Below, piece by piece: positions 1 to 64,000 of a DNA stretch of 64,000 nt (position 1 is the first letter of the stretch; every line of letters begins with the position of its first letter). The position numbers and the translations under genes were made by a program. The DNA comes from an uncultured bacterium. Its GTDB lineage: Bacteria > Omnitrophota > Gorgyraeia > Zapsychrales > Aceulaceae. The notes beneath the pieces were generated by a model. That model saw only the letters and a list, made by a program, of their open reading frames with translations. It was not told the origin of the DNA and ran no database searches. The stretch covers positions 75,764 through 139,763 of the forward strand of contig CALGLP010000013.1 of assembly GCA_937930175.1 (NCBI GenBank), read 5' to 3'.

Positions 1-2
1 AG

Positions 3-182
3 GGTGCCGCGAGTAATATTGGCGCCAATAAGCTTTGGAAAACTTTTCGCGAGCTCGAAGAAGCGGCAAAGCAAAAAAATTTAAACCACGTTAATGACCT
101 TTTTAAGCGGGCTTCGTTAGAGTTTGTTGAGTTGCAGGAGTATATTGTGCAGCTTAAATCCCAATTGGCTGCGTTAACTTAA
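3..182 (+). CDS. 3' end of an upstream gene (C-terminal fragment, function unknown)
   Basis: An open frame runs in from the window edge to TAA at 180-182. The peptide ends ...LEEAAKQKNLNHVNDLFKRASLEFVELQEYIVQLKSQLAALT. I recognise no family. Confidence 0.3.
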   Translation, partial: GAASNIGANKLWKTFRELEEAAKQKNLNHVNDLFKRASLEFVELQEYIVQLKSQLAALT

Positions 183-196
183 GGAAAAGGAAAACG

Positions 197-811
197 CTAG
201 GGCATCCCTAGGCGTTTCTTGTTTTGAAGATATCCTTCCTTGCCAAGTAAATTCATAATCATCTTGTCTTTACTCTGGCCATTGTCAAAATCATATTCTA
301 AAATCGCAACAAGTTGAAGGACGTTCTTAAAAGGATTCTTGAGCATCCCTGGGTCTTGGGCGGTCATGCCGTCCACAAGATCGACATAATAGTCTGCAGG
401 TTTCTTGATTAAGATTTTTTGGGATTTAAAATAATCAATATACTTAAGGATAATAAAGGCCTTGGGTTCTCTGTCGATGATAAGTGACCAAGCCTTGCTT
501 GATGTCTCTAGGGACTTAAGGATGTCGTTCATTTCCACGATGGATTCTTCACCGGTAGGCTGATAAGGCGCATTAAATGTCGCGCTCACGGGGATTTCTT
601 GATCGATGAAGAAACCTTGTTGTACAATTTGCTCTGCCATGTGTTGTTGCGCTTGTTGTGCCATTTGTTCCGCGATTTGTTGTTCCATGATGGCTTTTTG
701 GATCATTGCCTCTTGCATTTTCTTTTGTTGTTGTACCATTTGGGCAGCTCCAGCCCAGGCGAGATCTTGAGCATTTAAGAGTAGCAGGGCAAATAGGAGC
801 AAGATTTTCAT
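197..811 (-). CDS. secreted hypothetical protein with a Gln/Met/Ala-rich helical region
   Basis: 204-aa ORF. N-terminal signal peptide MKILLLFALLLLNAQDLAWA followed by a Q/M/A-rich low-complexity stretch. 4-nt overlap with the upstream metF. Confidence 0.5.
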   Translation of the reverse strand: MKILLLFALLLLNAQDLAWAGAAQMVQQQKKMQEAMIQKAIMEQQIAEQMAQQAQQHMAEQIVQQGFFIDQEIPVSATFNAPYQPTGEESIVEMNDILKSLETSSKAWSLIIDREPKAFIILKYIDYFKSQKILIKKPADYYVDLVDGMTAQDPGMLKNPFKNVLQLVAILEYDFDNGQSKDKMIMNLLGKEGYLQNKKRLGMP

Positions 812-1698
812 TGCAGTTCCTTGATCTTTGGTAAAATAATATCGAGAGGGTGAATTTTGTTTAAAGGGTAGAAATGAATTCCTGGAGCCCCGCGTTTTAA
901 GAGTTCAACGCATTGATCTACACAAAAATGAATGCCTTCTTGTAGGACAGCGTCTTTATCGTGAGCGATCGGGGCAAAGCGCTTGTGCACTTCTTTAGGA
1001 ATTTTTGTTCCACATTTTTCACAGAAGCGAATAACCCCTTGATAATCTGTAATCGGCAGGATCCCTGGCAAGATCGGATTTTGAATTCCTAAGGCGCGCA
1101 ATCGTTCAACATATGTAAAATAATCTTTGTTGTCAAAAAAGAGTTGTGTGATGACAAAGCTTGCGCCGGCGTCAAGTTTCATTTTTAAATATTGCGCATC
1201 GCGTTGTTTGTCCGGGCATAAGACATGGCCTTCGGGAAAGCCGGCAACGCCGATACAAAAATGTTTGGTGTCGTTTTCATGAATAAAGGCACATAGTTCA
1301 TAGGCGTAGTGAAAATGATCGTGAGTGGGCTGCCAGGTTGGATTATCGGCTGGCGGATCGCCTCTCAGCGCCAAGATATTTTGAATGTCGCGGCGCTTAA
1401 TATCGTCGAGGATGGATGTGATCTGCTCTTTGGTATTGCCAACGCATGTGAGATGGGCTAGGGCTGGAATGCTATGGGTGTCTTGAATATGTTCCACAAT
1501 ATCTAGGGTTTTGTCGCGATTGCCTCCGCCTGCGCCATAGGTGCAGGAAATAAAATCGGGTCTTAATTTTGCTAAAAGGTCAATCGTAGATAAGAGCTTT
1601 TCATATCCTTCGCTTGTTTTAGGAGGAAAAAGTTCGAGGGAAAAAGTTTTTTGTTTCGTGTTAAAGATTTCTGAAAGATGTTTCATCGTAGGAAACAT
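808..1698 (-). CDS. metF: 5,10-methylenetetrahydrofolate reductase
   Basis: 296 aa. MetF-like blocks LELFPPKT...TYGAGG...ALRGDPP...AGFPEGH by recall of the family. Confidence 0.85.
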   Translation of the reverse strand: MFPTMKHLSEIFNTKQKTFSLELFPPKTSEGYEKLLSTIDLLAKLRPDFISCTYGAGGGNRDKTLDIVEHIQDTHSIPALAHLTCVGNTKEQITSILDDIKRRDIQNILALRGDPPADNPTWQPTHDHFHYAYELCAFIHENDTKHFCIGVAGFPEGHVLCPDKQRDAQYLKMKLDAGASFVITQLFFDNKDYFTYVERLRALGIQNPILPGILPITDYQGVIRFCEKCGTKIPKEVHKRFAPIAHDKDAVLQEGIHFCVDQCVELLKRGAPGIHFYPLNKIHPLDIILPKIKELQ

Positions 1699-1730
1699 TA
1701 TAGCATTTGAAGTCTTTGAAGGCTAATTTG

Positions 1731-1759
1731 TTATGCATTTTCAAGAAATTTGATATAAT
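1731..1759 (+). promoter_or_regulatory. candidate sigma70 promoter with extended -10 (TGaTATAAT) for rfbA
   Basis: TGnTATAAT at 1751-1759, about 30 nt upstream of the rfbA ATG. The -35 is weak (TTATGC). Confidence 0.35.
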
Positions 1760-1787
1760 AAACCGACTTTTAACGAAAGGAATTGTC

Positions 1788-2651
1788 ATGAGGGGAATTA
1801 TTCTAGCTGGTGGCAAGGCAACACGTCTTTATCCCATTACGAAGGCCGTTTGTAAGCAGCTCTTGCCGATTTATGATAAGCCGATGATCTATTACCCTTT
1901 GTCTGTTTTGATGCTTGCAGGCATTCGGGATATCCAGATCATTTCGACACCTAAAGACTTGCCTCGGTTCCAGGATTTATTAAAAGAGGGAAAAGATTTT
2001 GGGATCCGTTTAAGCTATGCGTCACAAGAGGAGCCTAATGGCATTGCAGAGGCGTTTCTGATCGCAGAAGATTTTATTGGGAGAGATAGGGTTTGCTTGA
2101 TCTTAGGCGACAATGTCTTTTTTGGCCAAGGTCTTTCAGGGATTCTGCAAAAAGCCGCAAATCAGAAGAAGGGTGCGACAATTTTTGGTTATTATGTCAA
2201 CAATCCTCAGAGTTATGGTGTCCTTGCTTTAGATAAGCATAATAAAATCCTTTCGATTGAAGAAAAACCTAAGAAACCAAAATCTCATTATGCTGTGACG
2301 GGGCTTTATTTTTATGACAATGATGTTGTTAATATTGCGAAGAAGATTAAACCGTCGAAGCGTGGCGAGAAGGAAATTACGGATGTCAACTTGGCCTATT
2401 TCAAAAAAGGTGATTTACATGTTGAGCTTTTAGGACGCGGACATGCGTGGCTTGATACCGGGACTTATGAATCTTTGATTGAAGCATCTGTTTTTATCAA
2501 AACCATTGAGCAGCGTCAAGGGCTCAAAATTGGGTGCTTGGAAGAAGTGGCGTATCACAAGGGCTTTATTTCCAAAGAAAAATTGGTTTGTTTGGCTCAA
2601 GAGTTTCACACCAGTTATGGCGAATATTTATTAAAGGTTGCAAGCGAATAG
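1788..2651 (+). CDS. rfbA: glucose-1-phosphate thymidylyltransferase
   Basis: [18 protein letters not shown]... nucleotidyltransferase signature and RmlA-like length. The start was moved to the internal ATG at 1788. Confidence 0.9.
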
Positions 2652-2662
2652 GAGTAAGGTTT

Positions 2663-3223
2663 ATGCCATTTGATTTTCAATCTTTTGATATCCCTGGATT
2701 GTTGTTGGTTACCCCTAGGGTTTATAGCGATGATCGGGGATTCTTTAAGGAGATTTATAAATTCTCAGAATTTTTTGCCGCTGGGATCCAAAAACCTTTT
2801 GTTCAGGCCAATCATTCGTTGTCCAAGAAAAATACCCTGCGTGGCCTGCATTATCAAAAGAAACCTTTTGCTCAAGCCAAGCTCGTGCGAGTTTTGCGAG
2901 GTGAGATTTTTGATGTTGCGGTGGATATCCGCAGGGGATCTCCATTTTATGGAAAATACGTGAGCGTCTCTTTGAGTGCTGATCGTGCCAAGATGTTTTT
3001 TATTCCTGAAGGGTTTGCGCATGGGTTTCTGACCTTGTCCGAGGAAGCTGAGGTGGAATATCTTTGTTCTGAGGTGTATTCACCTCAACATGAACAAGGC
3101 ATTATGTTTAATGATCCCACTTTGAATATTTCCTGGCCTTTAAAAACTCCAATTCTTTCTAAGAAAGATAGCCTTTATCCTGCGTTCAAGCATGCGGATA
3201 ATCATTTTATCTTTGCGAAATGA
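2663..3223 (+). CDS. rfbC: dTDP-4-dehydrorhamnose 3,5-epimerase
   Basis: Cupin-fold RmlC motifs (RGLHYQ, FIPEGFAHGF). ATG at 2663 is preceded by GGAG. Confidence 0.9.
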   Translation: MPFDFQSFDIPGLLLVTPRVYSDDRGFFKEIYKFSEFFAAGIQKPFVQANHSLSKKNTLRGLHYQKKPFAQAKLVRVLRGEIFDVAVDIRRGSPFYGKYVSVSLSADRAKMFFIPEGFAHGFLTLSEEAEVEYLCSEVYSPQHEQGIMFNDPTLNISWPLKTPILSKKDSLYPAFKHADNHFIFAK

Positions 3224-3939
3224 GAAAAAAGATGATCACAAAAGCAGAGTTTGAAAGTAGCGCTACGGGTCAAGAAATTTATCGAGTTGAAGGCGTAAGA
3301 GATTTTAAGGCCTTGGAAGAAGAATTGGCGGCGTGCCCATATCATGTGATCGTAAAGGTCGACTCTGCAGAGACTGATGCGATTCGTTTCTTAGCTTCCC
3401 AAGGGTTTTGTTACAACTCAACGATTTTGCATTTAAAGCGCGATCTTCAAGATGTTATTTGTGCGGAAAATAAAAAGATTCAAAAGCTTTCCTTAGCCCA
3501 CCAAGACCAATTGTTTAAGATTTGTGATGAGGCATTTTGTCATAATCAAAATCGATACACCGACGATCCTTTATTAAGAAATTTTTGCGCGCAGATTCAT
3601 CGCGCGTGGATCTTAAATAGCCTCAACGGATTTGCAGATTATAACATTGGTTATTTTGAGCAGGAAAGCCTTGCAGGTTTTGGGACGCTGCACTTTAAAG
3701 AAGAGTGCGCGATCATTGGCTTGATCGCAACAGAGCAAAGTTATCGCGGAAAAGGGATTGGCACGCACGTGGTTCAGGGTCTTATTGCTTATGCGATTCA
3801 GAATCAGAAAAAAATACTGATTGTGAAGACCCAGGCAACAAATGTTTTTGCGCTTAACCTTTATGGTCGTAATGGTTTTTTTCTTTTTGGTTCTGAGGTG
3901 ACTTTGTACCGTGAAAGGCGAAATGTTTTAGCGCCATGA
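3220..3939 (+). CDS. GNAT-family acetyltransferase (WecD-like two-domain architecture)
   Basis: C-terminal acetyl-CoA motif RGKGIGTHVV. N-terminal extra domain as in dTDP-aminosugar N-acetyltransferases. ATGA overlap with rfbC. Confidence 0.6.
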   Translation: MRKKMITKAEFESSATGQEIYRVEGVRDFKALEEELAACPYHVIVKVDSAETDAIRFLASQGFCYNSTILHLKRDLQDVICAENKKIQKLSLAHQDQLFKICDEAFCHNQNRYTDDPLLRNFCAQIHRAWILNSLNGFADYNIGYFEQESLAGFGTLHFKEECAIIGLIATEQSYRGKGIGTHVVQGLIAYAIQNQKKILIVKTQATNVFALNLYGRNGFFLFGSEVTLYRERRNVLAP

Positions 3940-4787
3940 AGAATCGATTTCTTGTGTTAGGATCCACGGGGCAACTTGGTAGGGCTTTTCAGAAAGCGTT
4001 AACCAGGGAAGATGAAAAACATTTTTTCCTATCCCACCAAGATTTAGATATCACCGATATCGATAAGCTTACTCGCTGTATCAAAGAGATCAAGCCAACC
4101 GTTGTGATTAATTGCACGGCTTACAATGATGTTGATCTGGCGGAGAAGAAAAGTGAGGACGCTTTTCGTATCAATGCGACGGCGGTTCAAAATCTTGCGG
4201 ATGTCGCCCATAAAAGTAATATTTTTTTGATTCATTACAGCACAGACTATGTCTTTGATGGCGCGAAGCATACTCTTTACACCGAACAAGATACGCCAAG
4301 CCCTCTGAATTGCTATGGCCAAAGCAAGCTCGCCGGAGAGAGGGCGCTTGAAGGAATTTTAAAGGATTATCTTCTTTTTCGTGTTAGTTGGGTTTTCGGA
4401 AAAGGCGAGCGTAATTTCCTCGCCAAGGCCACCAAGTGGGCGAGCGCGCAAAAGGAAATACGTATTGCCCAAGATGAAGTCTCCATCCCCACTTTTACCG
4501 ACGATATTGTGAATGCTACGCTTTTGGCTTGTACAAAAGGCATGAGCGGGCTTTATCATCTGACCAATACGGAGCATTGTTCGCGTTATGATTGGGTAAG
4601 ATTCTACTTTGAAAAAAAAGGCTTTAATAATAGAATAATACCTGTTTCGTCGGATGATTTTCACCTCGCAGCCAAACGGCCAAAATTTTCAGCCATGGCC
4701 AACAGCCAGTTGTGTTTGGCTTTGAAAAGCAGTATTCCGTCTTGGCAAGAGGCGGTCATGCGTTTTGTTCAAATGGAGGAAAAATAA
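3936..4787 (+). CDS. rfbD: dTDP-4-dehydrorhamnose reductase
   Basis: N-terminal Rossmann LVLGSTGQLG and RmlD-like length. 4-nt overlap with the upstream gene. Confidence 0.85.
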   Translation: MKNRFLVLGSTGQLGRAFQKALTREDEKHFFLSHQDLDITDIDKLTRCIKEIKPTVVINCTAYNDVDLAEKKSEDAFRINATAVQNLADVAHKSNIFLIHYSTDYVFDGAKHTLYTEQDTPSPLNCYGQSKLAGERALEGILKDYLLFRVSWVFGKGERNFLAKATKWASAQKEIRIAQDEVSIPTFTDDIVNATLLACTKGMSGLYHLTNTEHCSRYDWVRFYFEKKGFNNRIIPVSSDDFHLAAKRPKFSAMANSQLCLALKSSIPSWQEAVMRFVQMEEK

Positions 4788-4791
4788 TTTT

Positions 4792-6021
4792 ATGAAAGTC
4801 CCTTTCGGAACCATTAATATTAATCAGCGGGCTAAGGATTTGGTGAATGAGGTTTTAGATTCTGGGCGTGTCTCAAATGGTAAATTTGTTGGTGAATTTG
4901 AAGAGCGTTTTGCGAAGCTTGTGAATGCCAAGGAGGCGATTGCCGTGAGCAGCGGTACGGATGCTGATATCATTGCGCTAGCGGTGCTGTATGATTTCGG
5001 GGCCCAGCGTGGTGATGAGGTTATTGTCCCGGCACTTTCGTTTGTGGCTACAGGCAATGCTGTCTTGCATGCAGGATTTGCGCCGGTCTTTGTTGATATT
5101 GAGCGGGAGACGTTAAATATTGATCCCTCAAAGATTGAAGCGGCCATTACCTCAAGGACGCGCGCAATCATGCCTGTTCATCTGATGGGTAAGCCTGCGA
5201 AGATGGATGCTATTATGAAGATTGCCAAAAAACATCATCTTCTTGTTGTTGAAGATGCCGCAGAAGCCCATGGCGCTGTTTATCAAGGGAAAAAAGTTGG
5301 AGAGTGGGGAGATCTTGCAGCCTACAGCGTTTATTTAGCGCATATCATTACAGCTGTTGAAGGTGGAGTTGTGACGACCAATAATGAAAAGATGGCGGAA
5401 ATTGTGCGGTCACTGCGCTGTCATGGCAGGGCCTGCAAATGTAAGGTTTGTGTGGTCAATACGTCTAATAGCTATTGTGAGAAACGTTTTGCCAAGGGAA
5501 AAGATATTCGTTTTATTTTTGAGCGCGTTGGCTATTCGTCGAAAATGAATGAGCTTGAAGCCGCGGTTGGTTTGGCGAGTCTTGATCTTTATCCGGAAAC
5601 GATTGCGAAGCGACATCATAATCTCATCACCATGATCGAACGTTTAAAAGAGTTTGAGTCCTTTTTGACAACGATCAAAGAAGAGCCAGGAGAAATCATT
5701 GGCCCTCATGCTTTTCCTATGATTGTGAAAGAAGGTGCACCGTTTACACGCGATGAGCTTGTTGATTATTTAGACAAGCATGACATTGACACCCGTGATC
5801 TTTTTTCCTCGATGCCAACGCAGTGCCCAGGCTTTGCTTTCCTTGGATTAAGACAGGGTGATTTTCCCCATGCAGAGTTTATTGGCAACAACGGTCTTCA
5901 CATTGGTGTGCATCAGGATATTCATCAGGAACATATTGATTATGTCATGAAAACGATCAAGGATTTTATTGCTCTAAAGACGGTGGGTGTTAAAGCGATA
6001 GCGAGGAAAAAGAAGGTGTAG
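4792..6021 (+). CDS. DegT/DnrJ/EryC1-family PLP/PMP enzyme, predicted sugar 3-dehydratase (E1/ColD/SpnQ-like, His in place of the catalytic Lys, Cys-rich insert)
   Basis: Gapless alignment of SVYLAHIITAVEGGVVTTN...RSLRCHG onto the DegT block SFHAIKNITCAEGGIVVT...RSLKFHG puts His where the Schiff-base Lys sits. C-x-C lies 31 and 33 residues after that His, in RCHGRACKCKVCVVNTSNSYC. Confidence 0.8.
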   Translation: MKVPFGTININQRAKDLVNEVLDSGRVSNGKFVGEFEERFAKLVNAKEAIAVSSGTDADIIALAVLYDFGAQRGDEVIVPALSFVATGNAVLHAGFAPVFVDIERETLNIDPSKIEAAITSRTRAIMPVHLMGKPAKMDAIMKIAKKHHLLVVEDAAEAHGAVYQGKKVGEWGDLAAYSVYLAHIITAVEGGVVTTNNEKMAEIVRSLRCHGRACKCKVCVVNTSNSYCEKRFAKGKDIRFIFERVGYSSKMNELEAAVGLASLDLYPETIAKRHHNLITMIERLKEFESFLTTIKEEPGEIIGPHAFPMIVKEGAPFTRDELVDYLDKHDIDTRDLFSSMPTQCPGFAFLGLRQGDFPHAEFIGNNGLHIGVHQDIHQEHIDYVMKTIKDFIALKTVGVKAIARKKKV

Positions 6022-6047
6022 TTTTTTGTATTCTATTTGGAGGTTTT

Positions 6048-6746
6048 ATGAGTATGAAGCTTTCTGTTCTTATTCCCTGCTATAATGAAAAAAATACGAT
6101 CGCGGCACTTATTGACGTTGTCCGCAACTCTCCGTATGGGAATAAAGAAATCATTGTGATTGATGATTGTTCTAGCGATGGAACGCGTGAGCTGCTTAAG
6201 GGTGGCTTAGGGGTTAAGGTCGACAAGGTGATTTATCAGGATCGAAACTTAGGCAAAGGAGCAGCCCTTAGGGCGGGTATCAAGGAAGCATCCGGAGATA
6301 TTGTGATCGTTCAGGATGCCGATTTGGAGTATGACCCTGGTGAATATCTTAAGGTTATTTCACCGATTTTGCAGAATAAGGCCGATGTGGTTTTTGGTTC
6401 TCGCTTTATTAGCGGTGAGCCTCATCGCGTTGTCTATTTTTGGCACATGGTCGGTAACAGCTTTCTGACGTTATTATCGAATATTTTTACTAATCTTAAT
6501 CTGACGGACATTGAAACCTGTTACAAGGCCTTTCGACGGGAAATCATCCAATCTATCAAGATTGAGGAGGATCGTTTTGGTTTTGAGCCAGAGATTACGG
6601 CAAAAATCGCTAAGAAAAAATGTCGTATTTATGAGGTTGGGATTTCTTATTACGGCCGAACTTATGAAGAAGGCAAGAAGATTGGCTGGAAAGATGGCGT
6701 GCGGGCCATTTATTGTATTTTTAAGTACAATCTTTTTCGGCACTAG
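6048..6746 (+). CDS. family 2 glycosyltransferase (polyprenyl-phosphate sugar transferase-like)
   Basis: LSVLIPCYNE...VIDDCSSDGT...DADL GT2 motifs. The start may instead be the ATG at 6054. Confidence 0.8.
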   Translation: MSMKLSVLIPCYNEKNTIAALIDVVRNSPYGNKEIIVIDDCSSDGTRELLKGGLGVKVDKVIYQDRNLGKGAALRAGIKEASGDIVIVQDADLEYDPGEYLKVISPILQNKADVVFGSRFISGEPHRVVYFWHMVGNSFLTLLSNIFTNLNLTDIETCYKAFRREIIQSIKIEEDRFGFEPEITAKIAKKKCRIYEVGISYYGRTYEEGKKIGWKDGVRAIYCIFKYNLFRH

Positions 6747-6773
6747 GCGACGTGTGCGCACAAGGAGCTTTGG

Positions 6774-7520
6774 ATGATTGAAAATAAAAAAGTTGTTGTT
6801 GTTCTGCCAGCATATAACGCGGAAAAAACGCTGCAACGCACCTATGACGAGATTCCTAAAGGTATCGTCGATGAAGTGATTTTGGTGGATGATCATTCGG
6901 GGGATAAAACCGCTGAGCTTGCTCGACAACTTGGCATTGAGGTGATTGTTCATCCTGAAAATAGAGGTTATGGTGGCAACCAAAAGACATGCTACCAGGA
7001 AGCCCTGAAAAGAGGAGCAGATATTGTTGTGATGTTGCATCCAGATTATCAATATCCTCCAAAACTTGTGGCTCCTATGGCTTCGTTGATTGCCTCGGGG
7101 ATGTTTGATGTGGTTTTGGGGTCGCGTATTTTAGGTGGATACGCGATTAAAGGGGGAATGCCTTTTTATAAATATGTTGCCAATAGGCTGCTGACAGCTT
7201 TTGAGAATATTTTGACAGGGCAGAAGCTTTCAGAGTACCACACAGGGTTTCGCGCTTATTCAAAAGCTGTGCTTGAGCGTATTTGTTTTGAACGCAATTC
7301 CGATGATTTTGTTTTTGATAATGAAATGCTGACACAGATCTTTTATTTTCAATACCGCATTGGAGAAATTAGCTCGCCGTGTTCCTATAACCAAGACTGT
7401 TCTTCGATTAGTTTTCGTCGGAGTGTTATTTATGGGCTGGCTGTTGTGAAGACGACGCTACGCTTTTTCTTGGCAAAACACAAAATGGTGCGTGACCCTC
7501 TGTTTGATCCCAAGATATGA
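6774..7520 (+). CDS. family 2 glycosyltransferase (dolichyl-phosphate mannose synthase-like)
   Basis: VVLPAYNAE...LVDDHSGDKT...GNQKT motifs. AGGAG RBS. Confidence 0.8.
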   Translation: MIENKKVVVVLPAYNAEKTLQRTYDEIPKGIVDEVILVDDHSGDKTAELARQLGIEVIVHPENRGYGGNQKTCYQEALKRGADIVVMLHPDYQYPPKLVAPMASLIASGMFDVVLGSRILGGYAIKGGMPFYKYVANRLLTAFENILTGQKLSEYHTGFRAYSKAVLERICFERNSDDFVFDNEMLTQIFYFQYRIGEISSPCSYNQDCSSISFRRSVIYGLAVVKTTLRFFLAKHKMVRDPLFDPKI

Positions 7521-8050
7521 GCTTTCTTAAATTGGTTCGACAGCGACAAAGTTGCCGTAGCTATGCTAAGACGCCCGTGTCGCAGGAAGCACTTGCGCGC
7601 TGCCTCGAGGCAGCGCGCCTTTCACCTTCGGCGTGCAATTCCCAGGCCTGGCGTTTTATTATTGTCAGCGATCCGGTGTTGCGCGTGCGTCTGGCCGAAA
7701 AGGCTTTTGGCGGTGTTTATGCCATGAACGCTTTTGCCAGGGAAGCCCCAGTGTTGGTTGTTGTGGTTACCGAGCGTTCCAAGTATGTTGCGCAAGTTGC
7801 CGGCGCGACACGCGGTACGCAATACAATTTGATTGATATTGGCATCGTGTGTGAGCATTTTATTCTCCAGGCGACGGAAGAGGGTCTGGGCACTTGCTGG
7901 ATCGGCTGGTTTGACCAGAAAGGTGTCCGTGAGGTTCTTGGATTATCTAAAAAAGACTCACTTGATATCATGATCAGTGTCGGTTTTCCTTTAGATACCC
8001 CGCGAGAAAAAGTGCGTAAGGATATTAAAGATGTGGGCGAGACAAGATAG
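7517..8050 (+). CDS. nitroreductase-family flavoprotein
   Basis: RQSCRSY...SPSACNSQAWRF nitroreductase motif. ATATGA overlap with the upstream GT2. Confidence 0.75.
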   Translation: MSFLKLVRQRQSCRSYAKTPVSQEALARCLEAARLSPSACNSQAWRFIIVSDPVLRVRLAEKAFGGVYAMNAFAREAPVLVVVVTERSKYVAQVAGATRGTQYNLIDIGIVCEHFILQATEEGLGTCWIGWFDQKGVREVLGLSKKDSLDIMISVGFPLDTPREKVRKDIKDVGETR

Positions 8051-8116
8051 AGATCCACAGCAACAAGAGTACAAGCTACAAAAAGAATTACAATTTATCC
8101 TGACAGCACTGAAGAC

Positions 8117-8144
8117 CACGCGTCATTGACAAACCATCAGAAAT
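8117..8144 (+). promoter_or_regulatory. sigma70 promoter for pgk (consensus -35 and -10)
   Basis: TTGACA at 8117-8122, 16-nt spacer, TATAAT at 8139-8144, about 85 nt upstream of the pgk ATG. Confidence 0.55.
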
Positions 8145-8227
8145 ATATATAATATTCCTAATTTTACTAAAGCATTTTCTTCACGTGAAATCATTCAGAG
8201 GCCCCTATTAACCCAAGGAAGGTTTTT

Positions 8228-9409
8228 ATGAGCAAGATGACCATTAAGGATTTAAGTGTTAAGGGTAAGAGAGTTATCATTCGCGCGGATTTTAATGTCC
8301 CGCTGGATAAGAGTCTTAAAATTACCGACGACAGGCGTATTCAAAGTTCGCTGCCAACGATTCGTTACGTCCTTGAACAAGGTGCCGCGAAAGTTATTTT
8401 GATGAGTCATTTGGGCCGTCCGGATGGGGCTGTCTTGGAGGAGGCGCGATTAACGCCTGTGGCCAAACGTCTCGCCGAGCTCTTAAACGAAAAAGTTTTA
8501 AAACTTGATGATTGTATAGGTGAGGATGTCAAGGCCAAAATCGCGGCGAGTCACGAGCGTGTTGTCTTACTGGAAAATCTCCGTTTTCATAAACAAGAAA
8601 AGAAAAATGACCCTGCCTTTGCTAAGGAACTCGCTTCCTTGGCGGATGTTTATGTCGATGATGCCTTTGGCTGTGCGCATCGTGCGGATGCCTCGGTTTC
8701 AGCGATTACCCAATATTTGCCTTCGGTGGCAGGTTTTTTGATTGAGAAAGAAATTCAATATTTGGGCCAGGCGGTTAATAATCCCAAGAAGCCGTTTGTG
8801 GTGATTTTAGGCGGCGCCAAGGTGTCGGATAAGATCGCTTTAGTGGAGAATCTTTTAAAAAAGGCGGATGCGATCTTGATTGGCGGAGGCATGGCATATA
8901 CTTTCCTTAAATCGTTAGGAAAAAATATTGGTAATTCAAAATTGGAAGCGGATAAAGTGGACATGGCTCGATCGCTGCTCGAGAAGGCCAAGCAAATGAA
9001 TGTCCAGATTGTTTTAAGCTCGGATTTTGTGATTACCCAGGGCTTTGATAAGCCGGAAACCAAAAAGATTTCAGCCGATATTCCCGATGGATGGGAAGGC
9101 TTGGATATTGGGCCTGAAACACGCAAAGCGTTTAAGAAAGTTTTGTCCACGGCAAAAACCATTGTTTGGAATGGGCCGGTGGGTGTTTTTGAAATTGATG
9201 CTTACGCGCAAGGGACCAAGGAAATCGCGGAATATTTAGCTACTTTAAAGGGTGCTATCACCATTGTGGGCGGCGGGGACTCGGCGGCTGCGGTTAGTAA
9301 ATTTGGTGTTGAGGATTCGATGTCACATATTTCCACAGGGGGGGGAGCATCGCTCGAATTTCTAGAAGGCAAAGAGCTTCCTGGTATTGCCGCGTTGAAT
9401 AATAAATAG
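8228..9409 (+). CDS. pgk: phosphoglycerate kinase
   Basis: 393 aa with clear PGK signatures along the full length. Confidence 0.95.
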   Translation: MSKMTIKDLSVKGKRVIIRADFNVPLDKSLKITDDRRIQSSLPTIRYVLEQGAAKVILMSHLGRPDGAVLEEARLTPVAKRLAELLNEKVLKLDDCIGEDVKAKIAASHERVVLLENLRFHKQEKKNDPAFAKELASLADVYVDDAFGCAHRADASVSAITQYLPSVAGFLIEKEIQYLGQAVNNPKKPFVVILGGAKVSDKIALVENLLKKADAILIGGGMAYTFLKSLGKNIGNSKLEADKVDMARSLLEKAKQMNVQIVLSSDFVITQGFDKPETKKISADIPDGWEGLDIGPETRKAFKKVLSTAKTIVWNGPVGVFEIDAYAQGTKEIAEYLATLKGAITIVGGGDSAAAVSKFGVEDSMSHISTGGGASLEFLEGKELPGIAALNNK

Positions 9410-9420
9410 AAAAAAGTGGA

Positions 9421-9448
9421 TAGTATTTAGTATATAGTATATAGAAGG
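9421..9448. repeat. left inverted repeat of GTATAT hexamers flanking the four-helix-bundle cassette
   Basis: tagtatttaGTATATaGTATATag. Its reverse-complement partner is at 9831-9859. Confidence 0.5.
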
Positions 9449-9455
9449 TTGATGG

Positions 9456-9818
9456 ATGGAAGGGAAGATTAAGAGTTTCAAAGATCTTAGAATTTGGCAA
9501 AAGGGTATTGAAGTCGTAGCGGATTCATATCAATTAACAAAGAATTTTCCTAAAGAAGAGCTTTACGGGTTAACGTCTCAGATTCGCAGATCGAGCGTGT
9601 CCATTCCTTCAAATATTGCTGAAGGGTTTAAAAGATACCACAACAAGGAATACAAGCAGTTTTTATTTATTGCTCTTGGTTCCTTGGCAGAACTGGAGAC
9701 GCAGTTGATTATCGCCGAGAAACTGAATTTTGTTAACCTGCAAGACCTTCAGAATGTTTCTAGCAAAATAGAATACTTGTCAAAGATGATTTCTTCGCTA
9801 ATGAAAAAATTGTCTTAA
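9456..9818 (+). CDS. four-helix-bundle protein (23S rRNA intervening-sequence protein family)
   Basis: KDLRIWQKGIEVVADSYQLTKNFPKEELYGLTSQIRRSSVSIPSNIAEGFKRYHNKEY...LGSLAELETQL matches the TIGR02436/PF05635-type signature by recall. Confidence 0.8.
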   Translation: MEGKIKSFKDLRIWQKGIEVVADSYQLTKNFPKEELYGLTSQIRRSSVSIPSNIAEGFKRYHNKEYKQFLFIALGSLAELETQLIIAEKLNFVNLQDLQNVSSKIEYLSKMISSLMKKLS

Positions 9819-9830
9819 GATCGGCATTTA

Positions 9831-9859
9831 CACTATATACGATATACCATATACTACAG
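9831..9859. repeat. right inverted repeat of ATATAC hexamers flanking the four-helix-bundle cassette
   Basis: ctATATACgATATACcATATACtac is the reverse complement of GTATAT units in the left repeat. Confidence 0.5.
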
Positions 9860-9880
9860 ACTAATTAAATGGAGCAAATC

Positions 9881-10642
9881 ATGAGAAAACCGATTATTGC
9901 AGGAAATTGGAAGTTAAATAAAAATATTAAAGAAGCTGTGGATCTTGTTAATGAGATTAAGGCTAAGTGCGCTGGCTTTGACAAGGCGGATATTGTGGTG
10001 TGTCCTGTGTTTACTGCGCTTTCTAAAGTCGCTGAGGTGTTAGAGGGGACAAAGATTGGCCTTGGAGCGCAGGATCTTTATTGGCAGGATGCGGGTGCGT
10101 TTACCGGCGAAGTTTCAGCGCCTTTACTTAAAGATGCAGGATGCCAGTATGTGATCATTGGGCATTCGGAGAGGCGACAATTCTTTGGCGAAACCAATGA
10201 AACTGTGAACAACAAAATCAAGGCGGCGCTTGCGCACGGATTGATTCCTATTGTTTGCGTAGGGGAGAATTTACAAGAGCGCGAGGCAGGCAAAACTTTT
10301 GATGTGATCAAGGACCACGTAGAAAATTCTCTCAAAGGATTTACCGCGCAGGACATGGGGAAAATGGTTGTGGCTTATGAGCCAGTTTGGGCGATTGGGA
10401 CAGGCAAAACAGCGACCCCAGCTCAGGCTCAGGAAGTCCATAAATTTATTCGTGGCCTTTTAGAAAAAAACTGTGGTAAGGGTGTGGCCGAAACCATTCG
10501 CATTCAATATGGTGGAAGCGTGAAGGCAGATAATGCCCAGGAACTTATTTCTCAGCCAGATATTGACGGCGCTTTAGTTGGCGGTGCAAGCTTGAAAGCC
10601 GATTCGTTTGCTGGTATTATTCAAGGATCTTTAGTAAAGTAA
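9881..10642 (+). CDS. tpiA: triosephosphate isomerase
   Basis: MRKPIIAGNWKLN...IGHSERR...AYEPVWAIGTG. GGAG sits 8 nt upstream of the ATG at 9881. An in-frame ATG 12 nt upstream is also possible. Confidence 0.9.
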   Translation: MRKPIIAGNWKLNKNIKEAVDLVNEIKAKCAGFDKADIVVCPVFTALSKVAEVLEGTKIGLGAQDLYWQDAGAFTGEVSAPLLKDAGCQYVIIGHSERRQFFGETNETVNNKIKAALAHGLIPIVCVGENLQEREAGKTFDVIKDHVENSLKGFTAQDMGKMVVAYEPVWAIGTGKTATPAQAQEVHKFIRGLLEKNCGKGVAETIRIQYGGSVKADNAQELISQPDIDGALVGGASLKADSFAGIIQGSLVK

Positions 10643-10794
10643 AGATTTCTAAAAATGTTCTTTCTTGTGAGAAGTTTTTAGTTTAACGTATCTCGTTTTT
10701 TTTGAGCAATAAAAGAAGCGGGGTTAATTCAGGAGTGTAATTTCTTGAGCACATAAGCCCGGGGAGTTATGTCTCATTAAAAAAGGGAGTTGGT

Positions 10795-11166
10795 ATGTAT
10801 CAATTGGCATTAGTTGTTCATGTTTTGGCTTGTATTTTGCTTCTCATTGTTGTGTTGATGCAATCAGGTCGTGGCGGTGGCTTGACGCAGGCCTTTGCCG
10901 CAGCAGAAAGTGTCTTTGGACCAAAGACCAATTCGCTTCTGGTTCGCGCAACAACTATTTTGGCGCTTGTTTTTCTTGTGACTTCGTTAAGCCTTGCGTA
11001 TTTGTCCGCGCAAAAAGATAAGTCCTTGTTGATGCATGAGGCGCTTAAGGAGCAAACGATTGATCCTAACAAGCTTTTTGATGATGCTTCAAAGAATGTG
11101 CAAACCATTGAAATCAATGCCATGGAGGCGCCGGACACCAGTGAGCCACCTCCCGCTGTTCAGTAA
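10795..11166 (+). CDS. secG: preprotein translocase subunit SecG
   Basis: 123 aa. TM helices with LLLIVVLMQSGRGGGL in the SecG loop. Confidence 0.85.
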   Translation: MYQLALVVHVLACILLLIVVLMQSGRGGGLTQAFAAAESVFGPKTNSLLVRATTILALVFLVTSLSLAYLSAQKDKSLLMHEALKEQTIDPNKLFDDASKNVQTIEINAMEAPDTSEPPPAVQ

Positions 11167-12910
11167 ACAAGCAGTTCTTTTTCCGCAAGGTGCAAAAAAA
11201 CTACTAACGTGTTTAGTAGTTTTTTTGTTGTTTGTCTTCTCTAGGGCTGCGCTAGCCAAAGATATCGTGGGTGACAAGCACGGCGGCCAAGTTGTTTTTA
11301 CCTCTATTTCTGATCCTAAATCTTTTAATCCTATTGTTGCCCAGGAGACATCCTCGACGTCCATTATTGGTTATTTGTTTGAAGGCTTGACGCGGACCAA
11401 CGGCTTGACCCTTGAGGTTGAGCCCAATTTGGCCAAGCGTTGGGAGGTAGACACGGAGGGCTTGCGCTGGACATTTGATTTGCGTAATGATGTTTTATGG
11501 TCGGATGGTGAACCTTTTACCGCGGATGATGTTGTTTTTACGTTTAATGATTTGATCTACAATGACCAAATCCCGTCTTCTGAGCGCGATATTTTTACTA
11601 TTGATGGAAAAAAGTTTGAGGTGGTAAAGCTTGATACTTACAGAGTTCAATTTATCTTGCCCGTTAAATTTGCTCCTTTTTTGCGTTCCTTAGGCACGTC
11701 TATTTTGCCAAAGCATAAGCTTGCTGAGGCTCTTAAAAAAGGGCAGTTTAATTTTACTTGGGGCGTGGATGCGCCGGTGTCTGAGATTGTTGGGACAGGA
11801 CCTTATGTGCTTGAGCGTTATGCGCCCGGTGAACAGGTGGTGCTCAAAGCCAACGCGCGGTATTGGAAGAAATCTTTTGCGAATGAACAACTGCCTTTTA
11901 TTGCCAAGATTATTTTTGTGATTGTTCAGAATCAAGATGTCGCCTTACTTAAATTCTTAGAAGGGGAAATTGATGCCTTGACCCTTCGTGGTGCAGATTA
12001 TTCGCTCTTAAAGCCGATGGAGGCAAAAAAGAATTTCACGATTTATAATTTGGGTCCTGCTCCGGGGAGTAATTTTATTGTGTTCAATCAGAATGCGCGT
12101 CTTAATCCTCAGACCGGTAGGCCGTTTGTTAACCCTAAAAAGATTGCCTGGTTTTCTCATCCTCTTTTTCGCCAGGCCGTGGCGCATGCGATTGACAAGA
12201 AGAAAATTATTGATATTGTTATGAATGGATTTGGTTACCCTCAGAATTCTCCGGTTGATCCCAATAATAATATTTTTTATAACGCGTCGGTGCCGACTTA
12301 TGATTATAACTTGAATAAGGCCCAGGCGCTTCTTGCCAAGGCAGGCTTTCGTGACCGTGATGGCGATGGCCTCCTTGAGGATAGCCAGGGGAACAAGGTC
12401 GAGTTTAATCTTTATACCAATTCTAACGCCGTGGAGCGCATGCAAATCGCTGCAATTATCCGCCATGATTTAAAGAAGCTTGGCATGAATGTCAACTTTC
12501 TAGCCCTTGAGTTTAATAATCTCGTTTCCAAGTTGATGGCTAATTATGATTGGGACGCGATTATTTTAGGCTTGACCGGTGGGCTTGAGCCGCATTTTGG
12601 GAAAAATGTTTGGGTTTCCGATGGTCAGCTTCATTTTTGGAATCCAGGGCAGAGGACGCCAGCAACGTCGTGGGAAAAGCGTGTAGATGAAATTTTTACT
12701 CAAGGCGTCCAAATCCTAAATGACAAAGAGCGCAAACCTCTTTACGATGAATGGCAGGAGATTGTGGCTAAAGAATTACCGCTGATCTATACGGTTTTAG
12801 GATCGTATTTAACAGCAGTCCGTAATAAGTTCGAGAACCTTCAGCCCTCCAGTTACAGCGGTGTGTTTTATAACTTGGAAGAAATTTATTTAAAAGAAAC
12901 CTTTCGATAA
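11117..12910 (+). CDS. ABC transporter substrate-binding protein, family 5 (peptide/nickel Opp/Dpp-type)
   Basis: Long SBP_bac_5-like sequence with signal h-region LLTCLVVFLLFVFSRAALA. The only in-frame ATG upstream of the signal peptide is at 11117, about 50 nt inside secG, so the start is uncertain. Confidence 0.75.
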   Translation: MPWRRRTPVSHLPLFSKQAVLFPQGAKKLLTCLVVFLLFVFSRAALAKDIVGDKHGGQVVFTSISDPKSFNPIVAQETSSTSIIGYLFEGLTRTNGLTLEVEPNLAKRWEVDTEGLRWTFDLRNDVLWSDGEPFTADDVVFTFNDLIYNDQIPSSERDIFTIDGKKFEVVKLDTYRVQFILPVKFAPFLRSLGTSILPKHKLAEALKKGQFNFTWGVDAPVSEIVGTGPYVLERYAPGEQVVLKANARYWKKSFANEQLPFIAKIIFVIVQNQDVALLKFLEGEIDALTLRGADYSLLKPMEAKKNFTIYNLGPAPGSNFIVFNQNARLNPQTGRPFVNPKKIAWFSHPLFRQAVAHAIDKKKIIDIVMNGFGYPQNSPVDPNNNIFYNASVPTYDYNLNKAQALLAKAGFRDRDGDGLLEDSQGNKVEFNLYTNSNAVERMQIAAIIRHDLKKLGMNVNFLALEFNNLVSKLMANYDWDAIILGLTGGLEPHFGKNVWVSDGQLHFWNPGQRTPATSWEKRVDEIFTQGVQILNDKERKPLYDEWQEIVAKELPLIYTVLGSYLTAVRNKFENLQPSSYSGVFYNLEEIYLKETFR

Positions 12911-12911
12911 T

Positions 12912-13877
12912 ATGCTGAAATTTATTATTCGTCGCGTGTTGATTGCGATCCCGCTTCTCTTAGGCATCTCCTTGATGACCTTTCTTTTGATTCAGCTCAC
13001 GCCGGGAAACTTTTTTGATGCCCTCAAGCTGGATCCGCGTATTTCGCCAGAAACCATTGCACACTATGAAAAGCTTTATCGCCTGGATCGGCCCTTGATG
13101 GAGCAATATGGGGCGTGGCTCAAGAATCTTTTTCTAGGGGACTTTGGATATTCCTTTTATTATAGTTGTCCCGTTGGAAAGATTCTGCAAGGTCGCTTGT
13201 TTAATACTTTTGTCTTGTCGCTAAGCAGTCTTCTTTTTACCTGGTTTGTGGCGATTCCACTGGGCATTGTCATGGCCATGTATCGCAATCGTTTGATTGA
13301 TAAGTTGCTGTCATTTCTTTCCTTCTTGTGTTTATCCGTTCCTAGTTTTTTTCTCGCTATTCTCTTGCTCTATGTGGTTTCGATCGTCGGTGGACTTCCT
13401 TTAGGCGGCATGCAGAGTGTGGATACCGAGCAAATGGGATTTTGGGCCAAGTTTTTTGATCTTGTGGCACATTTGATCATTCCAACCATTGTGATTTCGA
13501 TTGGTACCATGGCAGGGCTTCAGAGATTGATGCGCGGTAACATGCTCGAGGTGTTAGGGCAGCCCTATATTTTAGCAGCTCGGGCCAAGGGGTTATCGGA
13601 GCAAAAAGTGATTTTTAGGCATGCCCTGCGTAATGCTCTTAATCCCATGATTACGATTTTAGGATATCATTTCTCGGAGTTGTTAAGCGGTGCGGCCTTG
13701 GTTGAGATTATTTGCAATTGGCCCGGTATTGGTTCGCTCATGTTGACTGCGGTTCGGGCCAAGGATGTTTATCTGGTGATGGCGAGCATGATCATGGGTG
13801 GGGTCTTGTTGCTTGTTGGAAATCTGTGCGCGGATATTATGCTGGCGTGGGCTGACCCAAGGATTCGTCATGAATAA
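12912..13877 (+). CDS. ABC transporter permease (OppB/DppB-type)
   Basis: Six TM segments and the permease EAA-like region. Position in the operon. Confidence 0.85.
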   Translation: MLKFIIRRVLIAIPLLLGISLMTFLLIQLTPGNFFDALKLDPRISPETIAHYEKLYRLDRPLMEQYGAWLKNLFLGDFGYSFYYSCPVGKILQGRLFNTFVLSLSSLLFTWFVAIPLGIVMAMYRNRLIDKLLSFLSFLCLSVPSFFLAILLLYVVSIVGGLPLGGMQSVDTEQMGFWAKFFDLVAHLIIPTIVISIGTMAGLQRLMRGNMLEVLGQPYILAARAKGLSEQKVIFRHALRNALNPMITILGYHFSELLSGAALVEIICNWPGIGSLMLTAVRAKDVYLVMASMIMGGVLLLVGNLCADIMLAWADPRIRHE

Positions 13878-14970
13878 ACAAGGACAACACGTAAGTCAGT
13901 TTCAAGCGAGTTTTAAGGTTTTTCAAAGAAACCGATTGGCAGTTGCGTGTCTTAGTGTTTTAGGTTTGCTTTATTTTCTCGCGATTTTTGCTGACTTTTT
14001 TTCTCCCTATTCTTATGATAATGAAGATCGCAACTATTCGTATTGTCCGCCGATGAAGGTGCACATGGTGAATCAAGACGGTTCATTAAGCTGGCCCTAT
14101 GTCTACGGCACTTCGTTTGTTTTTGATTCTTTTCATAAGCGGATTTACACTGAAGATAAGACTCAGAAATATACGATTCGTCTTTTTCCCAAAGGAGATG
14201 CGTATCGACTTTTGGGTGTGATTCCTTGGGATCGGCATTTCTTTGGTGTGGAAACAAAAGGGCGGCTACATCTTTGGGGCGCGGATTCGCGAGGACGAGA
14301 TTTGTTGTCACGGCTTTTGTGGGGGTCGCGCGTTTCCTTGTCGATTGGGCTTATTGGTGTTTTGATCTCATTTGTTTTTGGACTTTTTATTGGAGGGATT
14401 TCGGGGTATTATGGCGGTTGGATTGACACATTGGTGATGCGCCTATGTGAAATGTTTATGATGGTCCCGGGATTTTATTTGATGCTTGCCTTGCGCGCTG
14501 CGTTTCCGCCTAATCTTAACTCGCTTCAAATTTATCTCTTGGTGGTTGTGATCTTTTCTTTTATTGGTTGGGCGTCCTTGGCGCGGGTCATTCGCGGCAT
14601 GGCTATGACCTTGAAGCAACGCGAATATGTCCTCGCTGCTAAGGCCATGGGCCTTTCGGACTTGAGGATTATTCGCATGCATATTTTGCCGCACACGATG
14701 TCGTATTCGATTGTGGCCATCATGCTTTCCATTCCTGGTTATATTATGGGAGAGTCTGCCTTGAGCCTTTTGGGCCTGGGCATTCAAGACCCTTACGCCA
14801 GTTGGGGCAATTTGCTTTCTGAGGCTATGGGCATTGTGCAGATCCGATTTGCCCCGTGGATTCTCTTGCCAGGACTTTTTATTTTTATCACTGTGATCTG
14901 TTTTAATGTTGTGGGTGATGCCTTGCGCGATGCCTTGGATCCTTGGCTGAAAGCAGAAGGACAATCATAA
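13870..14970 (+). CDS. ABC transporter permease (OppC/DppC-type)
   Basis: N-terminal OppC_N-like region then a TM permease domain. ATG at 13870 overlaps the upstream stop (ATGAATAA). Confidence 0.85.
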   Translation: MNKQGQHVSQFQASFKVFQRNRLAVACLSVLGLLYFLAIFADFFSPYSYDNEDRNYSYCPPMKVHMVNQDGSLSWPYVYGTSFVFDSFHKRIYTEDKTQKYTIRLFPKGDAYRLLGVIPWDRHFFGVETKGRLHLWGADSRGRDLLSRLLWGSRVSLSIGLIGVLISFVFGLFIGGISGYYGGWIDTLVMRLCEMFMMVPGFYLMLALRAAFPPNLNSLQIYLLVVVIFSFIGWASLARVIRGMAMTLKQREYVLAAKAMGLSDLRIIRMHILPHTMSYSIVAIMLSIPGYIMGESALSLLGLGIQDPYASWGNLLSEAMGIVQIRFAPWILLPGLFIFITVICFNVVGDALRDALDPWLKAEGQS

Positions 14971-14971
14971 A

Positions 14972-15754
14972 ATGGCGACATTGTTGAAAATATCTAATCT
15001 TGGGATAACCGTAAGAACAGATGCGTCCTCGAGAACGCTTTTAAAGAATATTCATTTGGATGTGACTCCAGAGGAAATTGTTGCCTTGGTGGGCGCTTCT
15101 GGAGGAGGCAAAACAAGCCTAGGGTTGTCTATCTTGAGGCTGCTTCCTTTAGCTATGGAGATTGACGAGGGGAGTATTGTTTTTAAGGAAGAAAATATTC
15201 TCGCCATGCCGTTATCGGGGATGCGTCAGATTCGTGGAAAAAAGATTGGGATGGTTTTTCAGGAATCGTTAAGCGCTTTTAATCCTGTTTTTAGAATTGG
15301 GGATCAAATCGCTGAAGTTACGCAAACGCATTTAGGCCTTTCAAGAGCCAAAGCCATGAATAGAGTCGATGAGCTTTTGGACCTTGTGGAAGTTGGCGAC
15401 CCTAGAAAGGTAGCTAGGAGTTATCCCCATGAGCTAAGTGGCGGGCTTCGTCAGCGCGCCATGATCGCGCAGGCGATGGCAGCCTCGCCGGATTTAGTGA
15501 TTGCGGATGAGCCCACAAGCAATCTTGATGTGACAATCCAGGCTAAAATCTTAGAGCTTTTTAAAAAGTTAAGAAAAGAAATGCATCTTTCGATCTTGCT
15601 CATTACCCATGATTTAGGCTTGGTGCGTTTTATTGCGGACCGTATATTTGTTTTGTATGATGGCCGTATTGTTGAGTCGGGGGAAGCAAAAGCAGTTTTA
15701 GATGCGCCGGTCCATGATTTTACAAAAAAGCTTTTAATGGCGACGAAGATATGA
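14972..15754 (+). CDS. ABC transporter ATP-binding protein (OppD/DppD-type)
   Basis: Walker A GASGGGKT, signature LSGGLRQR, Walker B ADEPTS. Confidence 0.9.
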   Translation: MATLLKISNLGITVRTDASSRTLLKNIHLDVTPEEIVALVGASGGGKTSLGLSILRLLPLAMEIDEGSIVFKEENILAMPLSGMRQIRGKKIGMVFQESLSAFNPVFRIGDQIAEVTQTHLGLSRAKAMNRVDELLDLVEVGDPRKVARSYPHELSGGLRQRAMIAQAMAASPDLVIADEPTSNLDVTIQAKILELFKKLRKEMHLSILLITHDLGLVRFIADRIFVLYDGRIVESGEAKAVLDAPVHDFTKKLLMATKI

Positions 15755-16614
15755 AATTGCTTGAAATCAATAATGTCAGAAAATATTTCTCTACGTCACG
15801 TCATTTTCTGGGAAAAGCTCACCACTTGACCCGGGCTGTCGATGGGGTAGACATGACCATTGACCAAGGCGTGAGCCTAGGCCTTGTGGGCGAGTCAGGT
15901 TGCGGCAAGACAACGCTTGCCCGGATCGCTATGAATATGATCAAGCCAGACACAGGCGATGTCTTTTTTGAAGGGCAAAATATGGGGCATCTGCCGCGAA
16001 TGCAAAGACGCCTTTTGCCAAGTCTTATGCAGATGGTTTTTCAAGATCCCTTTAGCAGCCTTGATCCTCGTTTTAGTATCCGGAATATTCTCAAAGAGCC
16101 TATGGCGTTTTCTTCGCTCACGCGAGGAGAGCAAGAACAAAAAATGTACGAGCTTTTGGCTGCGGTGGGGTTTTCTGAGCATATTTTGGAACGCTTTCCC
16201 TATGAATTTAGCGGTGGCGAACGTCAGCGTATCGCGATCGCGAGGGCCTTGATGATGCAGCCCAAACTTCTTATTCTTGACGAGGCTGTCTCGTCGTTGG
16301 ATGTCCTGGTGCAGGAGCAAATCCTTCATCTTTTGTCGTTGCTCAAAGAGCGATTTGGGGTCACGTATTTTTTTATTTCCCATAATTTGCGTGTGGTGAA
16401 AAAGCTTTGTCCAAAGATCGCTGTCATGTATCAAGGAAAGATAGTTGAGATGGGGCCTGCTGAGATTTTATTTAACAATCCTTTGCATCCATATACCAAG
16501 CGACTTCTCTTGGCCGCCATCAGCTATCGTGCCCAAAATGTTGTGGCGGAGCAAGAGGTGTTGGATGAAAAACGACTCTGCGAGAAGGAAAAAGGGCATT
16601 TTGTGCTAGAATAA
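15751..16614 (+). CDS. ABC transporter ATP-binding protein (OppF/DppF-type)
   Basis: Walker [10 protein letters not shown], signature FSGGERQR, C-terminal oligopeptide-type extension. 4-nt overlap with the upstream ATPase. Confidence 0.9.
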
Positions 16615-16643
16615 TTTAAACTTTGGCTTTAAAAGGATTTTTT

Positions 16644-18962
16644 ATGGCAGAATTTTGGTGGAAAAAAGGTTGTTACGTAAGCGGGATGATGGCCGTGGGC
16701 GTTTTGCTGGGGCTGGTCATCTTCCTGTGCAATTTTGAGATTGCGGATTTTGATTTGTGGTTGCATCTTAAAACAGGTGAGGTCATTGTTGAGCAAGGTG
16801 TGATTCCTTTGCAAGATATTTTTTCTTGTTCGGTTGCAGGAAAGCCTTGGAATAATCACGAGTGGCTGTTTCAAGCTATCTTTTATTTGTTCCTTTCGCT
16901 GGGTGGTTATGAAAATCTTTTTACAGCCCAGGCCATGCTTGTTGCGTTGACTTTCATGACGCTTATTTTCTTAAGCGATCTGAAGCGACGACACTATATG
17001 ACAGTTTTTTTGCTCTTTTTGCTCACGTTGGTTTTTAAAACACGTTTAACCATGCGGCCGGATCTTTTTAGTTTTTTCTTTCTCGCGTTCTTTCTTTATA
17101 TCTTGGCAATTCATCTTGAGAAAAAGATGAGCGTCTGGCTTCTTTTTATCGCGCAGATCTTGTGGGTCAATATTCATGGGTTTTTTATTTTTGGCCCTTT
17201 GCTCATTCTCTTGAGCATTGTTTCGGAGCTTATCAAGCGGCACTGGCGATTGCCCTGGGACTGGAACACGGTTGGCCGTTTGACGGATCAAGAGCTTAAG
17301 AGGCTTAGCTTTGCGTTTGTGGCCACAGCCTTGGCATGCTTGGTGAACCCTCAGTTTGTGAAGGGGGCTTTGTATCCGTTTACGATTCTTTTCCAAATGG
17401 CAGGAGAGTCCTCGATTTTCTTTAACCATATCCAGGAGCTTCAGAAACCGATTGCTTGGGGTACGATCTTAACGCAGCGTTATATTTATTATAAGCTTCT
17501 CATTCTCATTTCAGCGTATAGCTTTTTTGTGAATCGCAAGCGCATTGACATTTCTGCGTTGTTGCTATGGGTGTTCTTCCTTGCGTTTTCTCTTCAAGCG
17601 ATTCGCAATATTATTTATTTTGGGATCGTGGCGTACTTAGTTACAATTCTTAATTTCTCTGAATACCGCCTCGAAGATATTTTGCCGGTCAAGTTTAAAC
17701 GAAATATTCTAAAGTTGATCACGATTTTTTTGCTTAATATTGCGATGATTGCTTGGATGGTGCGCTTTGGCTATCAGGAGTCTAAGGGCGTGTATTTTGA
17801 TTTTGACAAATATGAAATGAAAAGCACCTTTAGCGGCATTAGCCAGCGTAATTATCCATGGGCCGCCACAGACTTTATCAGGAACAATAAGATCCAGGGA
17901 AACTTTTTTAATGATTTTAATTCTGGGGCTTTCTTGATTGGTCGATGTTCTCCCAACCTTCGTGTGTTTATGGATGGTCGCACTGAGCTTTATGGTCCGC
18001 GGTTTTTTAAAGAATATGTGCGTATTTTGGAGGGTGATCAGGCGGCTTTTTTAAAGGCAGTTGATCAATTTCAACTAACCGGTGTTTTTTTGGGATCAGC
18101 CCATAATCGTCTTTCTGAAAAAACCCTCCAGTGGTTGTATCAGGATAAGGATTGGATTCTTGTTTATTTAGATTATGATGCGGTGATTTTCTTAAAAGAT
18201 GTTGCGCAGAATAAGGCTTGGATCGAGGCGTTTCGCAAGGATAAGAAGGGAATTGTCTTTAGCGATTTTGACTTTGAACGCCTTGGGCCGCGTGGAGTTT
18301 TTCCTTTTCGGGAGATCAAGCGCGCTTACAATCTCGAAGCCCTAGGTCTCAACGAGCTTGCCCTTGAGCAAATCACTCAAGCTCTTTTGATTTCTCCTGG
18401 TTCGTCGGAGCCGTATTACATTCGTGGAAGGATTTTGGAAAAGACTGGAAAAACCCAAGAGGCCTTTAAGAATTTTCGCTTGGCTGTTATGATTTCTCCT
18501 GATGATGCTGATCATCGTTATCATTTGGGACTTATGTATTTTGATTTAGGAGATTATAAAAAGGCTCTCAGAGAGTATGATCGCGCCTTGAGCAATGAGG
18601 CGAAACGATCGGATATTCTTTTGAGCTCTGCGTTAGCCTATCTTGCGGATGAGCAATATGATAAAGCCATGAAAGCTGCGCGTAAGAGTTTTTCTTTTGG
18701 GTCTAAGAATGTCTTAAAAGGCCTTAAGTTCGTTGATGGTTTAATTAGCAAGAAAAGATATGCTGAAGCTTTTGACATCCTTGGGGTCATGGTCAAGGCG
18801 CAGCCAAGCCATGGGGCTGTGTATCATAAAATTGGGCTTTGTTTCTTGGATCTTGGGGAAAAGGCCAAGGCTCAAGAAGCTTTCTTAAGGGGATTAAGGG
18901 TAGAGCCTGCGTCGCAAGAACTTAAAGAAGCGCTGCAAGAAGTCAAGGGCTTAAAAAAGTAA
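16644..18962 (+). CDS. polytopic membrane protein with C-terminal TPR repeats (glycosyltransferase-C-like membrane domain is a guess)
   Basis: About 12 predicted TM helices in the first 400 aa, then TPR-like repeats (YYIRGRILEKTGKTQEAFKNFRLAV..., YHLGLMYFDLGDYKKALREY...). The ATG at 16644 is preferred over the TTG at 16623. Confidence 0.55.
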   Translation: MAEFWWKKGCYVSGMMAVGVLLGLVIFLCNFEIADFDLWLHLKTGEVIVEQGVIPLQDIFSCSVAGKPWNNHEWLFQAIFYLFLSLGGYENLFTAQAMLVALTFMTLIFLSDLKRRHYMTVFLLFLLTLVFKTRLTMRPDLFSFFFLAFFLYILAIHLEKKMSVWLLFIAQILWVNIHGFFIFGPLLILLSIVSELIKRHWRLPWDWNTVGRLTDQELKRLSFAFVATALACLVNPQFVKGALYPFTILFQMAGESSIFFNHIQELQKPIAWGTILTQRYIYYKLLILISAYSFFVNRKRIDISALLLWVFFLAFSLQAIRNIIYFGIVAYLVTILNFSEYRLEDILPVKFKRNILKLITIFLLNIAMIAWMVRFGYQESKGVYFDFDKYEMKSTFSGISQRNYPWAATDFIRNNKIQGNFFNDFNSGAFLIGRCSPNLRVFMDGRTELYGPRFFKEYVRILEGDQAAFLKAVDQFQLTGVFLGSAHNRLSEKTLQWLYQDKDWILVYLDYDAVIFLKDVAQNKAWIEAFRKDKKGIVFSDFDFERLGPRGVFPFREIKRAYNLEALGLNELALEQITQALLISPGSSEPYYIRGRILEKTGKTQEAFKNFRLAVMISPDDADHRYHLGLMYFDLGDYKKALREYDRALSNEAKRSDILLSSALAYLADEQYDKAMKAARKSFSFGSKNVLKGLKFVDGLISKKRYAEAFDILGVMVKAQPSHGAVYHKIGLCFLDLGEKAKAQEAFLRGLRVEPASQELKEALQEVKGLKK

Positions 18963-18984
18963 TCGCGCAGAAAGAAATTTCCTA

Positions 18985-19014
18985 TTAGCAAAATGAATGC
19001 GCACAGAGTATAAT
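18985..19014 (+). promoter_or_regulatory. candidate promoter for glgC
   Basis: TTAGCA, 18-nt spacer, TATAAT at 19009-19014, about 25 nt upstream of the ATG. Confidence 0.35.
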
Positions 19015-19037
19015 CTAAATAAAAGAAAGGTTTTTTC

Positions 19038-20261
19038 ATGCGTGACATACTGACATTTATTTTAGCCGGAGGCAAGGGCGAGCGACTTGACCCTTTGACC
19101 CGTGACCGTGCCAAGCCCGCAGTTCCGTTTGGTGGCATTTACCGCATCATTGATTTTACCTTAAGTAATTGCATCAATTCTGGGCTTCGCAGGATTTTTG
19201 TCCTCACCCAATACAAGTCGTTTTCTTTGCAAAAACATCTTTTAGCGGGCTGGGATATTTTTTCAAGTCAATTAGGGGAGTTTATTGACGCTATTCCGCC
19301 CCAGCAGCGGGTGAGCTCGGACTGGTATAAAGGTACGGCGGATGCGATTTATCAAAATATTTATGCGATTAAAGATTATAATCCTAAGAAAGTCTTGATC
19401 CTTTCCGGGGACCATGTTTATCGCATGGATTATAGTCGTGTCATTGAGTATCATAATGTTAAGGGCGCGGATGCCACCGTTTGTTGTGTCAAAATGCCAA
19501 AGAGCCTGGCCTCACAGTTTGGCGTTGTGGAAGTAGATAAGCAAGGGTTGATCTGTGGTTTTCAAGAAAAACCACAGAATCCCAAGACTATTCCTGGAGA
19601 CCCGAAACATATTTATGCCTCGATGGGGATTTATTTGTTTAATCGCGAGGTCTTGGTCGATGAGATGACGCTCGACGCTAGCGATAAGGACTCAGGGCAT
19701 GATTTTGGCAAGAATATCATTCCACAGATGATTCAGAAAAAGAAAAAGGTGTTTGCGTATAATTTTGCGGATCGCGATGGCAAGCCGCGTTATTGGCGGG
19801 ATATTGGAACACGCGACTCGTATTATCAGGCTAATATGGATCTTTTAAAGCCACAGCCAAAATTTGATCTTTTTCGCAAGAGTTGGCCTGTGCGCACCTA
19901 TCATGAGCAGTATCCGCCGATTCGTATTCTTTCTTCAGGCTCGGGAATCCAGGCTAAGGCAGGATTGATCTCGAATTGTTTTGTGTCGGGTGGATGCATT
20001 ATTAAGGGCGCGCAGATTAAGCAGTCGATTTTGTCACCCAGTGTGCGCGTGGAAAATGGAGCGCAAATCAGCGATTCCATTCTTATGACGGGGGTTGTTG
20101 TTGGGCGAGGGGCAAGGATTCGTAACGCGATCATTGACAAAGAGGTTGTTATTCCTGATCAATCTGAGATCGGTTATAACCTGGAGCTTGATCGCAAACG
20201 TTTTGCGGTGACGACTTCGGGGATTGTCATTGTGCCCAAAAAGACGTCGTTTGACCGGTAG
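19038..20261 (+). CDS. glgC: glucose-1-phosphate adenylyltransferase
   Basis: FILAGGKGERLDPLTRDRAKPAVPFGG...LSGDHVYRMDY and a C-terminal left-handed beta-helix region. Confidence 0.9.
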   Translation: MRDILTFILAGGKGERLDPLTRDRAKPAVPFGGIYRIIDFTLSNCINSGLRRIFVLTQYKSFSLQKHLLAGWDIFSSQLGEFIDAIPPQQRVSSDWYKGTADAIYQNIYAIKDYNPKKVLILSGDHVYRMDYSRVIEYHNVKGADATVCCVKMPKSLASQFGVVEVDKQGLICGFQEKPQNPKTIPGDPKHIYASMGIYLFNREVLVDEMTLDASDKDSGHDFGKNIIPQMIQKKKKVFAYNFADRDGKPRYWRDIGTRDSYYQANMDLLKPQPKFDLFRKSWPVRTYHEQYPPIRILSSGSGIQAKAGLISNCFVSGGCIIKGAQIKQSILSPSVRVENGAQISDSILMTGVVVGRGARIRNAIIDKEVVIPDQSEIGYNLELDRKRFAVTTSGIVIVPKKTSFDR

Positions 20262-20297
20262 ATTCCTGGGTTGATATTTTGAAGGGTTTGTGAAAAA

Positions 20298-20334
20298 GGG
20301 CTGGCCCCGCGCTTTCGCGGGGCCAGCCCTTTTC
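20298..20334. terminator. bidirectional rho-independent terminator between convergent glgC and the adhesin gene
   Basis: gggctggccccgcg-cttt-cgcggggccagccc GC-rich hairpin followed by TTTTC, with an A-rich stretch on the other side. Confidence 0.8.
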
Positions 20335-20375
20335 TAATTCTTCCATTACCCCTTTAAAATACCTCTAGCAGGCGC

Positions 20376-23300
20376 TTAACGCGTGTTCGGGCTTTTGGGT
20401 ACAAAATGAGCCGTAGCAATCCGATTATTTGTAACACTCGGAATATTAAGCGTCAGTTCAGCACCCTTACCTGCTCCTTTGCCTTCCACTTCCCATTGGA
20501 CGAATTCATAGTTCGCCGGGGTAATCGGGATGAATGTTTCATTAAAAGAACTTCCTGGGGCAACAAGATACGCTAAGATGGTGCCTTCCTCAGGAGTATT
20601 GCTTATTTTCTTGACCAAGGCCCCTAGTGTGCCGTCGGTTTTAACAATAATCGTGTAGCCTCCGACAAAATGCTTCACAATCGAATTAGTTACTTGCCCT
20701 TGCCAGTCAGGGTTATCTGCGCCTGCCCAGGCAGGGAAAGCAAATCCGGGAGCTGAAGGAGTTATTTTCACTTGAGCGCCTGGAGGAACGTTCAGCGAAT
20801 AATTTATGTTCGGAACGGGAATGACTTGAGTTGTTCCGTTGACTACCGCGGTTAATATTGCGGTTGGGATCGCTCCACCATTTTTATTCTTAATCGTTCC
20901 AGATACGGTTATGTACGCATTGCTGTTAACTCCTTTAAAGTGTTTGGCAATGTTGGCAACTCCGACTGTTCCTGACCAGCTAGGGTTATCAGCGCCAGCC
21001 CAGGCAGGGTAGGTGTAGCCGTTAGGCATATTATTCTGAGGGATCAAAGCAACAGAATCTCCCGTAAAAACGTTGAAGGTATATGTGCCGTTGGAGACAT
21101 CGATTAGCTGAGTATTTCCATTAATGACTCTGAGCAGTTTAGCCCCCGGGATAGGCTGATTGGTATAGTAATCACGGACCGTTCCCGAGATGATGATGTT
21201 GCCGACAGCAGGTACACCTTTAAAATCTTTAATGGTGTTAGCTTGCACATAGCCTTCCCAGTTTGGATTCGCACCCCCTGCCCAACCGGGAAACGTATAA
21301 TGAGGAGAGTTAGGCGTATAAGGGGTTATCTTAACGTAATCGTTAGGATGAACAGTAAAGCTGTAGGATCCATTTGATTGAACCGAGACGACAGATTGCT
21401 GGTTATTAACATACGCGGATATTTTTGCGTTTGCAATAGGTTGGCCTGTTTCATAGTGCTTAACTGTTCCAGATACTGTTAGATTAGTTCCGGAAATATT
21501 CACTCCCCTAAAATTCTTAACAGTGTCTTCAAAAACAGTTCCTGACCAGCTAGGGTTGTCCGATTCCTCTGCCCAGGCAGGATAGGTGTAGCCGTTAGCC
21601 GGCGTAGGTGTTACGGATACCTGATCACCCGGGTGGACATTAAAAGAATACGTGCCATTTGAAAGAGTGAGAACTTCAGAGTTTCCGTTGATCGTTTTCG
21701 TTAGCTTTGAATTCTGAATTAATGCATTGGTATAGTGATCGCGTAGCGTTCCGGAAACTGTCACGGTCGTCGCGTCGCTGACCCCTCTGAAATGTTTGGT
21801 AACATTTGTCGTAACACTCCCAAGCCATGAGGGATTGTCCTGTGCTGCCCAATCAGGAAAAGTATAGCCTTCAGCAGACGGGGTTAAAGATACGTTAGAA
21901 CCAGCTCGGACGGTGAAAAGATACTCACCGCCAGGAACATTATAAACTTCAGTAATGCCGTCGGCTACCACGGTTAACTTTGCGGTGGGGATCGGGTTTT
22001 CCGTTTCGTATTCAAGGATCGTTCCTGAGACAACAATCCTTGAGGTGTCTCCAAAAATATAGGCTGATCCCGAATCTTGGCCATTGTCATCATCATAGGG
22101 GCTTCCTACGATAACCGCATTTCCTGAAATGCAAACTTGGAATCCAAAGCGATCAAGATCGCTAGGGCCTGCATCCGATAAAAGAATCCGATTTTCAATC
22201 CACTCTTCATTGAGGTCTTTAGCAAAAACATAAACACCGCTTGTGTCAGCACCTGGTATCCAATGAGGATTGCCTTCTTGAAAATAGGGGCTTCCGATGA
22301 GGGCGTACTTATTTGAAAGCGAAACGGATAGTCCAAACTGTGTTACAGCGCTTGCATCTTCGGGTACGACTTTTTGGTTAGGGTACCAGTTGCCGTCTTC
22401 ATCTTTGATGAGGAAATAAGCAGCGCCGGAAGTGTTTCCGTCTTCTGTATCAAAAGGAGCTCCGACAAGGACCTCGTTTTCCGACATATCAATGGACACA
22501 GATTGGCCAAAGTAAGCAGCTACAGTGTTGTCATCGCTTGAAACCGGGGGTTTTTCATCCCAGCCGTATTCACCTTTTTTGAAGAAATAAACTGCTCCGG
22601 CATCAAAGACTCCATTACTGTCATGTTGAGGAGCTCCGACAACGGCTGTATTTTCAGAAATTGCTACCGAGGTGCCAAAGGCATCGTATGCGTCAAGTCC
22701 GTTTGGAGAAAGCCAGCTTTTTTGGGTCCAGCCTTCGGCATCAGTTTTAACGAAGATATATGCGGCTCCGGGAGGGTTTGGATGTCCGTAGCCTGGACTT
22801 CCGATAATCGCTGTATTTCGGAAAATAGAAACTGATTCGCCGAATCGTGCATTTGCACTAGCCGGGGTTGCAAAAATTTTCTTTACCCGTTCCCATACTC
22901 CTTGAGCATTACGCTTAAAGATGTATGCAGCTCCGGCACGATAACCTTTTTCCCCATCGTGAGGAGCTCCGATGATCACCGTATCTTTTGAGATAGCAAC
23001 AGATCTCCCAAAGAGTGATCCTGCGGCAGGAACATCAGGGAAAAGTTCAATGATTTCTTTCCATACCTTGTCAGCATCTAGCTGAAAAATGTAGGCAGAT
23101 CCATTGTCCGTTGCTTGTGTGAGTGGTGATCCGACAATGGCAGTGTCGCCTGAAATAGAAACAGATTTTCCGAAGTATTCAACAGGATAGCCATATTCGG
23201 GCAAGATTTTCTTTAATCGTTGCCATCCAGGAGCTGTTCCATCGCCAGGGCCTCCAGCTTCTTTTTCTGCTTCCTTAAAGAAAGACTCCGGGATGCGGTT

Positions 23301-23474
23301 AGGGGTTGTTGATTGCTCTACGGCAGCGGGTGCTGATTCAGTTTTGGCATTGCGGTTAAAAGCTTTTGAGCCGTCTACGGCAGCCGAAAAGACCTGGCCG
23401 GGAATAGAGAAGTTGACAAAGATAACCAAGGTTAACAGCCTAGCTAAAAATTTGTTTCTCATTTTTTCCTCCAT
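20376..23474 (-). CDS. large secreted FG-GAP beta-propeller protein with five tandem roughly 95-aa beta-sandwich modules (putative adhesin)
   Basis: Signal peptide. About 7 FG-GAP-like repeats (FGxSVSIsgdTAivGsP...GAAYIF). Then 5 tandem repeats each ending ...YTYPAWAGADNPSWSGTV...KHFKGV. Confidence 0.8.
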   Translation of the reverse strand: MEEKMRNKFLARLLTLVIFVNFSIPGQVFSAAVDGSKAFNRNAKTESAPAAVEQSTTPNRIPESFFKEAEKEAGGPGDGTAPGWQRLKKILPEYGYPVEYFGKSVSISGDTAIVGSPLTQATDNGSAYIFQLDADKVWKEIIELFPDVPAAGSLFGRSVAISKDTVIIGAPHDGEKGYRAGAAYIFKRNAQGVWERVKKIFATPASANARFGESVSIFRNTAIIGSPGYGHPNPPGAAYIFVKTDAEGWTQKSWLSPNGLDAYDAFGTSVAISENTAVVGAPQHDSNGVFDAGAVYFFKKGEYGWDEKPPVSSDDNTVAAYFGQSVSIDMSENEVLVGAPFDTEDGNTSGAAYFLIKDEDGNWYPNQKVVPEDASAVTQFGLSVSLSNKYALIGSPYFQEGNPHWIPGADTSGVYVFAKDLNEEWIENRILLSDAGPSDLDRFGFQVCISGNAVIVGSPYDDDNGQDSGSAYIFGDTSRIVVSGTILEYETENPIPTAKLTVVADGITEVYNVPGGEYLFTVRAGSNVSLTPSAEGYTFPDWAAQDNPSWLGSVTTNVTKHFRGVSDATTVTVSGTLRDHYTNALIQNSKLTKTINGNSEVLTLSNGTYSFNVHPGDQVSVTPTPANGYTYPAWAEESDNPSWSGTVFEDTVKNFRGVNISGTNLTVSGTVKHYETGQPIANAKISAYVNNQQSVVSVQSNGSYSFTVHPNDYVKITPYTPNSPHYTFPGWAGGANPNWEGYVQANTIKDFKGVPAVGNIIISGTVRDYYTNQPIPGAKLLRVINGNTQLIDVSNGTYTFNVFTGDSVALIPQNNMPNGYTYPAWAGADNPSWSGTVGVANIAKHFKGVNSNAYITVSGTIKNKNGGAIPTAILTAVVNGTTQVIPVPNINYSLNVPPGAQVKITPSAPGFAFPAWAGADNPDWQGQVTNSIVKHFVGGYTIIVKTDGTLGALVKKISNTPEEGTILAYLVAPGSSFNETFIPITPANYEFVQWEVEGKGAGKGAELTLNIPSVTNNRIATAHFVPKSPNTR

Positions 23475-23496
23475 TGTAAAGGGTTATAAATAAGTT

Positions 23497-23530
23497 GGGC
23501 CCTATTCTCGAAGAGGTGAGAATAGGGCCC
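23497..23530 (-). promoter_or_regulatory. perfect 13-bp stem-loop in the 5' leader of the adhesin gene
   Basis: gggccctattctc-gaagaggt-gagaatagggccc, about 25 nt upstream (minus orientation) of the GGAGG RBS of the 20376..23474 gene. Confidence 0.4.
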
Positions 23531-23870
23531 ATCAAATCTATTCTTCTTTCGGTAGCCAGGCTCCCCATAAGAATCTGTGGGGCCTTTGGTTCGCCACTAA
23601 AGCATTGGCGAAATCTTCGGCTTTGCGTCCCCGCCTTACAGCGGGTTTGCCTTTTCGAGAAGTGTAATAATCCTGTATTCACAAAGAACATTTCTTATAT
23701 CTTCCCAAAGGATAGCATGAGAATGATGAAAAACAAGGTCATTTAAGGGGGGGGCGAGAAACCGCTTTCTTTAGGCCAAGAACATAGGTGCGTAAGAGTC
23801 CTGGTTATCGTCGAGAAATTACTTTAAGTTAATAGAAAATCGTTGTGAAGGAGGGTGAAAAAAGATGAAA

Positions 23871-23905
23871 AAAGGGCCGCAAAACAGTGTTTTGCGGCCC
23901 TGGAA
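23871..23905 (-). terminator. rho-independent terminator after etfA (end of the bcd-etfB-etfA operon)
   Basis: gggccgcaaaaca-g-tgttttgcggccc hairpin, followed on the minus strand by TTTTTT. Confidence 0.7.
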
Positions 23906-23926
23906 AGTATTTTTGATTCTTTTTAG

Positions 23927-25123
23927 TTATCGATTGAGTGTAGCTTTAAACTTCTTTGTTAAGAGGGGAACAACTTGGAACACATCCCCCACAATACCAT
24001 AGTTGGCTACGGTAAAGATCGGGGCATGGGGATCCTGATTGATCGCAAGAATGATGTTGGAGGATTGCATGCCAACCAGATGTTGGATCTGACCGGAAAT
24101 TCCGCAGGCAATATAGAGCTTGGGGCAAACCGTTTTTCCCGTTTGGCCAACTTGATGGGAGTAGGGCATCCATCCCGCATCGACCGCAGCGCGCGAAGAC
24201 CCAACAGCCCCACCTAAGACCTGCGCAAGTTCTTCGAGCATGGCAAAATTTTCAGGGCCTTTAAGTCCGCGTCCTCCAGAAACAATGATATCCGCTTCCG
24301 CGATATTGATTGTGGAGGTGATTTCCTCAACAATATCCAGAAGTTTTGTTCGTGAGGTGAGAAACGTTTTGGGAATGGCTTCTTCGATGATCTTGCCTTT
24401 ACGCGTTTTATCAACCGCAGCTTCTTTGAAAACTTTGTGACGCACGGTGGCCATTTGCGGACGATGATTCTTGCTTAAAATGGTCGCCATGATATTGCCG
24501 CCAAAGGCTGGTCGTGTTTGCATCAGGAATTTTTCTTTTTCATCGATATCGAGTCCCGTGCAATCGGCGGTGAGGCCGGTGTGCAGCTTAACGGCAACTC
24601 GTGAAATGAGCGACCGGCCGATAAAGGTTGCCCCGCACAAAAAGATTTCAGGCCGATATTTGCGCACTAGGTTAACAATGGTTTTGGTGTAGGGCTCGTC
24701 CAGGTAGTGTTCAAGCTCGACGGTATCAACGATATAGACATTATCTGCCCCACGGGAAATAAGTTCTTGCGCTTTGTCTTTGATGTTGTGGCCCAAGAGA
24801 ACGCAGGAGACATCGCTTCCTAATTTTTCACTTAAATCGCGTGCCTTGCCAAGAAGCTCGTAAACAACGGATTGGATCACGCCTTTTTTCTGCTCAGCAA
24901 AAACCCAAATGCCTTTATATTCTTCGATATTGGGTGTTTTGCTGGAATCTCTCTTGAGATCGATGGCATTAAATTTACAGGAATCAACGCAGGCGCCGCA
25001 GAGGGTGCATTTATCGTAATCAATCACCGCTTTTTTATTGGTCATGGTCAAGGCGCAAAAAGGACAGACCTTGACGCAAAGACTACAGCCAGTACATTGT
25101 TCTTTGATGATTTGAATGCCCAT
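23927..25123 (-). CDS. etfA: electron transfer flavoprotein alpha subunit with an N-terminal 2x[4Fe-4S] ferredoxin domain
   Basis: N-terminal CTGCSLCVKVCP and CTLCGACVDSC motifs, then the EtfA FAD-binding domain (GISGQIQHLVGM...). Confidence 0.85.
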   Translation of the reverse strand: MGIQIIKEQCTGCSLCVKVCPFCALTMTNKKAVIDYDKCTLCGACVDSCKFNAIDLKRDSSKTPNIEEYKGIWVFAEQKKGVIQSVVYELLGKARDLSEKLGSDVSCVLLGHNIKDKAQELISRGADNVYIVDTVELEHYLDEPYTKTIVNLVRKYRPEIFLCGATFIGRSLISRVAVKLHTGLTADCTGLDIDEKEKFLMQTRPAFGGNIMATILSKNHRPQMATVRHKVFKEAAVDKTRKGKIIEEAIPKTFLTSRTKLLDIVEEITSTINIAEADIIVSGGRGLKGPENFAMLEELAQVLGGAVGSSRAAVDAGWMPYSHQVGQTGKTVCPKLYIACGISGQIQHLVGMQSSNIILAINQDPHAPIFTVANYGIVGDVFQVVPLLTKKFKATLNR

Positions 25124-25124
25124 G

Positions 25125-25907
25125 TTAGATCAGCCTATCCTTTAATGCTTCGATAATCTTGGTGGTTGTCTCTTCAGGATCCCCCTCGAGAATGTGCCCT
25201 TTGGGGCGTGGTGGAGGTGTAAAAATTTTAGAAACCCACGTGGGAGAACCCTTGAGGCCTAGTTTTTCTTCTTCGAGATCGAGATCAATAGCTTTCCAAG
25301 AGAGAATTTCGGCTTTTTTGGCCTTCATGCGTCCTTTGAGCGACGGAATGCGAGGTTCGTTGATTTCTTTGACAACGGTCAAAAGGCAGGGCAGGGATGT
25401 TCGAACAATTTCAAAACCTTCCTCGGTCATGCGTTCAACCGTGGCATGATTGTCTTTGACATCTTCAATCTTTTTTACATACGTGACTTGAGGGATGTCC
25501 AGTTGTGTGGCGATGCCGGGCCCAACTTGCGCTGTATCTCCGTCAGAGGCTTGTTTCCCACAGAGGATGATGTCGTAGTCCTTGAGTTTGCGAATCGCCA
25601 TGGCTAGGGTGTAACCTGTGGCCAGAGTATCCGATCCAGCAAACGCACGATCGCTTACCAAACAGGCTTCATCGCAGCCCATCGAGATGGCTTCACGCAA
25701 GGCCGCATCGGCTTGCGGGGGCCCCATGCTGATCACGGTTGTCTTGCCGCCGTATTTTTCTTTAAGACGAACACCTTCTTCAATGGCGTACATGTCAAAG
25801 GGATTAATGATCGACTGGACGCCTTCGCGAATCAGGGTATTGGTAACAGGATCAATGCGCACCTGGGTTGTATCAGGAACTTGTTTAATGCAGACAATGA
25901 TATTCAT
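25125..25907 (-). CDS. etfB: electron transfer flavoprotein beta subunit
   Basis: MNIIVCIKQVPDT... EtfB signature and 260-aa length. Confidence 0.85.
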   Translation of the reverse strand: MNIIVCIKQVPDTTQVRIDPVTNTLIREGVQSIINPFDMYAIEEGVRLKEKYGGKTTVISMGPPQADAALREAISMGCDEACLVSDRAFAGSDTLATGYTLAMAIRKLKDYDIILCGKQASDGDTAQVGPGIATQLDIPQVTYVKKIEDVKDNHATVERMTEEGFEIVRTSLPCLLTVVKEINEPRIPSLKGRMKAKKAEILSWKAIDLDLEEEKLGLKGSPTWVSKIFTPPPRPKGHILEGDPEETTTKIIEALKDRLI

Positions 25908-27064
25908 TAGGATTTGGATGTTTCCTTGATCAAGTTGAGCGCGATAATGTTGCGTTGAATCTGATTGGTGCCTTCATAAATTTGCGTGATCTTGGCATCG
26001 CGCATATATTTTTCAACCGGGTATTCTTTCATGTAACCATAACCGCCAAAGATTTGCACGGCATCGGTTGTGACCTTCATAGCGACATCCGAGGCAAAAA
26101 GCTTGGCCATCGAGGAATCTTTAGAAACCGTTTTGGTGCTGCCTGCATCGATTTGACGTGCGGAGGCGTAAATCAAGGCACGGGCGGCTTCAATTTGTGT
26201 GGCCATGTCGGCGAGCATGAATTGAATGCCTTGAAAACTGGAAATGGATTTTCCAAATTGTTTTCGTTCTTTGGCATATTTGACCGATGCTTCAAAAGCG
26301 CCTTGGGCAATACCCACGGCTTGGGCTCCAATGCCTGGGCGCGACATATCAAATGTTTTCATGGCAATCAGAAATCCTTGGCCTTCTTTGCCGATCATAT
26401 TTTCTTTGGGAACGCGGCAATCGGTAAAAATAAGCTCGCGTGTCGCTGATCCGCGAATACCAAGCTTGTCTTCTTTTTTGCCAAAGGTAAACCCGGGAGT
26501 TCCTTTTTCAACGATAAAGATGCTCGCGCCACGAGCCCCTCTATCTTTGTTGGTCATGGCAACAACGGTGTAGATTTCAGCTTCGCCGCCATTGGTGATG
26601 AAATGTTTTGTTCCATTGAGGATATAGTGATCGCCATCTTTTTTGGCTGTGGTTTGCATGGCACTCGCATCGGATCCAGCGGCGGGCTCGGTAATCGCAA
26701 AGGCTGCGAGTCTTTTTCCTGCCGCAATGCTGGGAAGATATTTTTCTTTTTGTTCTTCACTGCCAAAAAGAAGAATGGGATCTGTCCCTAAGGCTGTTGC
26801 CGAGAAGGCGAGGGCGATGCCTGCGCACCCTCGTGAAAATTCTTCCGTCGCGATGCAGAGCTCTAGAAGACCGCCACCCATGCCACCGTATTTTTCTTCG
26901 ATGTAGACACCAAAGATGTCTGATTCTGCCATGACCTTGACAACTTCCCATGGAAATTCTTCACTTTTATCAAGCTGAGCCGCAATGGGCGTTATTTTTT
27001 CATCGGTAATTTGTCTGCAGAGATCTCTGAGCATCACTTGTTCTTCGGTGAGCAAATAATCCAT
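25907..27064 (-). CDS. bcd: acyl-CoA dehydrogenase (butyryl-CoA dehydrogenase-like)
   Basis: 385 aa. Acyl-CoA dehydrogenase N, middle and C domains (…YEGTNQIQRNIIA…). Confidence 0.85.
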   Translation of the reverse strand: MDYLLTEEQVMLRDLCRQITDEKITPIAAQLDKSEEFPWEVVKVMAESDIFGVYIEEKYGGMGGGLLELCIATEEFSRGCAGIALAFSATALGTDPILLFGSEEQKEKYLPSIAAGKRLAAFAITEPAAGSDASAMQTTAKKDGDHYILNGTKHFITNGGEAEIYTVVAMTNKDRGARGASIFIVEKGTPGFTFGKKEDKLGIRGSATRELIFTDCRVPKENMIGKEGQGFLIAMKTFDMSRPGIGAQAVGIAQGAFEASVKYAKERKQFGKSISSFQGIQFMLADMATQIEAARALIYASARQIDAGSTKTVSKDSSMAKLFASDVAMKVTTDAVQIFGGYGYMKEYPVEKYMRDAKITQIYEGTNQIQRNIIALNLIKETSKS

Positions 27065-27402
27065 TTAATCCTCCGTCTTCATTGACTTTGTTAAAACATT
27101 GGGTGGAAATCAAGGCATTCCAAGGTTTTTTGCATTTCATTAAAGAAGCCTGGAGCCATGATTTCATTGTTGAAACTTTTTCAATACTACCATAACGGGC
27201 AATAAAAAAGCAATATTTTTTTATTTTCTTTTTTCTAGCTTGTTCTTTCCTTATATAGGGGTTTCAGTGAAGGTTGAAGATGATTTTATATGATGAAAGG
27301 ATGTGATCAGTTTTATGTTTTTGAATTCTCCAAAAATGCCAGGAGATGATTAGAAATCGTGATTATTCAGGTTTATAATGTAAAATTGGATAATGTTAGA
27401 GG

Positions 27403-27442
27403 ATGTAAGTTTATGTAAGTTAAAGCATGCCTAAAGCATCAA
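27403..27442. repeat. helically phased short direct repeats in the AT-rich intergenic region
   Basis: gATGTAAGTTtATGTAAGTTAAAGCATgccTAAAGCATc. Two copies of ATGTAAGTT and two of TAAAGCAT at about 10-bp spacing. Confidence 0.3.
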
Positions 27443-27596
27443 AGTGATAAATAGCGCTTAATAGAGTTTATTTATGTTATTTTATGATTTAATACTTGAC
27501 AAACAACATTCAATGTAATAAATTAGATAGCGAAGTCAGACTAACGTATCAAATTGATAATAATTAACAGAAATGATATAAAAGCGAAAGAGCGCG

Positions 27597-27791
27597 ATGG
27601 CATTTGAATCTTTAATGACAATTGATGAGATTGCCGATTATCTTAAGGTTAAGAAGAGAACGGTTTATGATTGGGTTAAAAAGGGCAAAATCCCAGCCAT
27701 TAAGACCGTTGGACAGTGGAGATTTAAAAGAGACCGAATTGATCAATGGCTTGAAGCTCAAAACCAAGGAGGAGGGGCATGGCACATTTAA
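27597..27791 (+). CDS. excisionase-family helix-turn-helix DNA-binding protein
   Basis: 64 aa. TIDEIADYLKVKKRTVYDWVKKGKIPAIKTVGQWRFKRDRIDQWL matches the excisionase/MerR-type HTH_17 pattern. Confidence 0.7.
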   Translation: MAFESLMTIDEIADYLKVKKRTVYDWVKKGKIPAIKTVGQWRFKRDRIDQWLEAQNQGGGAWHI

Positions 27792-28057
27792 CAAAAGAAC
27801 GTTTGGAAAAGGACCTTCGCGGGATGATTGCGGAGATCCTGGAGGTTGAGCCAGGCACGATCGATGGGGATGCGGGATTTGTGAAAGATCTGGGCATGGA
27901 TTCGATGATGGCTCTTGAAATCCTTGCCGGGATTGAAAAGAAATACCGTATTGTTGTTCCTGAAGATACGCTGCCTAAATTTACAACGCTCAACAAGACC
28001 GTCGAGATCGTTTTAAATATTATGATCAATAGCATGAACGATAAGTTTTCCACATAA
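27779..28057 (+). CDS. acyl carrier protein (orphan, not in a fab operon)
   Basis: 92 aa. Phosphopantetheine attachment motif LGMDSMMALE. GGAGGAGGGG RBS. Overlaps the HTH gene by 13 nt. Confidence 0.75.
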   Translation: MAHLTKERLEKDLRGMIAEILEVEPGTIDGDAGFVKDLGMDSMMALEILAGIEKKYRIVVPEDTLPKFTTLNKTVEIVLNIMINSMNDKFST

Positions 28058-28091
28058 CGACGAACGATGATTTTTAATAGAAAGGTTTTTT

Positions 28092-31000
28092 ATGTATCTT
28101 AAGCGACTCGAAATCTTTGGTTTTAAATCATTTGCTGACAAGACAGTTCTTAATTTTGAACCTGGGATCACCGCCGTCGTCGGACCTAATGGATGCGGCA
28201 AAAGTAATATTTTTGACGCGATTCGCTGGGTTTTAGGCGAACAAAGCATTAAAGAACTAAGAGGCGCTGCCAAAGAGGATGTTATTTTTAATGGAACAAA
28301 CCAACGTCAGGCTCTCAATTTTGCTGAGGTAAGTCTTACCTTTTCGAATGAAAACAAAGTTTTTCCTGTGGATTATGAAGAAGTGACGGTTGCGCGTCGA
28401 TTGTTTCGATCAGGGGAAAGTGAATATTTGCTCAACAAAACGCCTGTCCGGCTAAAAGATATTTTGGAGTTGTTGATGGGGACAGGCATTGGCGCTGAGG
28501 CGTATTCGTTGGTTCAGCAGGGACGCGTGGATTTGATCGTGAGCGCTCGACCTGAAGATCGCCGTGTCCTTTTTGATGAAGCTGCCGGCATCACGAAATA
28601 TAAAGCGAAAAAACGCGAAGCGTTAAATAAGCTCGCGGACACAGAAAACAATTTATTACGTAGCAACGATATTATTGTTGAGGTCAAGCGTCAAATCGCC
28701 TCGATCGAACGCCAAGCCAAAAAGGCGCAGAAATTTAAAGAAGAGCATGAGCGCTTAAAAGTTTTAGAATTCTTGGGTGCCCAAAAACAGATTACAGGCT
28801 TTAGCCAAGAACGAGGAGACCTTGAGAGCTCTTTACAAAGTTATCGCGAAGAGGAACGGCTTTTAGCGCAAGAAATCGAGAAGCTTTCTCAGCGTCTTGC
28901 CCAGGAAAATCATCTCTTAAGCGAGCTTGATGAGAAATCCAATGAGTTGCAGCGTGAACATATTAAGCTTGAGAATCAGATTGATATTGAAAACAGGCAA
29001 ATCCATTTCAATGAAGAACGTATTACGCAGATTGACGCGAGTCATTTGCGCTACGAAGAGCAGAGGACGCAGCTTACAGATCGTTGCCGTAGCCAGGAAG
29101 AAAAAGTTTTAGGGCTTAAGGCCTCTTATCAGACCCTCGTGGACCACATTCAAAAGAATACAGAAAGCCTAAACGCGAAGAATGAACTTTTGCACGCGAT
29201 CCAGAAAATAATTCATGAACACAAAGAGGCGATTAAGAAGGAAGAAGAGGAGATCCTTGATCGCACCACCAAGCAGATCCACTATAAAAACGAATTGACC
29301 GAAATCATGAAAAGTTTTCAAGGGGCGTTAGCGCGCAAACGTCGTCTTGATATGGAAAACGATAAGGTTAGTGTTGAAAAAGAAGAGGTGGATCACAGGT
29401 TGCGTAGCATTGCTGAAGATTTTGACCGTTGCGCAGGCCGCATCAACGAGCTTCAGGGGGAAAGAAATATTCAGGAGCAATCCCTGCAACAGCTTAAAGA
29501 GGGCATGGCGACCCTTGATCAAACGATCAGCGATCTCGAAAATCGGACCCTTGGCCTTAAATCCAAGCGTGAGTTTATTGAAGAGATGCGTGTCCAGTAT
29601 GAAGACGGAACTGGCGCGATCGCCCAAGGGGCGCTTATTGTTGCGCATCCTCCGTCAGAAGATATCAAGGGGATGTTTGGTAAGATCACCTCTGTTGAAA
29701 AGCTAGACGAGGTGCGTACCAAGGCGATTTGGGAGCAGATGCCCAATTTCCAAGGCCAGGCATTGTTTGAGGTTAAATGCGAAACTAAGTTTATTGAATT
29801 GGATCCAGAACAAATTACCGCCAAGATCAATGAGTTGACTGCAGAGATTAGTCGACACCTCGAGGAGAAAAAAGCAGTTGTTCTTCAGATTACCGAATCT
29901 GAGAATCAAGTCAGCCGCATCAATGTCTCTGTGCATGAGCAGGAGCGTGAACTTTCTAAGCATGAGGCGCACAAAAATAATATTTTGCAGGAAGCGAGCA
30001 AGCTTTTTGAAGAATTAACTGTAATCACCCAAGAACTGGATGAGACCAAGACCCTGTTGACAGATCTTAAGGCCCGTGAAGATTTCCTTAATCAAGAGTT
30101 GAGCGGTGTCAATCAAGAGGTTGAGTCTTTTCAGGGCAAGATTCGCGCGCGTCAAGAGGATATTGTGATCAAGTCCCAAGAGCGGGAAGTGATCTTGCTT
30201 GAAATCACGCAGCTTGAAACCGAGATTACAGGTTTCCGCGGGCAAGAGCAATCGTTTCAAGATGATCTCAAGATGTTTGAGGAGGCCTTGGCTCAAAGCG
30301 TTGAAGAATTGCGGCGCTTAGAAGAGGATGATCAGAACGGTCAAGTCAAGAAACGCGAGTTTTTGGCATCGATTGAAAGTTTAAAGCTTCGGATCGAAGA
30401 GGTCGCTGTTAAAAAACAAGCCTTACAAGATGCCTTGAAAGGTTATGCCGAGCAAAAAGAAGATATTTTCAAACGTATTGCGGATGTGCGCGCAAAGATC
30501 AAGCAAGGCGACGAGAGCTTGGAAGAAATTCGTGGTAATGTGCACACGCGTGAACTTAAGCGTCAGGAAATTTCTTTTGCCGAGCAAAGTTTAAAAGACC
30601 GCTTAACCCAGACGTACAGGATTGATTTTGATGAAATTGTTCATTATCGCGAACCAGAAGGTGTTTTGGAAAATCTTGTGGTCCCCGAGTCTGTGGGGAA
30701 CAATATTGATAGTGAACAAATCGTTCTTGAGCAAAAACATCAAGATGAGGTCAAGGGTTTTGTTGCGCGCATGAATACGATGAAAGCAGAGCTTAATTTT
30801 GAAACCTTAGATCAAGAGATTGAACGTTTACGCAAACATTGCGAATCTTTTGGCACGGTCAATCTGGTGGCGATTGAAGAGTATGAAGAGCTGAGAGGGC
30901 GCTTTGAATTCTTAACAAAGCAGCAAAGTGATTTGATCGAGGCCAAAGATGCCCTGATGCAGACCATCAATAAGATCAACAAAACTACCCGGCAGCTTTT

Positions 31001-31490
31001 TGTCGACACCTTTACAAAGGTGAGCGAAGAGTTTCGCATTTATTTTCGCATGCTCTTTGGTGGAGGCGAGGCTGATCTTATTCTCGTTGATCCGGAAAAT
31101 GTTTTGGAGTCTGGGGTGGACATCATCGCGCGGCCCCCAGGCAAGAAATTGCAGAATATTACGCTTCTCTCTGGTGGCGAAAAGACTATGGCTGCGATCG
31201 CGCTTATCTTCGCGGTGTTTAAGGTCAGGCCAAGTCCATTTTGTGTTTTGGATGAAATTGATGCAGCCCTTGACGAGTCTAACGTCGGGCGATATAGTTA
31301 TTTGTTGCAGGAATTTTCCAAGATCGCTCAATTTATTGTGATCACGCACAATAAAAAGACGATCTCCGCGGCCAATGTGATGTATGGTATCACGATGCAA
31401 GAGCGCGGGGTCTCCAAGATCGTTTCGGTCAAGCTTTCCGACGATGAGAAAGAGGCGCCGAAGCCGATCGAAGTGCCGGTGGCGGTTTAG
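28092..31490 (+). CDS. smc: chromosome segregation protein SMC
   Basis: 1132 aa. N-terminal Walker A GPNGCGKSN, long coiled coils, hinge, C-terminal LSGGEKTMAAIALIFAVF and DE. Confidence 0.95.
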   Translation: MYLKRLEIFGFKSFADKTVLNFEPGITAVVGPNGCGKSNIFDAIRWVLGEQSIKELRGAAKEDVIFNGTNQRQALNFAEVSLTFSNENKVFPVDYEEVTVARRLFRSGESEYLLNKTPVRLKDILELLMGTGIGAEAYSLVQQGRVDLIVSARPEDRRVLFDEAAGITKYKAKKREALNKLADTENNLLRSNDIIVEVKRQIASIERQAKKAQKFKEEHERLKVLEFLGAQKQITGFSQERGDLESSLQSYREEERLLAQEIEKLSQRLAQENHLLSELDEKSNELQREHIKLENQIDIENRQIHFNEERITQIDASHLRYEEQRTQLTDRCRSQEEKVLGLKASYQTLVDHIQKNTESLNAKNELLHAIQKIIHEHKEAIKKEEEEILDRTTKQIHYKNELTEIMKSFQGALARKRRLDMENDKVSVEKEEVDHRLRSIAEDFDRCAGRINELQGERNIQEQSLQQLKEGMATLDQTISDLENRTLGLKSKREFIEEMRVQYEDGTGAIAQGALIVAHPPSEDIKGMFGKITSVEKLDEVRTKAIWEQMPNFQGQALFEVKCETKFIELDPEQITAKINELTAEISRHLEEKKAVVLQITESENQVSRINVSVHEQERELSKHEAHKNNILQEASKLFEELTVITQELDETKTLLTDLKAREDFLNQELSGVNQEVESFQGKIRARQEDIVIKSQEREVILLEITQLETEITGFRGQEQSFQDDLKMFEEALAQSVEELRRLEEDDQNGQVKKREFLASIESLKLRIEEVAVKKQALQDALKGYAEQKEDIFKRIADVRAKIKQGDESLEEIRGNVHTRELKRQEISFAEQSLKDRLTQTYRIDFDEIVHYREPEGVLENLVVPESVGNNIDSEQIVLEQKHQDEVKGFVARMNTMKAELNFETLDQEIERLRKHCESFGTVNLVAIEEYEELRGRFEFLTKQQSDLIEAKDALMQTINKINKTTRQLFVDTFTKVSEEFRIYFRMLFGGGEADLILVDPENVLESGVDIIARPPGKKLQNITLLSGGEKTMAAIALIFAVFKVRPSPFCVLDEIDAALDESNVGRYSYLLQEFSKIAQFIVITHNKKTISAANVMYGITMQERGVSKIVSVKLSDDEKEAPKPIEVPVAV

Positions 31491-31552
31491 CGAAATTGTT
31501 TTTGCTACAATGGAAATTTAAGTTTTAATACCCTCAAGGTAAGGAGCCTGTT

Positions 31553-31903
31553 ATGGAAAAAAGACGATTTTTGCGATTTGATCTTCCGGGCCGCGCGGAT
31601 CTTGTTTTTGGAAATTCGTCACAAGAGCATCTGACAGCACGGACACAAAACTTTTCACGTGACGGGATATCCTTTGAAGCCGAGGCTGACAGCATTCCAG
31701 ATGACGAGACTGTGCATATGGACATCGCGCCAGCTTGGGACACGTCAAAAAAAGTTTCGCTTGATGGTCATGTGGCATGGCGTCGTATGGAAGGGAATCG
31801 GTGCCATTTTGGTATCTTGATCCAGGGAATGGATGCGGCTGAAAAAAGTGATTTGTTAGACCAGAGTTATTCGTTTTGGCAGACAGTTTTACACGCGCGA
31901 TAA
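31553..31903 (+). CDS. PilZ-domain protein (c-di-GMP receptor type)
   Basis: RRFLR (RxxxR) and NFSRDG (D/NxSxxG) motifs. Immediately upstream of pilB. Confidence 0.7.
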   Translation: MEKRRFLRFDLPGRADLVFGNSSQEHLTARTQNFSRDGISFEAEADSIPDDETVHMDIAPAWDTSKKVSLDGHVAWRRMEGNRCHFGILIQGMDAAEKSDLLDQSYSFWQTVLHAR

Positions 31904-31904
31904 T

Positions 31905-33602
31905 ATGCCCTCATCAGAAATTAAACGCATTGGCGATTTGCTTGTGGAGAAAGGGTTGATCACCTCAGATCAGCTTAGCCACGCGTTGACGGATCAGAAA
32001 AAGAGCGACAAGAAGTTAGGCGAGATTTTGATCCACAAGGGATATGTCCGCGCCCCTGACTTGGTCCGTATGTTGGCTGAACAATTTCACTTGCCCTTTG
32101 TTACCCTCAAAAATGAACCCATCGATGATAAAGCGATTGCGGCGATCCCTCCTCTCAAAGCCCAGGAGTGGCATATTTTTCCTTTTCGTTTGCAGGAGGG
32201 GGTTCTGACCGTCGCTGTTGTGAATCCTCTGGATGTCGCGCTTTTTCAAGAATTGCGTTATTTGACCGGGTTTAAAATTAATCCTGTTGTTGCCTGTTCG
32301 GAAGATATTGATAATTTTATTTCACGGTATTTTGGCGCAAGCCATAACATCGAGGAAGCGGTTCTGGATGCCGATAACGAGACGCTTGCCAAGGATGGCG
32401 CGCATCAAGCCGCGAGTGATGGCGATGTTGATCAGGCTCCGGTTGTGCAGCTTGCGCGAACTGTGATCCAGGACGCGATCAAGCTCCATGCGTCTGATAT
32501 CCACATGGAACCCCAGAAAAAAGATTTGCGCGTGCGCTATCGCGTGGATGGTGTATTAAAGGAAGTCTTGCGCGTTCCCAAGAAAATCCAGACGACCTTG
32601 ACCTCCCGCATCAAGATCATTAGCGGCATGGATATCGCCGAAAGCCGCAAGCCTCAGGATGGCCGCCTTCAAGTGGAGCTCAATAAAAAGAAATATGACT
32701 TGCGCGTTTCAACCCTCCCAGATGCCTTTGGAGAAAAAATCGTTTTGCGTATTTTGGATAAAGAAAATGTCAATTTGAGTCTGGAATCGATCGGCCTTGA
32801 GGAGAGAAATCTTTTATTCTTGCGTCAGATTATTAAAACACCGTATGGCATTATTCTTGTTACAGGTCCCACAGGAAGCGGCAAGAGTACGTCGCTCTAT
32901 TGCATGCTAGGTGAGATCAACGACGAGAGCCGCAATATCGTAACCTTAGAAGATCCCATTGAATATGAGATTGACGGCATCAACCAGACCGCGATCAATG
33001 TTTTAGCAGGGTATACCTTTGCTAAAGGCATGCGCCATATTTTGCGTCAAGACCCAGATGTCATCATGGTTGGAGAAGTCCGTGACGTGGAAACCGCGGA
33101 GATCGCGGTGCAAGCCGCGCTGACAGGGCATTTGGTGCTGTCCACATTGCACACCAATAATGCGGCTGGCGCTGTGATGCGATTGCTGGACATGGAAGTA
33201 GAACCATTTCTTATTAGCTCGTCAATCGTGGCGGTCATCGCACAGCGCTTGGTGCGTCGTTTATGTCCCCACTGCAAGAAGCCCGCCGCATTATCAGATA
33301 ATTTAAAGAAAATGGTGGAAGGTTATTTTCCAGGGCTAGCGCAAAAAACATTTTTGGCTGCGGTGGGATGTGAAAAATGCAATCATATTGGTTACAGCGG
33401 ACGAACAGGTATTTTTGAAATTATGCAAGTCACTCCTGAGGTCAAAGATATGATCTTACGAAAGCCCACGGAGCAAGAAGTAGAAGCCCTGGCCATGAGC
33501 CAGGGGATGCAAACCTTACAACAGAGTGCAATGGATAAGGCGATTGCGGGAGAAACATCTCTCGAGGAAGTCGCGCGTGTCACCTTTGTCAAGAGGATTT
33601 AA
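31905..33602 (+). CDS. pilB: type IV pilus assembly ATPase (GspE/PilB family)
   Basis: N-terminal GSPII_E N-domain, Walker A GPTGSGKST, tetracysteine CPHC...CEKC, Asp/His boxes. Confidence 0.9.
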   Translation: MPSSEIKRIGDLLVEKGLITSDQLSHALTDQKKSDKKLGEILIHKGYVRAPDLVRMLAEQFHLPFVTLKNEPIDDKAIAAIPPLKAQEWHIFPFRLQEGVLTVAVVNPLDVALFQELRYLTGFKINPVVACSEDIDNFISRYFGASHNIEEAVLDADNETLAKDGAHQAASDGDVDQAPVVQLARTVIQDAIKLHASDIHMEPQKKDLRVRYRVDGVLKEVLRVPKKIQTTLTSRIKIISGMDIAESRKPQDGRLQVELNKKKYDLRVSTLPDAFGEKIVLRILDKENVNLSLESIGLEERNLLFLRQIIKTPYGIILVTGPTGSGKSTSLYCMLGEINDESRNIVTLEDPIEYEIDGINQTAINVLAGYTFAKGMRHILRQDPDVIMVGEVRDVETAEIAVQAALTGHLVLSTLHTNNAAGAVMRLLDMEVEPFLISSSIVAVIAQRLVRRLCPHCKKPAALSDNLKKMVEGYFPGLAQKTFLAAVGCEKCNHIGYSGRTGIFEIMQVTPEVKDMILRKPTEQEVEALAMSQGMQTLQQSAMDKAIAGETSLEEVARVTFVKRI

Positions 33603-33605
33603 ACG

Positions 33606-34805
33606 ATGAAACAATTTATTTATAAGGCCAAGGATATGACGGGCAAGGTGTTGACCGGCGCTGTGGAGGCGCCTGATCGACGCAGTGCCATGGCCACGAT
33701 CAGTAGCAAAGATTGTTATGTTTTGCGCATGGCCGAGGTCCATGCCGGGCGAGATCTATTCCGCAATCCTGTGACGACAGATACGCTTTTGGCTTTTACA
33801 CGTAAGGTGAGGGTGATGCTGCAGTCGGGTATTGATATGCTCACCGTTTTAAAGATTGCTTGGAGCCAGACGGAAGATCGCGCCATGCAGCTTGTCATTA
33901 GCGAATTGCGGGCCTTGCTCTCCAAGGGTATTCCGTTTGCCAGTGCGCTTAAGCGCTTTCCTTTTGTTTTTCCTGAAATTTATATCAGCTTGATTGCCGT
34001 CGGAGAGCGTGGTGGCGTCTTGACCTTTGCGCTTGATAAAATCATGGATCAACTCATTCGTCAAAAAGAAACCGCGCAGAAAATAAAAAAGGCTTTGATG
34101 TACCCTGTCATTGTTTTGGTTTTTGCCCTGCTCGTCGTCATCGGCATGTTGGTGTTTTTTATTCCGATGTTTGAGCAAATTTTTAAAAAGATGCGCATTG
34201 AAATGCCTTTCATCACCCAGTGCCTGGTGAACACCTCACATTTTTTTATTAAAAGTTGGTGGATATTGTTAATGATTTGCTTTATGATATTTATTGGGAT
34301 CAAGAAAATGCAGCAAACGCGACAAGGTCGCTATTGGCTGGATAAAAATATCTTGAAGATCCCCGTTGTTGGAGAGCTCATTTTTAATATTGCGTTATCT
34401 CGGTTTTTGCATACGTTTTCTGTTCTTTTAGAGAGTGGGGTTTCCCTCATCGATACCATTAATGACGCGACGCGTAGCACCGGCAATGCCTTTTTGCGTG
34501 ATAAGCTTTCCGATGTTCAGGTTTATTTGAACAAAGGTTCTCGATTGCATGACGCGCTTGAGAAAAGTAAACTTTTTCCAGACTTTGCTTTAAGCTTGAT
34601 CGCGATTGGTGAGGAGACTGGGACCTTGGCAAAAAATCTAAAGGTTGTGGCGGACATGGTGGATGAAAATGTTGATAACCAGATTACCAAGGTGACAACG
34701 CTGATCGGTCCGATCTCGATTATGATTGTGGGAACGTTTGTTGGTGTTGTCATGATCGCGATTTATTCACCACTCTTTTCGTTGTGGAGTGGATTAGAAC
34801 GTTAG
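33606..34805 (+). CDS. pilC: type IV pilus inner-membrane platform protein (GspF/PilC family)
   Basis: 399 aa. Two T2SF-type repeats with 3 TM segments. Confidence 0.9.
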   Translation: MKQFIYKAKDMTGKVLTGAVEAPDRRSAMATISSKDCYVLRMAEVHAGRDLFRNPVTTDTLLAFTRKVRVMLQSGIDMLTVLKIAWSQTEDRAMQLVISELRALLSKGIPFASALKRFPFVFPEIYISLIAVGERGGVLTFALDKIMDQLIRQKETAQKIKKALMYPVIVLVFALLVVIGMLVFFIPMFEQIFKKMRIEMPFITQCLVNTSHFFIKSWWILLMICFMIFIGIKKMQQTRQGRYWLDKNILKIPVVGELIFNIALSRFLHTFSVLLESGVSLIDTINDATRSTGNAFLRDKLSDVQVYLNKGSRLHDALEKSKLFPDFALSLIAIGEETGTLAKNLKVVADMVDENVDNQITKVTTLIGPISIMIVGTFVGVVMIAIYSPLFSLWSGLER

Positions 34806-34834
34806 AAGATTATAAAAATAAAGGGAGGAAGAAA

Positions 34835-35230
34835 ATGAAAAGACATGGGTTTACGCTGGTTGAAGTTTTGGTTGTTATGGTGGTTATTGGTATCTTGGTC
34901 GCGCTGATCGTTCCTAATGCCTTGCAGGCGATCCGCATTGCCAACGAGAGAAGTTGTCAGAACAACGTGCGCACGCTTAACTCCGCGATCCAGTTACATT
35001 TTGCTGATACTCGAACATGGCCGGCAGATACAGATGCTCTTTGTCCGTATCTTGATGATTCGGCTTGCTCTGACCCTGGTGTTACTGGGTTTCAGATGCT
35101 ATGTCCCGTAGATGGCGCAACGGAGTATCAATTTGAAACTGGTGATGATGATGACCGTCTTCGATCAGCTATACCATGCACGCACGGGGGTGGCGCAGCT
35201 GGGACTACGACTCCGACTCCGACAACGTAA
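34835..35230 (+). CDS. type IV pilin (prepilin N-terminal methylation motif)
   Basis: MKRHGFTLVEVLVVMVVIGILVALIV class-III signal peptide (G-1, F+1, E+5). AGGGAGG RBS. C-terminal tail GGGAAGTTTPTPTT. Confidence 0.8.
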   Translation: MKRHGFTLVEVLVVMVVIGILVALIVPNALQAIRIANERSCQNNVRTLNSAIQLHFADTRTWPADTDALCPYLDDSACSDPGVTGFQMLCPVDGATEYQFETGDDDDRLRSAIPCTHGGGAAGTTTPTPTT

Positions 35231-35257
35231 TGAAAGGTTAGTAAAACTTTTAAATAT

Positions 35258-36730
35258 ATGCTTTCTATTCTATTAGGTCACAAGGTTATCAAGGTCGCGC
35301 ATTTTAGCCTCAAAGGCAAAAAGATTGCTTTGTTTAAATGTGGCCAGATCAATTTTGACAGCGATCTCTTTGAAGCAGACAGGGTTCAAGAGGCTGCGGA
35401 CAAGCTGAAAGGGTTTCTTGTGGCAAACCGTATCAAGCCTCAGAAAACAGTTTTTTGCTTGTCGCATCATGATATTGTTTCCCGCGAACTTGTTCTTCCT
35501 CTTCTGCCGCGTCATGAGGCCGAGGCGATCATTGTTAACGAAATCGAAAAAGCCCCGCGCTTTGCGAGCAATCCTTATGTCTACACCTATCAACTGCAGG
35601 TGTATCCCTTTGACCACAACACCAAGGTCATTTATTATGTTTTTCAGAAATCACTTTTACAGACAGCGGAAAGTATTTTACGTCGCTCAGGCTGCCAACC
35701 GGTTGCTTTTGATGTCGCACCTCTAAGCATTCTTAATGCCTTTAGGTCGTCTAAGCTTGAGCAGGTTGTGGTTTATGTTGATGATAAGCTTTCTCACTTG
35801 ATGGCGTGTCGTGGCCAGGAATGCCGGGCGAGCTATTTATTTAATACGGGCGCGGAAGATTTGTCCTCAGGTTCAGGTATCGGGAAAGAAGGCGCGTTAC
35901 GCAATTTCTCCCGTGATATCGCGAGCCTGCTTAAGAAATTTTATGATAGCGAGAATACCCATCAACTGCCCGTTGTTTTTGCAGGGGAGTATCCTTTGGG
36001 TGATGATTTCTTTAAGCAGATGACGACTTTGACGAGCCATCAGTGTTCCTCCTTTTCTTTTGATGAGAAGCTTCTCGTTCTTCCTAAAGACATTACGGCG
36101 CTTGATGTAACACGTCGCTACGCACCAGTTGTTGGCGCAATGTTTCGCTTGCAGGGAAAAGGGCATTATTTTAATATTTTTAATATTTGGGATTTTCGAA
36201 CAACACAAGACTTCTTGAAAGGTTTTTGGTTTAAAATTGGTATTTTTGCTTGTTTTTGCGTCTTTGTGGGTGCTATGTTTTTTTTGCCTGGCCTGAAAAA
36301 GATGAATACGCTGGAAGCCAAGCTTAAAACAATCTCGAGTAAAACAAAGGAATTGGAAAGCATTACGAGCGATCTGAAAAATAAGCAAGAGCTTGTGGAG
36401 AGCTTGAGAAATGAGTTATTTAATCAGGCAGAGATCGTCAGCCAGGTTCATTCTAAGTCCTGGAGAGATTTATTCCAATCCTTTAATGACAATCTTCCGG
36501 ATGATCTTTGGCTTGAGAGCATTTCTCACGATCAGCGCGCACGAATCGTTCTTAAAGGTGTTGCCCTTAATTTGGATTCGATCGCGCTGATGATCCAGCG
36601 TTTTAAGGATGATTCGCGCTTTTTAAATGTTAAGCTTGCATCAACGAATGAACGCAAAATACAAAAAGATACATTGTATCAGTTTATTATGGAGTTCACG
36701 TTTTCACAGAAGCCCGTGACCAAGGAATAA
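35258..36730 (+). CDS. PilM-like actin-fold protein fused to a PilN-like TM plus coiled-coil domain
   Basis: 490 aa. N-terminal roughly 330 aa resemble the PilM fold. Then TM helix FWFKIGIFACFCVFVGAMFFL and a coiled coil (LEAKLKTISSKTKELESITSDLKNKQEL). Confidence 0.65.
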   Translation: MLSILLGHKVIKVAHFSLKGKKIALFKCGQINFDSDLFEADRVQEAADKLKGFLVANRIKPQKTVFCLSHHDIVSRELVLPLLPRHEAEAIIVNEIEKAPRFASNPYVYTYQLQVYPFDHNTKVIYYVFQKSLLQTAESILRRSGCQPVAFDVAPLSILNAFRSSKLEQVVVYVDDKLSHLMACRGQECRASYLFNTGAEDLSSGSGIGKEGALRNFSRDIASLLKKFYDSENTHQLPVVFAGEYPLGDDFFKQMTTLTSHQCSSFSFDEKLLVLPKDITALDVTRRYAPVVGAMFRLQGKGHYFNIFNIWDFRTTQDFLKGFWFKIGIFACFCVFVGAMFFLPGLKKMNTLEAKLKTISSKTKELESITSDLKNKQELVESLRNELFNQAEIVSQVHSKSWRDLFQSFNDNLPDDLWLESISHDQRARIVLKGVALNLDSIALMIQRFKDDSRFLNVKLASTNERKIQKDTLYQFIMEFTFSQKPVTKE

Positions 36731-36733
36731 GTT

Positions 36734-37360
36734 ATGTATCATGATAGCAAAATTGTGATTTTATCGAAACCTGTAAGCTCTCAACTTGTGGGAGGAGTCG
36801 TCCTCATTGTTTTCTTGGCTTTAGGATTGGGATTTATGTCTTATAGTGTTTCAGTACGGGCAGAGAAAATTCAAAAGGATATTGTTCGCAAGACTGCTGC
36901 GGTTGAGCGTCTCGAAGAAGACAAGGCGCGTATGCATGTTGATCTTCAGGCTTATGAGGATGCGATTAATGAGTTTAAGCAGATCTTGTTTAAGGAACGG
37001 GATGTATCCTTATTTTTAACGGGTATTTCAGAAATATCCCAAAAGAATAAAGTTGCTGTTTTGGCGATTAAGAATTTAGCTGAGAAGAAGATTGCGATCG
37101 ATACGCCGGCTTCAGGGAAAAAGGGGTTGGATACGTTCCTCGAGGAAAAGAAAATGATCTTTACCATTGCCGTAACGCCCCTTCAAGTTGAAATGGAAGG
37201 AAGGCTTGATGATGTTCTTACGGTTCTTGGGGCCTTGGAGAAGACGCGCCAGCTATTAACGGTCAGTGATTTCAATTTTACAGCCCGAGGGTATCCTAAC
37301 ATGAGGGTTTCATTTAAGATTGATCTTTACGGCTTAGGAGAAAAAAATGTCAAGAAGTAA
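36734..37360 (+). CDS. PilO-like pilus assembly protein
   Basis: N-terminal TM helix, coiled coil, C-terminal alpha/beta domain. Position in the pil operon. Confidence 0.6.
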   Translation: MYHDSKIVILSKPVSSQLVGGVVLIVFLALGLGFMSYSVSVRAEKIQKDIVRKTAAVERLEEDKARMHVDLQAYEDAINEFKQILFKERDVSLFLTGISEISQKNKVAVLAIKNLAEKKIAIDTPASGKKGLDTFLEEKKMIFTIAVTPLQVEMEGRLDDVLTVLGALEKTRQLLTVSDFNFTARGYPNMRVSFKIDLYGLGEKNVKK

Positions 37361-37877
37361 GGACAAGACTATTTCTTACGCCTCTTTTGTCCTTGTTGTC
37401 GTTATGGGATGCGTTCTTTTATTGTGTTCTAGCGGATGTGATAAGCGTGCAAAAAGATCTAAGAAATCTTCTAAGCCTGTTGCCGCTCAAGAGGCACCGG
37501 CGCCTAAAAAGATTCAAGATATTGATTTGGCAAAATCCTTGATGATGCCAATCGTTCAAGATGTGCGCCTTAAGCGTAATTTTTTTAGGCCATTGGTTGG
37601 CCCGGAGTCTCTCGCGGAAGAGTTGGCAAGAACAAATCCGCAAGCGGCTTCAGCCATCCCTGGCTCGATCACGCCTCAAAGTTTGAAATTAACGTTGAAA
37701 GGCGTTGTTATGGGGGAGAATAAAATCGCGTATGTTGCTTCACCGGAAGATGATTTTGTGTTGCGCGTCGGTGACGCTGTATCGACGATGCGGGTGCAAG
37801 AAATTCGTTCGGGAGCAGTTGTCTTTGTACTTGATGATGGCCAAATAAGCATTTTAAGTAATGATAAGGAGGAATAA
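37347..37877 (+). CDS. PilP-like lipoprotein
   Basis: Lipobox LLLC. Proline-rich linker and a C-terminal beta domain (LKLTLKGVVMGE...VVFVLDDGQ). Operon position. Confidence 0.55.
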   Translation: MSRSKDKTISYASFVLVVVMGCVLLLCSSGCDKRAKRSKKSSKPVAAQEAPAPKKIQDIDLAKSLMMPIVQDVRLKRNFFRPLVGPESLAEELARTNPQAASAIPGSITPQSLKLTLKGVVMGENKIAYVASPEDDFVLRVGDAVSTMRVQEIRSGAVVFVLDDGQISILSNDKEE

Positions 37878-37879
37878 GA

Positions 37880-47491: not shown

Positions 47492-49075
47492 ATGGCAAAA
47501 AAAGTCACCAAACAAAAAGGGCTTCAGGACGGGTTAGAAAAACTCTTGACGCTTGGGAAAAGCAAGGGGTTTTTAACCTACGACGAGGTCAACGATACAC
47601 TAGCTGGTGATGTGGAGTCTTCGGAGATCGATCAGGTCTTTGATTCGCTGGAAAGTAAGGGGATTCGGATCGTCAATTCTGATGATGATATGGAGATCGC
47701 CGAAGAGTCGCACAATCCCGAACTCAAAAGCTCTAACGAGGAAGAGGAAAAAGAAGAAGTGGATTATGGGGATAAATTTATCCCCTTGGATGATCCTGTT
47801 AAAATGTATCTCAAGCAGATGGGTTCGATCCCTTTGCTTTCGCGTGAAAAAGAAATTTCTTTGGCTAAGCGCATTGAAGAAGCGGAAAATAAATTTGCCG
47901 AGGCGCTTTTTAAGCTTGTGTTTGCGCGCAAAGAAGCCATGGAGATCGTTAATAAGATCTTTACCGAAGAAATTAACGTTGAGGACGTGATCAAAGATGA
48001 GCTTGAGCGTCGTGAACGATTGCTGAAGGATTTAAAGAAGATTTTGGAGAAGGCGCGTTATTCGCGCAAGGGCACCGATGACTCAGGAAAAGTCATTGCG
48101 CAGTTTAAGCTGACATCGACGGTCAATGAAGATATTGTCCGTCAGATCAAACACATCCTCAAGAAAATTGATAAGCTTGATAAGCATATCAAGGCGCCGA
48201 CCAAGGGCGGGGCAACGATCACGCAAATGCGTCAAGAGCGCAGCGAACTTTTGAAAAAGCTCGGTGAGCCGCTGCAGCGTGTCAAGAATCAGATGCGTTT
48301 TATTCGTGTGCGTCAGGTTAGGTTTAATCATGCCAAAAAGGCCTTGGTGGAAGCGAACCTCAGGCTCGTGGTGAGTATTGCCAAGAAATATATTAATCGC
48401 GGGTTATCCTTCTTGGATCTTATTCAGGAAGGGAACATGGGGCTTATTCGCGCGGTTGAGAAATTTGAATATCAACGCGGTTATAAATTTTCAACCTATG
48501 CTACGTGGTGGATCCGTCAGGCCATTACGCGTTCGATCGCGGATCAGGCGCGTACGATTCGCATTCCGGTTCATATGACGGAAACGATCAACAAGATTAT
48601 TCGCATCTCGCGGTTATTTGTTCAGGAGAACGGACGCGAACCAACGCCTAAGGAAATTGGCAAGCAGATGCGTATGTCGGTGGCGAAGGTTAAGGAAATC
48701 TTAAAGATCTCCCAGGTACCGATTTCTCTGCAAACACCCATTGGCGATGAAGGCGACACGCATTTTGGTGATTTTATTGAGGATAAAAAGGCTGTTTCTC
48801 CGGCTAACGCGACTGTGCATTCGATGCTCAAAGAGGAAATTATTGAAGTATTGAGAACTTTGGATGATCGTGAGCGGCAGATCTTGGAGCTTCGTTTTGG
48901 GATTCGCGATGGGTCGACCAGGACCTTGGAAGAAGTAGGAAGCGTGTTTAAGGTCACGCGGGAACGTGTCCGCCAGATCGAATCCAAGGCTTTGCGCAAG
49001 TTGCGTCATCCGACACGTTCGCGTAGGCTCAAAACCTTTTTGGATATGACGGTTAAAGAAGGAGAAGGGCTATAA
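47492..49075 (+). CDS. rpoD: RNA polymerase sigma-70 factor
   Basis: Regions 1.2 to 4 including [17 protein letters not shown], the RpoD box [12 protein letters not shown], and region 4 HTH. Confidence 0.95.
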
Positions 49076-49112
49076 ACCTAAAACGGGTTTTTACGCGAAA
49101 AAGTTGATCAAA

Positions 49113-49146
49113 AGGGCCTGTCGTTGTACACGACAGGCCCTTTTTA
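49113..49146 (+). terminator. rho-independent terminator after rpoD
   Basis: gggcctgtcg-ttgtaca-cgacaggccc followed by TTTTTA. Confidence 0.75.
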
Positions 49147-49192
49147 AGACCTGGGAGTGCGAAGAAAACTTTCTATGCAGGAATATGAAAAT

Positions 49193-49201
49193 CTGGTATA
49201 C
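49193..49201 (+). promoter_or_regulatory. extended -10 promoter element (TGgTATACT) for the tRNA pair
   Basis: TGnTATACT at 49193-49201, about 75 nt upstream of tRNA-Met. The -35 is weak. Confidence 0.35.
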
Positions 49202-49277
49202 TGACATTCAATTTTTATAAAGAGCGTTTCTTTATTAAGAAGTAGATTATTATCATACTATTAGGTACTAAACTTGC

Positions 49278-49352
49278 GGGCCCATAGCTCAGGCTGGTTA
49301 GAGCAGTTGACTCATAATCAATTGGTCCCAGGTTCAAGTCCTGGTGGGCCCA
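49278..49352 (+). tRNA. tRNA-Met (anticodon CAU; elongator-type G1-C72, could also be a lysidine tRNA-Ile2)
   Basis: Manually folded cloverleaf. Acceptor GGGCCCA/TGGGCCC. D-arm GCTC...GAGC. Anticodon loop CTCATAA. T-arm CCAGG-TTCAAGT-CCTGG. CCA is not encoded. Confidence 0.85.
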
Positions 49353-49362
49353 GTGAACGAGC

Positions 49363-49439
49363 GGGTGCATAGCTCAGCCGGTTAGAGCGCTGCCCTCACA
49401 TGGCAGAGGTCGAAGGTTCGAGTCCTTCTGTACCCACCA
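49363..49439 (+). tRNA. tRNA-Val (anticodon CAC), CCA encoded
   Basis: Acceptor GGGTGCA/TGTACCC with one G-U pair. Anticodon stem CTGCC/GGCAG. Loop CTCACAT. T-arm GAAGG-TTCGAGT-CCTTC. 3' ACCA. Confidence 0.85.
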
Positions 49440-49465
49440 TTTATTTAAAAAAGAGGGGTTGATCT

Positions 49466-50191
49466 ATGGTAGGAACATCGGTGCGTGATCAGATCAAACG
49501 GCTTGTTGAGCTTCAAAAGATCGACGCTGAGTTTTATGAGGTGCAAAATAGCCTAAAAGAAAAGCCACTTAAGGTAGAGCAACTTAAAGATGCTTTTGAA
49601 CAGAAAAAAGGTGGGTTTCATCAACTTGAAGAGAGCCTCAAGAAAAAACAGTTGGAGCGTAAAGAGCGCGAGGGGGATCTTCAGGCCAAAGAAGCGGAAA
49701 TCGCCAAAACCAATGCCCATTTGTCTTTGTTGAAAACTAATAAAGAATACAAAGCGAAGTTGACAGAAATTGAGAGCTTGAAAGCGGATAAATCAATTAT
49801 TGAAGAGAAAATTTTGATCTTATTTGATGAGATTGATAATGTTCAGGCTCAATGTCAGAGGGAAAAAGATGTTGTGGCGCAAGAAGAGAAAAAGTTTTTA
49901 GAAGAGAAGAATAAGATTGAGAATGATGTAAAGCAGCTTGAGGATAGGGTGAAGGTGCTGGCCGCGCAGCGTGACCAGAAGGCTAAGGAAGTGGGAGTGA
50001 AATTTTTAACGCAATATGAGCGTATTTTAAAAGGGAAAGAGGGTTTAGCCCTTGTCCCGGTTGTGAATAATGCCTGTGGCGGTTGCTATATGAATACCCC
50101 AGCCCAGATTATGAATGCCATCAAAGCCCATGAGGATCTTGTCTATTGCGAGTCGTGCGCGCGCATTCTTTATATCGAGGAAGATCTTTGA
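49466..50191 (+). CDS. COG1579/DUF164 zinc-ribbon coiled-coil protein
   Basis: Long coiled coil then a C-terminal C4 ribbon CGGCYMN...CESCARILY. Begins LVELQKID... Confidence 0.8.
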   Translation: MVGTSVRDQIKRLVELQKIDAEFYEVQNSLKEKPLKVEQLKDAFEQKKGGFHQLEESLKKKQLERKEREGDLQAKEAEIAKTNAHLSLLKTNKEYKAKLTEIESLKADKSIIEEKILILFDEIDNVQAQCQREKDVVAQEEKKFLEEKNKIENDVKQLEDRVKVLAAQRDQKAKEVGVKFLTQYERILKGKEGLALVPVVNNACGGCYMNTPAQIMNAIKAHEDLVYCESCARILYIEEDL

Positions 50192-50655
50192 GCAAGGCAT
50201 TAACTATTTTTATTGATGGGGCATGCCATGGGAATCCTGGTCCTGCAGGCATTGGCGTTGCGATTTTTGAGAAGGAAAAGCTTATCAAAGAAATTGCTTT
50301 ACCTTTAGGCGAGGCCACTAATAATATTGCAGAATACAGCGCTTTGATTTACGCTCTTTTGGAAGCCGCAGCGCTTAAAGTCGATTCCGTAACGATTTTT
50401 ACGGATAGTCAGCTTGCCTGTCGACAGGTCAATGGTCAGTATAAAATAAAGAATACACATTTAAAGTTTTTGCACGGCCAAGTGCTTTTATTGATGACGT
50501 TGTTTAAAAATGTTCATGTTGAGCACATTGCGCGGGAAAAGAATCAGCTAGCTGATGCCTTGGCTGGACGTTCTTTGAAAATACAAAAGAGTAGCCAAGA
50601 TGATCGCCCTGAGGAGTTTCTCTTCGGGGAGGAAAGTCCGAGCTCCAGAGGATAA
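50188..50655 (+). CDS. RNase H type-1 domain protein (RNase HI-like)
   Basis: IFIDGACHGNPGPAGIGV...NNIAEYSALIYAL...IFTDSQL...ADALA. Start inferred as the TTG at 50188 overlapping the upstream stop (TTGA). The ATG at 50146 is an alternative. The last 22 codons lie inside rnpB. Confidence 0.7.
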   Translation: MSKALTIFIDGACHGNPGPAGIGVAIFEKEKLIKEIALPLGEATNNIAEYSALIYALLEAAALKVDSVTIFTDSQLACRQVNGQYKIKNTHLKFLHGQVLLLMTLFKNVHVEHIAREKNQLADALAGRSLKIQKSSQDDRPEEFLFGEESPSSRG

Positions 50656-51002
50656 TGCATCCCGGTAATGCGGGACACCCTGCGTTTTGTTTTACGAAAC
50701 AAAACGCTAGGTAGGATTTCCGCCACAAATCGTGGCGGACCCGCCAAGTTGTTTGGCGGGAGAGCTACAGTGACGATGCCCTGCCTTCAGGCGGGGAGTG
50801 AAACGCCGCAATCTCTGCATGGAGTAAGGCCAAATAGGAGAAGACATAAAATCGTAAGATTTTATGGCGAAGCATCCCCTTCGCCACGATTCTCGGGTAG
50901 GCTGCAAGAGTCTGGAGAGCAATTTCCGGAGTGAGTCAAATGATCGTCTACCTCGCCAATAAATAATCGGGGGACACAGAACTCGGCTTATTGGCTACTC
51001 GC
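50588..51002 (+). ncRNA. rnpB: RNase P RNA, bacterial type A
   Basis: Conserved blocks GAGGAAAGTCCGAGCTCC (P4 5' strand), GGTAATGC, GGCCAAATAGGAG, CGGGTAGGCTGCAAGAG, ACACAGAACTCGGCTTATTGGCTAC. P1 pairs gagtagccaa (50589-98) with ttggctactc (50991-51000). Confidence 0.85.
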
Positions 51003-51129
51003 TATTATATGGATTTGGGGTAAAAGCGCATGCGCTTTTACCTCCTAGGGTGAACACCTTTCTTTCGCTTGAAATGGCGAACGAAGCAATGATTTAAAAA
51101 ATACAAACAGAGAAGACACGGAGGATGAT

Positions 51130-51879
51130 ATGTCAGGACATTCAAAATGGGCAACGATTAAGCATAAGAAAGCAGCCACGGATGCAAAACGAGGAGCTGC
51201 CTTTACCAAGATTATTAAAGAAGTCACGGTCGCGGCTCGCGAGGGGGGCGGGAATCCAGAAACCAACCCGCGATTGCGCACAGCGATGCAGCGAGCTAAG
51301 TTTATCAACATGCCTTCGAATAATGTGGAAAACGCGATCAAGAAAGGAACCGGTGAGCTTCCTGGGGTAACCTATGAATCCTCAACCTTTGAAGGATATG
51401 CTCCTGGAGGTGTTGCTATTTTGATTGAAACCTTGACGGACAATAAAAATCGTACGGTGGCGGAGTTGCGTATGATCCTTAATAAAAAGAATGGAAGCAT
51501 GGCTGGCGCAGGAAGCACGGCCTGGATGTTTACCAAAAAAGGATTGATCACGATTGCAAAAAATAAGGCGAAAGAAGACGAATTGATGGACATTGTTTTG
51601 GAGGCAGGCGCTGAAGACTTAAACAGTGATGGTGACCTCTATGAGATTACTACAGAAGCTTCGAAGTTCGAAGCTGTGAAAGCGGCTTTGGATGGCAAAA
51701 AGATTCAACCCGATACTGCGGAAGTGACGATGATTCCTAATTCGACGGTTAAGGTTGTGGGCAATGATGCCAGGCAGGTTTTAGCGCTTATGGAAGCTTT
51801 AGAAGATCAGGAAGATGTCCAGGCGGTGTACGCGAATTTTGATATTCCCGATGAGGAAATGGAAAAGATTTCTGAGTAG
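51130..51879 (+). CDS. yebC: YebC/PmpR-family DNA-binding regulator
   Basis: MSGHSKWATIKHKKAATDAKRG...GGNPETNPRLR signature. Confidence 0.9.
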   Translation: MSGHSKWATIKHKKAATDAKRGAAFTKIIKEVTVAAREGGGNPETNPRLRTAMQRAKFINMPSNNVENAIKKGTGELPGVTYESSTFEGYAPGGVAILIETLTDNKNRTVAELRMILNKKNGSMAGAGSTAWMFTKKGLITIAKNKAKEDELMDIVLEAGAEDLNSDGDLYEITTEASKFEAVKAALDGKKIQPDTAEVTMIPNSTVKVVGNDARQVLALMEALEDQEDVQAVYANFDIPDEEMEKISE

Positions 51880-51885
51880 GCCTTG

Positions 51886-52368
51886 ATGAGAGTTTTAGGA
51901 ATTGACCCGGGATCGTTTATTACCGGATATGGCATGATCGAATCTCGTGCCGGGAGCATTAAGTTGCTCGAAGCAGGGATCGTTAAGCCTAAGCATGCGG
52001 ATCGTCTTGAGTATCGCATCAAGAAGGTGTATGAGCATTTAGGTGATGTGATGGCGACGCATAAGCCAGAGGTGTTGATCCTTGAAAAACTTTATACGCA
52101 TGGACAGTATTTGACAACCGCGTCGGTCTTAGGGCATGTGCGTGGTGTGATTTGTCTTTTGTGCGCGCAGAAAAATATTTTGCTAGAAGAGAGCAGTGTA
52201 AAAAGGATCCGTAAGGCTGTGACAGGTAATGGGAATGCCACCAAAGAACAGACGCAAGCCATGGTTGCGCATATTTTACATATTAATCCAGATCAATTAA
52301 CCGTAGATGCCTCTGATGCGTTGGCCTTGGCCTTGGGGTATTTAAGTTTAAATCCTGATAAACGATGA
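51886..52368 (+). CDS. ruvC: crossover junction endodeoxyribonuclease RuvC
   Basis: VLGIDPGS...GYG with catalytic acidic residues. 160 aa. Confidence 0.9.
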   Translation: MRVLGIDPGSFITGYGMIESRAGSIKLLEAGIVKPKHADRLEYRIKKVYEHLGDVMATHKPEVLILEKLYTHGQYLTTASVLGHVRGVICLLCAQKNILLEESSVKRIRKAVTGNGNATKEQTQAMVAHILHINPDQLTVDASDALALALGYLSLNPDKR

Positions 52369-53006
52369 TCGCTGAAATCAAAGGTAAACTTGTTCGCAAA
52401 GATGAGCATTCGATTCTCTTGGAACTGGGGGGGCTTTATTATACCGTCCTTATTCCTGGATCGGTTTTAGCTCGCATTGACGAACAGCACGACCCGCAAG
52501 GCTATGTGCATCTGATTACCTATCATTATATTCACAATGATCCATCGCGTGGTGTGCCGATGCTTGTGGGTTTTTTAAGCGAGATTGAGAAAGATTTCTT
52601 TCTGGAGTTTATTAAAGTTTCTGGCATCGGACCGCGTGCTGCGGTTAAGGCGCTCAGTCAGCCCATCTCAGAAATTGTTCGAGCTATTGATAACGGAGAC
52701 GTCAACTTTCTAAAGACCTTGCCTGGGATTGGGATGCAGCGAGCTAAAGAAATTGTGGCGAAGCTTCAGGGTAAGGTAGCAAAATTTGGCCTTATTCAAG
52801 ATCAAGCAACCGCTACGACGTCATCGGTCAGTAAGGCTCCTGAAGGTTTCCAAGAAGAAGTGTTGACGGTGCTTTTGCAATTGCAATATAAACGGCAAGA
52901 AGCCTTGAATATGATCAAGGCCGCGCTAGAACGCTCGTCTGGGATACAGACGGCTGAAGAGTTATTAAATGAAATCTATAAACAGAGGATAAAAAGTCAT
53001 GAGTGA
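52365..53006 (+). CDS. ruvA: Holliday junction branch-migration protein RuvA
   Basis: MIAEIKGKL... OB domain, HhH motifs (LPGIGMQRAKEIV), C-terminal domain III. ATGA overlap with ruvC. Confidence 0.9.
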   Translation: MIAEIKGKLVRKDEHSILLELGGLYYTVLIPGSVLARIDEQHDPQGYVHLITYHYIHNDPSRGVPMLVGFLSEIEKDFFLEFIKVSGIGPRAAVKALSQPISEIVRAIDNGDVNFLKTLPGIGMQRAKEIVAKLQGKVAKFGLIQDQATATTSSVSKAPEGFQEEVLTVLLQLQYKRQEALNMIKAALERSSGIQTAEELLNEIYKQRIKSHE

Positions 53007-53802
53007 TCAACCGTCCCAGTATGTTCAAGGGGTTGTCGAAGCTCTTTTGTTTGTGAGTGAAAAACCTGTTACGATCGAGGAAATGAAAGAAGTAATTGGC
53101 GACGTGGATGGCCGTGCTTTACGTGAGGCCTTAGACGTGCTTAAACTCAAATACGAGAATGAAAAGCATGGCATGGTGATTGTGGAAATTGCAGGCGGAT
53201 TTCAGATGTTGAGCAACCCAGAATACGCCAATGCGATTCGTACGTTTTATCGTACCCAGAAAAAAGAAAAGTTGTCGAAGCCCGCTCTTGAATCGTTGGC
53301 TATTGTGGCGTATAAGCAGCCTGTGACGCGTTTGGATATTGAGTTGATCCGCGGGGTGAATTCTGACGGGGTGGTCACGCATCTTCTTGAAAAAAATCTT
53401 ATTAAAATGGCAGGCCGCAAGGATGTTCCTGGAAAACCATTTTTGTATGCGACCACCAAAGAATTTCTAGAATATTTTGGTTTACGTTCTCTTGACGATC
53501 TTCCTAAGCTCGAGGAGTTTGTTGCGCTTGAGGAAAATGCCACGGAGAATATCAGAGCGTTTGAAGGCGTTTCACAAGAGTTTAAAGAGCAGGCCGCAAC
53601 CGCGTCTTTAGTGAAGACGCCAAGCGAAGAGTCGACTGTTGTGCCAAGTCAGTCCCAAGAGGTTGTCGCAGATGTTCCAATCCCGGGATCAATCCAGGCA
53701 GAGGAACGCAAAGCTGTCCCCATCACAGAAAAAGAAGTTAGCGATCAGGCAGAGCCTGCTGTTAACGAGGGAGGATTCGATGAGCATTCTCAAACTGCGT
53801 AA
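52999..53802 (+). CDS. scpB: segregation and condensation protein B with a C-terminal extension
   Basis: VVEALLFVSEKPVTIEEM...GGFQMLSNPEYAN...PALESLAIVAYKQPVTRLDIELIRGV is a two-winged-helix ScpB. About 90 extra residues at the C-terminus. Confidence 0.85.
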   Translation: MSDQPSQYVQGVVEALLFVSEKPVTIEEMKEVIGDVDGRALREALDVLKLKYENEKHGMVIVEIAGGFQMLSNPEYANAIRTFYRTQKKEKLSKPALESLAIVAYKQPVTRLDIELIRGVNSDGVVTHLLEKNLIKMAGRKDVPGKPFLYATTKEFLEYFGLRSLDDLPKLEEFVALEENATENIRAFEGVSQEFKEQAATASLVKTPSEESTVVPSQSQEVVADVPIPGSIQAEERKAVPITEKEVSDQAEPAVNEGGFDEHSQTA

Positions 53803-54844
53803 GAAAATTGATGCTATTGATGCGCGGATTATTTCGCTACTCAATGATCGTGCCAAGACAAGCCTGGTGATTGGAGCAGAAAAGAAAAAGGACAAGAAGG
53901 GGATCTACGCCCCTGACCGTGAAAAACAAGTTCTTGATCGCATTAAAGAACTTAATAAAGGTCCTATGACTGCGAGCGCGCTCGATGCTATTTATCGCGA
54001 GGTCATGTCATCGTCGCTGTCATTGGAAAAGCCATTGCGCATTTCCTTTTTAGGGACGCAAGGATCTTTTACCCATATGGCTGCAAATAAAAAATTTGGT
54101 TCTCAGGTCGAATATGTTCCTTGCAACAGCATTGATGAAGTTTTTCAGAAAGTCGATCATGGAGATTGTGATTATGGCGTTGTTCCTGTTGAGAATTCAA
54201 TTGAAGGGGCCGTGACCCATACCTGCGACATGCTGGTCGATTCTGATCTAAAGATTTGCGCGCAGACAACGATTAAGGTTGAACAACATCTCTTGTCCAA
54301 AGAAAATCTAAAAGACATTCGGACCATTTATTCCAATCCGCAGTCGTTTGGGCAATGTCGCCATTGGTTGGCTGCAAATGTACCGCAGGCTGGGCAGATT
54401 TGGGTAGCCTCAAATACCGAAGCGGCGCAGAAGGCTGCGAAGCAGCGTTACTCCGCGGCGATTGCCTCAAGCCTGGCGGCCAAGGTTTACGAGGTGCCTG
54501 TGATCCGAGAGAATATTCAAGACATGGCGCACAACATGACGCGTTTTTTTGTGATCGCACGGCAAGATGTTCCTGCGACGGGAAAAGATAAGACATCGCT
54601 TATTTTTTCCATCAAAGATAAGGTGGGTGCCTTGCATGACATGCTCGTCCCTTTTCGAAAGCTCGGGATCAATCTAACCAAGATCGAATCGAGGCCATCG
54701 AAGAAAAAGGCGTGGGATTATTATTTCTTTGTTGATTTAATTGGGCATCGTGATGATGCGAAGGTCAAGAAAGCCTTAGATCAATTAGAAGGCATGTGCA
54801 AATATCTTAAAGTCGTGGGATCGTATCCCCTTGAGGACATATGA
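53780..54844 (+). CDS. pheA: bifunctional chorismate mutase / prephenate dehydratase
   Basis: N-terminal CM_2 domain (ILKLRKKIDAIDARIISLLNDRA), PDT domain (ISFLGTQGSFTHMAA), C-terminal ACT. ATG at 53780 with a GAGGGAGG RBS. Overlaps the scpB 3' end by 23 nt. Confidence 0.85.
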   Translation: MSILKLRKKIDAIDARIISLLNDRAKTSLVIGAEKKKDKKGIYAPDREKQVLDRIKELNKGPMTASALDAIYREVMSSSLSLEKPLRISFLGTQGSFTHMAANKKFGSQVEYVPCNSIDEVFQKVDHGDCDYGVVPVENSIEGAVTHTCDMLVDSDLKICAQTTIKVEQHLLSKENLKDIRTIYSNPQSFGQCRHWLAANVPQAGQIWVASNTEAAQKAAKQRYSAAIASSLAAKVYEVPVIRENIQDMAHNMTRFFVIARQDVPATGKDKTSLIFSIKDKVGALHDMLVPFRKLGINLTKIESRPSKKKAWDYYFFVDLIGHRDDAKVKKALDQLEGMCKYLKVVGSYPLEDI

Positions 54845-55953
54845 AAAATTTAGTGAAAAAAAGTATTTTGAGCGTTAAGCCTTATCTTCCAGGAAAGCCT
54901 ATTGATGAGGTCAAGCGTGAGCTGGGGATTAAGGATGTTTGCAAGCTTGCCTCTAACGAAAATCCTTATCCGCCACCTCCTAAGGTGTTGAAGGCTATCA
55001 AAGATGAATTAAAGAATTTAAATCGTTATCCGGATGGTAATTGTTTTTATTTGCGCCAGGCCTTGGCCAAAGAGTTAGGTGTTGATCAAGACCAATTGAT
55101 TTTTGGTAATGGTTCTGATGAGATCATTGTGATGGCGGTCCGTGCTTTTGCCGGTGAGGGTGACGAGGTTTTGACGGCCCGGCCCACGTTTATGATCTAT
55201 GAGATTGCGACCAAGATTTCTGGGGCGGATATTCGCATGATTCCTTTAAAAGATTTTCGTTTTGATCTTATGGCGATGCGCGAGGCGGTCACCTCGAGAA
55301 CGAAAATTATTTTTATTGCGAATCCCAATAATCCTACGGGGACCTATGTAACACATGCCGAAATGGAAACATTTTTAAAAGGGTTGCCGTCGAATATCAT
55401 TGTTTTTCTTGATGAAGCGTATTATGAGTTTGTGGGTAAAAAAGACTATCCGCAGAGTTTGATGTTGTTGCCTCGCTATCCAAATCTTATTTTGACGCGC
55501 ACTTTTTCCAAGGTGTATAGCTTGGCAGGCTTGCGTGTAGGCTATGGCGTTGCGAGCCAAGAAATGGTTGAGCTTTTAAATCGTATCCGGGAACCGTTTA
55601 ATGTTAATTCTTTGGCGCAGGTGGCAGCCTTGGCAGCTTTAAAAAATAAGGCGTATTATCGAGGGGTTAGCCAAGAAATTGCGTCTGAAAAGAAGCGTCT
55701 GTACAAGAATTTAAAAAAGATGAATATGGCTTTTGTTGAGAGTGCCACGAATTTTGTTTTGGTTGATGTCAAAGGTGATAGCCTGCAGGTTTCGCAGCAA
55801 CTTTTGCGTCAAGGGGTGATTGTGCGGGACATGGGATTTTGGGGACTTGATCAATTTATCCGCGTGACGATCGGGACTCCCAAAGAAAATGATAAATTTA
55901 TTAAAGCGCTCAAGGAGGCTTGTCCTGTTAGAGATAGTGGGAACAAAGTTTAA
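54841..55953 (+). CDS. hisC: histidinol-phosphate aminotransferase
   Basis: LASNENPYPPPP...class II aminotransferase with the PLP lysine region FSKVYSLAGLRVGY. Confidence 0.85.
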   Translation: MKNLVKKSILSVKPYLPGKPIDEVKRELGIKDVCKLASNENPYPPPPKVLKAIKDELKNLNRYPDGNCFYLRQALAKELGVDQDQLIFGNGSDEIIVMAVRAFAGEGDEVLTARPTFMIYEIATKISGADIRMIPLKDFRFDLMAMREAVTSRTKIIFIANPNNPTGTYVTHAEMETFLKGLPSNIIVFLDEAYYEFVGKKDYPQSLMLLPRYPNLILTRTFSKVYSLAGLRVGYGVASQEMVELLNRIREPFNVNSLAQVAALAALKNKAYYRGVSQEIASEKKRLYKNLKKMNMAFVESATNFVLVDVKGDSLQVSQQLLRQGVIVRDMGFWGLDQFIRVTIGTPKENDKFIKALKEACPVRDSGNKV

Positions 55954-55997
55954 ATTAACAATGGGCGCTTCGGCGTCCTATCTTTCATGAGGTTAAT

Positions 55998-57014
55998 ATG
56001 ATTATTGTTTTAAAAAGGAATGCAACAGAAAAACAGATTGAACATATTCTCGAGAAGACAAAAAATTTAGGCCTGCGCGCGCATGTATCGCGTGGCGTCG
56101 AGCGAACCATTATTGGCCTGATCGGTCCTGAAGATGTCTTGCGGGTGACGCCGTTGGAAGTCTTTCCTGGCGTCGAAGAGGTTATGCCTGTTTTGGCGCC
56201 GTATCGTTTGGTTTCGCGAGAGTTTAAGAAAGAGTCCTCTAAGGTTACCCTTCGCAAGAATCTCAAGATTGGGGACAAGAAAATTGTTATTATGGCGGGG
56301 CCATGCGCCGTGGAAAACAAAAAGTCTTTTTTATCTGTTGCAAAGAAAGTCAAAGATGCGGGAGCGAGCGTTCTCAGGGGGGGCGCCTTTAAGCCAAGGA
56401 CCTCGCCGTATGATTTTCAGGGACTTGGAGAAGAAGGGCTCAAGTATTTAAAAGAAGCCTCGGAAAAATATGGCATCGCAACGATCTCGGAGGTTATCGA
56501 TCCTCGTCACGTGGAGTTGATGAACAAATATGTTGATATCTTGCAAGTCGGGGCGCGGAATATGCAAAATTTTACACTCTTGCGCGAAATCGGTATGACA
56601 AAAAAGCCTGTGATGCTTAAGCGTGGTATTAGCGCGACAATTAAAGAGTGGCTTATGTCGGCGGAATATATTCTTTCTGAAGGCAACTTTAATGTGATTT
56701 TGTGTGAGCGTGGGATCCGCACCTTTGAAACGATGACCCGTAATACGCTGGATATTAATGCAGTGAGTGTTGTCAAAGAGCTTTCTCATCTGCCGGTTGT
56801 TATTGATCCAAGCCATGGCACAGGCCGTTGGGGGCTTGTAGGTTCTGCGGCGAAAGCCGGCGTGGCTGCGGGCGCTGATGGGCTTATGATTGAGGTTCAT
56901 GAACAACCCGAAGATGCTATGTCGGATGGTGTTCAGTCTTTGGTTCCTAAGAAATTTGGAAATTTAGTTAAAGAATTAAAGAAGATCGCTCTTGCGATTT
57001 CAAGGGATGTTTAA
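55998..57014 (+). CDS. 3-deoxy-7-phosphoheptulonate (DAHP) synthase, type I-beta with an N-terminal regulatory domain
   Basis: N-terminal ferredoxin-like/ACT-type domain, then a KDO8P/DAHPS-type TIM barrel (IMAGPCAVEN...LRGGAFKPRTSPY...GARNMQN...LKRG). Confidence 0.85.
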   Translation: MIIVLKRNATEKQIEHILEKTKNLGLRAHVSRGVERTIIGLIGPEDVLRVTPLEVFPGVEEVMPVLAPYRLVSREFKKESSKVTLRKNLKIGDKKIVIMAGPCAVENKKSFLSVAKKVKDAGASVLRGGAFKPRTSPYDFQGLGEEGLKYLKEASEKYGIATISEVIDPRHVELMNKYVDILQVGARNMQNFTLLREIGMTKKPVMLKRGISATIKEWLMSAEYILSEGNFNVILCERGIRTFETMTRNTLDINAVSVVKELSHLPVVIDPSHGTGRWGLVGSAAKAGVAAGADGLMIEVHEQPEDAMSDGVQSLVPKKFGNLVKELKKIALAISRDV

Positions 57015-57015
57015 T

Positions 57016-57879
57016 ATGCGATTACGACGACCACCGTTGACGTTTCGCAAAGCCACTGTTGTCGGGATAGGGCTTTTGGGCGGCTCGATCGCCCTTGCGC
57101 TTAAGAAAAATCATTTGGCGCGAGAAGTTGTTGGTGTTTCAAGGCGGCAGGCCGCGCTTCATTTTGCCTTGAAGAACAAAATCATTGATCATGGGACAAG
57201 CGATGTGGTTAAGGCTGTTGAAAATGCTGACCTTGTCATTCTCGCAACGCCCATTCAAACGATTCTTTCGCTTTTGGTAAGCCTTGGAGGCCGCTTAAAG
57301 CGTGGATGTATCGTGACCGACGTGGGGAGTACCAAGACGAGTATTGTTTCTGCGGCGCAAAAACACTTGCCAGGGCATGTTTTTTTTGTGGGCGGTCATC
57401 CTTTGGCCGGGTCAGAAAAGAAAGGTGTTGAGTTTAGCGATGCAGGGTTGTTTGCGCAAAGTTTTTGTCTTTTGACCCCAACGGAGAAAACCAATAAAGA
57501 TGCCTTGGAAAAAGTCTCTGAGGTGTGGACCAGGATCGGTTGCACGCTTAAAACCGTTTCTCCTGATGAGCATGATTCGATTCTGGCTTTTACAAGTCAT
57601 GTTCCCCATATTTTGGCCTATGGGTTGATCGATGCGATTCCTGCGGATTTTATAACCTATGGCGCCAGTGGGCTTAAAGATACAACGCGGATTGCCTCTT
57701 CGAGTCCGCAATTATGGAATGATGTGTGTATGCAGAATTCCAAGAATATTTTAAAGAGTCTTGATGAGGTTATCAGGGTTTTATCGACGTATCGTAAGGC
57801 CATTACCGCCAGAGACGAAGGAACGCTTACCGAGGCCTTTAAGCGTGCCAAGGATAAAAGAGATACTCTCGAAAAATAA
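57016..57879 (+). CDS. tyrA: prephenate dehydrogenase
   Basis: Rossmann VVGIGLLGGSIALAL...PDH domain (GGHPLAGSEK). The ATG at 57016 follows the DAHP synthase stop. Confidence 0.8.
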   Translation: MRLRRPPLTFRKATVVGIGLLGGSIALALKKNHLAREVVGVSRRQAALHFALKNKIIDHGTSDVVKAVENADLVILATPIQTILSLLVSLGGRLKRGCIVTDVGSTKTSIVSAAQKHLPGHVFFVGGHPLAGSEKKGVEFSDAGLFAQSFCLLTPTEKTNKDALEKVSEVWTRIGCTLKTVSPDEHDSILAFTSHVPHILAYGLIDAIPADFITYGASGLKDTTRIASSSPQLWNDVCMQNSKNILKSLDEVIRVLSTYRKAITARDEGTLTEAFKRAKDKRDTLEK

Positions 57880-57880
57880 C

Positions 57881-58555
57881 ATGAAGAAGCCTGTGGTTAT
57901 TGCCATTGATGGGCCTGCGGGGGCTGGCAAAAGCACTGTTGCCAAGGAAGTCGCCAAGCGGCTAGGTTTTGTGTATTTGGACACCGGTGCGATGTATCGC
58001 TCGCTCACCTTAAAGGCGTTGCGTAACCGTGTTGATTTAAATGACGAGCCGCAGCTTGTTGATCTTGCGCGCAAAACAAATATCGATCTTCAGATGAGCG
58101 AATCGCATTGTCTTAAGGTTTTGTTAGATGGGGATGATGTTACTGAGGACATTCGCACCCCGGAGGTCACCAACAACACTTTTCATATTGCCCGGCTTGC
58201 TGGTGTTCGCGAGGTTATGGTCGAGCGACAGCGTCTGATTGGAGAGCAATCTAATGTTGTGGCGGAAGGTCGGGACATTGGAACGGTTGTTTTTCCTTGT
58301 GCGTATCGCAAATTTTATCTGGATGCTAATTTTGAAGAACGCGCCAAACGTCGCGTGAAAGAAATGCAAGCCAAGGGAGGCCTTGTTGAGGCTGTCCATG
58401 TTCAGAATGATCTCCAGGAGCGCGACACCAAAGATTTTACACGAAAAGTTGGACCGCTTAAAAAAGCCGATGATGCCATCGTGATTGACTCAACTCTCAT
58501 GTCTATCCCTGAAGTTGTCCAAGCGATTATTGATCGTATTGAACGCCATGAATAA
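57881..58555 (+). CDS. cmk: cytidylate kinase
   Basis: VIAIDGPAGAGKSTVAK...YLDTGAMYR. Confidence 0.9.
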   Translation: MKKPVVIAIDGPAGAGKSTVAKEVAKRLGFVYLDTGAMYRSLTLKALRNRVDLNDEPQLVDLARKTNIDLQMSESHCLKVLLDGDDVTEDIRTPEVTNNTFHIARLAGVREVMVERQRLIGEQSNVVAEGRDIGTVVFPCAYRKFYLDANFEERAKRRVKEMQAKGGLVEAVHVQNDLQERDTKDFTRKVGPLKKADDAIVIDSTLMSIPEVVQAIIDRIERHE

Positions 58556-60338
58556 ATCCCTGATTCGAAATTTTTCTATTATTGCACATATCGACCATGG
58601 CAAGTCAACTCTGGCGGATCGCCTGATGCTGCATACCGGTGCGATTGACGAGCGTAAGTTTCAAAATCAAGCCCTTGATGATATGGATTTGGAACGCGAG
58701 CGTGGTATTACGATTAAAGCCTCGGCTGTGCGCTTAACTTACAAAGCCAATGATGGGAAAGAATATATTCTTAATTTAATTGATACTCCTGGGCACGTTG
58801 ATTTTACCTATGAGGTGGAGAAATCACTGAAGGCCTGCGAAGGGGCCTTGCTTGTTGTGGACGCCTCCCAGGGTGTTGAGTCGCAGACGATTGGTAACTA
58901 TTATTTGGCCGTTGAAAATAATTTGGAAATTATTCCGGTGGTCAATAAAATTGACATCGCAAATATTGATTTGAATATTGTGAAAACAGAGCTCAAGGAC
59001 ATTTTTAGTTTTAAAGAAAAAGATATGATCTTTGCCTCGGCCAAAGCGGGACTGGGGATCAAAGATGTTTTAGAAAAGATCGTTGCGTTTATTCCAGCGC
59101 CGGAAGGGGAAGACGCGGCCCCAACGCAGGCTCTTATTTTTGATTCAAAATATGATAATTATAAAGGTGTGATCGTGTATGTGCGCGTGGTTAATGGGGT
59201 TTTGAAAGAAAACATGCGTATTAAGATGATGCACGGTAACAAGGAATTTACGATTGAAGAGATTGGTGTGTTTAAGCCCGAAGCAGAACGTGTACGTGAG
59301 CTCACCAGCGGTGAGGTTGGATATATTACTTGCAACATTCGTGAGCCGCGTGAAGTGAGCGTTGGTGACACGATCACGGACATGGCCAATCCCACGACGC
59401 AGGCCTTGGCAGGGTATCGGCAGCTTAAGCCGCTTGTCTTTGCAGGGGTTTATCCAGAGAACGCCAAAGATTTTATTCCTCTGCGTGAGGCGATGGGAAA
59501 GTTGCATTTAAATGATCCCAGTTTTGTTTATGAGCCTGAATCCTCACAATCGTTTGGCCATGGCTATCGGTGTGGCTTTTTAGGCCTTTTGCATATGGAA
59601 ATTGTTCAAGAGCGTCTTCAACGTGAATACAACCTTAATCTGATTTTGACCACCCCCAACGTCAGCTATCGCGTTGTGCTTCGTAACAATGAAGTCCTCG
59701 AGATTGAAAGCCCGATGGCTTTGCCGGATTGGACCTCAATTGCCAAAATTGAGGAGCCTTACCTGTCCGTGGCTATTTTTTCGCCAGTGACGATGATGGA
59801 TGCGATCATGGATTTGGCCAAATCTAAGCGTGGCATTTATCAAGAAAGCACGTATGTTTCAGATCGCATGAAGGTGGTTTTCGATATTCCGCTTTCGGAA
59901 GTGATTGTGGATTTTAACGATTGTGTCAAGTCCGCGACGAGGGGGTATGGTTCGATTGACTATGAATTTAAAGGTTTTTTTGCTACCGAGATCGTGAAGC
60001 TCGACATTCTGATCAATGATAAAATTTGTGATGCTTTTTCATGTCTTGTGCATAAAGAGCGTTCGTATGAAAAAGGTTTAAGCCTTGTTTCCAAACTCAA
60101 AGAACTTATTCCTCAGCAACTTTTTGAAGTTAGGATCCAGGCGTCATGCAATGGACGGATTATTTCAAGCGCACGCGTGAAGTCTGTTGGTAAAAATGTA
60201 ACGGCGAAATGCTATGGTGGGGATATTTCGCGCAAGCGTAAACTGTGGGAAAAACAAAAGGAAGGAAAGAAGCGTCTCAAACAAATTGGCCAGGTTGAAA
60301 TTCCTCAAGAGGCTTTTTTAGCGGTGTTAAAAATATGA
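58548..60338 (+). CDS. lepA: translation elongation factor 4
   Basis: IRNFSIIAHIDHGKSTLADR...DTPGHVDF and the LepA-specific C-terminal domain. The ATG at 58548 overlaps the cmk stop. Confidence 0.95.
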   Translation: MNKSLIRNFSIIAHIDHGKSTLADRLMLHTGAIDERKFQNQALDDMDLERERGITIKASAVRLTYKANDGKEYILNLIDTPGHVDFTYEVEKSLKACEGALLVVDASQGVESQTIGNYYLAVENNLEIIPVVNKIDIANIDLNIVKTELKDIFSFKEKDMIFASAKAGLGIKDVLEKIVAFIPAPEGEDAAPTQALIFDSKYDNYKGVIVYVRVVNGVLKENMRIKMMHGNKEFTIEEIGVFKPEAERVRELTSGEVGYITCNIREPREVSVGDTITDMANPTTQALAGYRQLKPLVFAGVYPENAKDFIPLREAMGKLHLNDPSFVYEPESSQSFGHGYRCGFLGLLHMEIVQERLQREYNLNLILTTPNVSYRVVLRNNEVLEIESPMALPDWTSIAKIEEPYLSVAIFSPVTMMDAIMDLAKSKRGIYQESTYVSDRMKVVFDIPLSEVIVDFNDCVKSATRGYGSIDYEFKGFFATEIVKLDILINDKICDAFSCLVHKERSYEKGLSLVSKLKELIPQQLFEVRIQASCNGRIISSARVKSVGKNVTAKCYGGDISRKRKLWEKQKEGKKRLKQIGQVEIPQEAFLAVLKI

Positions 60339-60922
60339 TGTGGAAACAATATTTTGAGAAAAATGCTGTGGCCCGTGAATGGATCGAATCGATTCTCGTT
60401 GCATTTATTTTAGCGATGGTTATTCGTACCTTTGGGATTCAGGCCTTTAAAATCCCCACCGGATCTATGCGCACGACGCTTCTTGAGGGAGATCGCATTC
60501 TTGTGAATAAAGTTAAATATGGCCCTCAAGTCCCTTGGACGCATTGGCGCCTACCTGGTTATGGCAAGCCTGAGCGTGGCGATATCATTGTTTTTCGATA
60601 TCCGGAGGACCCTAAGCGCGATTTTATTAAGCGTCTGATTGCGTTTCCAGGTGAGACTGTTGTCATTCGTGATGGTGGCATTTATGTTAATGGGAAGAAG
60701 ATTGAAGATCGAAAAATTCTTAATCAGTATTATTATAATCGCGGGGAGTATGGGGTTAAAGGACAGGCCGTCAAAGTGCCTGAAGGCTATTATTTTGTTT
60801 TAGGTGATAATAGTGCCTCAAGTATGGATAGTCGTTTTTGGGGATTTGTTCCTGAGTATTATTTAATTGGCAAGGCGGAAGTTATTTATTGGCCCCTTCA
60901 TCGTATCCGGATGATTCAATGA
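60335..60922 (+). CDS. lepB: signal peptidase I
   Basis: TM anchor, catalytic Ser box IPTGSMRTTL, Lys box VFRYPEDPKRDFIKRLIAFPG, GDNSASSMDSR. Confidence 0.85.
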   Translation: MMWKQYFEKNAVAREWIESILVAFILAMVIRTFGIQAFKIPTGSMRTTLLEGDRILVNKVKYGPQVPWTHWRLPGYGKPERGDIIVFRYPEDPKRDFIKRLIAFPGETVVIRDGGIYVNGKKIEDRKILNQYYYNRGEYGVKGQAVKVPEGYYFVLGDNSASSMDSRFWGFVPEYYLIGKAEVIYWPLHRIRMIQ

Positions 60923-61176
60923 TTAAGATTCTTGTTATTTTATTATGTATTTTTTTGCTGGGGTGCCAATCGACCATGCCTTATCAAAAGCAAGGTGAAG
61001 GTGCTTCGGGTAAGAGCGAAACACCCCAAGATGTGCGTCGCGCCATTGAGTCGGTCGCTGGAGCGGTTTCGCAAAGTCCGATACGGGTTAAATATTGTCC
61101 TGTGTGTGGGCGAAGATTTAGTCCCAGTATCGTGCAATGTCCATTTGATGGAGCTCAACTGAAAGAATTGGAATAG
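60919..61176 (+). CDS. small lipoprotein with a C-terminal zinc-ribbon-like Cys pair
   Basis: MIKILVILLCIFLLGC lipobox, then ...YCPVCGRRFSPSIVQCPFDG. 85 aa. Confidence 0.5.
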   Translation: MIKILVILLCIFLLGCQSTMPYQKQGEGASGKSETPQDVRRAIESVAGAVSQSPIRVKYCPVCGRRFSPSIVQCPFDGAQLKELE

Positions 61177-61180
61177 TGCT

Positions 61181-61741
61181 ATGCCTCTTAATATTGCTAA
61201 CATGATGACACTCATCAGAATGCTGTCCGTTCCGTTTTTCATTTCATCAATTGTGTATTATCATCTTGATGCGGATTATTTACGTTATGTGGCGTTAGGG
61301 ATTTTTTTGCTTGCGATTTGTACTGATGTGATTGACGGTTATGTGGCGCGGGCGTATCATCAGAAAACAAAGATTGGTGCGATTCTCGATCCCTTAGCTG
61401 ATAAATTTCTTTTGATGAGCGCATTTATTTGTCTTTATCATGTTCAAGAAATTACTGCTGCCATCGAGGTTCCGCTGTGGATCCTTTTGATCGTGATTAG
61501 CCGGGATGCTATTTTGTTGATCGCAGGTGCCGGCATTTACTTGACGCGCGGGAGCATTGACGTTGCCCCTTCTCGGATTGGGAGGGCGACTGCTTTTTTT
61601 CAAGTCGTTTCCATTGTGGCGGTGCTGTTGCATTTACCGTTTTTTCCTTGGCTTTGGTTTGTTGTTGGTGTGCTTTCGCTTGCTTCCGGATTAGATTATC
61701 TTCGAGCAGGTATTAAGGTGCTCAATGCTTCTTCTCATTAA
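61181..61741 (+). CDS. pgsA: CDP-alcohol phosphatidyltransferase (PgsA-like)
   Basis: DGYVARAYHQKTKIGAILDPLADK is the D-G-x2-A-R-x8-G-x3-D-x3-D motif. Confidence 0.8.
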   Translation: MPLNIANMMTLIRMLSVPFFISSIVYYHLDADYLRYVALGIFLLAICTDVIDGYVARAYHQKTKIGAILDPLADKFLLMSAFICLYHVQEITAAIEVPLWILLIVISRDAILLIAGAGIYLTRGSIDVAPSRIGRATAFFQVVSIVAVLLHLPFFPWLWFVVGVLSLASGLDYLRAGIKVLNASSH

Positions 61742-62363
61742 AATCGTTGGGGGGCTTTTTTTAGCATATTTTCTGGGTGCTATTCCAACGGCCTATCTTG
61801 CCGGACGATGGTGCAAGGGCATCGATATTCGCGAGCATGGATCAAAAAATGTTGGCGCAACCAATGTGTTTCGTGTTTTGGGTAAGGGGCCGGGGGTCAT
61901 TGTTCTTTTTATCGATATTTTGAAAGGTGTGCTTGCGGTTGTGGCGATTCCTTTTATTTTGGGGCTGCAGCCTATTATCTATTTTATCCTTTTTGGTCTT
62001 GCTGTTGTTTGCGGTCATAATTGGACGATTTTTCTGAAGTTTAAGGGAGGCAAAGGAGTTGCTACAAGCCTGGGAGTTTTGATCGGCCTTACGATGACGA
62101 TTGCTTCCATGCGGCTTATCGTTGTCTTATGTGTTCTGATTTGGCTAGGTGTATTTGTGGGTTTTGGTTATGTTTCCTTGGCTTCTATCGTGGCTGTTTT
62201 TTTCCTTCCGTTTTTGACCGTTCTTTTCGTTCAGCCTTTAGAGCTTGTGATCTTGGGTGTTCTTTTCTGCGCTTTGGTTGTCTGGCGTCATCGTCCTAAT
62301 ATCCACAGGCTTCTTCAGGGTCGAGAATCCCGCGTTCGCTTTCCTTTTCGTAAAACCGCATAA
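61725..62363 (+). CDS. plsY: glycerol-3-phosphate acyltransferase PlsY
   Basis: GSKNVGATNVFRVLG...FKGGKGVATS motifs. 212 aa. Confidence 0.9.
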   Translation: MLLLIKIVGGLFLAYFLGAIPTAYLAGRWCKGIDIREHGSKNVGATNVFRVLGKGPGVIVLFIDILKGVLAVVAIPFILGLQPIIYFILFGLAVVCGHNWTIFLKFKGGKGVATSLGVLIGLTMTIASMRLIVVLCVLIWLGVFVGFGYVSLASIVAVFFLPFLTVLFVQPLELVILGVLFCALVVWRHRPNIHRLLQGRESRVRFPFRKTA

Positions 62364-62831
62364 ATCTTTAGTATCTGATTTTTTATTCTTTGTCATGGCC
62401 TGCCTGCCGTGTAAGTAGGTGGGGGGTCCTTGCGCCCGCAAGCGATTGCTAACGTATCTTTGAGAGAAGCTTAGAAAACATTCTTGTTTTTTGGATACAT
62501 TCGCACCTGTGACTTGTGGTTACGATCGTTTCATAAATCACGTGTTTATTTAAAGGAAGCGCTTTCTTTTTCAGATTTTGACACCCCGCCTCTTTTTCTC
62601 AGATTTTCTCCGGTTATTTTCGACTATTTTCTTAGTGATTTTTTATGTTCTATTCATTTCCTCGTCGGAGAGTAAGTCTTATGGCTTCTTAGAGGGAAGC
62701 GTTTTCTTGCATGTTCCTAGAATGCCTCTTTTTGCCAAAAGGCGATGCTATACTTTCAGTAGATAAGAAGTTGGGAGCGGATTTTTGAGAAGCAATTGTT
62801 TTGATAGTCTCCACCAGCCATGGAGGAGCAC

Positions 62832-62878
62832 GGCTAAGCGCCTGAGGGTACCCATGAATACCCTTAGGCGGCTTGGCC
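62832..62878 (+). promoter_or_regulatory. long imperfect RNA hairpin with G-U pairs in the leader of the 62895 gene
   Basis: ggctaagcgcctgagggta-cccatgaa-tacccttaggcggcttggcc, about 19 bp with one bulge. It ends 8 nt before the AAAGGAAAG RBS. Confidence 0.35.
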
Positions 62879-62894
62879 AACAGAAAGGAAAGCG

Positions 62895-63233
62895 ATGCGA
62901 GAAATAGCTTTTAAAAATCTAACGTCAACAGCCAAGCGACGCAAGGTGATATCGCTTGTTGAGAAGACGCAAAAAGAAGGCTACCTGATCTCTTCGCAGA
63001 AATCAATCGTTTATATTGTCACGGCTGCAGGATCTCAGGTCCGAGACTTGTCCAAGCCTGAGTATCATATTTGCAAAAGCTATGATTCTAAAGAAAAGAT
63101 TGAAAAGTTTTCTCTTCGCGTGAAGGGGGCATCCTATCTTATTCAAGAGGGAACTCTTTTGAGAGTGGATTTTTGTCACTCGTTGCGCATTGATATTCGG
63201 CCGATGATATCCGCTGATACGCATTTGGCTTAA
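62895..63233 (+). CDS. hypothetical protein
   Basis: 112-aa ORF with an RBS and no family I recognise. Preceded by a 530-nt non-coding region. Confidence 0.45.
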   Translation: MREIAFKNLTSTAKRRKVISLVEKTQKEGYLISSQKSIVYIVTAAGSQVRDLSKPEYHICKSYDSKEKIEKFSLRVKGASYLIQEGTLLRVDFCHSLRIDIRPMISADTHLA

Positions 63234-63269
63234 TGTTTTTCCCCACCATAAAAAGAAAGGACTATGTCA

Positions 63270-64000
63270 TATGTTAAAGCACGCTACAAAGATTCTATGC
63301 GTTGTTGCCGCGTTCGCTATTTTGACCGGGGGCGTCTGTTCTTTGGCGAGCGCGCAAAAAGATCCTATCGACGGAACCATTGCTATTTCAGGATATATTA
63401 AAGATGGCAATGATCCTCTATCAGGCGTAACTATGAAGGCTAAGGATAGCACTGGTAATATTATTGCACAAACGACAAGTAGCCAGTATGGATTTTATTC
63501 GCTTGCGATATCAACAACATTTGCCAGTTTTATGGTCGTTCCCGCGAAGGAGGGATATTTTTTTAATCCGAGCATGCGCACTTATTCGAGTTCCGGCGGA
63601 AATAAAACTAACCAAAATTATGCCGTCACTTCACTTATCGAAAGTGCTACTCTTTTGGGGGTCAAAGATGCATCTGTTGATTGGGGTGATTTTGATAACG
63701 ATGGAAGGCTTGATCTGACGGTTATAGGACAAGAAGGGCAATCTGATAAATTCTGGACCATTTATTATAATAAAAGTACGGCTGTTCAGACGTCATTTAC
63801 GCTTGATCATATAATTACTGGGGACGTTCTTGTCCGAGGCAAAATCGCATGCCTCGATTACAATAATGACGGCAATTTAGATGTGATCATGACGGGTGAT
63901 GACGGGCCTTCGCCGTATCAAAATCATTATTGTGCAAGATTAAGGAAAAATACTGGAAACGGTTTATTTGTGGACGTTCAGTCTGATTTCTTTAGAATTT
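63270..64000 (+). CDS. secreted FG-GAP/VCBS-repeat protein, 5' partial (runs off the window)
   Basis: The ATG at 63270 opens a frame to the window end. Signal peptide MLKHATKILCVVAAFAILTGGVCSLASA. Carboxypeptidase-regulatory-like segment ISGYIKDGNDPLSGVTMKAKDSTGNIIAQTTSSQYGFYSL. FG-GAP motifs DWGDFDNDGRLDL and CLDYNNDGNLDVIM. Confidence 0.7.

Follow-up and report, generated by a model that had tools for sequence, protein, structure and literature searches.

We consider it reasonably probable that a single operon in an uncultured Omnitrophota bacterium directs synthesis of nucleotide-activated 6-deoxy and 3,6-dideoxy sugars along with the first transfers of those sugars, and that it consists of a conserved core joined by three lineage-specific additions. 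The eight genes occupy positions 1788–8050 of a 64-kb stretch of DNA, the whole of which was analyzed and is called the window here. The likely product, judged from sequence, is dTDP-L-rhamnose and/or a dTDP-3,6-dideoxy-L-hexose, which would be handed to Dpm1/ArnC-like GT2 glycosyltransferases. As a cell-surface sugar operon, the locus is genuine yet fairly ordinary.

Profile matches, taken gene by gene, bear out the gene content, order, and coordinates given in the original prediction. All eight genes lie on the + strand. Specifically, rmlA (1788..2651) encodes glucose-1-phosphate thymidylyltransferase (TIGR01207, 462 bits; cutoff 360.65), rmlC (2663..3223) encodes the cupin dTDP-4-dehydrorhamnose 3,5-epimerase (TIGR01221, 230 bits; cutoff 155.75; PF00908, 232 bits), and rmlD (3936..4787) encodes dTDP-4-dehydrorhamnose reductase (TIGR01214, 274.6 bits; cutoff 224; PF04321, 278 bits), so each of the three exceeds its equivalog cutoff for the rhamnose pathway. 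Between rmlC and rmlD lies a gene for a two-domain, WecD-fold GNAT N-acetyltransferase (3220..3939; PF00583, 54.8 bits). Downstream of rmlD come genes for a DegT/E1-like 3-dehydratase, called E1L (4792..6021; PF01041, 341 bits), a Dpm1/ArnC/GtrB-like GT-A glycosyltransferase, GT2a (6048..6746; PF00535, 124 bits), a Dpm1/ArnC-like GT-A glycosyltransferase, GT2b (6774..7520; PF00535, 84 bits), and a small FMN nitroreductase-family protein, NTR (7517..8050; PF00881, 124 bits). No junction exceeds 27 nt, and the proposal of a single, tightly packed deoxysugar/glycan operon is upheld. The accompanying claim that most genes overlap by 4 nt was correct that such overlaps exist but overstated their number: they occur at three of the seven junctions (rmlC/GNAT, GNAT/rmlD, and GT2b/NTR), and the other four are gaps of 11, 4, 26, and 27 nt. 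Each of the three overlaps involves a gene missing from the nearest relative, locus L117.

The 3′ end of the operon is marked by the pgk promoter, a perfect sigma-70 consensus (TTGACA-16-TATAAT, 12/12 positions) at 8126..8153 on the + strand. This promoter is kept in L117, where E1L and GT2b are 87% and 80% identical, respectively, to their window counterparts and the order is metF, then rmlA, rmlC, rmlD, E1L, and GT2b, and then the homologous pgk promoter, beginning ~20 nt past the GT2b stop. Orthologs of rmlA (74–82% identity) hold the same position in L005, L015, L115, and L117. The core conserved in the nearest relatives is rmlA-rmlC-rmlD-E1L-GT2, and the genes for GNAT, GT2a, and the nitroreductase are the lineage-specific additions. 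Compared with L117, where it has no ortholog, GT2a is an insertion. GT2b, whose ortholog directly follows E1L there, is the conserved partner 3′ of E1L in the nearest relative.

The sole solved relatives of the two glycosyltransferases are polyprenyl-phosphate enzymes: DPMS (5MLZ, E 2.9e-22), ArnC, and GtrB for GT2a, and DPMS (5MLZ) and ArnC for GT2b. The top NCBIfam matches, namely AglJ, dolichyl-phosphate hexose transferase, and PpgS, all fall far under their cutoffs. The window GT2s differ from Dpm1, ArnC, GtrB, and PpgS in lacking C-terminal transmembrane helices (a hydrophobic segment scan found none), and the 64-kb window contains no gene for a GT-C partner. The notion, predicted from sequence, is that these helix-less enzymes would pass the sugars on, probably to polyprenyl phosphate or a lipid-linked acceptor.

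E1L is probably an E1/SpnQ-class, PMP-dependent NDP-4-keto-6-deoxyhexose 3-dehydratase with an Fe–S center. Its earlier description as an E1-like dehydratase and not a normal transaminase is strengthened by two features, a histidine at the lysine position and a Cys-rich insertion. Specifically, His184 occupies the position of the Schiff-base (PLP) lysine, aligning with His220 of E1 (3BCX) and with the catalytic lysine of perosamine synthase and WecE, and residues C215, C217, and C229 align with E1 C251, C253, and C261. His184 and C215, C217, C220, and C229 are invariant in 80/80 E1L sequences, and the Lys-type paralogs encoded at E1L loci do not have the Cys-rich loop. At the position of E1 ligand C193, E1L has Ala; thus, the putative metal center could be 2Fe–2S, 4Fe–4S, or even Zn. 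The AlphaFold model of E1L has pLDDT <50 at residues 172–250, which span His184 and the Cys loop, and is unreliable there.

Three known 3-dehydratases provide points of comparison, and their mechanisms have been reviewed (PMC8987622). The first is E1 (RfbH/DdhC/AscC) of Yersinia and Salmonella, a CDP-6-deoxy-L-threo-D-glycero-4-hexulose 3-dehydrase whose reductase is E3 (AscD/RfbI). E1L resembles E1 in its DegT/aspartate aminotransferase fold, in the substitution of His for the Schiff-base Lys, and in the position of the Cys-rich loop. The two differ in Cys pattern, C-x57-C-x-C-x7-C in E1 versus C-x-C-x2-C-x8-C in E1L, with C220 of E1L within the loop. They also differ in that RfbH (NF011936), the best NCBIfam match of E1L, gives 293.6 bits, under the cutoff of 423, in that E3 occurs near none of the 80 E1L loci, and in context, which is rfbF and rfbG for E1 and dTDP-rhamnose genes for the window E1L. 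ColD of the GDP-L-colitose pathway (ColD/ColC) is likewise a 3-dehydratase with His, and an Fcl-like epimerase/reductase acts after it, a logic mirrored by the window (E1L with RmlC and RmlD) and by the cassette in which E1L commonly occurs (E1L with an Fcl-like SDR). However, ColD has no Fe–S cluster and regenerates PMP with glutamate, whereas E1L possesses the invariant four-Cys loop; against an E1L query, ColD scores 164 bits and E1 198 bits. The third, SpnQ (also UrdQ and LanQ), is the Saccharopolyspora dTDP-4-keto-2,6-dideoxyglucose 3-dehydratase, and it is likened to E1L by description, not by sequence. SpnQ is a PMP and Fe–S enzyme that acts on a dTDP-sugar, as proposed for E1L, and its pathways continue with RmlC-type 5-epimerases and 4-ketoreductases, like RmlC and RmlD of the window. 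The natural-product pathways in which SpnQ works also feature 2-deoxygenation, unlike the window locus, which has no 2,3-dehydratase. SpnQ has no dedicated reductase gene and draws on general Fd/FNR or Fld/FNR systems (PMC8987622); likewise, no dedicated reductase gene, ferredoxin gene, or E3-like gene is a conserved neighbor of E1L. E1L is probably an uncharacterized iron–sulfur sugar 3-dehydratase.

The pathway we propose begins with RmlA, whose equivalog-level homology suggests that it would produce dTDP-glucose. RmlB from outside the 64-kb window would then supply dTDP-4-keto-6-deoxy-D-glucose, since RmlC, RmlD, and E1L alike require a 4-keto sugar. The reported lack of rmlB holds for the locus and for the entire window, in which a tblastn search with E. 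coli RfbB (E ≤ 1e-3) found no homolog and the DEVYG motif is also missing. Nor is rmlB present within 10 kb of any rml-linked relative; its provision in trans is thus assumed. From the 4-keto branch point, RmlC and RmlD would generate dTDP-L-rhamnose. E1L would form a PMP-ketimine, with His184 as the base, and expel the 3-OH. Reduction of the glucoseen by two single electrons, via a cluster on C215, C217, C220, and C229, would yield a 4-keto-3,6-dideoxy sugar, as the conserved residues and the E1/SpnQ mechanism suggest. C5 epimerization by RmlC and C4 reduction by RmlD could convert this product to an ascarylose-type dTDP-3,6-dideoxy-L-hexose (3-deoxy-L-rhamnose), a step proposed by analogy because E1L orthologs elsewhere precede a GDP-fucose-synthase-like epimerase/reductase. 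The order 4,6-dehydratase, C3-dehydratase, C5-epimerase, C4-reductase has precedent (PMC10440746). RmlC and RmlD, scoring as bona fide rhamnose enzymes, may refuse 3-deoxy substrates. The electrons would most likely come from general cellular ferredoxin/flavodoxin systems, as with SpnQ.

A different sugar could be the substrate. Specifically, E1L could use a GDP- or CDP-4-keto-6-deoxy sugar made elsewhere, leaving the rml genes to produce dTDP-L-rhamnose only and the adjacency of the two to reflect polysaccharide-locus mosaicism. We regard this alternative as unlikely, although several observations are consistent with it, among them the rhamnose-level scores of RmlA, RmlC, and RmlD. The rml-linked E1Ls (those of the window, L005, L006, L007, and L015) form one clade nested inside the cassette-type Omnitrophota E1Ls, and the window E1L is ~75% identical to cassette orthologs that adjoin HddA-like kinases, guanylyltransferase-like NTP transferases, and Fcl-like SDRs. 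Moreover, ~3.6 kb downstream in L015 lie a bona fide rfbF (414 bits against a cutoff of 300) and a gene resembling that for CDP-glucose 4,6-dehydratase. Nonetheless, throughout the rml-linked clade rmlD lies directly 5′ of E1L, and this junction, ranging from a 4-nt overlap to a ~70-nt gap, is kept in 7/7 clade loci despite variation in the genes downstream. The 64-kb window harbors no GDP- or CDP-sugar genes, and RmlA and RmlC plus RmlD would replace exactly the functions of the cassette NTP transferase and Fcl-like SDR.

The GNAT raises a second, more doubtful alternative. Its AF2 model (pLDDT 92.5) best matches WecD (2FS5_A; TM 0.81/0.87), with which it shares a two-domain fold. As in the E. 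coli locus for enterobacterial common antigen (ECA; rffH-rffC(wecD)-wecE), whose WecE/WecD pair serves the dTDP-Fuc4NAc branch, the GNAT gene resides among dTDP-sugar genes beside a DegT-family gene. E1L, alone or additionally, could therefore be the 4-aminotransferase partner of the GNAT, leading to a dTDP-4-acetamido-4,6-dideoxy or 4-acetamido-3,4,6-trideoxy hexose; the 64-kb window contains no Lys-type DegT, and SpnQ does transaminate without reductase (PMC8987622). We judge this arrangement quite improbable. E1 and ColD do not show the transaminase side activity (PMC8987622), the window DegT partner possesses His and not Lys, and its His184 and four-Cys loop are invariant with or without a GNAT nearby. 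Furthermore, close relatives can do without the GNAT (L117 and L006 keep E1L but have no GNAT gene), and a GNAT relative in L057 is paired with a Lys-type DegT. The likeness to WecD also has bounds: PRK10975 (WecD) covers the full GNAT length yet scores 66.7 bits versus a cutoff of 219, and identity to E. coli WecD over the GNAT domain is 26%. The earlier remark that this acetyltransferase has no obvious amino-sugar source stands, its DegT partner being of the dehydratase type, and the WecD-fold GNAT is predicted to be an accessory tailoring enzyme.

E1-type enzymes require an external reductant (PMC8987622), and the nitroreductase had been put forward as a surrogate E3. The 64-kb window has no E3/AscD gene, and NTR is probably co-expressed with the operon, given its 4-nt overlap with GT2b, its location 5′ of the pgk promoter, and the failure of a promoter scan to find one dedicated to it; this leaves room for recruitment. 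That comparison of synteny which the original prediction suggested goes against such a role, with NTR homologs present in 0/80 loci containing E1L orthologs (tblastn, E ≤ 1) and rml, E1L, GNAT, and GT2 genes in 0/27 NTR-relative loci. Every informative relative places NTR in a housekeeping context: its orthologs (62–83% identity) occupy a conserved NrdR/BFN/PolyA-pol/NUDIX/(RR-HK)/NTR/PsiE/EF-G neighborhood. For two of these orthologs, the source MAG also contains an E1L locus, and on contig Ga0172367_10000061 the ortholog lies ~78 kb away from the E1L locus. In L117, the pgk promoter is directly 3′ of GT2b without NTR between them. The best PDB match of NTR is 8CQT (E 7.5e-42), and its 80–83% identity to orthologs elsewhere gives no sign of neofunctionalization. 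Nitroreductase-fold enzymes typically perform obligate two-electron hydride transfer and have no Fe–S center, whereas E1 requires two sequential one-electron transfers. It is thus very improbable that NTR has been recruited in this lineage as an NAD(P)H-dependent donor for E1L, replacing E3/AscD; rather, NTR is a flavoenzyme of the housekeeping type, and its gene is a recent arrival in the interval that separates GT2b from the pgk promoter.

Beyond the window, the E1L subfamily is widespread, usually in a conserved, undescribed cassette. Across the 80 loci, E1L is commonly flanked by genes for an NTP transferase (60), a GHMP kinase (58), and an SDR (62), and the cassette SDRs tested are Fcl-like (370–398 bits). 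This cassette is a more interesting lead than the window operon.

Eight co-directional genes lie on the forward strand at 1788–8050, and ORF listing together with profile searches bore out the gene content originally predicted for this locus. The order is rmlA (1788–2651), rmlC (2663–3223), a gene encoding a WecD-like GNAT acetyltransferase (3220–3939), rmlD (3936–4787), the gene for E1L, an E1-like member of the DegT family (4792–6021), two GT2 glycosyltransferase genes, GT2a (6048–6746) and GT2b (6774–7520), and the nitroreductase gene NTR (7517–8050). RmlA, RmlC, and RmlD are equivalogs of the dTDP-L-rhamnose pathway, each exceeding its cutoff (TIGR01207, 462 bits versus 361; TIGR01221, 230 versus 156; TIGR01214, 275 versus 224). 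Both GT2 proteins match PF00535, and NTR matches PF00881 at 124 bits. From rmlA to NTR, the gaps between successive genes are 11, −4, −4, 4, 26, 27, and −4 nt, an arrangement that looks like one operon. The claim that most genes overlap by 4 nt was too strong, as such overlaps occur at only three of the seven junctions. Upstream, the boundary is a divergent metF gene. Downstream, it is a sigma-70 promoter preceding pgk (8126–8153; TTGACA-16-TATAAT) that matches the consensus at 12 of 12 positions. The end of metF has a 4-nt overlap with a minus-strand gene (197–811) whose 204-aa product is rich in Gln and Ala, looks secreted, and lacks any Pfam match, and this gene pair is kept upstream of rmlA in the relatives' loci L015, L115, and L117.

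PF01041 (DegT/DnrJ/EryC1, fold-type I aminotransferase) covers residues 11–389 of E1L at 341.5 bits. The top NCBIfam match is the RfbH equivalog, NF011936, at 293.6 bits against a threshold of 423; thus, E1L belongs to a related subfamily rather than to the RfbH equivalog itself. By phmmer, E1L His184 aligns with His220 of E1, the RfbH/DdhC/AscC sugar 3-dehydrase of Yersinia and Salmonella, and with the catalytic Lys of perosamine synthase and of E. coli WecE. An insertion of ~25 residues, missing in aminotransferases, matches the E1 cluster loop. Specifically, E1 residues C251, C253, and C261 correspond to C215, C217, and C229 of E1L. The fourth E1 ligand, C193, is replaced by Ala, and E1L instead possesses an extra cysteine, C220. 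The resulting four-Cys motif, C-x-C-x2-C-x8-C, is spaced unlike the [2Fe-2S] motif of E1 (C193, C251, C253, C261). In an alignment of 80 E1L sequences, one from the window and 79 from other loci, H184, C215, C217, C220, and C229 are invariant in all 80, while position C210 is mostly Ser. The loop is missing from Lys-type DegT paralogs encoded in the same loci, and one classical RfbH-like paralog displays the E1 pattern; the alignment therefore separates the types. On the basis of the His at the Lys site, the Cys-loop alignment, and the invariant residues, E1L is predicted to be a PMP-dependent dehydratase of the E1/SpnQ class (mechanism reviewed in PMC8987622) with a variant four-Cys motif. 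Modeled with AlphaFold from an alignment of 16 sequences, E1L reaches a mean pLDDT of 67.6, and values drop below 50 at residues 172–250, which span His184 and the Cys loop.

E1L orthologs are widespread. A scan using one genome per species identified 80 loci, at 62–84% identity, in Omnitrophota, Planctomycetota, Elusimicrobiota, Nitrospirota, Desulfobacterota, Dependentiae, a Shapirobacteria genome, and a Thermoplasmata MAG. ORFs were called in the neighborhoods and clustered, and cluster representatives were profiled. Recurrent neighbors are an SDR (62 of 80 loci), a guanylyltransferase-like NTP transferase (60), an HddA-like GHMP kinase (58), a B12-binding radical SAM enzyme (52), and a split transketolase (25–27) or, alternatively, PDH-E1 alpha/beta genes (11–18). 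A further member is an SDR that resembles GDP-L-fucose synthase (Fcl), scoring 370–398 bits where tested, below the cutoff of 500. This cassette (loci L008–L084; exemplified by L008:4113–12128) accompanies E1L in most of the 80 species-level genomes. The combination of B12-radical SAM enzyme, split transketolase, GHMP kinase, NTP transferase, and Fcl-like SDR suggests an undescribed pathway to a dideoxy sugar, branched or methylated, that uncultured bacteria would commonly carry in their envelopes. Literature searches on the E1L subfamily and its cassette returned nothing relevant, and no member is described in the searchable literature. Among the 80 loci, the conserved neighbors of E1L include neither a ferredoxin gene nor an E3-like one. 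SpnQ likewise lacks a dedicated reductase gene (PMC8987622).

Some E1L genes are linked to rml genes. The rml-linked sequences from the window, L005, L006, L007, and L015 form one clade nested among cassette-type Omnitrophota sequences; the loci L115/L116 and L117, which are not part of that tree, show the same arrangement of genes around rml. Throughout this clade, E1L directly follows rmlD, and a GT2 gene comes after. RmlA would stand in for the cassette's NTP transferase, and RmlC plus RmlD would stand in for its bifunctional Fcl-like epimerase/reductase. It is mainly this parallel that leads us to propose cooperation among E1L, RmlC, and RmlD, which together would yield a dTDP-3,6-dideoxy-L-hexose. 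In Campylobacter, the characterized order is 4,6-dehydratase, C3-dehydratase, C5-epimerase, C4-reductase (PMC10440746), a precedent for such a sequence of steps. Farther downstream, relatives carry large variable polysaccharide loci (L015:14788–16562, L005:7183–10411). In L015 these include rfbF, a CDP-glucose 4,6-dehydratase-like gene, gmhA, and an hldE-like gene; in L005, pseB and a gene for a 713-aa RmlD-like/PseC fusion protein; and in L115, genes for Wzz, NeuB, and UDP-GlcNAc 2-epimerase.

The nearest distinct relative, L117 (87% identity in E1L, 82% in RmlA, 80% in GT2b), has the order metF, rmlA, rmlC, rmlD, E1L, GT2b. Compared with L117, the window contains three insertions, namely GNAT, GT2a, and NTR, and the inserted genes are involved in all three of the 4-nt overlaps. 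The locus thus provides a clear case in which neither a 4-nt overlap nor operon membership signifies functional partnership, as every overlap involves a recently inserted gene. Nucleotide homology between the window and L117 ends at position 5974. The E1L C-terminal tail that follows, LKTVGVKAIARKKKV (5975–6021), adds ~11 residues relative to the 396–400-aa orthologs, and this stretch marks the GT2a insertion breakpoint.

The original prediction had speculatively cast NTR, at the operon's 3′ end, as a surrogate for E3 (AscD/RfbI), the reductase that serves E1. The domain content of NTR is that of a nitroreductase only (PF00881 and PF14512). It lacks the domain set of E3/AscD, in which FNR-like domains binding FAD and NAD accompany a plant-type 2Fe-2S ferredoxin domain, and contains no Fe-S motif. 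Its top PDB match is a small nitroreductase, 8CQT, on which a literature search found nothing relevant. Linkage also argues against the proposed role. NTR homologs occur in 0 of 80 E1L loci (tblastn, E ≤ 1), and in L117 the pgk promoter homolog is kept and begins ~20 nt past the GT2b stop codon, with no NTR in between. NTR orthologs of 177–180 aa are plentiful in Omnitrophota, Kiritimatiellae, Verrucomicrobiota, and Elusimicrobia. Five that were compared (62–83% identity) all occupy one conserved housekeeping neighborhood, which runs, in order, NrdR, a BFN-domain protein, CCA/poly(A) polymerase, a NUDIX protein, in some cases a response regulator with a histidine kinase, NTR, PsiE, and an EF-G paralog. 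A metagenome scan brought 22 further loci, and among the resulting 27, none has rml, E1L, GNAT, or GT2 genes around NTR. Two of the five come from MAGs that also carry E1L, and there the genes are unlinked: the NTR ortholog and the E1L locus lie on contigs 6 and 26, respectively, of CAZAOD01 and on contigs 26 and 5 of JAVCDE01. On the JGI contig Ga0172367_10000061, rmlA-rmlC-GNAT-rmlD-E1L, with an upstream flank matching that of the window, is at ~54 kb, and an 82% identical NTR is at ~133 kb, ~78 kb away. Because NTR is an insertion here and unlinked elsewhere, the dedicated-reductase hypothesis is not supported, and it is very probably a mistake to regard NTR as a novel type of E3. A narrower version, in which NTR was recruited as the E1L reductase in this lineage only, could draw on its place in the window's operon; given the same linkage data, we consider it highly improbable. 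Two other candidate partners were considered. A FAD-dependent (DAO-family) oxidoreductase lies directly upstream of E1L in just 6 of 80 loci and is not a general partner, and the AbiEi/AbiEii genes were rejected as redox partners because they are a toxin–antitoxin pair. The latter, a type IV pair, sits between E1L and the next GT2 gene in several close relatives (L005:4235–5679, L007:2125–3566, L015:11300–12800, L115:11300–12800) and is not present in the window.

The concern that GNAT has no obvious amino-sugar source is well founded. The AlphaFold (AF2) model of GNAT (pLDDT 92.5) shows a two-domain fold, comprising an N-terminal domain and the GNAT domain. Its top PDB match is WecD (2FS5_A; TM 0.81/0.87, rmsd 2.3 Å over 232 columns), with runners-up at TM ≤ 0.65. 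Over the GNAT domain, the protein shares 26% identity with E. coli WecD, and both WecD equivalog cutoffs are missed (PRK10975, full length but weak at 66.7 bits versus 219; TIGR02382, 33 versus 195). GNAT is very probably a nucleotide-amino-sugar N-acetyltransferase, which makes the puzzle real. The 64-kb window encodes no Lys-type DegT 4-aminotransferase. An unlinked aminotransferase may supply the GNAT substrate, or E1L may do so through a transaminase side reaction like that of SpnQ (PMC8987622). A homolog search yielded just eight close relatives. Within the rml-linked group, the window, L005, L015, and L115/L116 have GNAT, and L117 and L006 lack it, which makes it accessory to the E1L pathway.

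The reported lack of rmlB likewise held within the 64-kb window, by tblastn with E. coli RfbB and by motif scan, and no rmlB lies within 10 kb of any rml-linked relative locus. A 4-keto sugar is needed by RmlC, RmlD, and E1L alike, and the gene for a 4,6-dehydratase would therefore have to lie elsewhere in the genome; other bacteria are known to have dispersed rml genes. The downstream SDRs of L015 and L115 were considered as a hidden rmlB and rejected: they fall short of the cutoffs, score level with GalE, and have TSSLYAG in place of TDEVYG, features by which we classify them as epimerase-like.

The only solved relatives of GT2a and GT2b are polyprenyl-phosphate glycosyltransferases, namely Pyrococcus DPMS (5MLZ), ArnC, and GtrB. 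Neither protein has a TM helix; Dpm1/PpgS-type enzymes without TM helices exist. The conserved GT2 partner that accompanies E1L in L117 is GT2b, and GT2a is the insertion. By these resemblances, it is plausible that the two GT2s help make polyprenyl-phosphate-linked deoxysugars.

We speculate about how these components could fit together, in a joint scenario that we hold only tentatively and think more apt to fail than to stand in full. The notion is that E1Ls, with their His/CxCx2Cx8C signature, would constitute a widespread Fe-S/PMP 3-dehydratase subfamily, and that the E1L of the rml-linked clade would have been grafted onto RmlA/RmlC/RmlD from a cassette of GHMP kinase, guanylyltransferase, Fcl-like SDR, B12-radical-SAM enzyme, and transketolase. 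The resulting dTDP-3,6-dideoxy-L-hexose would be of the ascarylose type (3-deoxy-L-rhamnose), made via a hitherto undescribed dTDP route, and a Dpm1-like GT2 would load it on polyprenyl phosphate for envelope decoration.

With NTR very probably not an E3, the locus itself, a mosaic but ordinary glycan operon, is of modest interest. The E1L subfamily and its usual cassette are more interesting leads. Although a variant of a known enzyme class, the subfamily is highly conserved (62–87% identity in at least eight phyla) and distinguished by its four-Cys loop; it has neither a dedicated reductase nor a characterized member. As dTDP-4-keto-6-deoxyglucose is easily made, the rml-linked E1L offers a natural entry to its biochemistry.

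The 64-kb window contains no E3/AscD, second DegT, or GT-C enzyme. Elsewhere it carries pgk, tpiA, secG, an opp transporter, glgC, etfAB with an acyl-CoA dehydrogenase gene, smc, type IV pilus genes, dnaG, rpoD, and aromatic amino-acid genes. Going by the names of its homologs, the organism belongs to Candidatus Omnitrophota. Between pgk and tpiA (9456–9818) is a gene for a 120-aa "23S rRNA intervening sequence protein" (PF05635, 137 bits), a bAvd-like four-helix bundle kept at the same position in loci L001–L003. On the minus strand at 23927–27064, genes for acyl-CoA dehydrogenase, EtfB, and an EtfA with an N-terminal 2x[4Fe-4S] ferredoxin domain form a bifurcating-type Bcd/Etf arrangement that is unlinked to the glycan operon; the window has no other obvious module for low-potential electron transfer. 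Finally, two large proteins possess CarboxypepD_reg domains (20376–23474, minus strand, and 39693–42074); six FG-GAP repeats occur in one of these proteins, of 1032 aa. The second is encoded within a type IV pilus/T2SS-like cluster (31905–43912) that also includes genes for a PilB-like ATPase, a PilC-like protein, a PilN-domain protein, a secretin, and a pseudopilin.

Follow-up and report, generated by a model that had tools for sequence, protein, structure and literature searches.

The window, by which we mean the whole 64-kb stretch of DNA analysed here, carries an operon in which the gene for a His-type DegT-fold protein lies among rmlA, rmlC and rmlD and is followed by two glycosyltransferase genes. 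The genes of the operon and two features within the target gene are as follows.

1788..2651, + strand: rmlA, glucose-1-phosphate thymidylyltransferase (TIGR01207, 462 bits vs cut-off 360.65; PF00483)
2663..3223, + strand: rmlC, dTDP-4-dehydrorhamnose 3,5-epimerase (TIGR01221, 230.3 bits vs cut-off 155.75)
3220..3939, + strand: GNAT N-acetyltransferase, weakly WecD-like (PF00583; PRK10975, 66.7 bits vs cut-off 219)
3936..4787, + strand: rmlD, dTDP-4-dehydrorhamnose reductase (TIGR01214, 274.6 bits vs cut-off 224.05)
4792..6021, + strand: target gene, His-type DegT-fold protein of 409 aa, predicted PMP- and Fe-S-dependent NDP-4-keto-hexose 3-dehydratase
5341..5343, + strand: codon of His184, at the Schiff-base lysine position (equivalent to E1 His220 and perosamine synthase Lys186)
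5434..5478, + strand: Cys loop C215-K-C217-K-V-C220-x8-C229, predicted four-ligand metal or Fe-S site
6048..6746, + strand: GT2 glycosyltransferase of the polyprenyl-phosphate-sugar synthase type (AglJ/DPM1/ArnC-like; PF00535; TIGR04182, 127 bits, below cut-off)
6774..7520, + strand: second GT2 glycosyltransferase of similar general type (PF00535; weak PpgS and dolichyl-P-hexose transferase matches)
7517..8050, + strand: nitroreductase-family flavoprotein, the last gene of the operon (PF00881, 124 bits)

The rmlA gene opens the operon and is divergent from metF. The GNAT gene overlaps rmlC and rmlD by 4 nt each, and 4 nt separate the end of rmlD from the target gene. Downstream, pgk belongs to a new transcription unit, marked by a sigma-70 consensus (12/12) at 8126-8153. 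The rmlA, rmlC and rmlD neighbourhood on which the original prediction drew is borne out, given that all three proteins score above their NCBIfam equivalog cut-offs. No rmlB or other 4,6-dehydratase gene was found in the operon or the 64-kb window, nor was an E3/FNR-type (AscD) reductase or a CDP-glucose synthase. The window also has no CDP or GDP pathway gene, and 2,3-dehydratase and 3-ketoreductase domains, the partners of SpnQ, were not found among the operon proteins.

The open reading frame at 4792-6021 is genuine, and its assignment to the DegT family is confirmed by a PF01041 match of 341.5 bits (gathering score 19.8) that covers residues 11-389. Homolog N-termini agree with a start at ATG 4792. 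Counted from this start, the residue originally numbered His193 is His184; the number 193 arises with an upstream TTG at 4765. Positions 5326-5481 translate to SVYLAHIITAVEGGVVTT...RSLRCHGRACKCKVCVVNTSNSYCE, in which the strings quoted earlier are present. The block with which they had been compared, SFHAIKNITCAEGG, was considered as a paralog in the window and rejected, since a window search did not find it; it is a reference sequence from outside the window.

The catalytic column was fixed by HMMER alignments to pairs of wild-type and mutant PDB sequences. For perosamine synthase this column holds K in wild-type 3bn1 and A in the K186A mutant 3dr4, and for E1 it holds H220 in wild-type 3bcx and K in the H220K mutant 3bb8. 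Alignment to either enzyme places His184, and no lysine, at the Schiff-base position, and the proposed Lys-to-His swap is thus correct. The Schiff-base lysine of the S-x-x-x-x-K motif found in DegT sugar aminotransferases (ArnB, WecE, Per) is missing from the target protein, and no alternative lysine lies within about 15 residues of His184. G55, D155, S179, Y181, H184, C215 and C229 are invariant in the 57 own-family and 62 RfbH-like sequences (n = 119). By analogy with the DegT family, we take G55, D155 and S179 to be B6-cofactor-binding positions. With these presumed cofactor roles, His in place of lysine is combined with intact B6-binding residues across the 119 sequences, as in PMP-dependent 3-dehydratases.

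The missing lysine and the conserved Cys loop, which would be purposeless in a plain transaminase, argue against a protein that is mainly a 4-aminotransferase, or a dehydratase ending in transamination as in the side reaction of SpnQ. In such a scenario, a dTDP-4-amino-(3,)4,6-deoxy sugar would be N-acetylated by the GNAT of the operon. This would agree with the current database label (a generic DegT aminotransferase in public records) and with the JGI name carried by relatives, dTDP-4-amino-4,6-dideoxygalactose transaminase. The N-terminal half of the protein is closest to perosamine synthase, and position 306 is His in the target protein and Phe in 62/62 RfbH-like proteins. F345H is reportedly among the changes used for converting E1 into an aminotransferase, and it is partly on the strength of these mutants that we regard His306 as aminotransferase-like. 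SpnQ transaminates in the absence of reductase (PMC8987622). The gene order rffH-wecD-wecE of E. coli is comparable, and the GNAT between rmlC and rmlD has a weak full-length match to WecD (E = 2.6e-18). However, this score is far under the WecD cut-off, a homolog search for the GNAT found only 8 members, all unnamed or generic proteins, and the gene is absent from the otherwise identical operon of L088, an 87%-identical relative, and from nearly all other loci. The GNAT is an accessory gene outside the conserved core, with no role in a 3-dehydratase scheme. We consider a mainly transaminating enzyme very improbable.

The C-x-C of the Cys loop lies at +31 and +33 from His184, a spacing that was correctly described as matching H220, C251 and C253 of E1 without a gap. 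In the 3bcx alignment, E1 C251, C253 and C261 align with Cys215, Cys217 and Cys229. The [2Fe-2S] motif of E1 is presumably C193-X57-C251-X-C253-X7-C261, with residue numbers checked on the 3bcx sequence. This ligand set is consistent with conservation among the 62 RfbH-like proteins; a full-text literature search for the motif string gave no match. The original likening of the loop to the four-Cys motif of E1 stands for the three homologous ligands and fails for the fourth. The column of E1 C193 is Cys in 60/62 RfbH-like proteins and Ala in 57/57 own-family members (Ala157 here), and 11 residues lie between Cys217 and Cys229, compared with 7 in E1, so that the loop departs from C-X57-C-X-C-X7-C. 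Cys220, by contrast, is Cys in 57/57 own-family members, in a column that is Gly in 42/62 RfbH-like proteins. Given the change of C193 to Ala and the invariant Cys220, the motif is C-x-C-x2-C-x8-C, a variant of the E1 motif, and four-coordination would be kept by a different residue.

The site was originally made to depend on conservation of the cysteines in orthologs, and this conservation was found. His184, Cys215, Cys217, Cys220 and Cys229 are invariant across 120 homologs with 69-100% identity, and they were found in the orthologs of 78 of the 79 other genomes. In a 14-sequence alignment that reaches down to 39% identity, they fall among only 43 invariant columns. C217 is kept in 113 of the 119 own-family and RfbH-like sequences. 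Conservation of His184 and the loop cysteines is far beyond chance. Among the best 150 representatives at 50% identity, the C-x-C loop is confined to His-type sequences (0/12 of the Lys-type).

Zinc sites, too, typically include four closely spaced cysteines in one loop, and sequence alone does not tell an Fe-S cluster from structural zinc on four cysteines. The enzyme might accordingly be a redox-independent 3-dehydratase like ColD, with a structural metal such as zinc in the loop, PMP supplied from glutamate and no electron donor. The missing E1 ligand C193 would be in keeping with this, as would a frequent Fcl-like neighbour, which mirrors ColD/ColC, and the finding that no reductase partner is conserved across the 79 neighbourhoods. 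However, SpnQ works without a dedicated reductase gene, and the loop is wholly lacking from ColD-type sequences. Three of the four cysteines match ligands of the experimentally established [2Fe-2S] cluster of E1 and are conserved in both families. We regard a ColD-like enzyme as improbable, and an Fe-S cluster rather than another metal as a fairly likely occupant of the loop.

The best NCBIfam match of the target protein is RfbH, at 293.6 bits and below the cut-off of 423 (NF011936), and it does not qualify as an E1/RfbH equivalog. A rough NJ tree places the target family in a clade of its own, outside that of E1. At least 265 species-level genomes, mostly from uncultivated, anaerobe-rich phyla, have orthologs with 62-87% identity. 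The target protein is a member of a sister group of E1 that is large and unstudied. The prediction of an Fe-S 3-dehydratase is supported by His184 and the three E1-homologous cysteines, and is tempered by the score below the RfbH cut-off and the position outside the E1 clade.

A first AF2 model, made with 58 own-family sequences only, had pLDDT below 50 precisely in the two loops of interest, those with His184 and the cysteines. The second model, made with own-family and RfbH-like sequences, was confident (pLDDT 92.6), with moderate confidence in the Cys loop (blocks at 85, 65 and 81). The AF2 model matched DegT structures with TM above 0.8, and its highest query-normalised TM was 0.87, to E1. 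Of the solved structures, moreover, only that of E1 (3bcx) aligns across the Cys loop.

The block rmlA-rmlC-(GNAT)-rmlD-gene-GT2 is limited to the closest Omnitrophota relatives. There, rmlA-rmlC-rmlD-gene-GT2 is kept as a compact unit with partial gene overlaps in at least 6 genomes, with the adjacency of rmlD and the target preserved in L004, L005, L006, L013, L086 and L088 and a GT2 overlap of 14 nt in L088. All equivalent rml blocks of related genomes lack rmlB. Orthologs that are 62-75% identical lie in ManC/HddC-like and Fcl-like contexts without rmlA. Over the 79 ortholog loci, we counted about 52-55 with a ManC/HddC-like nucleotidyltransferase, 55 with a GHMP kinase and 38 with a GDP-fucose-synthase-like (Fcl-like) SDR, which lies directly downstream of the ortholog in 20. 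Apparent rmlA genes beside Nitrospirota and Desulfobacterota orthologs were rejected; they encode ManC/HddC-like transferases only 25-29% identical to RmlA. The cluster of L013, whose ortholog is 83% identical, encodes an RfbF glucose-1-phosphate cytidylyltransferase (414.6 bits vs cut-off 300.25) and a 4,6-dehydratase-like SDR. A 4-keto-reducing or epimerising partner is linked to the enzyme in every context; here and in five close genomes, the gene is immediately preceded by rmlD and shares its block with rmlC. No match for the conserved set of neighbours was found in the literature.

These contexts bear on the nucleotide. An Fe-S/PMP 3-dehydratase could act on a 4-keto sugar that is linked to CDP or GDP and supplied by genes elsewhere in the genome, and rmlA, rmlC and rmlD would then make ordinary dTDP-L-rhamnose for the same glycan. 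The neighbours of most 62-75% identical orthologs, including the distant RmlA-like ones, would suit such a substrate, as would RfbF and the SDR in L013. The characterised E1 is CDP-specific (PMC8987622). In addition, rml-context orthologs differ from the others at two variable positions only (A234 and Q379, surface-like), so that the nucleotide may not be readable from the gene context. The conserved rml block and the lack of CDP or GDP pathway genes in the window point the other way. The window operon lacks rmlB and equally rfbG or gmd, so that neither route is complete locally. Overall, a CDP- or GDP-linked substrate in this organism seems unlikely to us.

The explanation that we favour, and hold to be somewhat more likely than not, is a PMP-dependent 3-dehydratase that carries an Fe-S site and follows the mechanism of E1 and SpnQ. 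The 3-dehydratase chemistry predicted here is quite probable; that the substrate in this organism is dTDP-linked is a plausible but slightly doubtful proposition, with weak support. Counted against the Fe-S 3-dehydratase are the 4,6-dehydratase and E3/FNR-type reductase, both not found, the missing E1 ligand C193, the score below the RfbH cut-off, His306 and the GNAT, which the scheme leaves without a function.

The chemistry, metal, electron donor, nucleotide and product that we infer would fit together as follows. By homology to E1, an NDP-4-keto-(6-deoxy)hexose would be bound through its 4-keto group as a Schiff base with PMP, His184 would remove the C4' proton, and the 3-hydroxyl would be expelled. 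A redox cluster on Cys215-x-Cys217-x2-Cys220-x8-Cys229 would pass two single electrons to the enamine intermediate, giving a 4-keto-3-deoxy sugar and regenerating PMP. Because no dedicated E3-type reductase is encoded nearby, the electrons may come from general ferredoxin or flavodoxin systems, as for SpnQ. The nitroreductase is a possible electron donor, though unconserved. As a conserved substitute for E3 it was rejected, given that the 79 other loci compared have no homolog of it beside the ortholog.

Judged from the gene order, the substrate would be dTDP-4-keto-6-deoxyglucose, formed via RmlA and an RmlB encoded elsewhere. RmlC would epimerise C5 of the 3-deoxy product and RmlD would reduce C4, and the end product would be a dTDP-3,6-dideoxy-L-hexose of the ascarylose (3-deoxy-rhamnose) type. 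The tight linkage to rmlD and rmlC fits a 3,6-dideoxy-L-hexose route. This part of the original prediction gains from that linkage, and loses from the restriction of the rml context to the closest relatives, the failure to find rmlB and the RfbF of L013. The adjoining GT2 may load the dideoxy sugar onto polyprenyl phosphate. Such a coupling is supported by the adjoining gene, the overlap in L088 and DegT-His-GT2 fusions: in relatives at 46-49% identity that share the Cys motif, the fused GT2 domain is 26-29% identical to the GT2 at 6048..6746. RmlD-E1 and 4,6-dehydratase-E1 fusion proteins exist as well. The genes surrounding one RmlD-E1 fusion, P0155, were uninformative.

To our knowledge, single-electron chemistry with vitamin B6 has been characterised for E1 and SpnQ only. 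This class would be widened by a large sister family that is distinct in sequence and has a rearranged cluster-binding motif, and such a family would offer a natural experiment on the position of the cluster relative to PMP. Across the 265 or more species-level genomes that carry it, the family is uniformly annotated as aminotransferase; this step is therefore probably wrong in the glycans predicted for Omnitrophota, Elusimicrobiota, anammox Planctomycetota, Nitrospirota and others. If the dTDP route is true, 3,6-dideoxyhexoses would have dTDP as a third carrier nucleotide, in addition to CDP and GDP. A broader proposal, which we hold to be unlikely, is that these proteins are a separate, so far unrecognised lineage of one-electron B6 enzymes that lost C193 and has all Fe-S ligands in one loop. 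A near-unchanged enzyme would then serve GDP-type (Fcl-like) and dTDP-type (RmlC/RmlD) pathways across many uncultivated phyla, and the Omnitrophota lineage would make a dTDP-3,6-dideoxy-L-hexose, exported via the polyprenyl-phosphate GT2. We know of no previous description of this nucleotide sugar.

Of the known systems, GDP-perosamine synthase (with the Lys-type ArnB and WecE) gives the best overall sequence score (E = 2.6e-62), with about 34% identity, TM 0.83-0.84, an EDAAEA motif and His at position 306. However, the Lys-type aminotransferases have the Schiff-base lysine and no Cys loop, and the HMMER alignment of perosamine synthase to the target protein is split in two, skipping residues 213-238. 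ColD/ColC (GDP-4-keto-6-deoxymannose 3-dehydratase / GDP-L-colitose synthase) is similar in having a His-type DegT enzyme and an epimerase/4-reductase partner that completes a 3,6-dideoxy-L-hexose, comparable to the Fcl/ColC-like SDR in 20 ortholog loci and to RmlC and RmlD here. In contrast to the target with its four-Cys loop, ColD has neither cysteine loop nor Fe-S cluster and regenerates PMP from glutamate, and ColD-like representatives form a separate clade with the loop H-G-W-x-R-D/E.

The mechanistic precedents E1, ColD and SpnQ are reviewed in PMC8987622. SpnQ is a PMP- and [2Fe-2S]-dependent TDP-sugar 3-dehydratase that has no dedicated reductase and relies on general ferredoxin/flavodoxin (PMC8987622). 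Fe-S dehydratases had originally been described as known from CDP pathways; dTDP-linked ones as such are not new, SpnQ being one already (PMC8987622). Likened by description, SpnQ (and UrdQ-type enzymes; TDP-4-keto-2,6-dideoxyglucose 3-dehydratase of spinosyn forosamine biosynthesis) sets a precedent for a dTDP linkage as well as for the lack of E3. It differs in belonging to actinomycete secondary metabolism and in its 2,6-dideoxy substrate, which is made by a 2,3-dehydratase and a 3-ketoreductase that have no counterpart here.

From E1/AscC/DdhC/RfbH (CDP-6-deoxy-L-threo-D-glycero-4-hexulose 3-dehydrase of Yersinia and Salmonella, PDB 3BCX), the target protein differs by Ala at the C193 position, the extra invariant Cys220, a 4-residue insertion ahead of the last Cys, and H211, I185 and H306 in place of the W, H/Q and F of RfbH-like proteins. 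Its window, moreover, is without E3 reductase or CDP-glucose genes. The two share the DegT fold, the catalytic His (H220 / H184), a Tyr three residues ahead of it (Y217 / Y181), and C251, C253 and C261 (C215, C217 and C229) followed by a K-R-F motif. They are about 30% identical over the full length, and both have RmlC-like and RmlD-like partners, as seen in the asc pathway and in RmlD-E1 fusions.

The gene at positions 4792-6021 (forward strand) encodes a protein of 409 aa that matches PF01041 with 341.5 bits, which makes it a clear DegT/DnrJ/EryC1/StrS fold enzyme. The mechanical ORF call begins at an upstream TTG (4765-6021); ATG 4792 is favored as the start by the N-termini of homologs (consensus MKIPFGTI) and by a GGAGG 13 nt upstream, and the histidine originally numbered His193 is therefore His184. 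The sequence strings quoted in the original prediction are present in the window, except for the comparison block SFHAIKNITCAEGG, which is absent from it and is an aminotransferase reference sequence.

The proposal that a histidine occupies the position of the Schiff-base lysine holds after this renumbering. In HMMER alignments, His184 falls in the column of Lys186 of GDP-perosamine synthase, anchored by two PDB entries, 3bn1 (K) and 3dr4 (A; K186A mutant), and in that of His220 of Yersinia E1 (RfbH/AscC/DdhC), anchored by 3bcx (H) and 3bb8 (K; H220K mutant). Inspection of the translation revealed no other lysine near His184. G55, D155 and S179, which we take to be B6-binding positions of the DegT fold, are invariant in an alignment of 57 family members and 62 RfbH-like proteins. 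Based on these observations, the protein seems to be a functional B6 enzyme that would be unable to form an internal aldimine.

Counting along the 3bcx alignment gave E1 residues C192/C193, H220, C251, C253, C257 and C261, and confirmed the E1 numbering of the original prediction. Cys215, Cys217 and Cys229 of the target align with C251, C253 and C261 of E1, the only solved structure that aligns through the Cys loop. The alignment is gapless between the histidine and the C-x-C, so the spacing is as in E1, as predicted; a 4-residue insertion relative to E1 precedes the last loop cysteine. The 57 family members were then compared with 62 proteins named RfbH in public sources, all aligned together.

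Residues at query positions (E1 equivalent): this family (n = 57); RfbH-like proteins (n = 62)
157 (C193): Ala 57/57; Cys 60/62
181 (Y217): Tyr, all; Tyr, all
184 (H220): His, all; His, all
185 (H221): Ile; His/Gln
211 (W247): His; Trp
215 (C251): Cys, all; Cys, all
217 (C253): Cys 57/57; Cys 56/62
220 (aligned to G256): Cys 57/57; Gly 42, Cys 13
229 (C261): Cys, all; Cys, all
306 (F345): His 57/57; Phe 62/62

Whereas E1 has C193, the target has Ala157. Judged from these columns, one ligand has been swapped: the family still has four putative ligand cysteines, but the fourth comes from inside the loop (C-x-C-x2-C-x8-C), and the loop is predicted to form a metal site, either Fe-S or zinc. His184, Cys215, Cys217, Cys220 and Cys229 are invariant in 120 homologs (69-100% identity), are among the 43 invariant columns of an alignment going down to 39% identity, and are shared by the orthologs from 78 of the 79 other genomes; Cys210 is variable.

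Among NCBIfam models, RfbH (E1) fits the target best; the score of 293.6 bits falls short of the model's 423-bit cut-off. Relatives were collected by searching the 50%-identity representatives exhaustively, and the best 150 were classified by loop. The majority are His-type, with loops like that of the target, a shorter CxCxxC-x5/6-C loop, an E1-like loop that comes with a Cys corresponding to E1 C193, a ColD-like form devoid of Cys, and two further large classes that have no Cys either; none of the 12 Lys-type sequences among them has a C-x-C loop. A rough NJ tree separates the target family from both the E1-like and the Lys-type clades. The AF2 model is confident (pLDDT 92.6, pTM 0.90; loop blocks 85, 65 and 81), and its top query-normalized TM-score is to E1 (0.87 over ~403 columns), compared with 0.83-0.84 for aminotransferases.

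Several other His-type groups were encountered. One large clade without loop cysteines (P0134, P0150, P0159, P0171, P0182, P0186 and others) has the signature STYVAHLLVTGVGG ... NHGRDSIYLSIDDDD, and fusions to GT1/GT4 or SDR domains are frequent among its members; we know of no characterized member. A second large clade has a short loop (SHGRxP). Two His-type homologs, P0139 (689 aa) and the RmlD-E1 fusion P0302 (1203 aa), contain inteins in the DegT domain. In one Phycisphaerae contig, a partial, classical E1-like gene with the motif SDPSWFGFPITV (L057:3-1034) lies ~9 kb upstream of a family ortholog (L057:10001-11191); if so, both enzyme types can coexist in one locus.

The operon spans 1788-8050, with 4-nt overlaps between several genes:
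First, from ATG 1788: rmlA (462 bits, cut-off 360.65)
Second: rmlC (230.3 bits, cut-off 155.75)
Third: GNAT (WecD score 66.7, cut-off 219)
Fourth, directly before the target: rmlD (274.6 bits, cut-off 224.05)
4792-6021, forward strand: target gene
Directly after the target: two GT2 genes of polyprenyl-phosphate-sugar synthase type
Last: nitroreductase-family protein

The mechanical call of rmlA begins at an upstream TTG (1707-2651), and homolog alignments back the internal ATG. The metF gene is divergent from the operon, and GC content is uniform in the window. The downstream boundary of the sugar operon is marked by a perfect 12/12 sigma-70 consensus at 8126-8153 (TTGACA, 16 nt spacer, TATAAT), which precedes pgk by ~75 nt. 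Between pgk and tpiA, and likewise in related contigs, is a PF05635 gene (9456-9818; 23S-rRNA-intervening-sequence-type four-helix bundle). Further along, a 779-aa protein (16623-18962) has a multi-pass membrane N-terminal part, C-terminal TPR repeats and no glycosyltransferase Pfam match; it could be a candidate periplasmic-side transferase using the polyprenyl-phosphate sugar made by GT2.

Relatives of the target occur in at least 265 species-level genomes of the genome collection. The best 80 of these are 62-84% identical and belong to Omnitrophota, Planctomycetota (Brocadia among them), Elusimicrobiota, Nitrospirota, Desulfobacterota, CPR groups and further lineages. Only the closest relatives have the rml block:
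L088 (87% identical): metF, then rmlA-rmlC-rmlD-gene-GT2, without GNAT; gene and GT2 overlap by 14 nt
L086 and L013 (83-84%), L004 (82%): rml block with GNAT
L005 and L006 (76-78%): rmlD-gene-GT2 on truncated contigs

Database labels prompted the alternative of an aminotransferase acting with an acetyltransferase, the GNAT. This reading is weakened because the GNAT is accessory: it is absent in L088, has only 8 detectable homologs, and scores far below the WecD cut-off. A two-gene insertion between the DegT-His gene and GT2 (L013:11300-12800, L086:11300-12800, L004:4235-5679, and L006), absent from the window, encodes a 212-214 aa protein and a 268-288 aa AbiEii-family nucleotidyltransferase, and is probably an AbiE toxin-antitoxin pair.

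None of these six rml blocks includes rmlB, and the 64-kb window has no 4,6-dehydratase-type SDR, GHMP kinase, Fcl-like SDR or second relevant nucleotidyltransferase. A few genes downstream, L013 also encodes a genuine glucose-1-P cytidylyltransferase (414.6 bits versus 300.25) and a 4,6-dehydratase-like SDR. At 75% identity or less, the neighborhood differs from the rml block:

Neighbors of the target's orthologs in the 79 loci compared
HddA-like GHMP kinase: 55
ManC/HddC-like nucleotidyltransferase: about 52-55
B12-binding radical SAM protein: 49
GDP-fucose-synthase-like SDR: 38 (directly downstream in 20)
Split transketolase: ~28
PDH-E1 alpha/beta-like pair: ~20

Only two variable positions, A234 and Q379, set orthologs in the rml context apart from the others. 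Across L007-L083 (e.g., L015:1-11200, L016, L023, L033, L050), in Omnitrophota, Elusimicrobiota, Planctomycetota, Nitrospirota and Desulfobacterota, a same-strand cluster recurs that combines an SDR, a split transketolase (or PDH-E1 alpha/beta-like pair), the B12-binding radical SAM protein, the kinase, the nucleotidyltransferase, the DegT-His gene and an Fcl-like SDR. It looks like a route to a 3-deoxy sugar that is branched, C-methylated or both, and a literature search found nothing on it.

Fusion proteins link His-type enzymes to pathway partners. The DegT-His-GT2 fusions P0121 and P0125 have the same Cys motif (46-49% identical to the query), and there are ~30 RmlD-E1 fusions and a 4,6-dehydratase-E1 fusion. 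One RmlD-E1 locus, with an SDR, an RmlC-like cupin, GT2 and a nucleotidyltransferase, has an ascarylose-like layout.

The best reading, towards which we lean, is a PMP-dependent 3-dehydratase with an E1/SpnQ-type mechanism, given the His substitution, a Cys loop that is homologous and conserved, the GT2 coupling and the consistent presence of a partner function for 3,5-epimerization and 4-reduction (RmlC and RmlD in the window, a Fcl/ColC-like enzyme elsewhere). The original interpretation is partly supported. Its nucleotide assignment is less certain, because rmlB is absent, near-identical enzymes occur in non-rml contexts and L013 has CDP-glucose genes. Judging from gene order only, the simplest product of the operon would be dTDP-3,6-dideoxy-L-hexose (3-deoxy-rhamnose, ascarylose type), and we regard a dTDP route here as tentative.

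No paper describing this family or the neighborhood conserved around it turned up in the literature search. The family is widespread in uncultivated bacteria and annotated as aminotransferase. The mechanisms of E1, ColD and SpnQ have been reviewed: a [2Fe-2S] cluster is present in E1 as well as in SpnQ, and SpnQ, whose substrate is a TDP-sugar, relies on general ferredoxin/flavodoxin reductases in place of E3, the dedicated E1 reductase, and can transaminate without reductant (PMC8987622). SpnQ is thus a precedent both for the missing E3 and for the proposed dTDP substrate, and a dTDP-linked Fe-S 3-dehydratase is therefore not in itself new. The family is best described as E1-like enzymes that have a rearranged putative cluster-binding motif and occupy a different place in the phylogeny.

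What the first reader, a model, noticed from the sequence alone, without database searches (positions are those of the whole stretch)
9421..9859. Four-helix-bundle gene cassette with inverted hexamer repeats inserted between pgk and tpiA
pgk and tpiA are normally adjacent. Here a 120-aa four-helix-bundle protein of the family found in 23S rRNA intervening sequences sits between them. It is bounded by imperfect inverted repeats built from GTATAT/ATATAC hexamers at 9421-9448 and 9831-9859, giving a cassette of about 440 bp. This looks like a miniature selfish or insertion element, or a cargo gene carried on IVS-like ends.
Basis: partly seen in the sequence, partly recalled or inferred. Interest (0 to 1): 0.6.

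Follow-up and report, generated by a model that had tools for sequence, protein, structure and literature searches.

The report
Heptamer-flanked IVS-protein cassette inside operon
A 458-bp cassette has been inserted between two glycolysis genes; it carries a small four-helix-bundle protein gene bracketed by inverted runs of a 7-base repeat, the same design as the ORF-bearing inserts in 23S rRNA and one that recurs around this protein family in many phyla, which ties an uncharacterised protein family to the long-unexplained bacterial heptamer repeats.

Summary
Window 9456-9818 encodes a 120-aa PF05635/TIGR02436 protein (the 23S-rRNA-IVS protein family, related to Avd) between pgk and tpiA. The flanking repeats are heptamers, not hexamers: four GTATATA-type units at 9416-9443 and five inverse units at 9827-9861.

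A close relative has an empty site, which sets the insert at 9410-9867, between the pgk stop codon and the tpiA ribosome-binding site. Within the clade, six lineages carry the cassette at this site and two lack it. Outgroups are empty. One old gain and two losses fit best. The protein is under strong purifying selection (dN/dS below 0.08).

The design is general. About 80 homologous loci from roughly ten phyla carry inverted arrays of a locus-specific heptamer, as do a true 23S rRNA IVS in Azospirillum, cyanobacterial plasmids and the Xanthomonas orthologues of the crystallised pentamer Xcc0516. The heptamer family tracks the protein clade.

The most likely mechanism is co-transcription with pgk-tpiA, an RNA stem formed by the arms and cut by RNase III as in the Coxiella IVS, with the heptamers serving as the pentamer's recognition register. 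Neither binding nor mobility is shown. I found no paper that links PF05635 to heptamer repeats in general.

The parts
8126..8153 (+). sigma-70-type promoter-like site (TTGACA-16-TATAAT, 12 of 12) upstream of pgk; the likely promoter of the pgk-IVP-tpiA-secG transcript
   Evidence: consensus match only, not shown to be functional
8228..9409 (+). pgk (phosphoglycerate kinase), stop codon TAG at 9407-9409
   Evidence: PF00162, E 1.5e-158
9410..9867 (+). the inserted cassette (458 bp), delimited by comparison with the empty pgk-tpiA junction of relatives L094-L096
   Evidence: the empty site reads TAG|AATGGAGATCTTATCATG, and the window reads TAG|...insert...|AATGGAGCAAATCATG
9416..9443 (+). upstream arm: four sense-oriented heptamers, GTGGATA GTATTTA GTATATA GTATATA
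9444..9448 (+). Shine-Dalgarno-like GAAGG, 7 nt before the ATG of the cassette ORF
   Evidence: read from the sequence
9456..9818 (+). 120-aa four-helix-bundle protein (PF05635 / TIGR02436 / NF008911); the AlphaFold model has four helices, pLDDT 90.9
9827..9861 (+). downstream arm: five inverse heptamers, TTTACAC TATATAC GATATAC CATATAC TACAGAC (reverse complement: GTCTGTA GTATATG GTATATC GTATATA GTGTAAA)
9871..9874 (+). tpiA Shine-Dalgarno GGAG, within AATGGAG, which is also present at the empty site and is therefore host sequence
9881..10642 (+). tpiA (triosephosphate isomerase); the start at 9881 follows from homologues, and the ORF lister's 9869 start lies upstream of it
10795..11166 (+). 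secG, the last gene of the conserved pgk-tpiA-secG block
11192..11228 (+). first terminator-like hairpin downstream of the block (16-pair stem followed by a T run)

Best explanation
This is a promoter-less, IVS-type PF05635 cassette: a small pentamer-forming four-helix-bundle gene bracketed by inverted arrays of its own cognate heptamer. It inserted once, between the pgk stop codon and the tpiA ribosome-binding site, in an ancestor of this Omnitrophota clade. It has since been inherited vertically under purifying selection and lost at least twice. These points are shown: it is an insertion, the architecture is conserved, and the same architecture is found in a real 23S rRNA IVS and around homologues in many phyla. 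The rest is inferred. The cassette is transcribed by read-through from the pgk promoter. In that transcript the GUAUAUA-type and UAUAUAC-type arrays pair into an imperfect duplex of about 24-28 bp that loops the ORF out of the pgk-tpiA message. RNase III cuts this duplex, as it does in the Coxiella IVS, releasing the cassette RNA and separating the pgk and tpiA segments, so the insertion is tolerated in an essential operon just as it is in rRNA. The strict 7-nt period, the invariant GT and the co-variation of heptamer family with protein clade suggest that the heptamer is the binding register of the toroidal pentamer, which would make this a self-contained protein-plus-repeat module comparable to a RAYT gene between its REPs. 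How the module moves is unknown.
For: Family and fold: (2GSC Xcc0516 TM 0.89-0.94; Avd 4DWL/8UB7 TM 0.72-0.83; both crystal entries have five chains, and Xcc0516 is described as a toroidal homopentamer in PMC4990558). Insertion: an empty site in L094-L096, which are as close to the window (Pgk 82%, TpiA 85%) as the filled relatives, and empty outgroups. Vertical descent and constraint: the same site in L007, L010, L012, L219 and L221, with saturated dS and dN/dS below 0.08, yet both arms remain GTATnTn arrays in all of them. Generality: in 79 loci the period-7 self-match is 15.8 of 21 upstream and 15.4 of 21 downstream, against 8-9 for other periods; cognate arms are far more complementary than non-cognate arms (14.9 vs 8.1). 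The logo is G-T-[AGc]-N-[ATc]-[Tg]-[AC] on both arms. The downstream neighbour is on the same strand in 72 of 72 loci, with gaps of about 56-60 nt. A true 23S IVS in Azospirillum has the same layout. Cyanobacterial and Riemerella plasmids do too, as does the Xanthomonas accB-IVP-accC locus with GGGAATC arrays and viral contigs. Protein clade tracks heptamer family across phyla (Mantel r 0.39, p <= 0.0005). The RNA stem is feasible. RNase III cleavage at the first heptamer of the homologous Coxiella IVS is experimental (PMC4990558). There is a promoter before pgk and no terminator until after secG.
Against: There is no direct evidence for selection on base pairing. Among mismatches in the arms, G:T (40) does not outnumber A:C (42). 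The order of heptamer variants in the two arms is not mirrored beyond permutation (Wilcoxon p 0.14). Complementarity could therefore be a by-product of both arms being arrays of one heptamer family. Heptamer arrays also occur without a partner arm or without the gene, so pairing cannot be their only role. Protein-heptamer binding is untested, and the clade/heptamer correlation could reflect simple co-inheritance. The Coxiella authors conclude that their IVS protein is probably not made. No transcript data exist for this organism. Some family members sit antisense to their neighbours (Nostoc edaphicum) or carry what looks like their own promoter.
Confidence: 0.55

Rival explanations
1. DNA transposon or MITE-like element. 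The inverted heptamer arrays are terminal inverted repeats made of reiterated binding sites for a recombinase, either the four-helix-bundle protein itself or a factor encoded elsewhere. The RNA stem is incidental.
For: Presence/absence polymorphism at one site. The same module occurs in many unrelated contexts and phyla. The mismatch spectrum is symmetric between strands and heptamer order is not mirrored, as expected if each heptamer is recognised as duplex DNA. GT-array...AC-array pairs without an ORF look like non-autonomous derivatives (L026 3062-3181, L024 940-1212, L038 2903-2983). A clean loss leaves no arrays in L095.
Against: No target-site duplication is visible. The 120-aa helical bundle has no known transposase or nuclease motif, and its nearest characterised relative, Avd, is an RNA-binding cofactor. 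There are no identical or near-identical copies in the window, and the cassette has stayed at one site through saturating divergence. A 7-bp period does not match the DNA helical repeat.
Confidence: 0.2
2. Domesticated trans-acting regulator. The protein binds heptamer arrays in intercistronic RNA (or DNA) across the genome to tune processing, stability or translation. Its own gene sits between two such arrays for autoregulation. It is not a mobile element in any current sense.
For: dN/dS below 0.08 and retention over deep divergence. Arrays of the same family fill several spacers of one operon next to the gene (the L038 che operon). Solo GT-type arrays start -4 to +6 nt after stop codons and AC-type arrays end 16-31 nt before start codons. 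Hundreds of heptamer arrays are reported in Xanthomonas, Nostoc and Beggiatoa genomes (PMC4692102, PMC4679880). Avd binds a defined RNA element.
Against: This 64-kb window holds no other heptamer array, so there is no visible regulon here. The gene has been lost twice within the clade without replacement. The same module sits inside rRNA, where regulation of neighbours makes little sense.
Confidence: 0.2
3. Remnant accessory gene (Avd) of a diversity-generating retroelement.
For: Weak matches to bAvd (PF22296, 34 bits) and NF033474 DivGenRetAVD (30 bits). Structural similarity to Avd, TM 0.72-0.83.
Against: Both scores are below the curated cutoffs (40 and 80 bits). The neighbours are pgk, tpiA, secG and ABC-transporter genes, with no reverse transcriptase or template/variable repeat nearby. 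The cassette sequence has no repeat elsewhere in the window. Identity to Avd is 13%.
Confidence: 0.02
4. Chance AT-rich low-complexity sequence around an ordinary, long-resident small gene.
For: The repeats are short and AT-rich. The genome is 44% G+C.
Against: 0.03 matches are expected against 5 observed. The same inverted heptamer layout, with quite different and often GC-rich units, flanks homologues in about ten phyla.
Confidence: 0.01

Closest known systems
ORF-containing intervening sequences (IVS) of 23S rRNA (Leptospira, Coxiella burnetii, Brucella; here also Azospirillum lipoferum plasmid AZO_p2)
   Same: Same protein family (PF05635). Same size (about 430-460 nt). Same layout: inverted terminal arms around the ORF. 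The arms are built of tandem heptamers (Azospirillum CAGAGGA/CGGATGA x4 | ORF | TCCGTCC/TCTGTCT x4; Coxiella GACAGAT repeats, with the RNase III site at the first repeat, PMC4990558). Co-oriented with and dependent on host transcription. Sporadic distribution.
   Different: The host RNA here is a protein-coding operon (pgk-tpiA), not rRNA helix 45. Excision by RNase III has not been tested. The protein here is under strong purifying selection, whereas the Coxiella ORF is reported to be decaying and probably untranslated.
Avd, the accessory variability determinant of diversity-generating retroelements (PDB 4DWL, 8UB7)
   Same: Four-helix-bundle fold (TM 0.72-0.83). Avd is a positively charged pentameric barrel that binds a defined RNA stem-loop and is said to resemble 'S23 ribosomal proteins' (bioRxiv 10.1101/2023.10.23.563531).
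   Different: Only 13% identity. Scores are below the Avd family cutoffs. No reverse transcriptase and no template or variable repeats nearby.
REP/REPIN elements and their RAYT genes (own knowledge; Nunvar 2010, Bertels and Rainey 2011)
   Same: A single gene flanked by inverted copies of its cognate short repeat. Repeat family co-varies with protein clade. The same repeats are dispersed in intergenic spacers, singly or as inverted pairs. Inheritance is mostly vertical, with occasional loss.
   Different: RAYTs are HUH tyrosine transposases with known chemistry, and REPs are roughly 20-35-nt imperfect palindromes. Here the protein is a 120-aa helical bundle with no known catalytic motif and the repeat is a tandem heptamer array. 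This is an analogy for how it may work, not a membership claim.
Bacterial tandem heptamer repeats: cyanobacterial STRR, GGGAATC of Xanthomonas and GGGGA(T/C)T of Nostoc (PMC4692102), TAACTGA of Beggiatoaceae (PMC4679880)
   Same: Tandem 7-nt units, mostly intergenic and often inside operons, frequently as convergent inverted pairs (70 pairs in X. campestris). The arrays around the Xanthomonas PF05635 gene are exactly the GGGAATC repeat, and those around Nostoc and Calothrix genes are STRR-like (AGTAGGG, GGGTGTA).
   Different: Those papers treat the repeats as G-quadruplex formers or regulatory or fingerprinting sequences and do not mention the protein family (0 hits for S23, 23S or helix bundle). 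The window's genome segment has only this one pair of arrays.

Membership tests
PF05635 / TIGR02436 four-helix-bundle protein (23S rRNA IVS protein family) | Sequence match above the curated family thresholds | tested here: met
   PF05635 136.6 bits (cutoff 33.8); TIGR02436 131.9 bits (cutoff 24); NF008911 161.2 bits (cutoff 137)
PF05635 / TIGR02436 four-helix-bundle protein (23S rRNA IVS protein family) | Four-helix-bundle fold like Xcc0516 (2GSC) and BT_0352 (2RLD) | tested here: met
   AlphaFold model pLDDT 90.9 with helices 12-28, 33-59, 66-89, 95-119. Foldseek TM 0.89-0.94 to 2GSC and about 0.8 to 2RLD
PF05635 / TIGR02436 four-helix-bundle protein (23S rRNA IVS protein family) | Homopentameric toroid | not testable with these tools
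   Both PDB entries have five chains and Xcc0516 is described as a homopentamer (PMC4990558). No multimer prediction was available
rRNA-type intervening sequence (IVS) | Inserted within a host transcript, same strand, without its own promoter or terminator | tested here: met
   46-nt and 62-nt spacers filled by the arrays. Promoter-like site only before pgk, terminator-like site only after secG. Same orientation as neighbours
rRNA-type intervening sequence (IVS) | Complementary termini that can close the insert into a stem-loop | tested here: met
   21 of 24 complementary. The MFE fold closes with this stem. Duplex -21.5 kcal/mol against -10.1 for shuffles
rRNA-type intervening sequence (IVS) | Located in an rRNA gene, replacing a helix tetraloop | tested here: not met
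   The host is the pgk-tpiA spacer. No rRNA in the window
rRNA-type intervening sequence (IVS) | Excised from the precursor by RNase III | not testable with these tools
   Experimental for Coxiella, Leptospira and Salmonella IVS (PMC4990558). No transcript data here
rRNA-type intervening sequence (IVS) | Evolutionary support for pairing (compensatory change or G:U tolerance) | tested here: inconclusive
   Arms always share one heptamer family (cognate 14.9 vs non-cognate 8.1). But there is no G:U excess (40 vs 42) and no mirrored order of variants (p 0.14)
DGR accessory protein Avd | Match above NF033474 / PF22296 thresholds | tested here: not met
   30.2 bits against cutoff 80; 34.4 bits against cutoff 40
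DGR accessory protein Avd | Adjacent reverse transcriptase and template/variable repeats | tested here: not met
   The neighbours within about 10 kb are housekeeping genes. The cassette region has no repeat elsewhere in the window
Insertion sequence / MITE | Terminal inverted repeats | tested here: met
Insertion sequence / MITE | Target-site duplication | tested here: not met
   Filled and empty junctions compared; no direct repeat at the boundaries
Insertion sequence / MITE | Multiple near-identical copies in the genome, or a recognisable transposase | tested here: not met
   No other copy in 64 kb. The protein has no transposase family match. The rest of the genome was not available
Insertion sequence / MITE | Presence/absence polymorphism among relatives | tested here: met
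   Six filled lineages, one clean empty site (L094-096) and one site with an unrelated 207-nt spacer (L108) inside the same clade

The most novel reading that the evidence does not exclude
PF05635 four-helix-bundle pentamers are the sequence-specific partners of bacterial tandem heptamer repeats. Each protein clade recognises, and perhaps spreads or maintains, its own 7-nt unit. If so, the long-unexplained STRR, GGGAATC and TAACTGA-type repeats, the ORF-bearing rRNA IVSs and the thousands of 'four helix bundle protein' genes wedged into operons would all be parts of one protein-plus-repeat system, comparable in logic to RAYT-REP.
Probability: 0.35. Interest if true: 0.85.

Novelty: new variant of a known kind. 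Interest (0 to 1): 0.66.

Why it matters
PF05635/TIGR02436 is one of the commonest uncharacterised small protein families in bacteria. Each of two searches here returned more than 5,000 homologues, and it is routinely annotated only as 'four helix bundle protein'. Tandem heptamer repeats have been known since 1990, are used for cyanobacterial fingerprinting, and still have no accepted function or origin.

This locus and its relatives show that the two go together. The gene is almost always bracketed by inverted arrays of a heptamer whose sequence tracks the protein clade, whether the host is rRNA, an operon spacer, a plasmid or a viral contig. That turns two open questions into one bench experiment: does the pentamer bind its heptamer, and does RNase III cut the arm duplex?

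It also explains why such genes turn up between cas, acc, che or glycolysis genes, which matters for guilt-by-association function prediction.

Tried and rejected
1. Hexamer description. Rejected: TRF and self-match give period 7.
2. Other copies in the window. tblastn, blastn and a pattern search found none.
3. Known RNA family. Rfam at gathering thresholds has nothing at 9400-9900.
4. G:U versus A:C bias, as a test of RNA-level selection. No bias: 40 vs 42.
5. Mirrored order of heptamer variants, as a test of position-specific pairing. Not significant. The test has low power for arms of 3-4 units.
6. L108's 207-nt pgk-tpiA spacer as a decayed cassette. No similarity to the cassette and no ORF; it is an unrelated structured spacer.
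7. DGR remnant. Rejected on thresholds and context.
8. Target-site duplication. None seen.
9. The TATA-rich downstream arm gives a 10-of-12 promoter-like match (9827-9855). I discounted it because other heptamer families are not promoter-like.
10. Strain-level copy-number variation of the heptamers, as reported for Coxiella. Six metagenome copies of this element are identical.
11. Literature. Eight full-text searches found heptamers mentioned with this protein only for Coxiella. The Xanthomonas/Nostoc and Beggiatoa repeat papers do not mention the protein. Subscription journals are not covered.

Full report
THE OBSERVATION. The region reads as described. pgk (8228-9409) and tpiA are separated by a 120-aa ORF at 9456-9818 on the same strand. 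The ORF matches PF05635 23S_rRNA_IVP (E 4e-40), TIGR02436 'four helix bundle protein' (E 1e-38) and the NF008911 subfamily above its cutoff. It matches the DGR protein Avd only below cutoff. The repeat finder gives inverted arms 9421-9444 and 9833-9856, 24 nt with 21 of 24 complementary. A 17-nt consensus of the arm with up to 3 mismatches hits five times in 64 kb, all inside the two arms, where 0.03 is expected. Tandem Repeats Finder reports period 7, not 6, at both places and no comparable heptamer array elsewhere in the window. Read in register, the arms are GTGGATA GTATTTA GTATATA GTATATA (9416-9443) and TTTACAC TATATAC GATATAC CATATAC TACAGAC (9827-9861). There is no second copy of the protein or the repeat in the window.

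IT IS AN INSERTION, AND AN OLD ONE. The exact protein occurs on contigs from several metagenomes, always as pgk-IVP-tpiA-secG, and the six copies are identical in sequence, arms included. Homologues at 80-89% identity (L007, L010, L012, L219, L221) sit at the same place. The next homologue, at 74%, is in a different operon between a GGDEF response regulator and CheY-like genes.

A scan for Pgk relatives found L094-L096, with Pgk 82%, TpiA 85% and SecG 79% identical to the window. These are at least as close as the filled relatives, yet pgk and tpiA are 19 nt apart there and no IVP gene is present. All relatives at about 60% identity have pgk and tpiA overlapping or up to 34 nt apart.

The empty junction reads TAG|AATGGAGATCTTATCATGAGAAAACC. 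The window reads TAG|(458 nt)|AATGGAGCAAATCATGAGAAAACC. The insert is therefore 9410-9867, placed exactly between the pgk stop codon and the tpiA Shine-Dalgarno, and no target-site duplication is visible.

A neighbour-joining tree of concatenated Pgk+TpiA+SecG puts the empty L095 with the window. It also puts L108, which has an unrelated 207-nt spacer and no IVP, as sister to the filled L007 (100% bootstrap). Both lie inside a 100%-supported clade that also holds the filled L010 and L012. IVP identities roughly track host identities. One gain at the base of the clade followed by two losses is the most economical reading. Repeated site-specific gain cannot be excluded.

Between filled lineages the synonymous sites of the IVP gene are saturated (pS 0.63-0.88) while dN is 0.09-0.13, so dN/dS is below 0.08. 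The protein is clearly under selection. Despite that depth of divergence, both spacers in every filled lineage are still arrays of [ACG]GTAT[AGT]T units in inverted orientation. The arrays are therefore constrained or continually homogenised.

THE SAME DESIGN SURROUNDS THIS PROTEIN FAMILY ALMOST EVERYWHERE. A scan of species-representative genomes returned 80 loci at 54-72% identity. They come from Planctomycetota, Atribacterota, Omnitrophota, Desulfobacterota, Nitrospirota, Clostridia, Endomicrobia and others. Nearly all show tandem 7-nt units upstream of the ORF and the reverse-complement units downstream.
- Periodicity: the best 21-nt self-match at period 7 averages 15.8 upstream and 15.4 downstream, against 7.8-9.2 for periods 4-10.
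- Arm complementarity: a locus's own arms are much more complementary to each other than to arms of other loci (14.9 vs 8.1).
- Unit sequence: the units differ between loci (GTATATA, GTATCGA, GTGAATA, GTCGTTA, GTCGCTA, GTGAAGC, GTATTGC and others). They share the logo G-T-[AGc]-N-[ATc]-[Tg]-[AC], which is the same for the upstream arm and the reverse complement of the downstream arm.
- Protein tracks heptamer: protein clusters correspond to heptamer families rather than to host phyla, and one genome can hold two families. Protein distance and heptamer distance correlate (Mantel r 0.39, p <= 0.0005).
- Position: the downstream neighbour is on the same strand in 72 of 72 loci and the upstream neighbour in 63 of 71. 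Median gaps are 56 and 60 nt, so the arrays fill the spacers.

The pattern extends well beyond this set.
- On plasmids, Nostoc edaphicum has (AGTAGGG)x8 | ORF | (CCCTACT)x5, Calothrix has GGGTGTA / TACACCC, and Riemerella has AAGGTTT / AAACCTT.
- Azospirillum lipoferum AZO_p2 carries a genuine 23S rRNA helix-45 IVS reading CAGAGGA CGGATGA CAGAGGA CGGAGGA | ORF | TCCGTCC TCTGTCT TCTGTCA TCCGTCT. This is the heptamer family (GACAGAT) noted upstream of the ORF in the Coxiella IVS, where RNase III cuts at the start of the first repeat (PMC4990558).
- Orthologues of Xcc0516, the crystallised toroidal pentamer (2GSC), lie between accB and accC in Xanthomonas and Stenotrophomonas. They are flanked by GGGAATC GGGAGTG GAGAATC GGGAATC and its inverse. 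That is exactly the 'G-quadruplex' heptamer repeat catalogued in Xanthomonas, including 70 convergent pairs, in a paper that never mentions the protein (PMC4692102).
- Most of 32 viral-contig loci show the same layout.

ARRAYS WITHOUT THE GENE. In the 80 loci (538 kb) there are 42 further period-7 arrays away from any IVP gene, against 0, 1, 3 and 3 for periods 5, 6, 8 and 9. GT-type arrays tend to begin -4 to +6 nt from the stop codon of the upstream gene. AC-type arrays tend to end 16-31 nt before the next start codon. Several GT...AC pairs enclose little or no ORF (L026 3062-3181, L024 940-1212, L038 2903-2983). In L038 the same GTCGCTA family fills several spacers of a chemotaxis operon: cheW, cheY, cheD, IVP, cheY. 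The heptamer arrays are thus a wider phenomenon in these genomes. The window itself, however, has only the one pair.

HOW IT PROBABLY WORKS. The following are shown: the insertion, the conserved anatomy, the selection on the protein, the feasibility of an arm-arm RNA duplex (-21.5 kcal/mol against -10.1 +/- 2.6 for shuffles; the MFE fold closes the cassette), a consensus promoter before pgk, and no terminator until after secG.

The rest is inferred by homology of architecture with rRNA IVSs. The cassette is read through from the pgk promoter. The arms pair and loop out the ORF. RNase III cuts the duplex. This would explain why such an insert is tolerated in an essential operon and in rRNA.

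A stem built from tandem repeats also tolerates slippage, because any register pairs. That would explain why I see family-level co-variation of the two arms but no position-specific signal. G:T mismatches (40) do not exceed A:C (42), and the order of heptamer variants is not mirrored beyond permutation (p 0.14). Those two negative results mean that selection on pairing itself is not demonstrated.

The fixed 7-nt period, the invariant GT and the clade-specific units are hard to explain by pairing alone. They point to recognition by a periodic, oligomeric factor. The encoded pentamer is the obvious candidate, since its relative Avd binds a defined RNA element. This would be the RAYT-REP logic, and it is untested.

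The rivals are a DNA transposon with reiterated-site terminal repeats, a domesticated regulator of array-bearing transcripts, a DGR remnant and chance. The first two remain open. The last two are rejected.

COMPARISON WITH WHAT IS KNOWN. The protein is a firm member of PF05635/TIGR02436. The model has pLDDT 90.9 and TM 0.89-0.94 to 2GSC. The element works like, and is built like, an ORF-bearing rRNA IVS, but it fails the defining location test because it is not in rRNA. I therefore call it an IVS-type cassette in an mRNA, not an IVS. It is not an Avd: it scores below cutoffs and there is no RT or TR/VR nearby. PF05635 genes wedged between cas genes and scattered in CPR rRNA inserts have been noted without explanation (PMC3936711; bioRxiv 10.1101/2024.02.27.582315). 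In eight full-text searches I found heptamers linked to this protein only in the Coxiella paper, as a local curiosity. The general rule and the link to STRR-like, GGGAATC and similar repeats appear to be unreported in the searchable library, which does not cover most subscription journals.

VERDICT. The locus itself is an old, vertically inherited and selected member of a very widespread module rather than an active selfish element. The main value lies in the generalisation it exposes. Interest is 0.66. Novelty is 'new variant of a known kind'.

Noticed in passing
L108:3680-3890: In the sister lineage of filled relative L007 (90% identical housekeeping proteins), the pgk-tpiA spacer holds an unrelated 207-nt sequence. 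It has no ORF, no similarity to the cassette, three GTGAAT motifs and a moderately stable fold (z = -2.2). Something else occupies or replaced the same site.
   Followed up: partly
L182:1923-2373 and L185:1984-2424: Orthologues of the crystallised protein Xcc0516 sit between accB and accC in Xanthomonas campestris and Stenotrophomonas. They are flanked by the GGGAATC heptamer repeat that has been studied as a G-quadruplex former. In these arms the order of variants is mirrored, but the seventh position of each unit does not pair.
   Followed up: partly
L181:1440-1940: Azospirillum lipoferum plasmid AZO_p2 carries a 23S rRNA gene with a helix-45 IVS encoding a PF05635 protein between inverted CAGAGGA/CGGATGA heptamer arrays. 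No feature is listed here in the PLSDB table, which lists no RNA genes.
   Followed up: yes
L089:3836-3999: An unusually long upstream arm: about 23 tandem CGTGAAT/CGTGAAG heptamers (164 nt) run right up to the start codon of the PF05635 gene.
   Followed up: no
L038:2900-4400: A chemotaxis operon (cheW, cheY, cheD, IVP, cheY-like) has GTCGCTA-family heptamer arrays in several consecutive intercistronic spacers, including a GT-array/AC-array hairpin with no ORF.
   Followed up: partly
L176:1400-1900: In Nostoc edaphicum plasmid pNe_5 the PF05635 gene, with eight AGTAGGG-type units and five inverse units, lies antisense between two ribonucleotide reductase genes. This is an exception to the co-orientation rule.
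   Followed up: no
L198, L205, L206, L200, L194, L208, L210 (about 20-50 nt upstream of the ORF): In a subset of viral-contig loci a conserved TAnnTTTG-like motif (for example TTAGTATCTTTGCGG) lies between the upstream heptamer array and the ORF. It resembles the Bacteroidota promoter -7 element (own knowledge), so those cassettes may have their own promoter. Cyanobacterial loci instead share ACTTCAAACTT repeats at that position.
   Followed up: no
L044, L074, L077, L064, L022, L028, L065, L090: Two or three PF05635 genes occur within 8 kb in several genomes. Some are partial and look like decayed cassettes next to intact ones. In L064 they are interleaved with HepT-like and MazF-like toxin genes.
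   Followed up: partly
window:8126-8153: A perfect sigma-70 consensus promoter-like site (TTGACA, 16 nt, TATAAT) lies 75 nt upstream of pgk.
   Followed up: no
window:23548-23661 (-), 49278-49436 (+), 50588-51005 (+): Rfam finds a c-di-GMP-I riboswitch, two adjacent tRNA genes and bacterial RNase P RNA class A elsewhere in the window. None is related to the finding.
   Followed up: no
window:616-688: A 36-nt tandem repeat (1.9 copies, 81% matches) overlaps a 12-nt periodic array. It was not examined.
   Followed up: no
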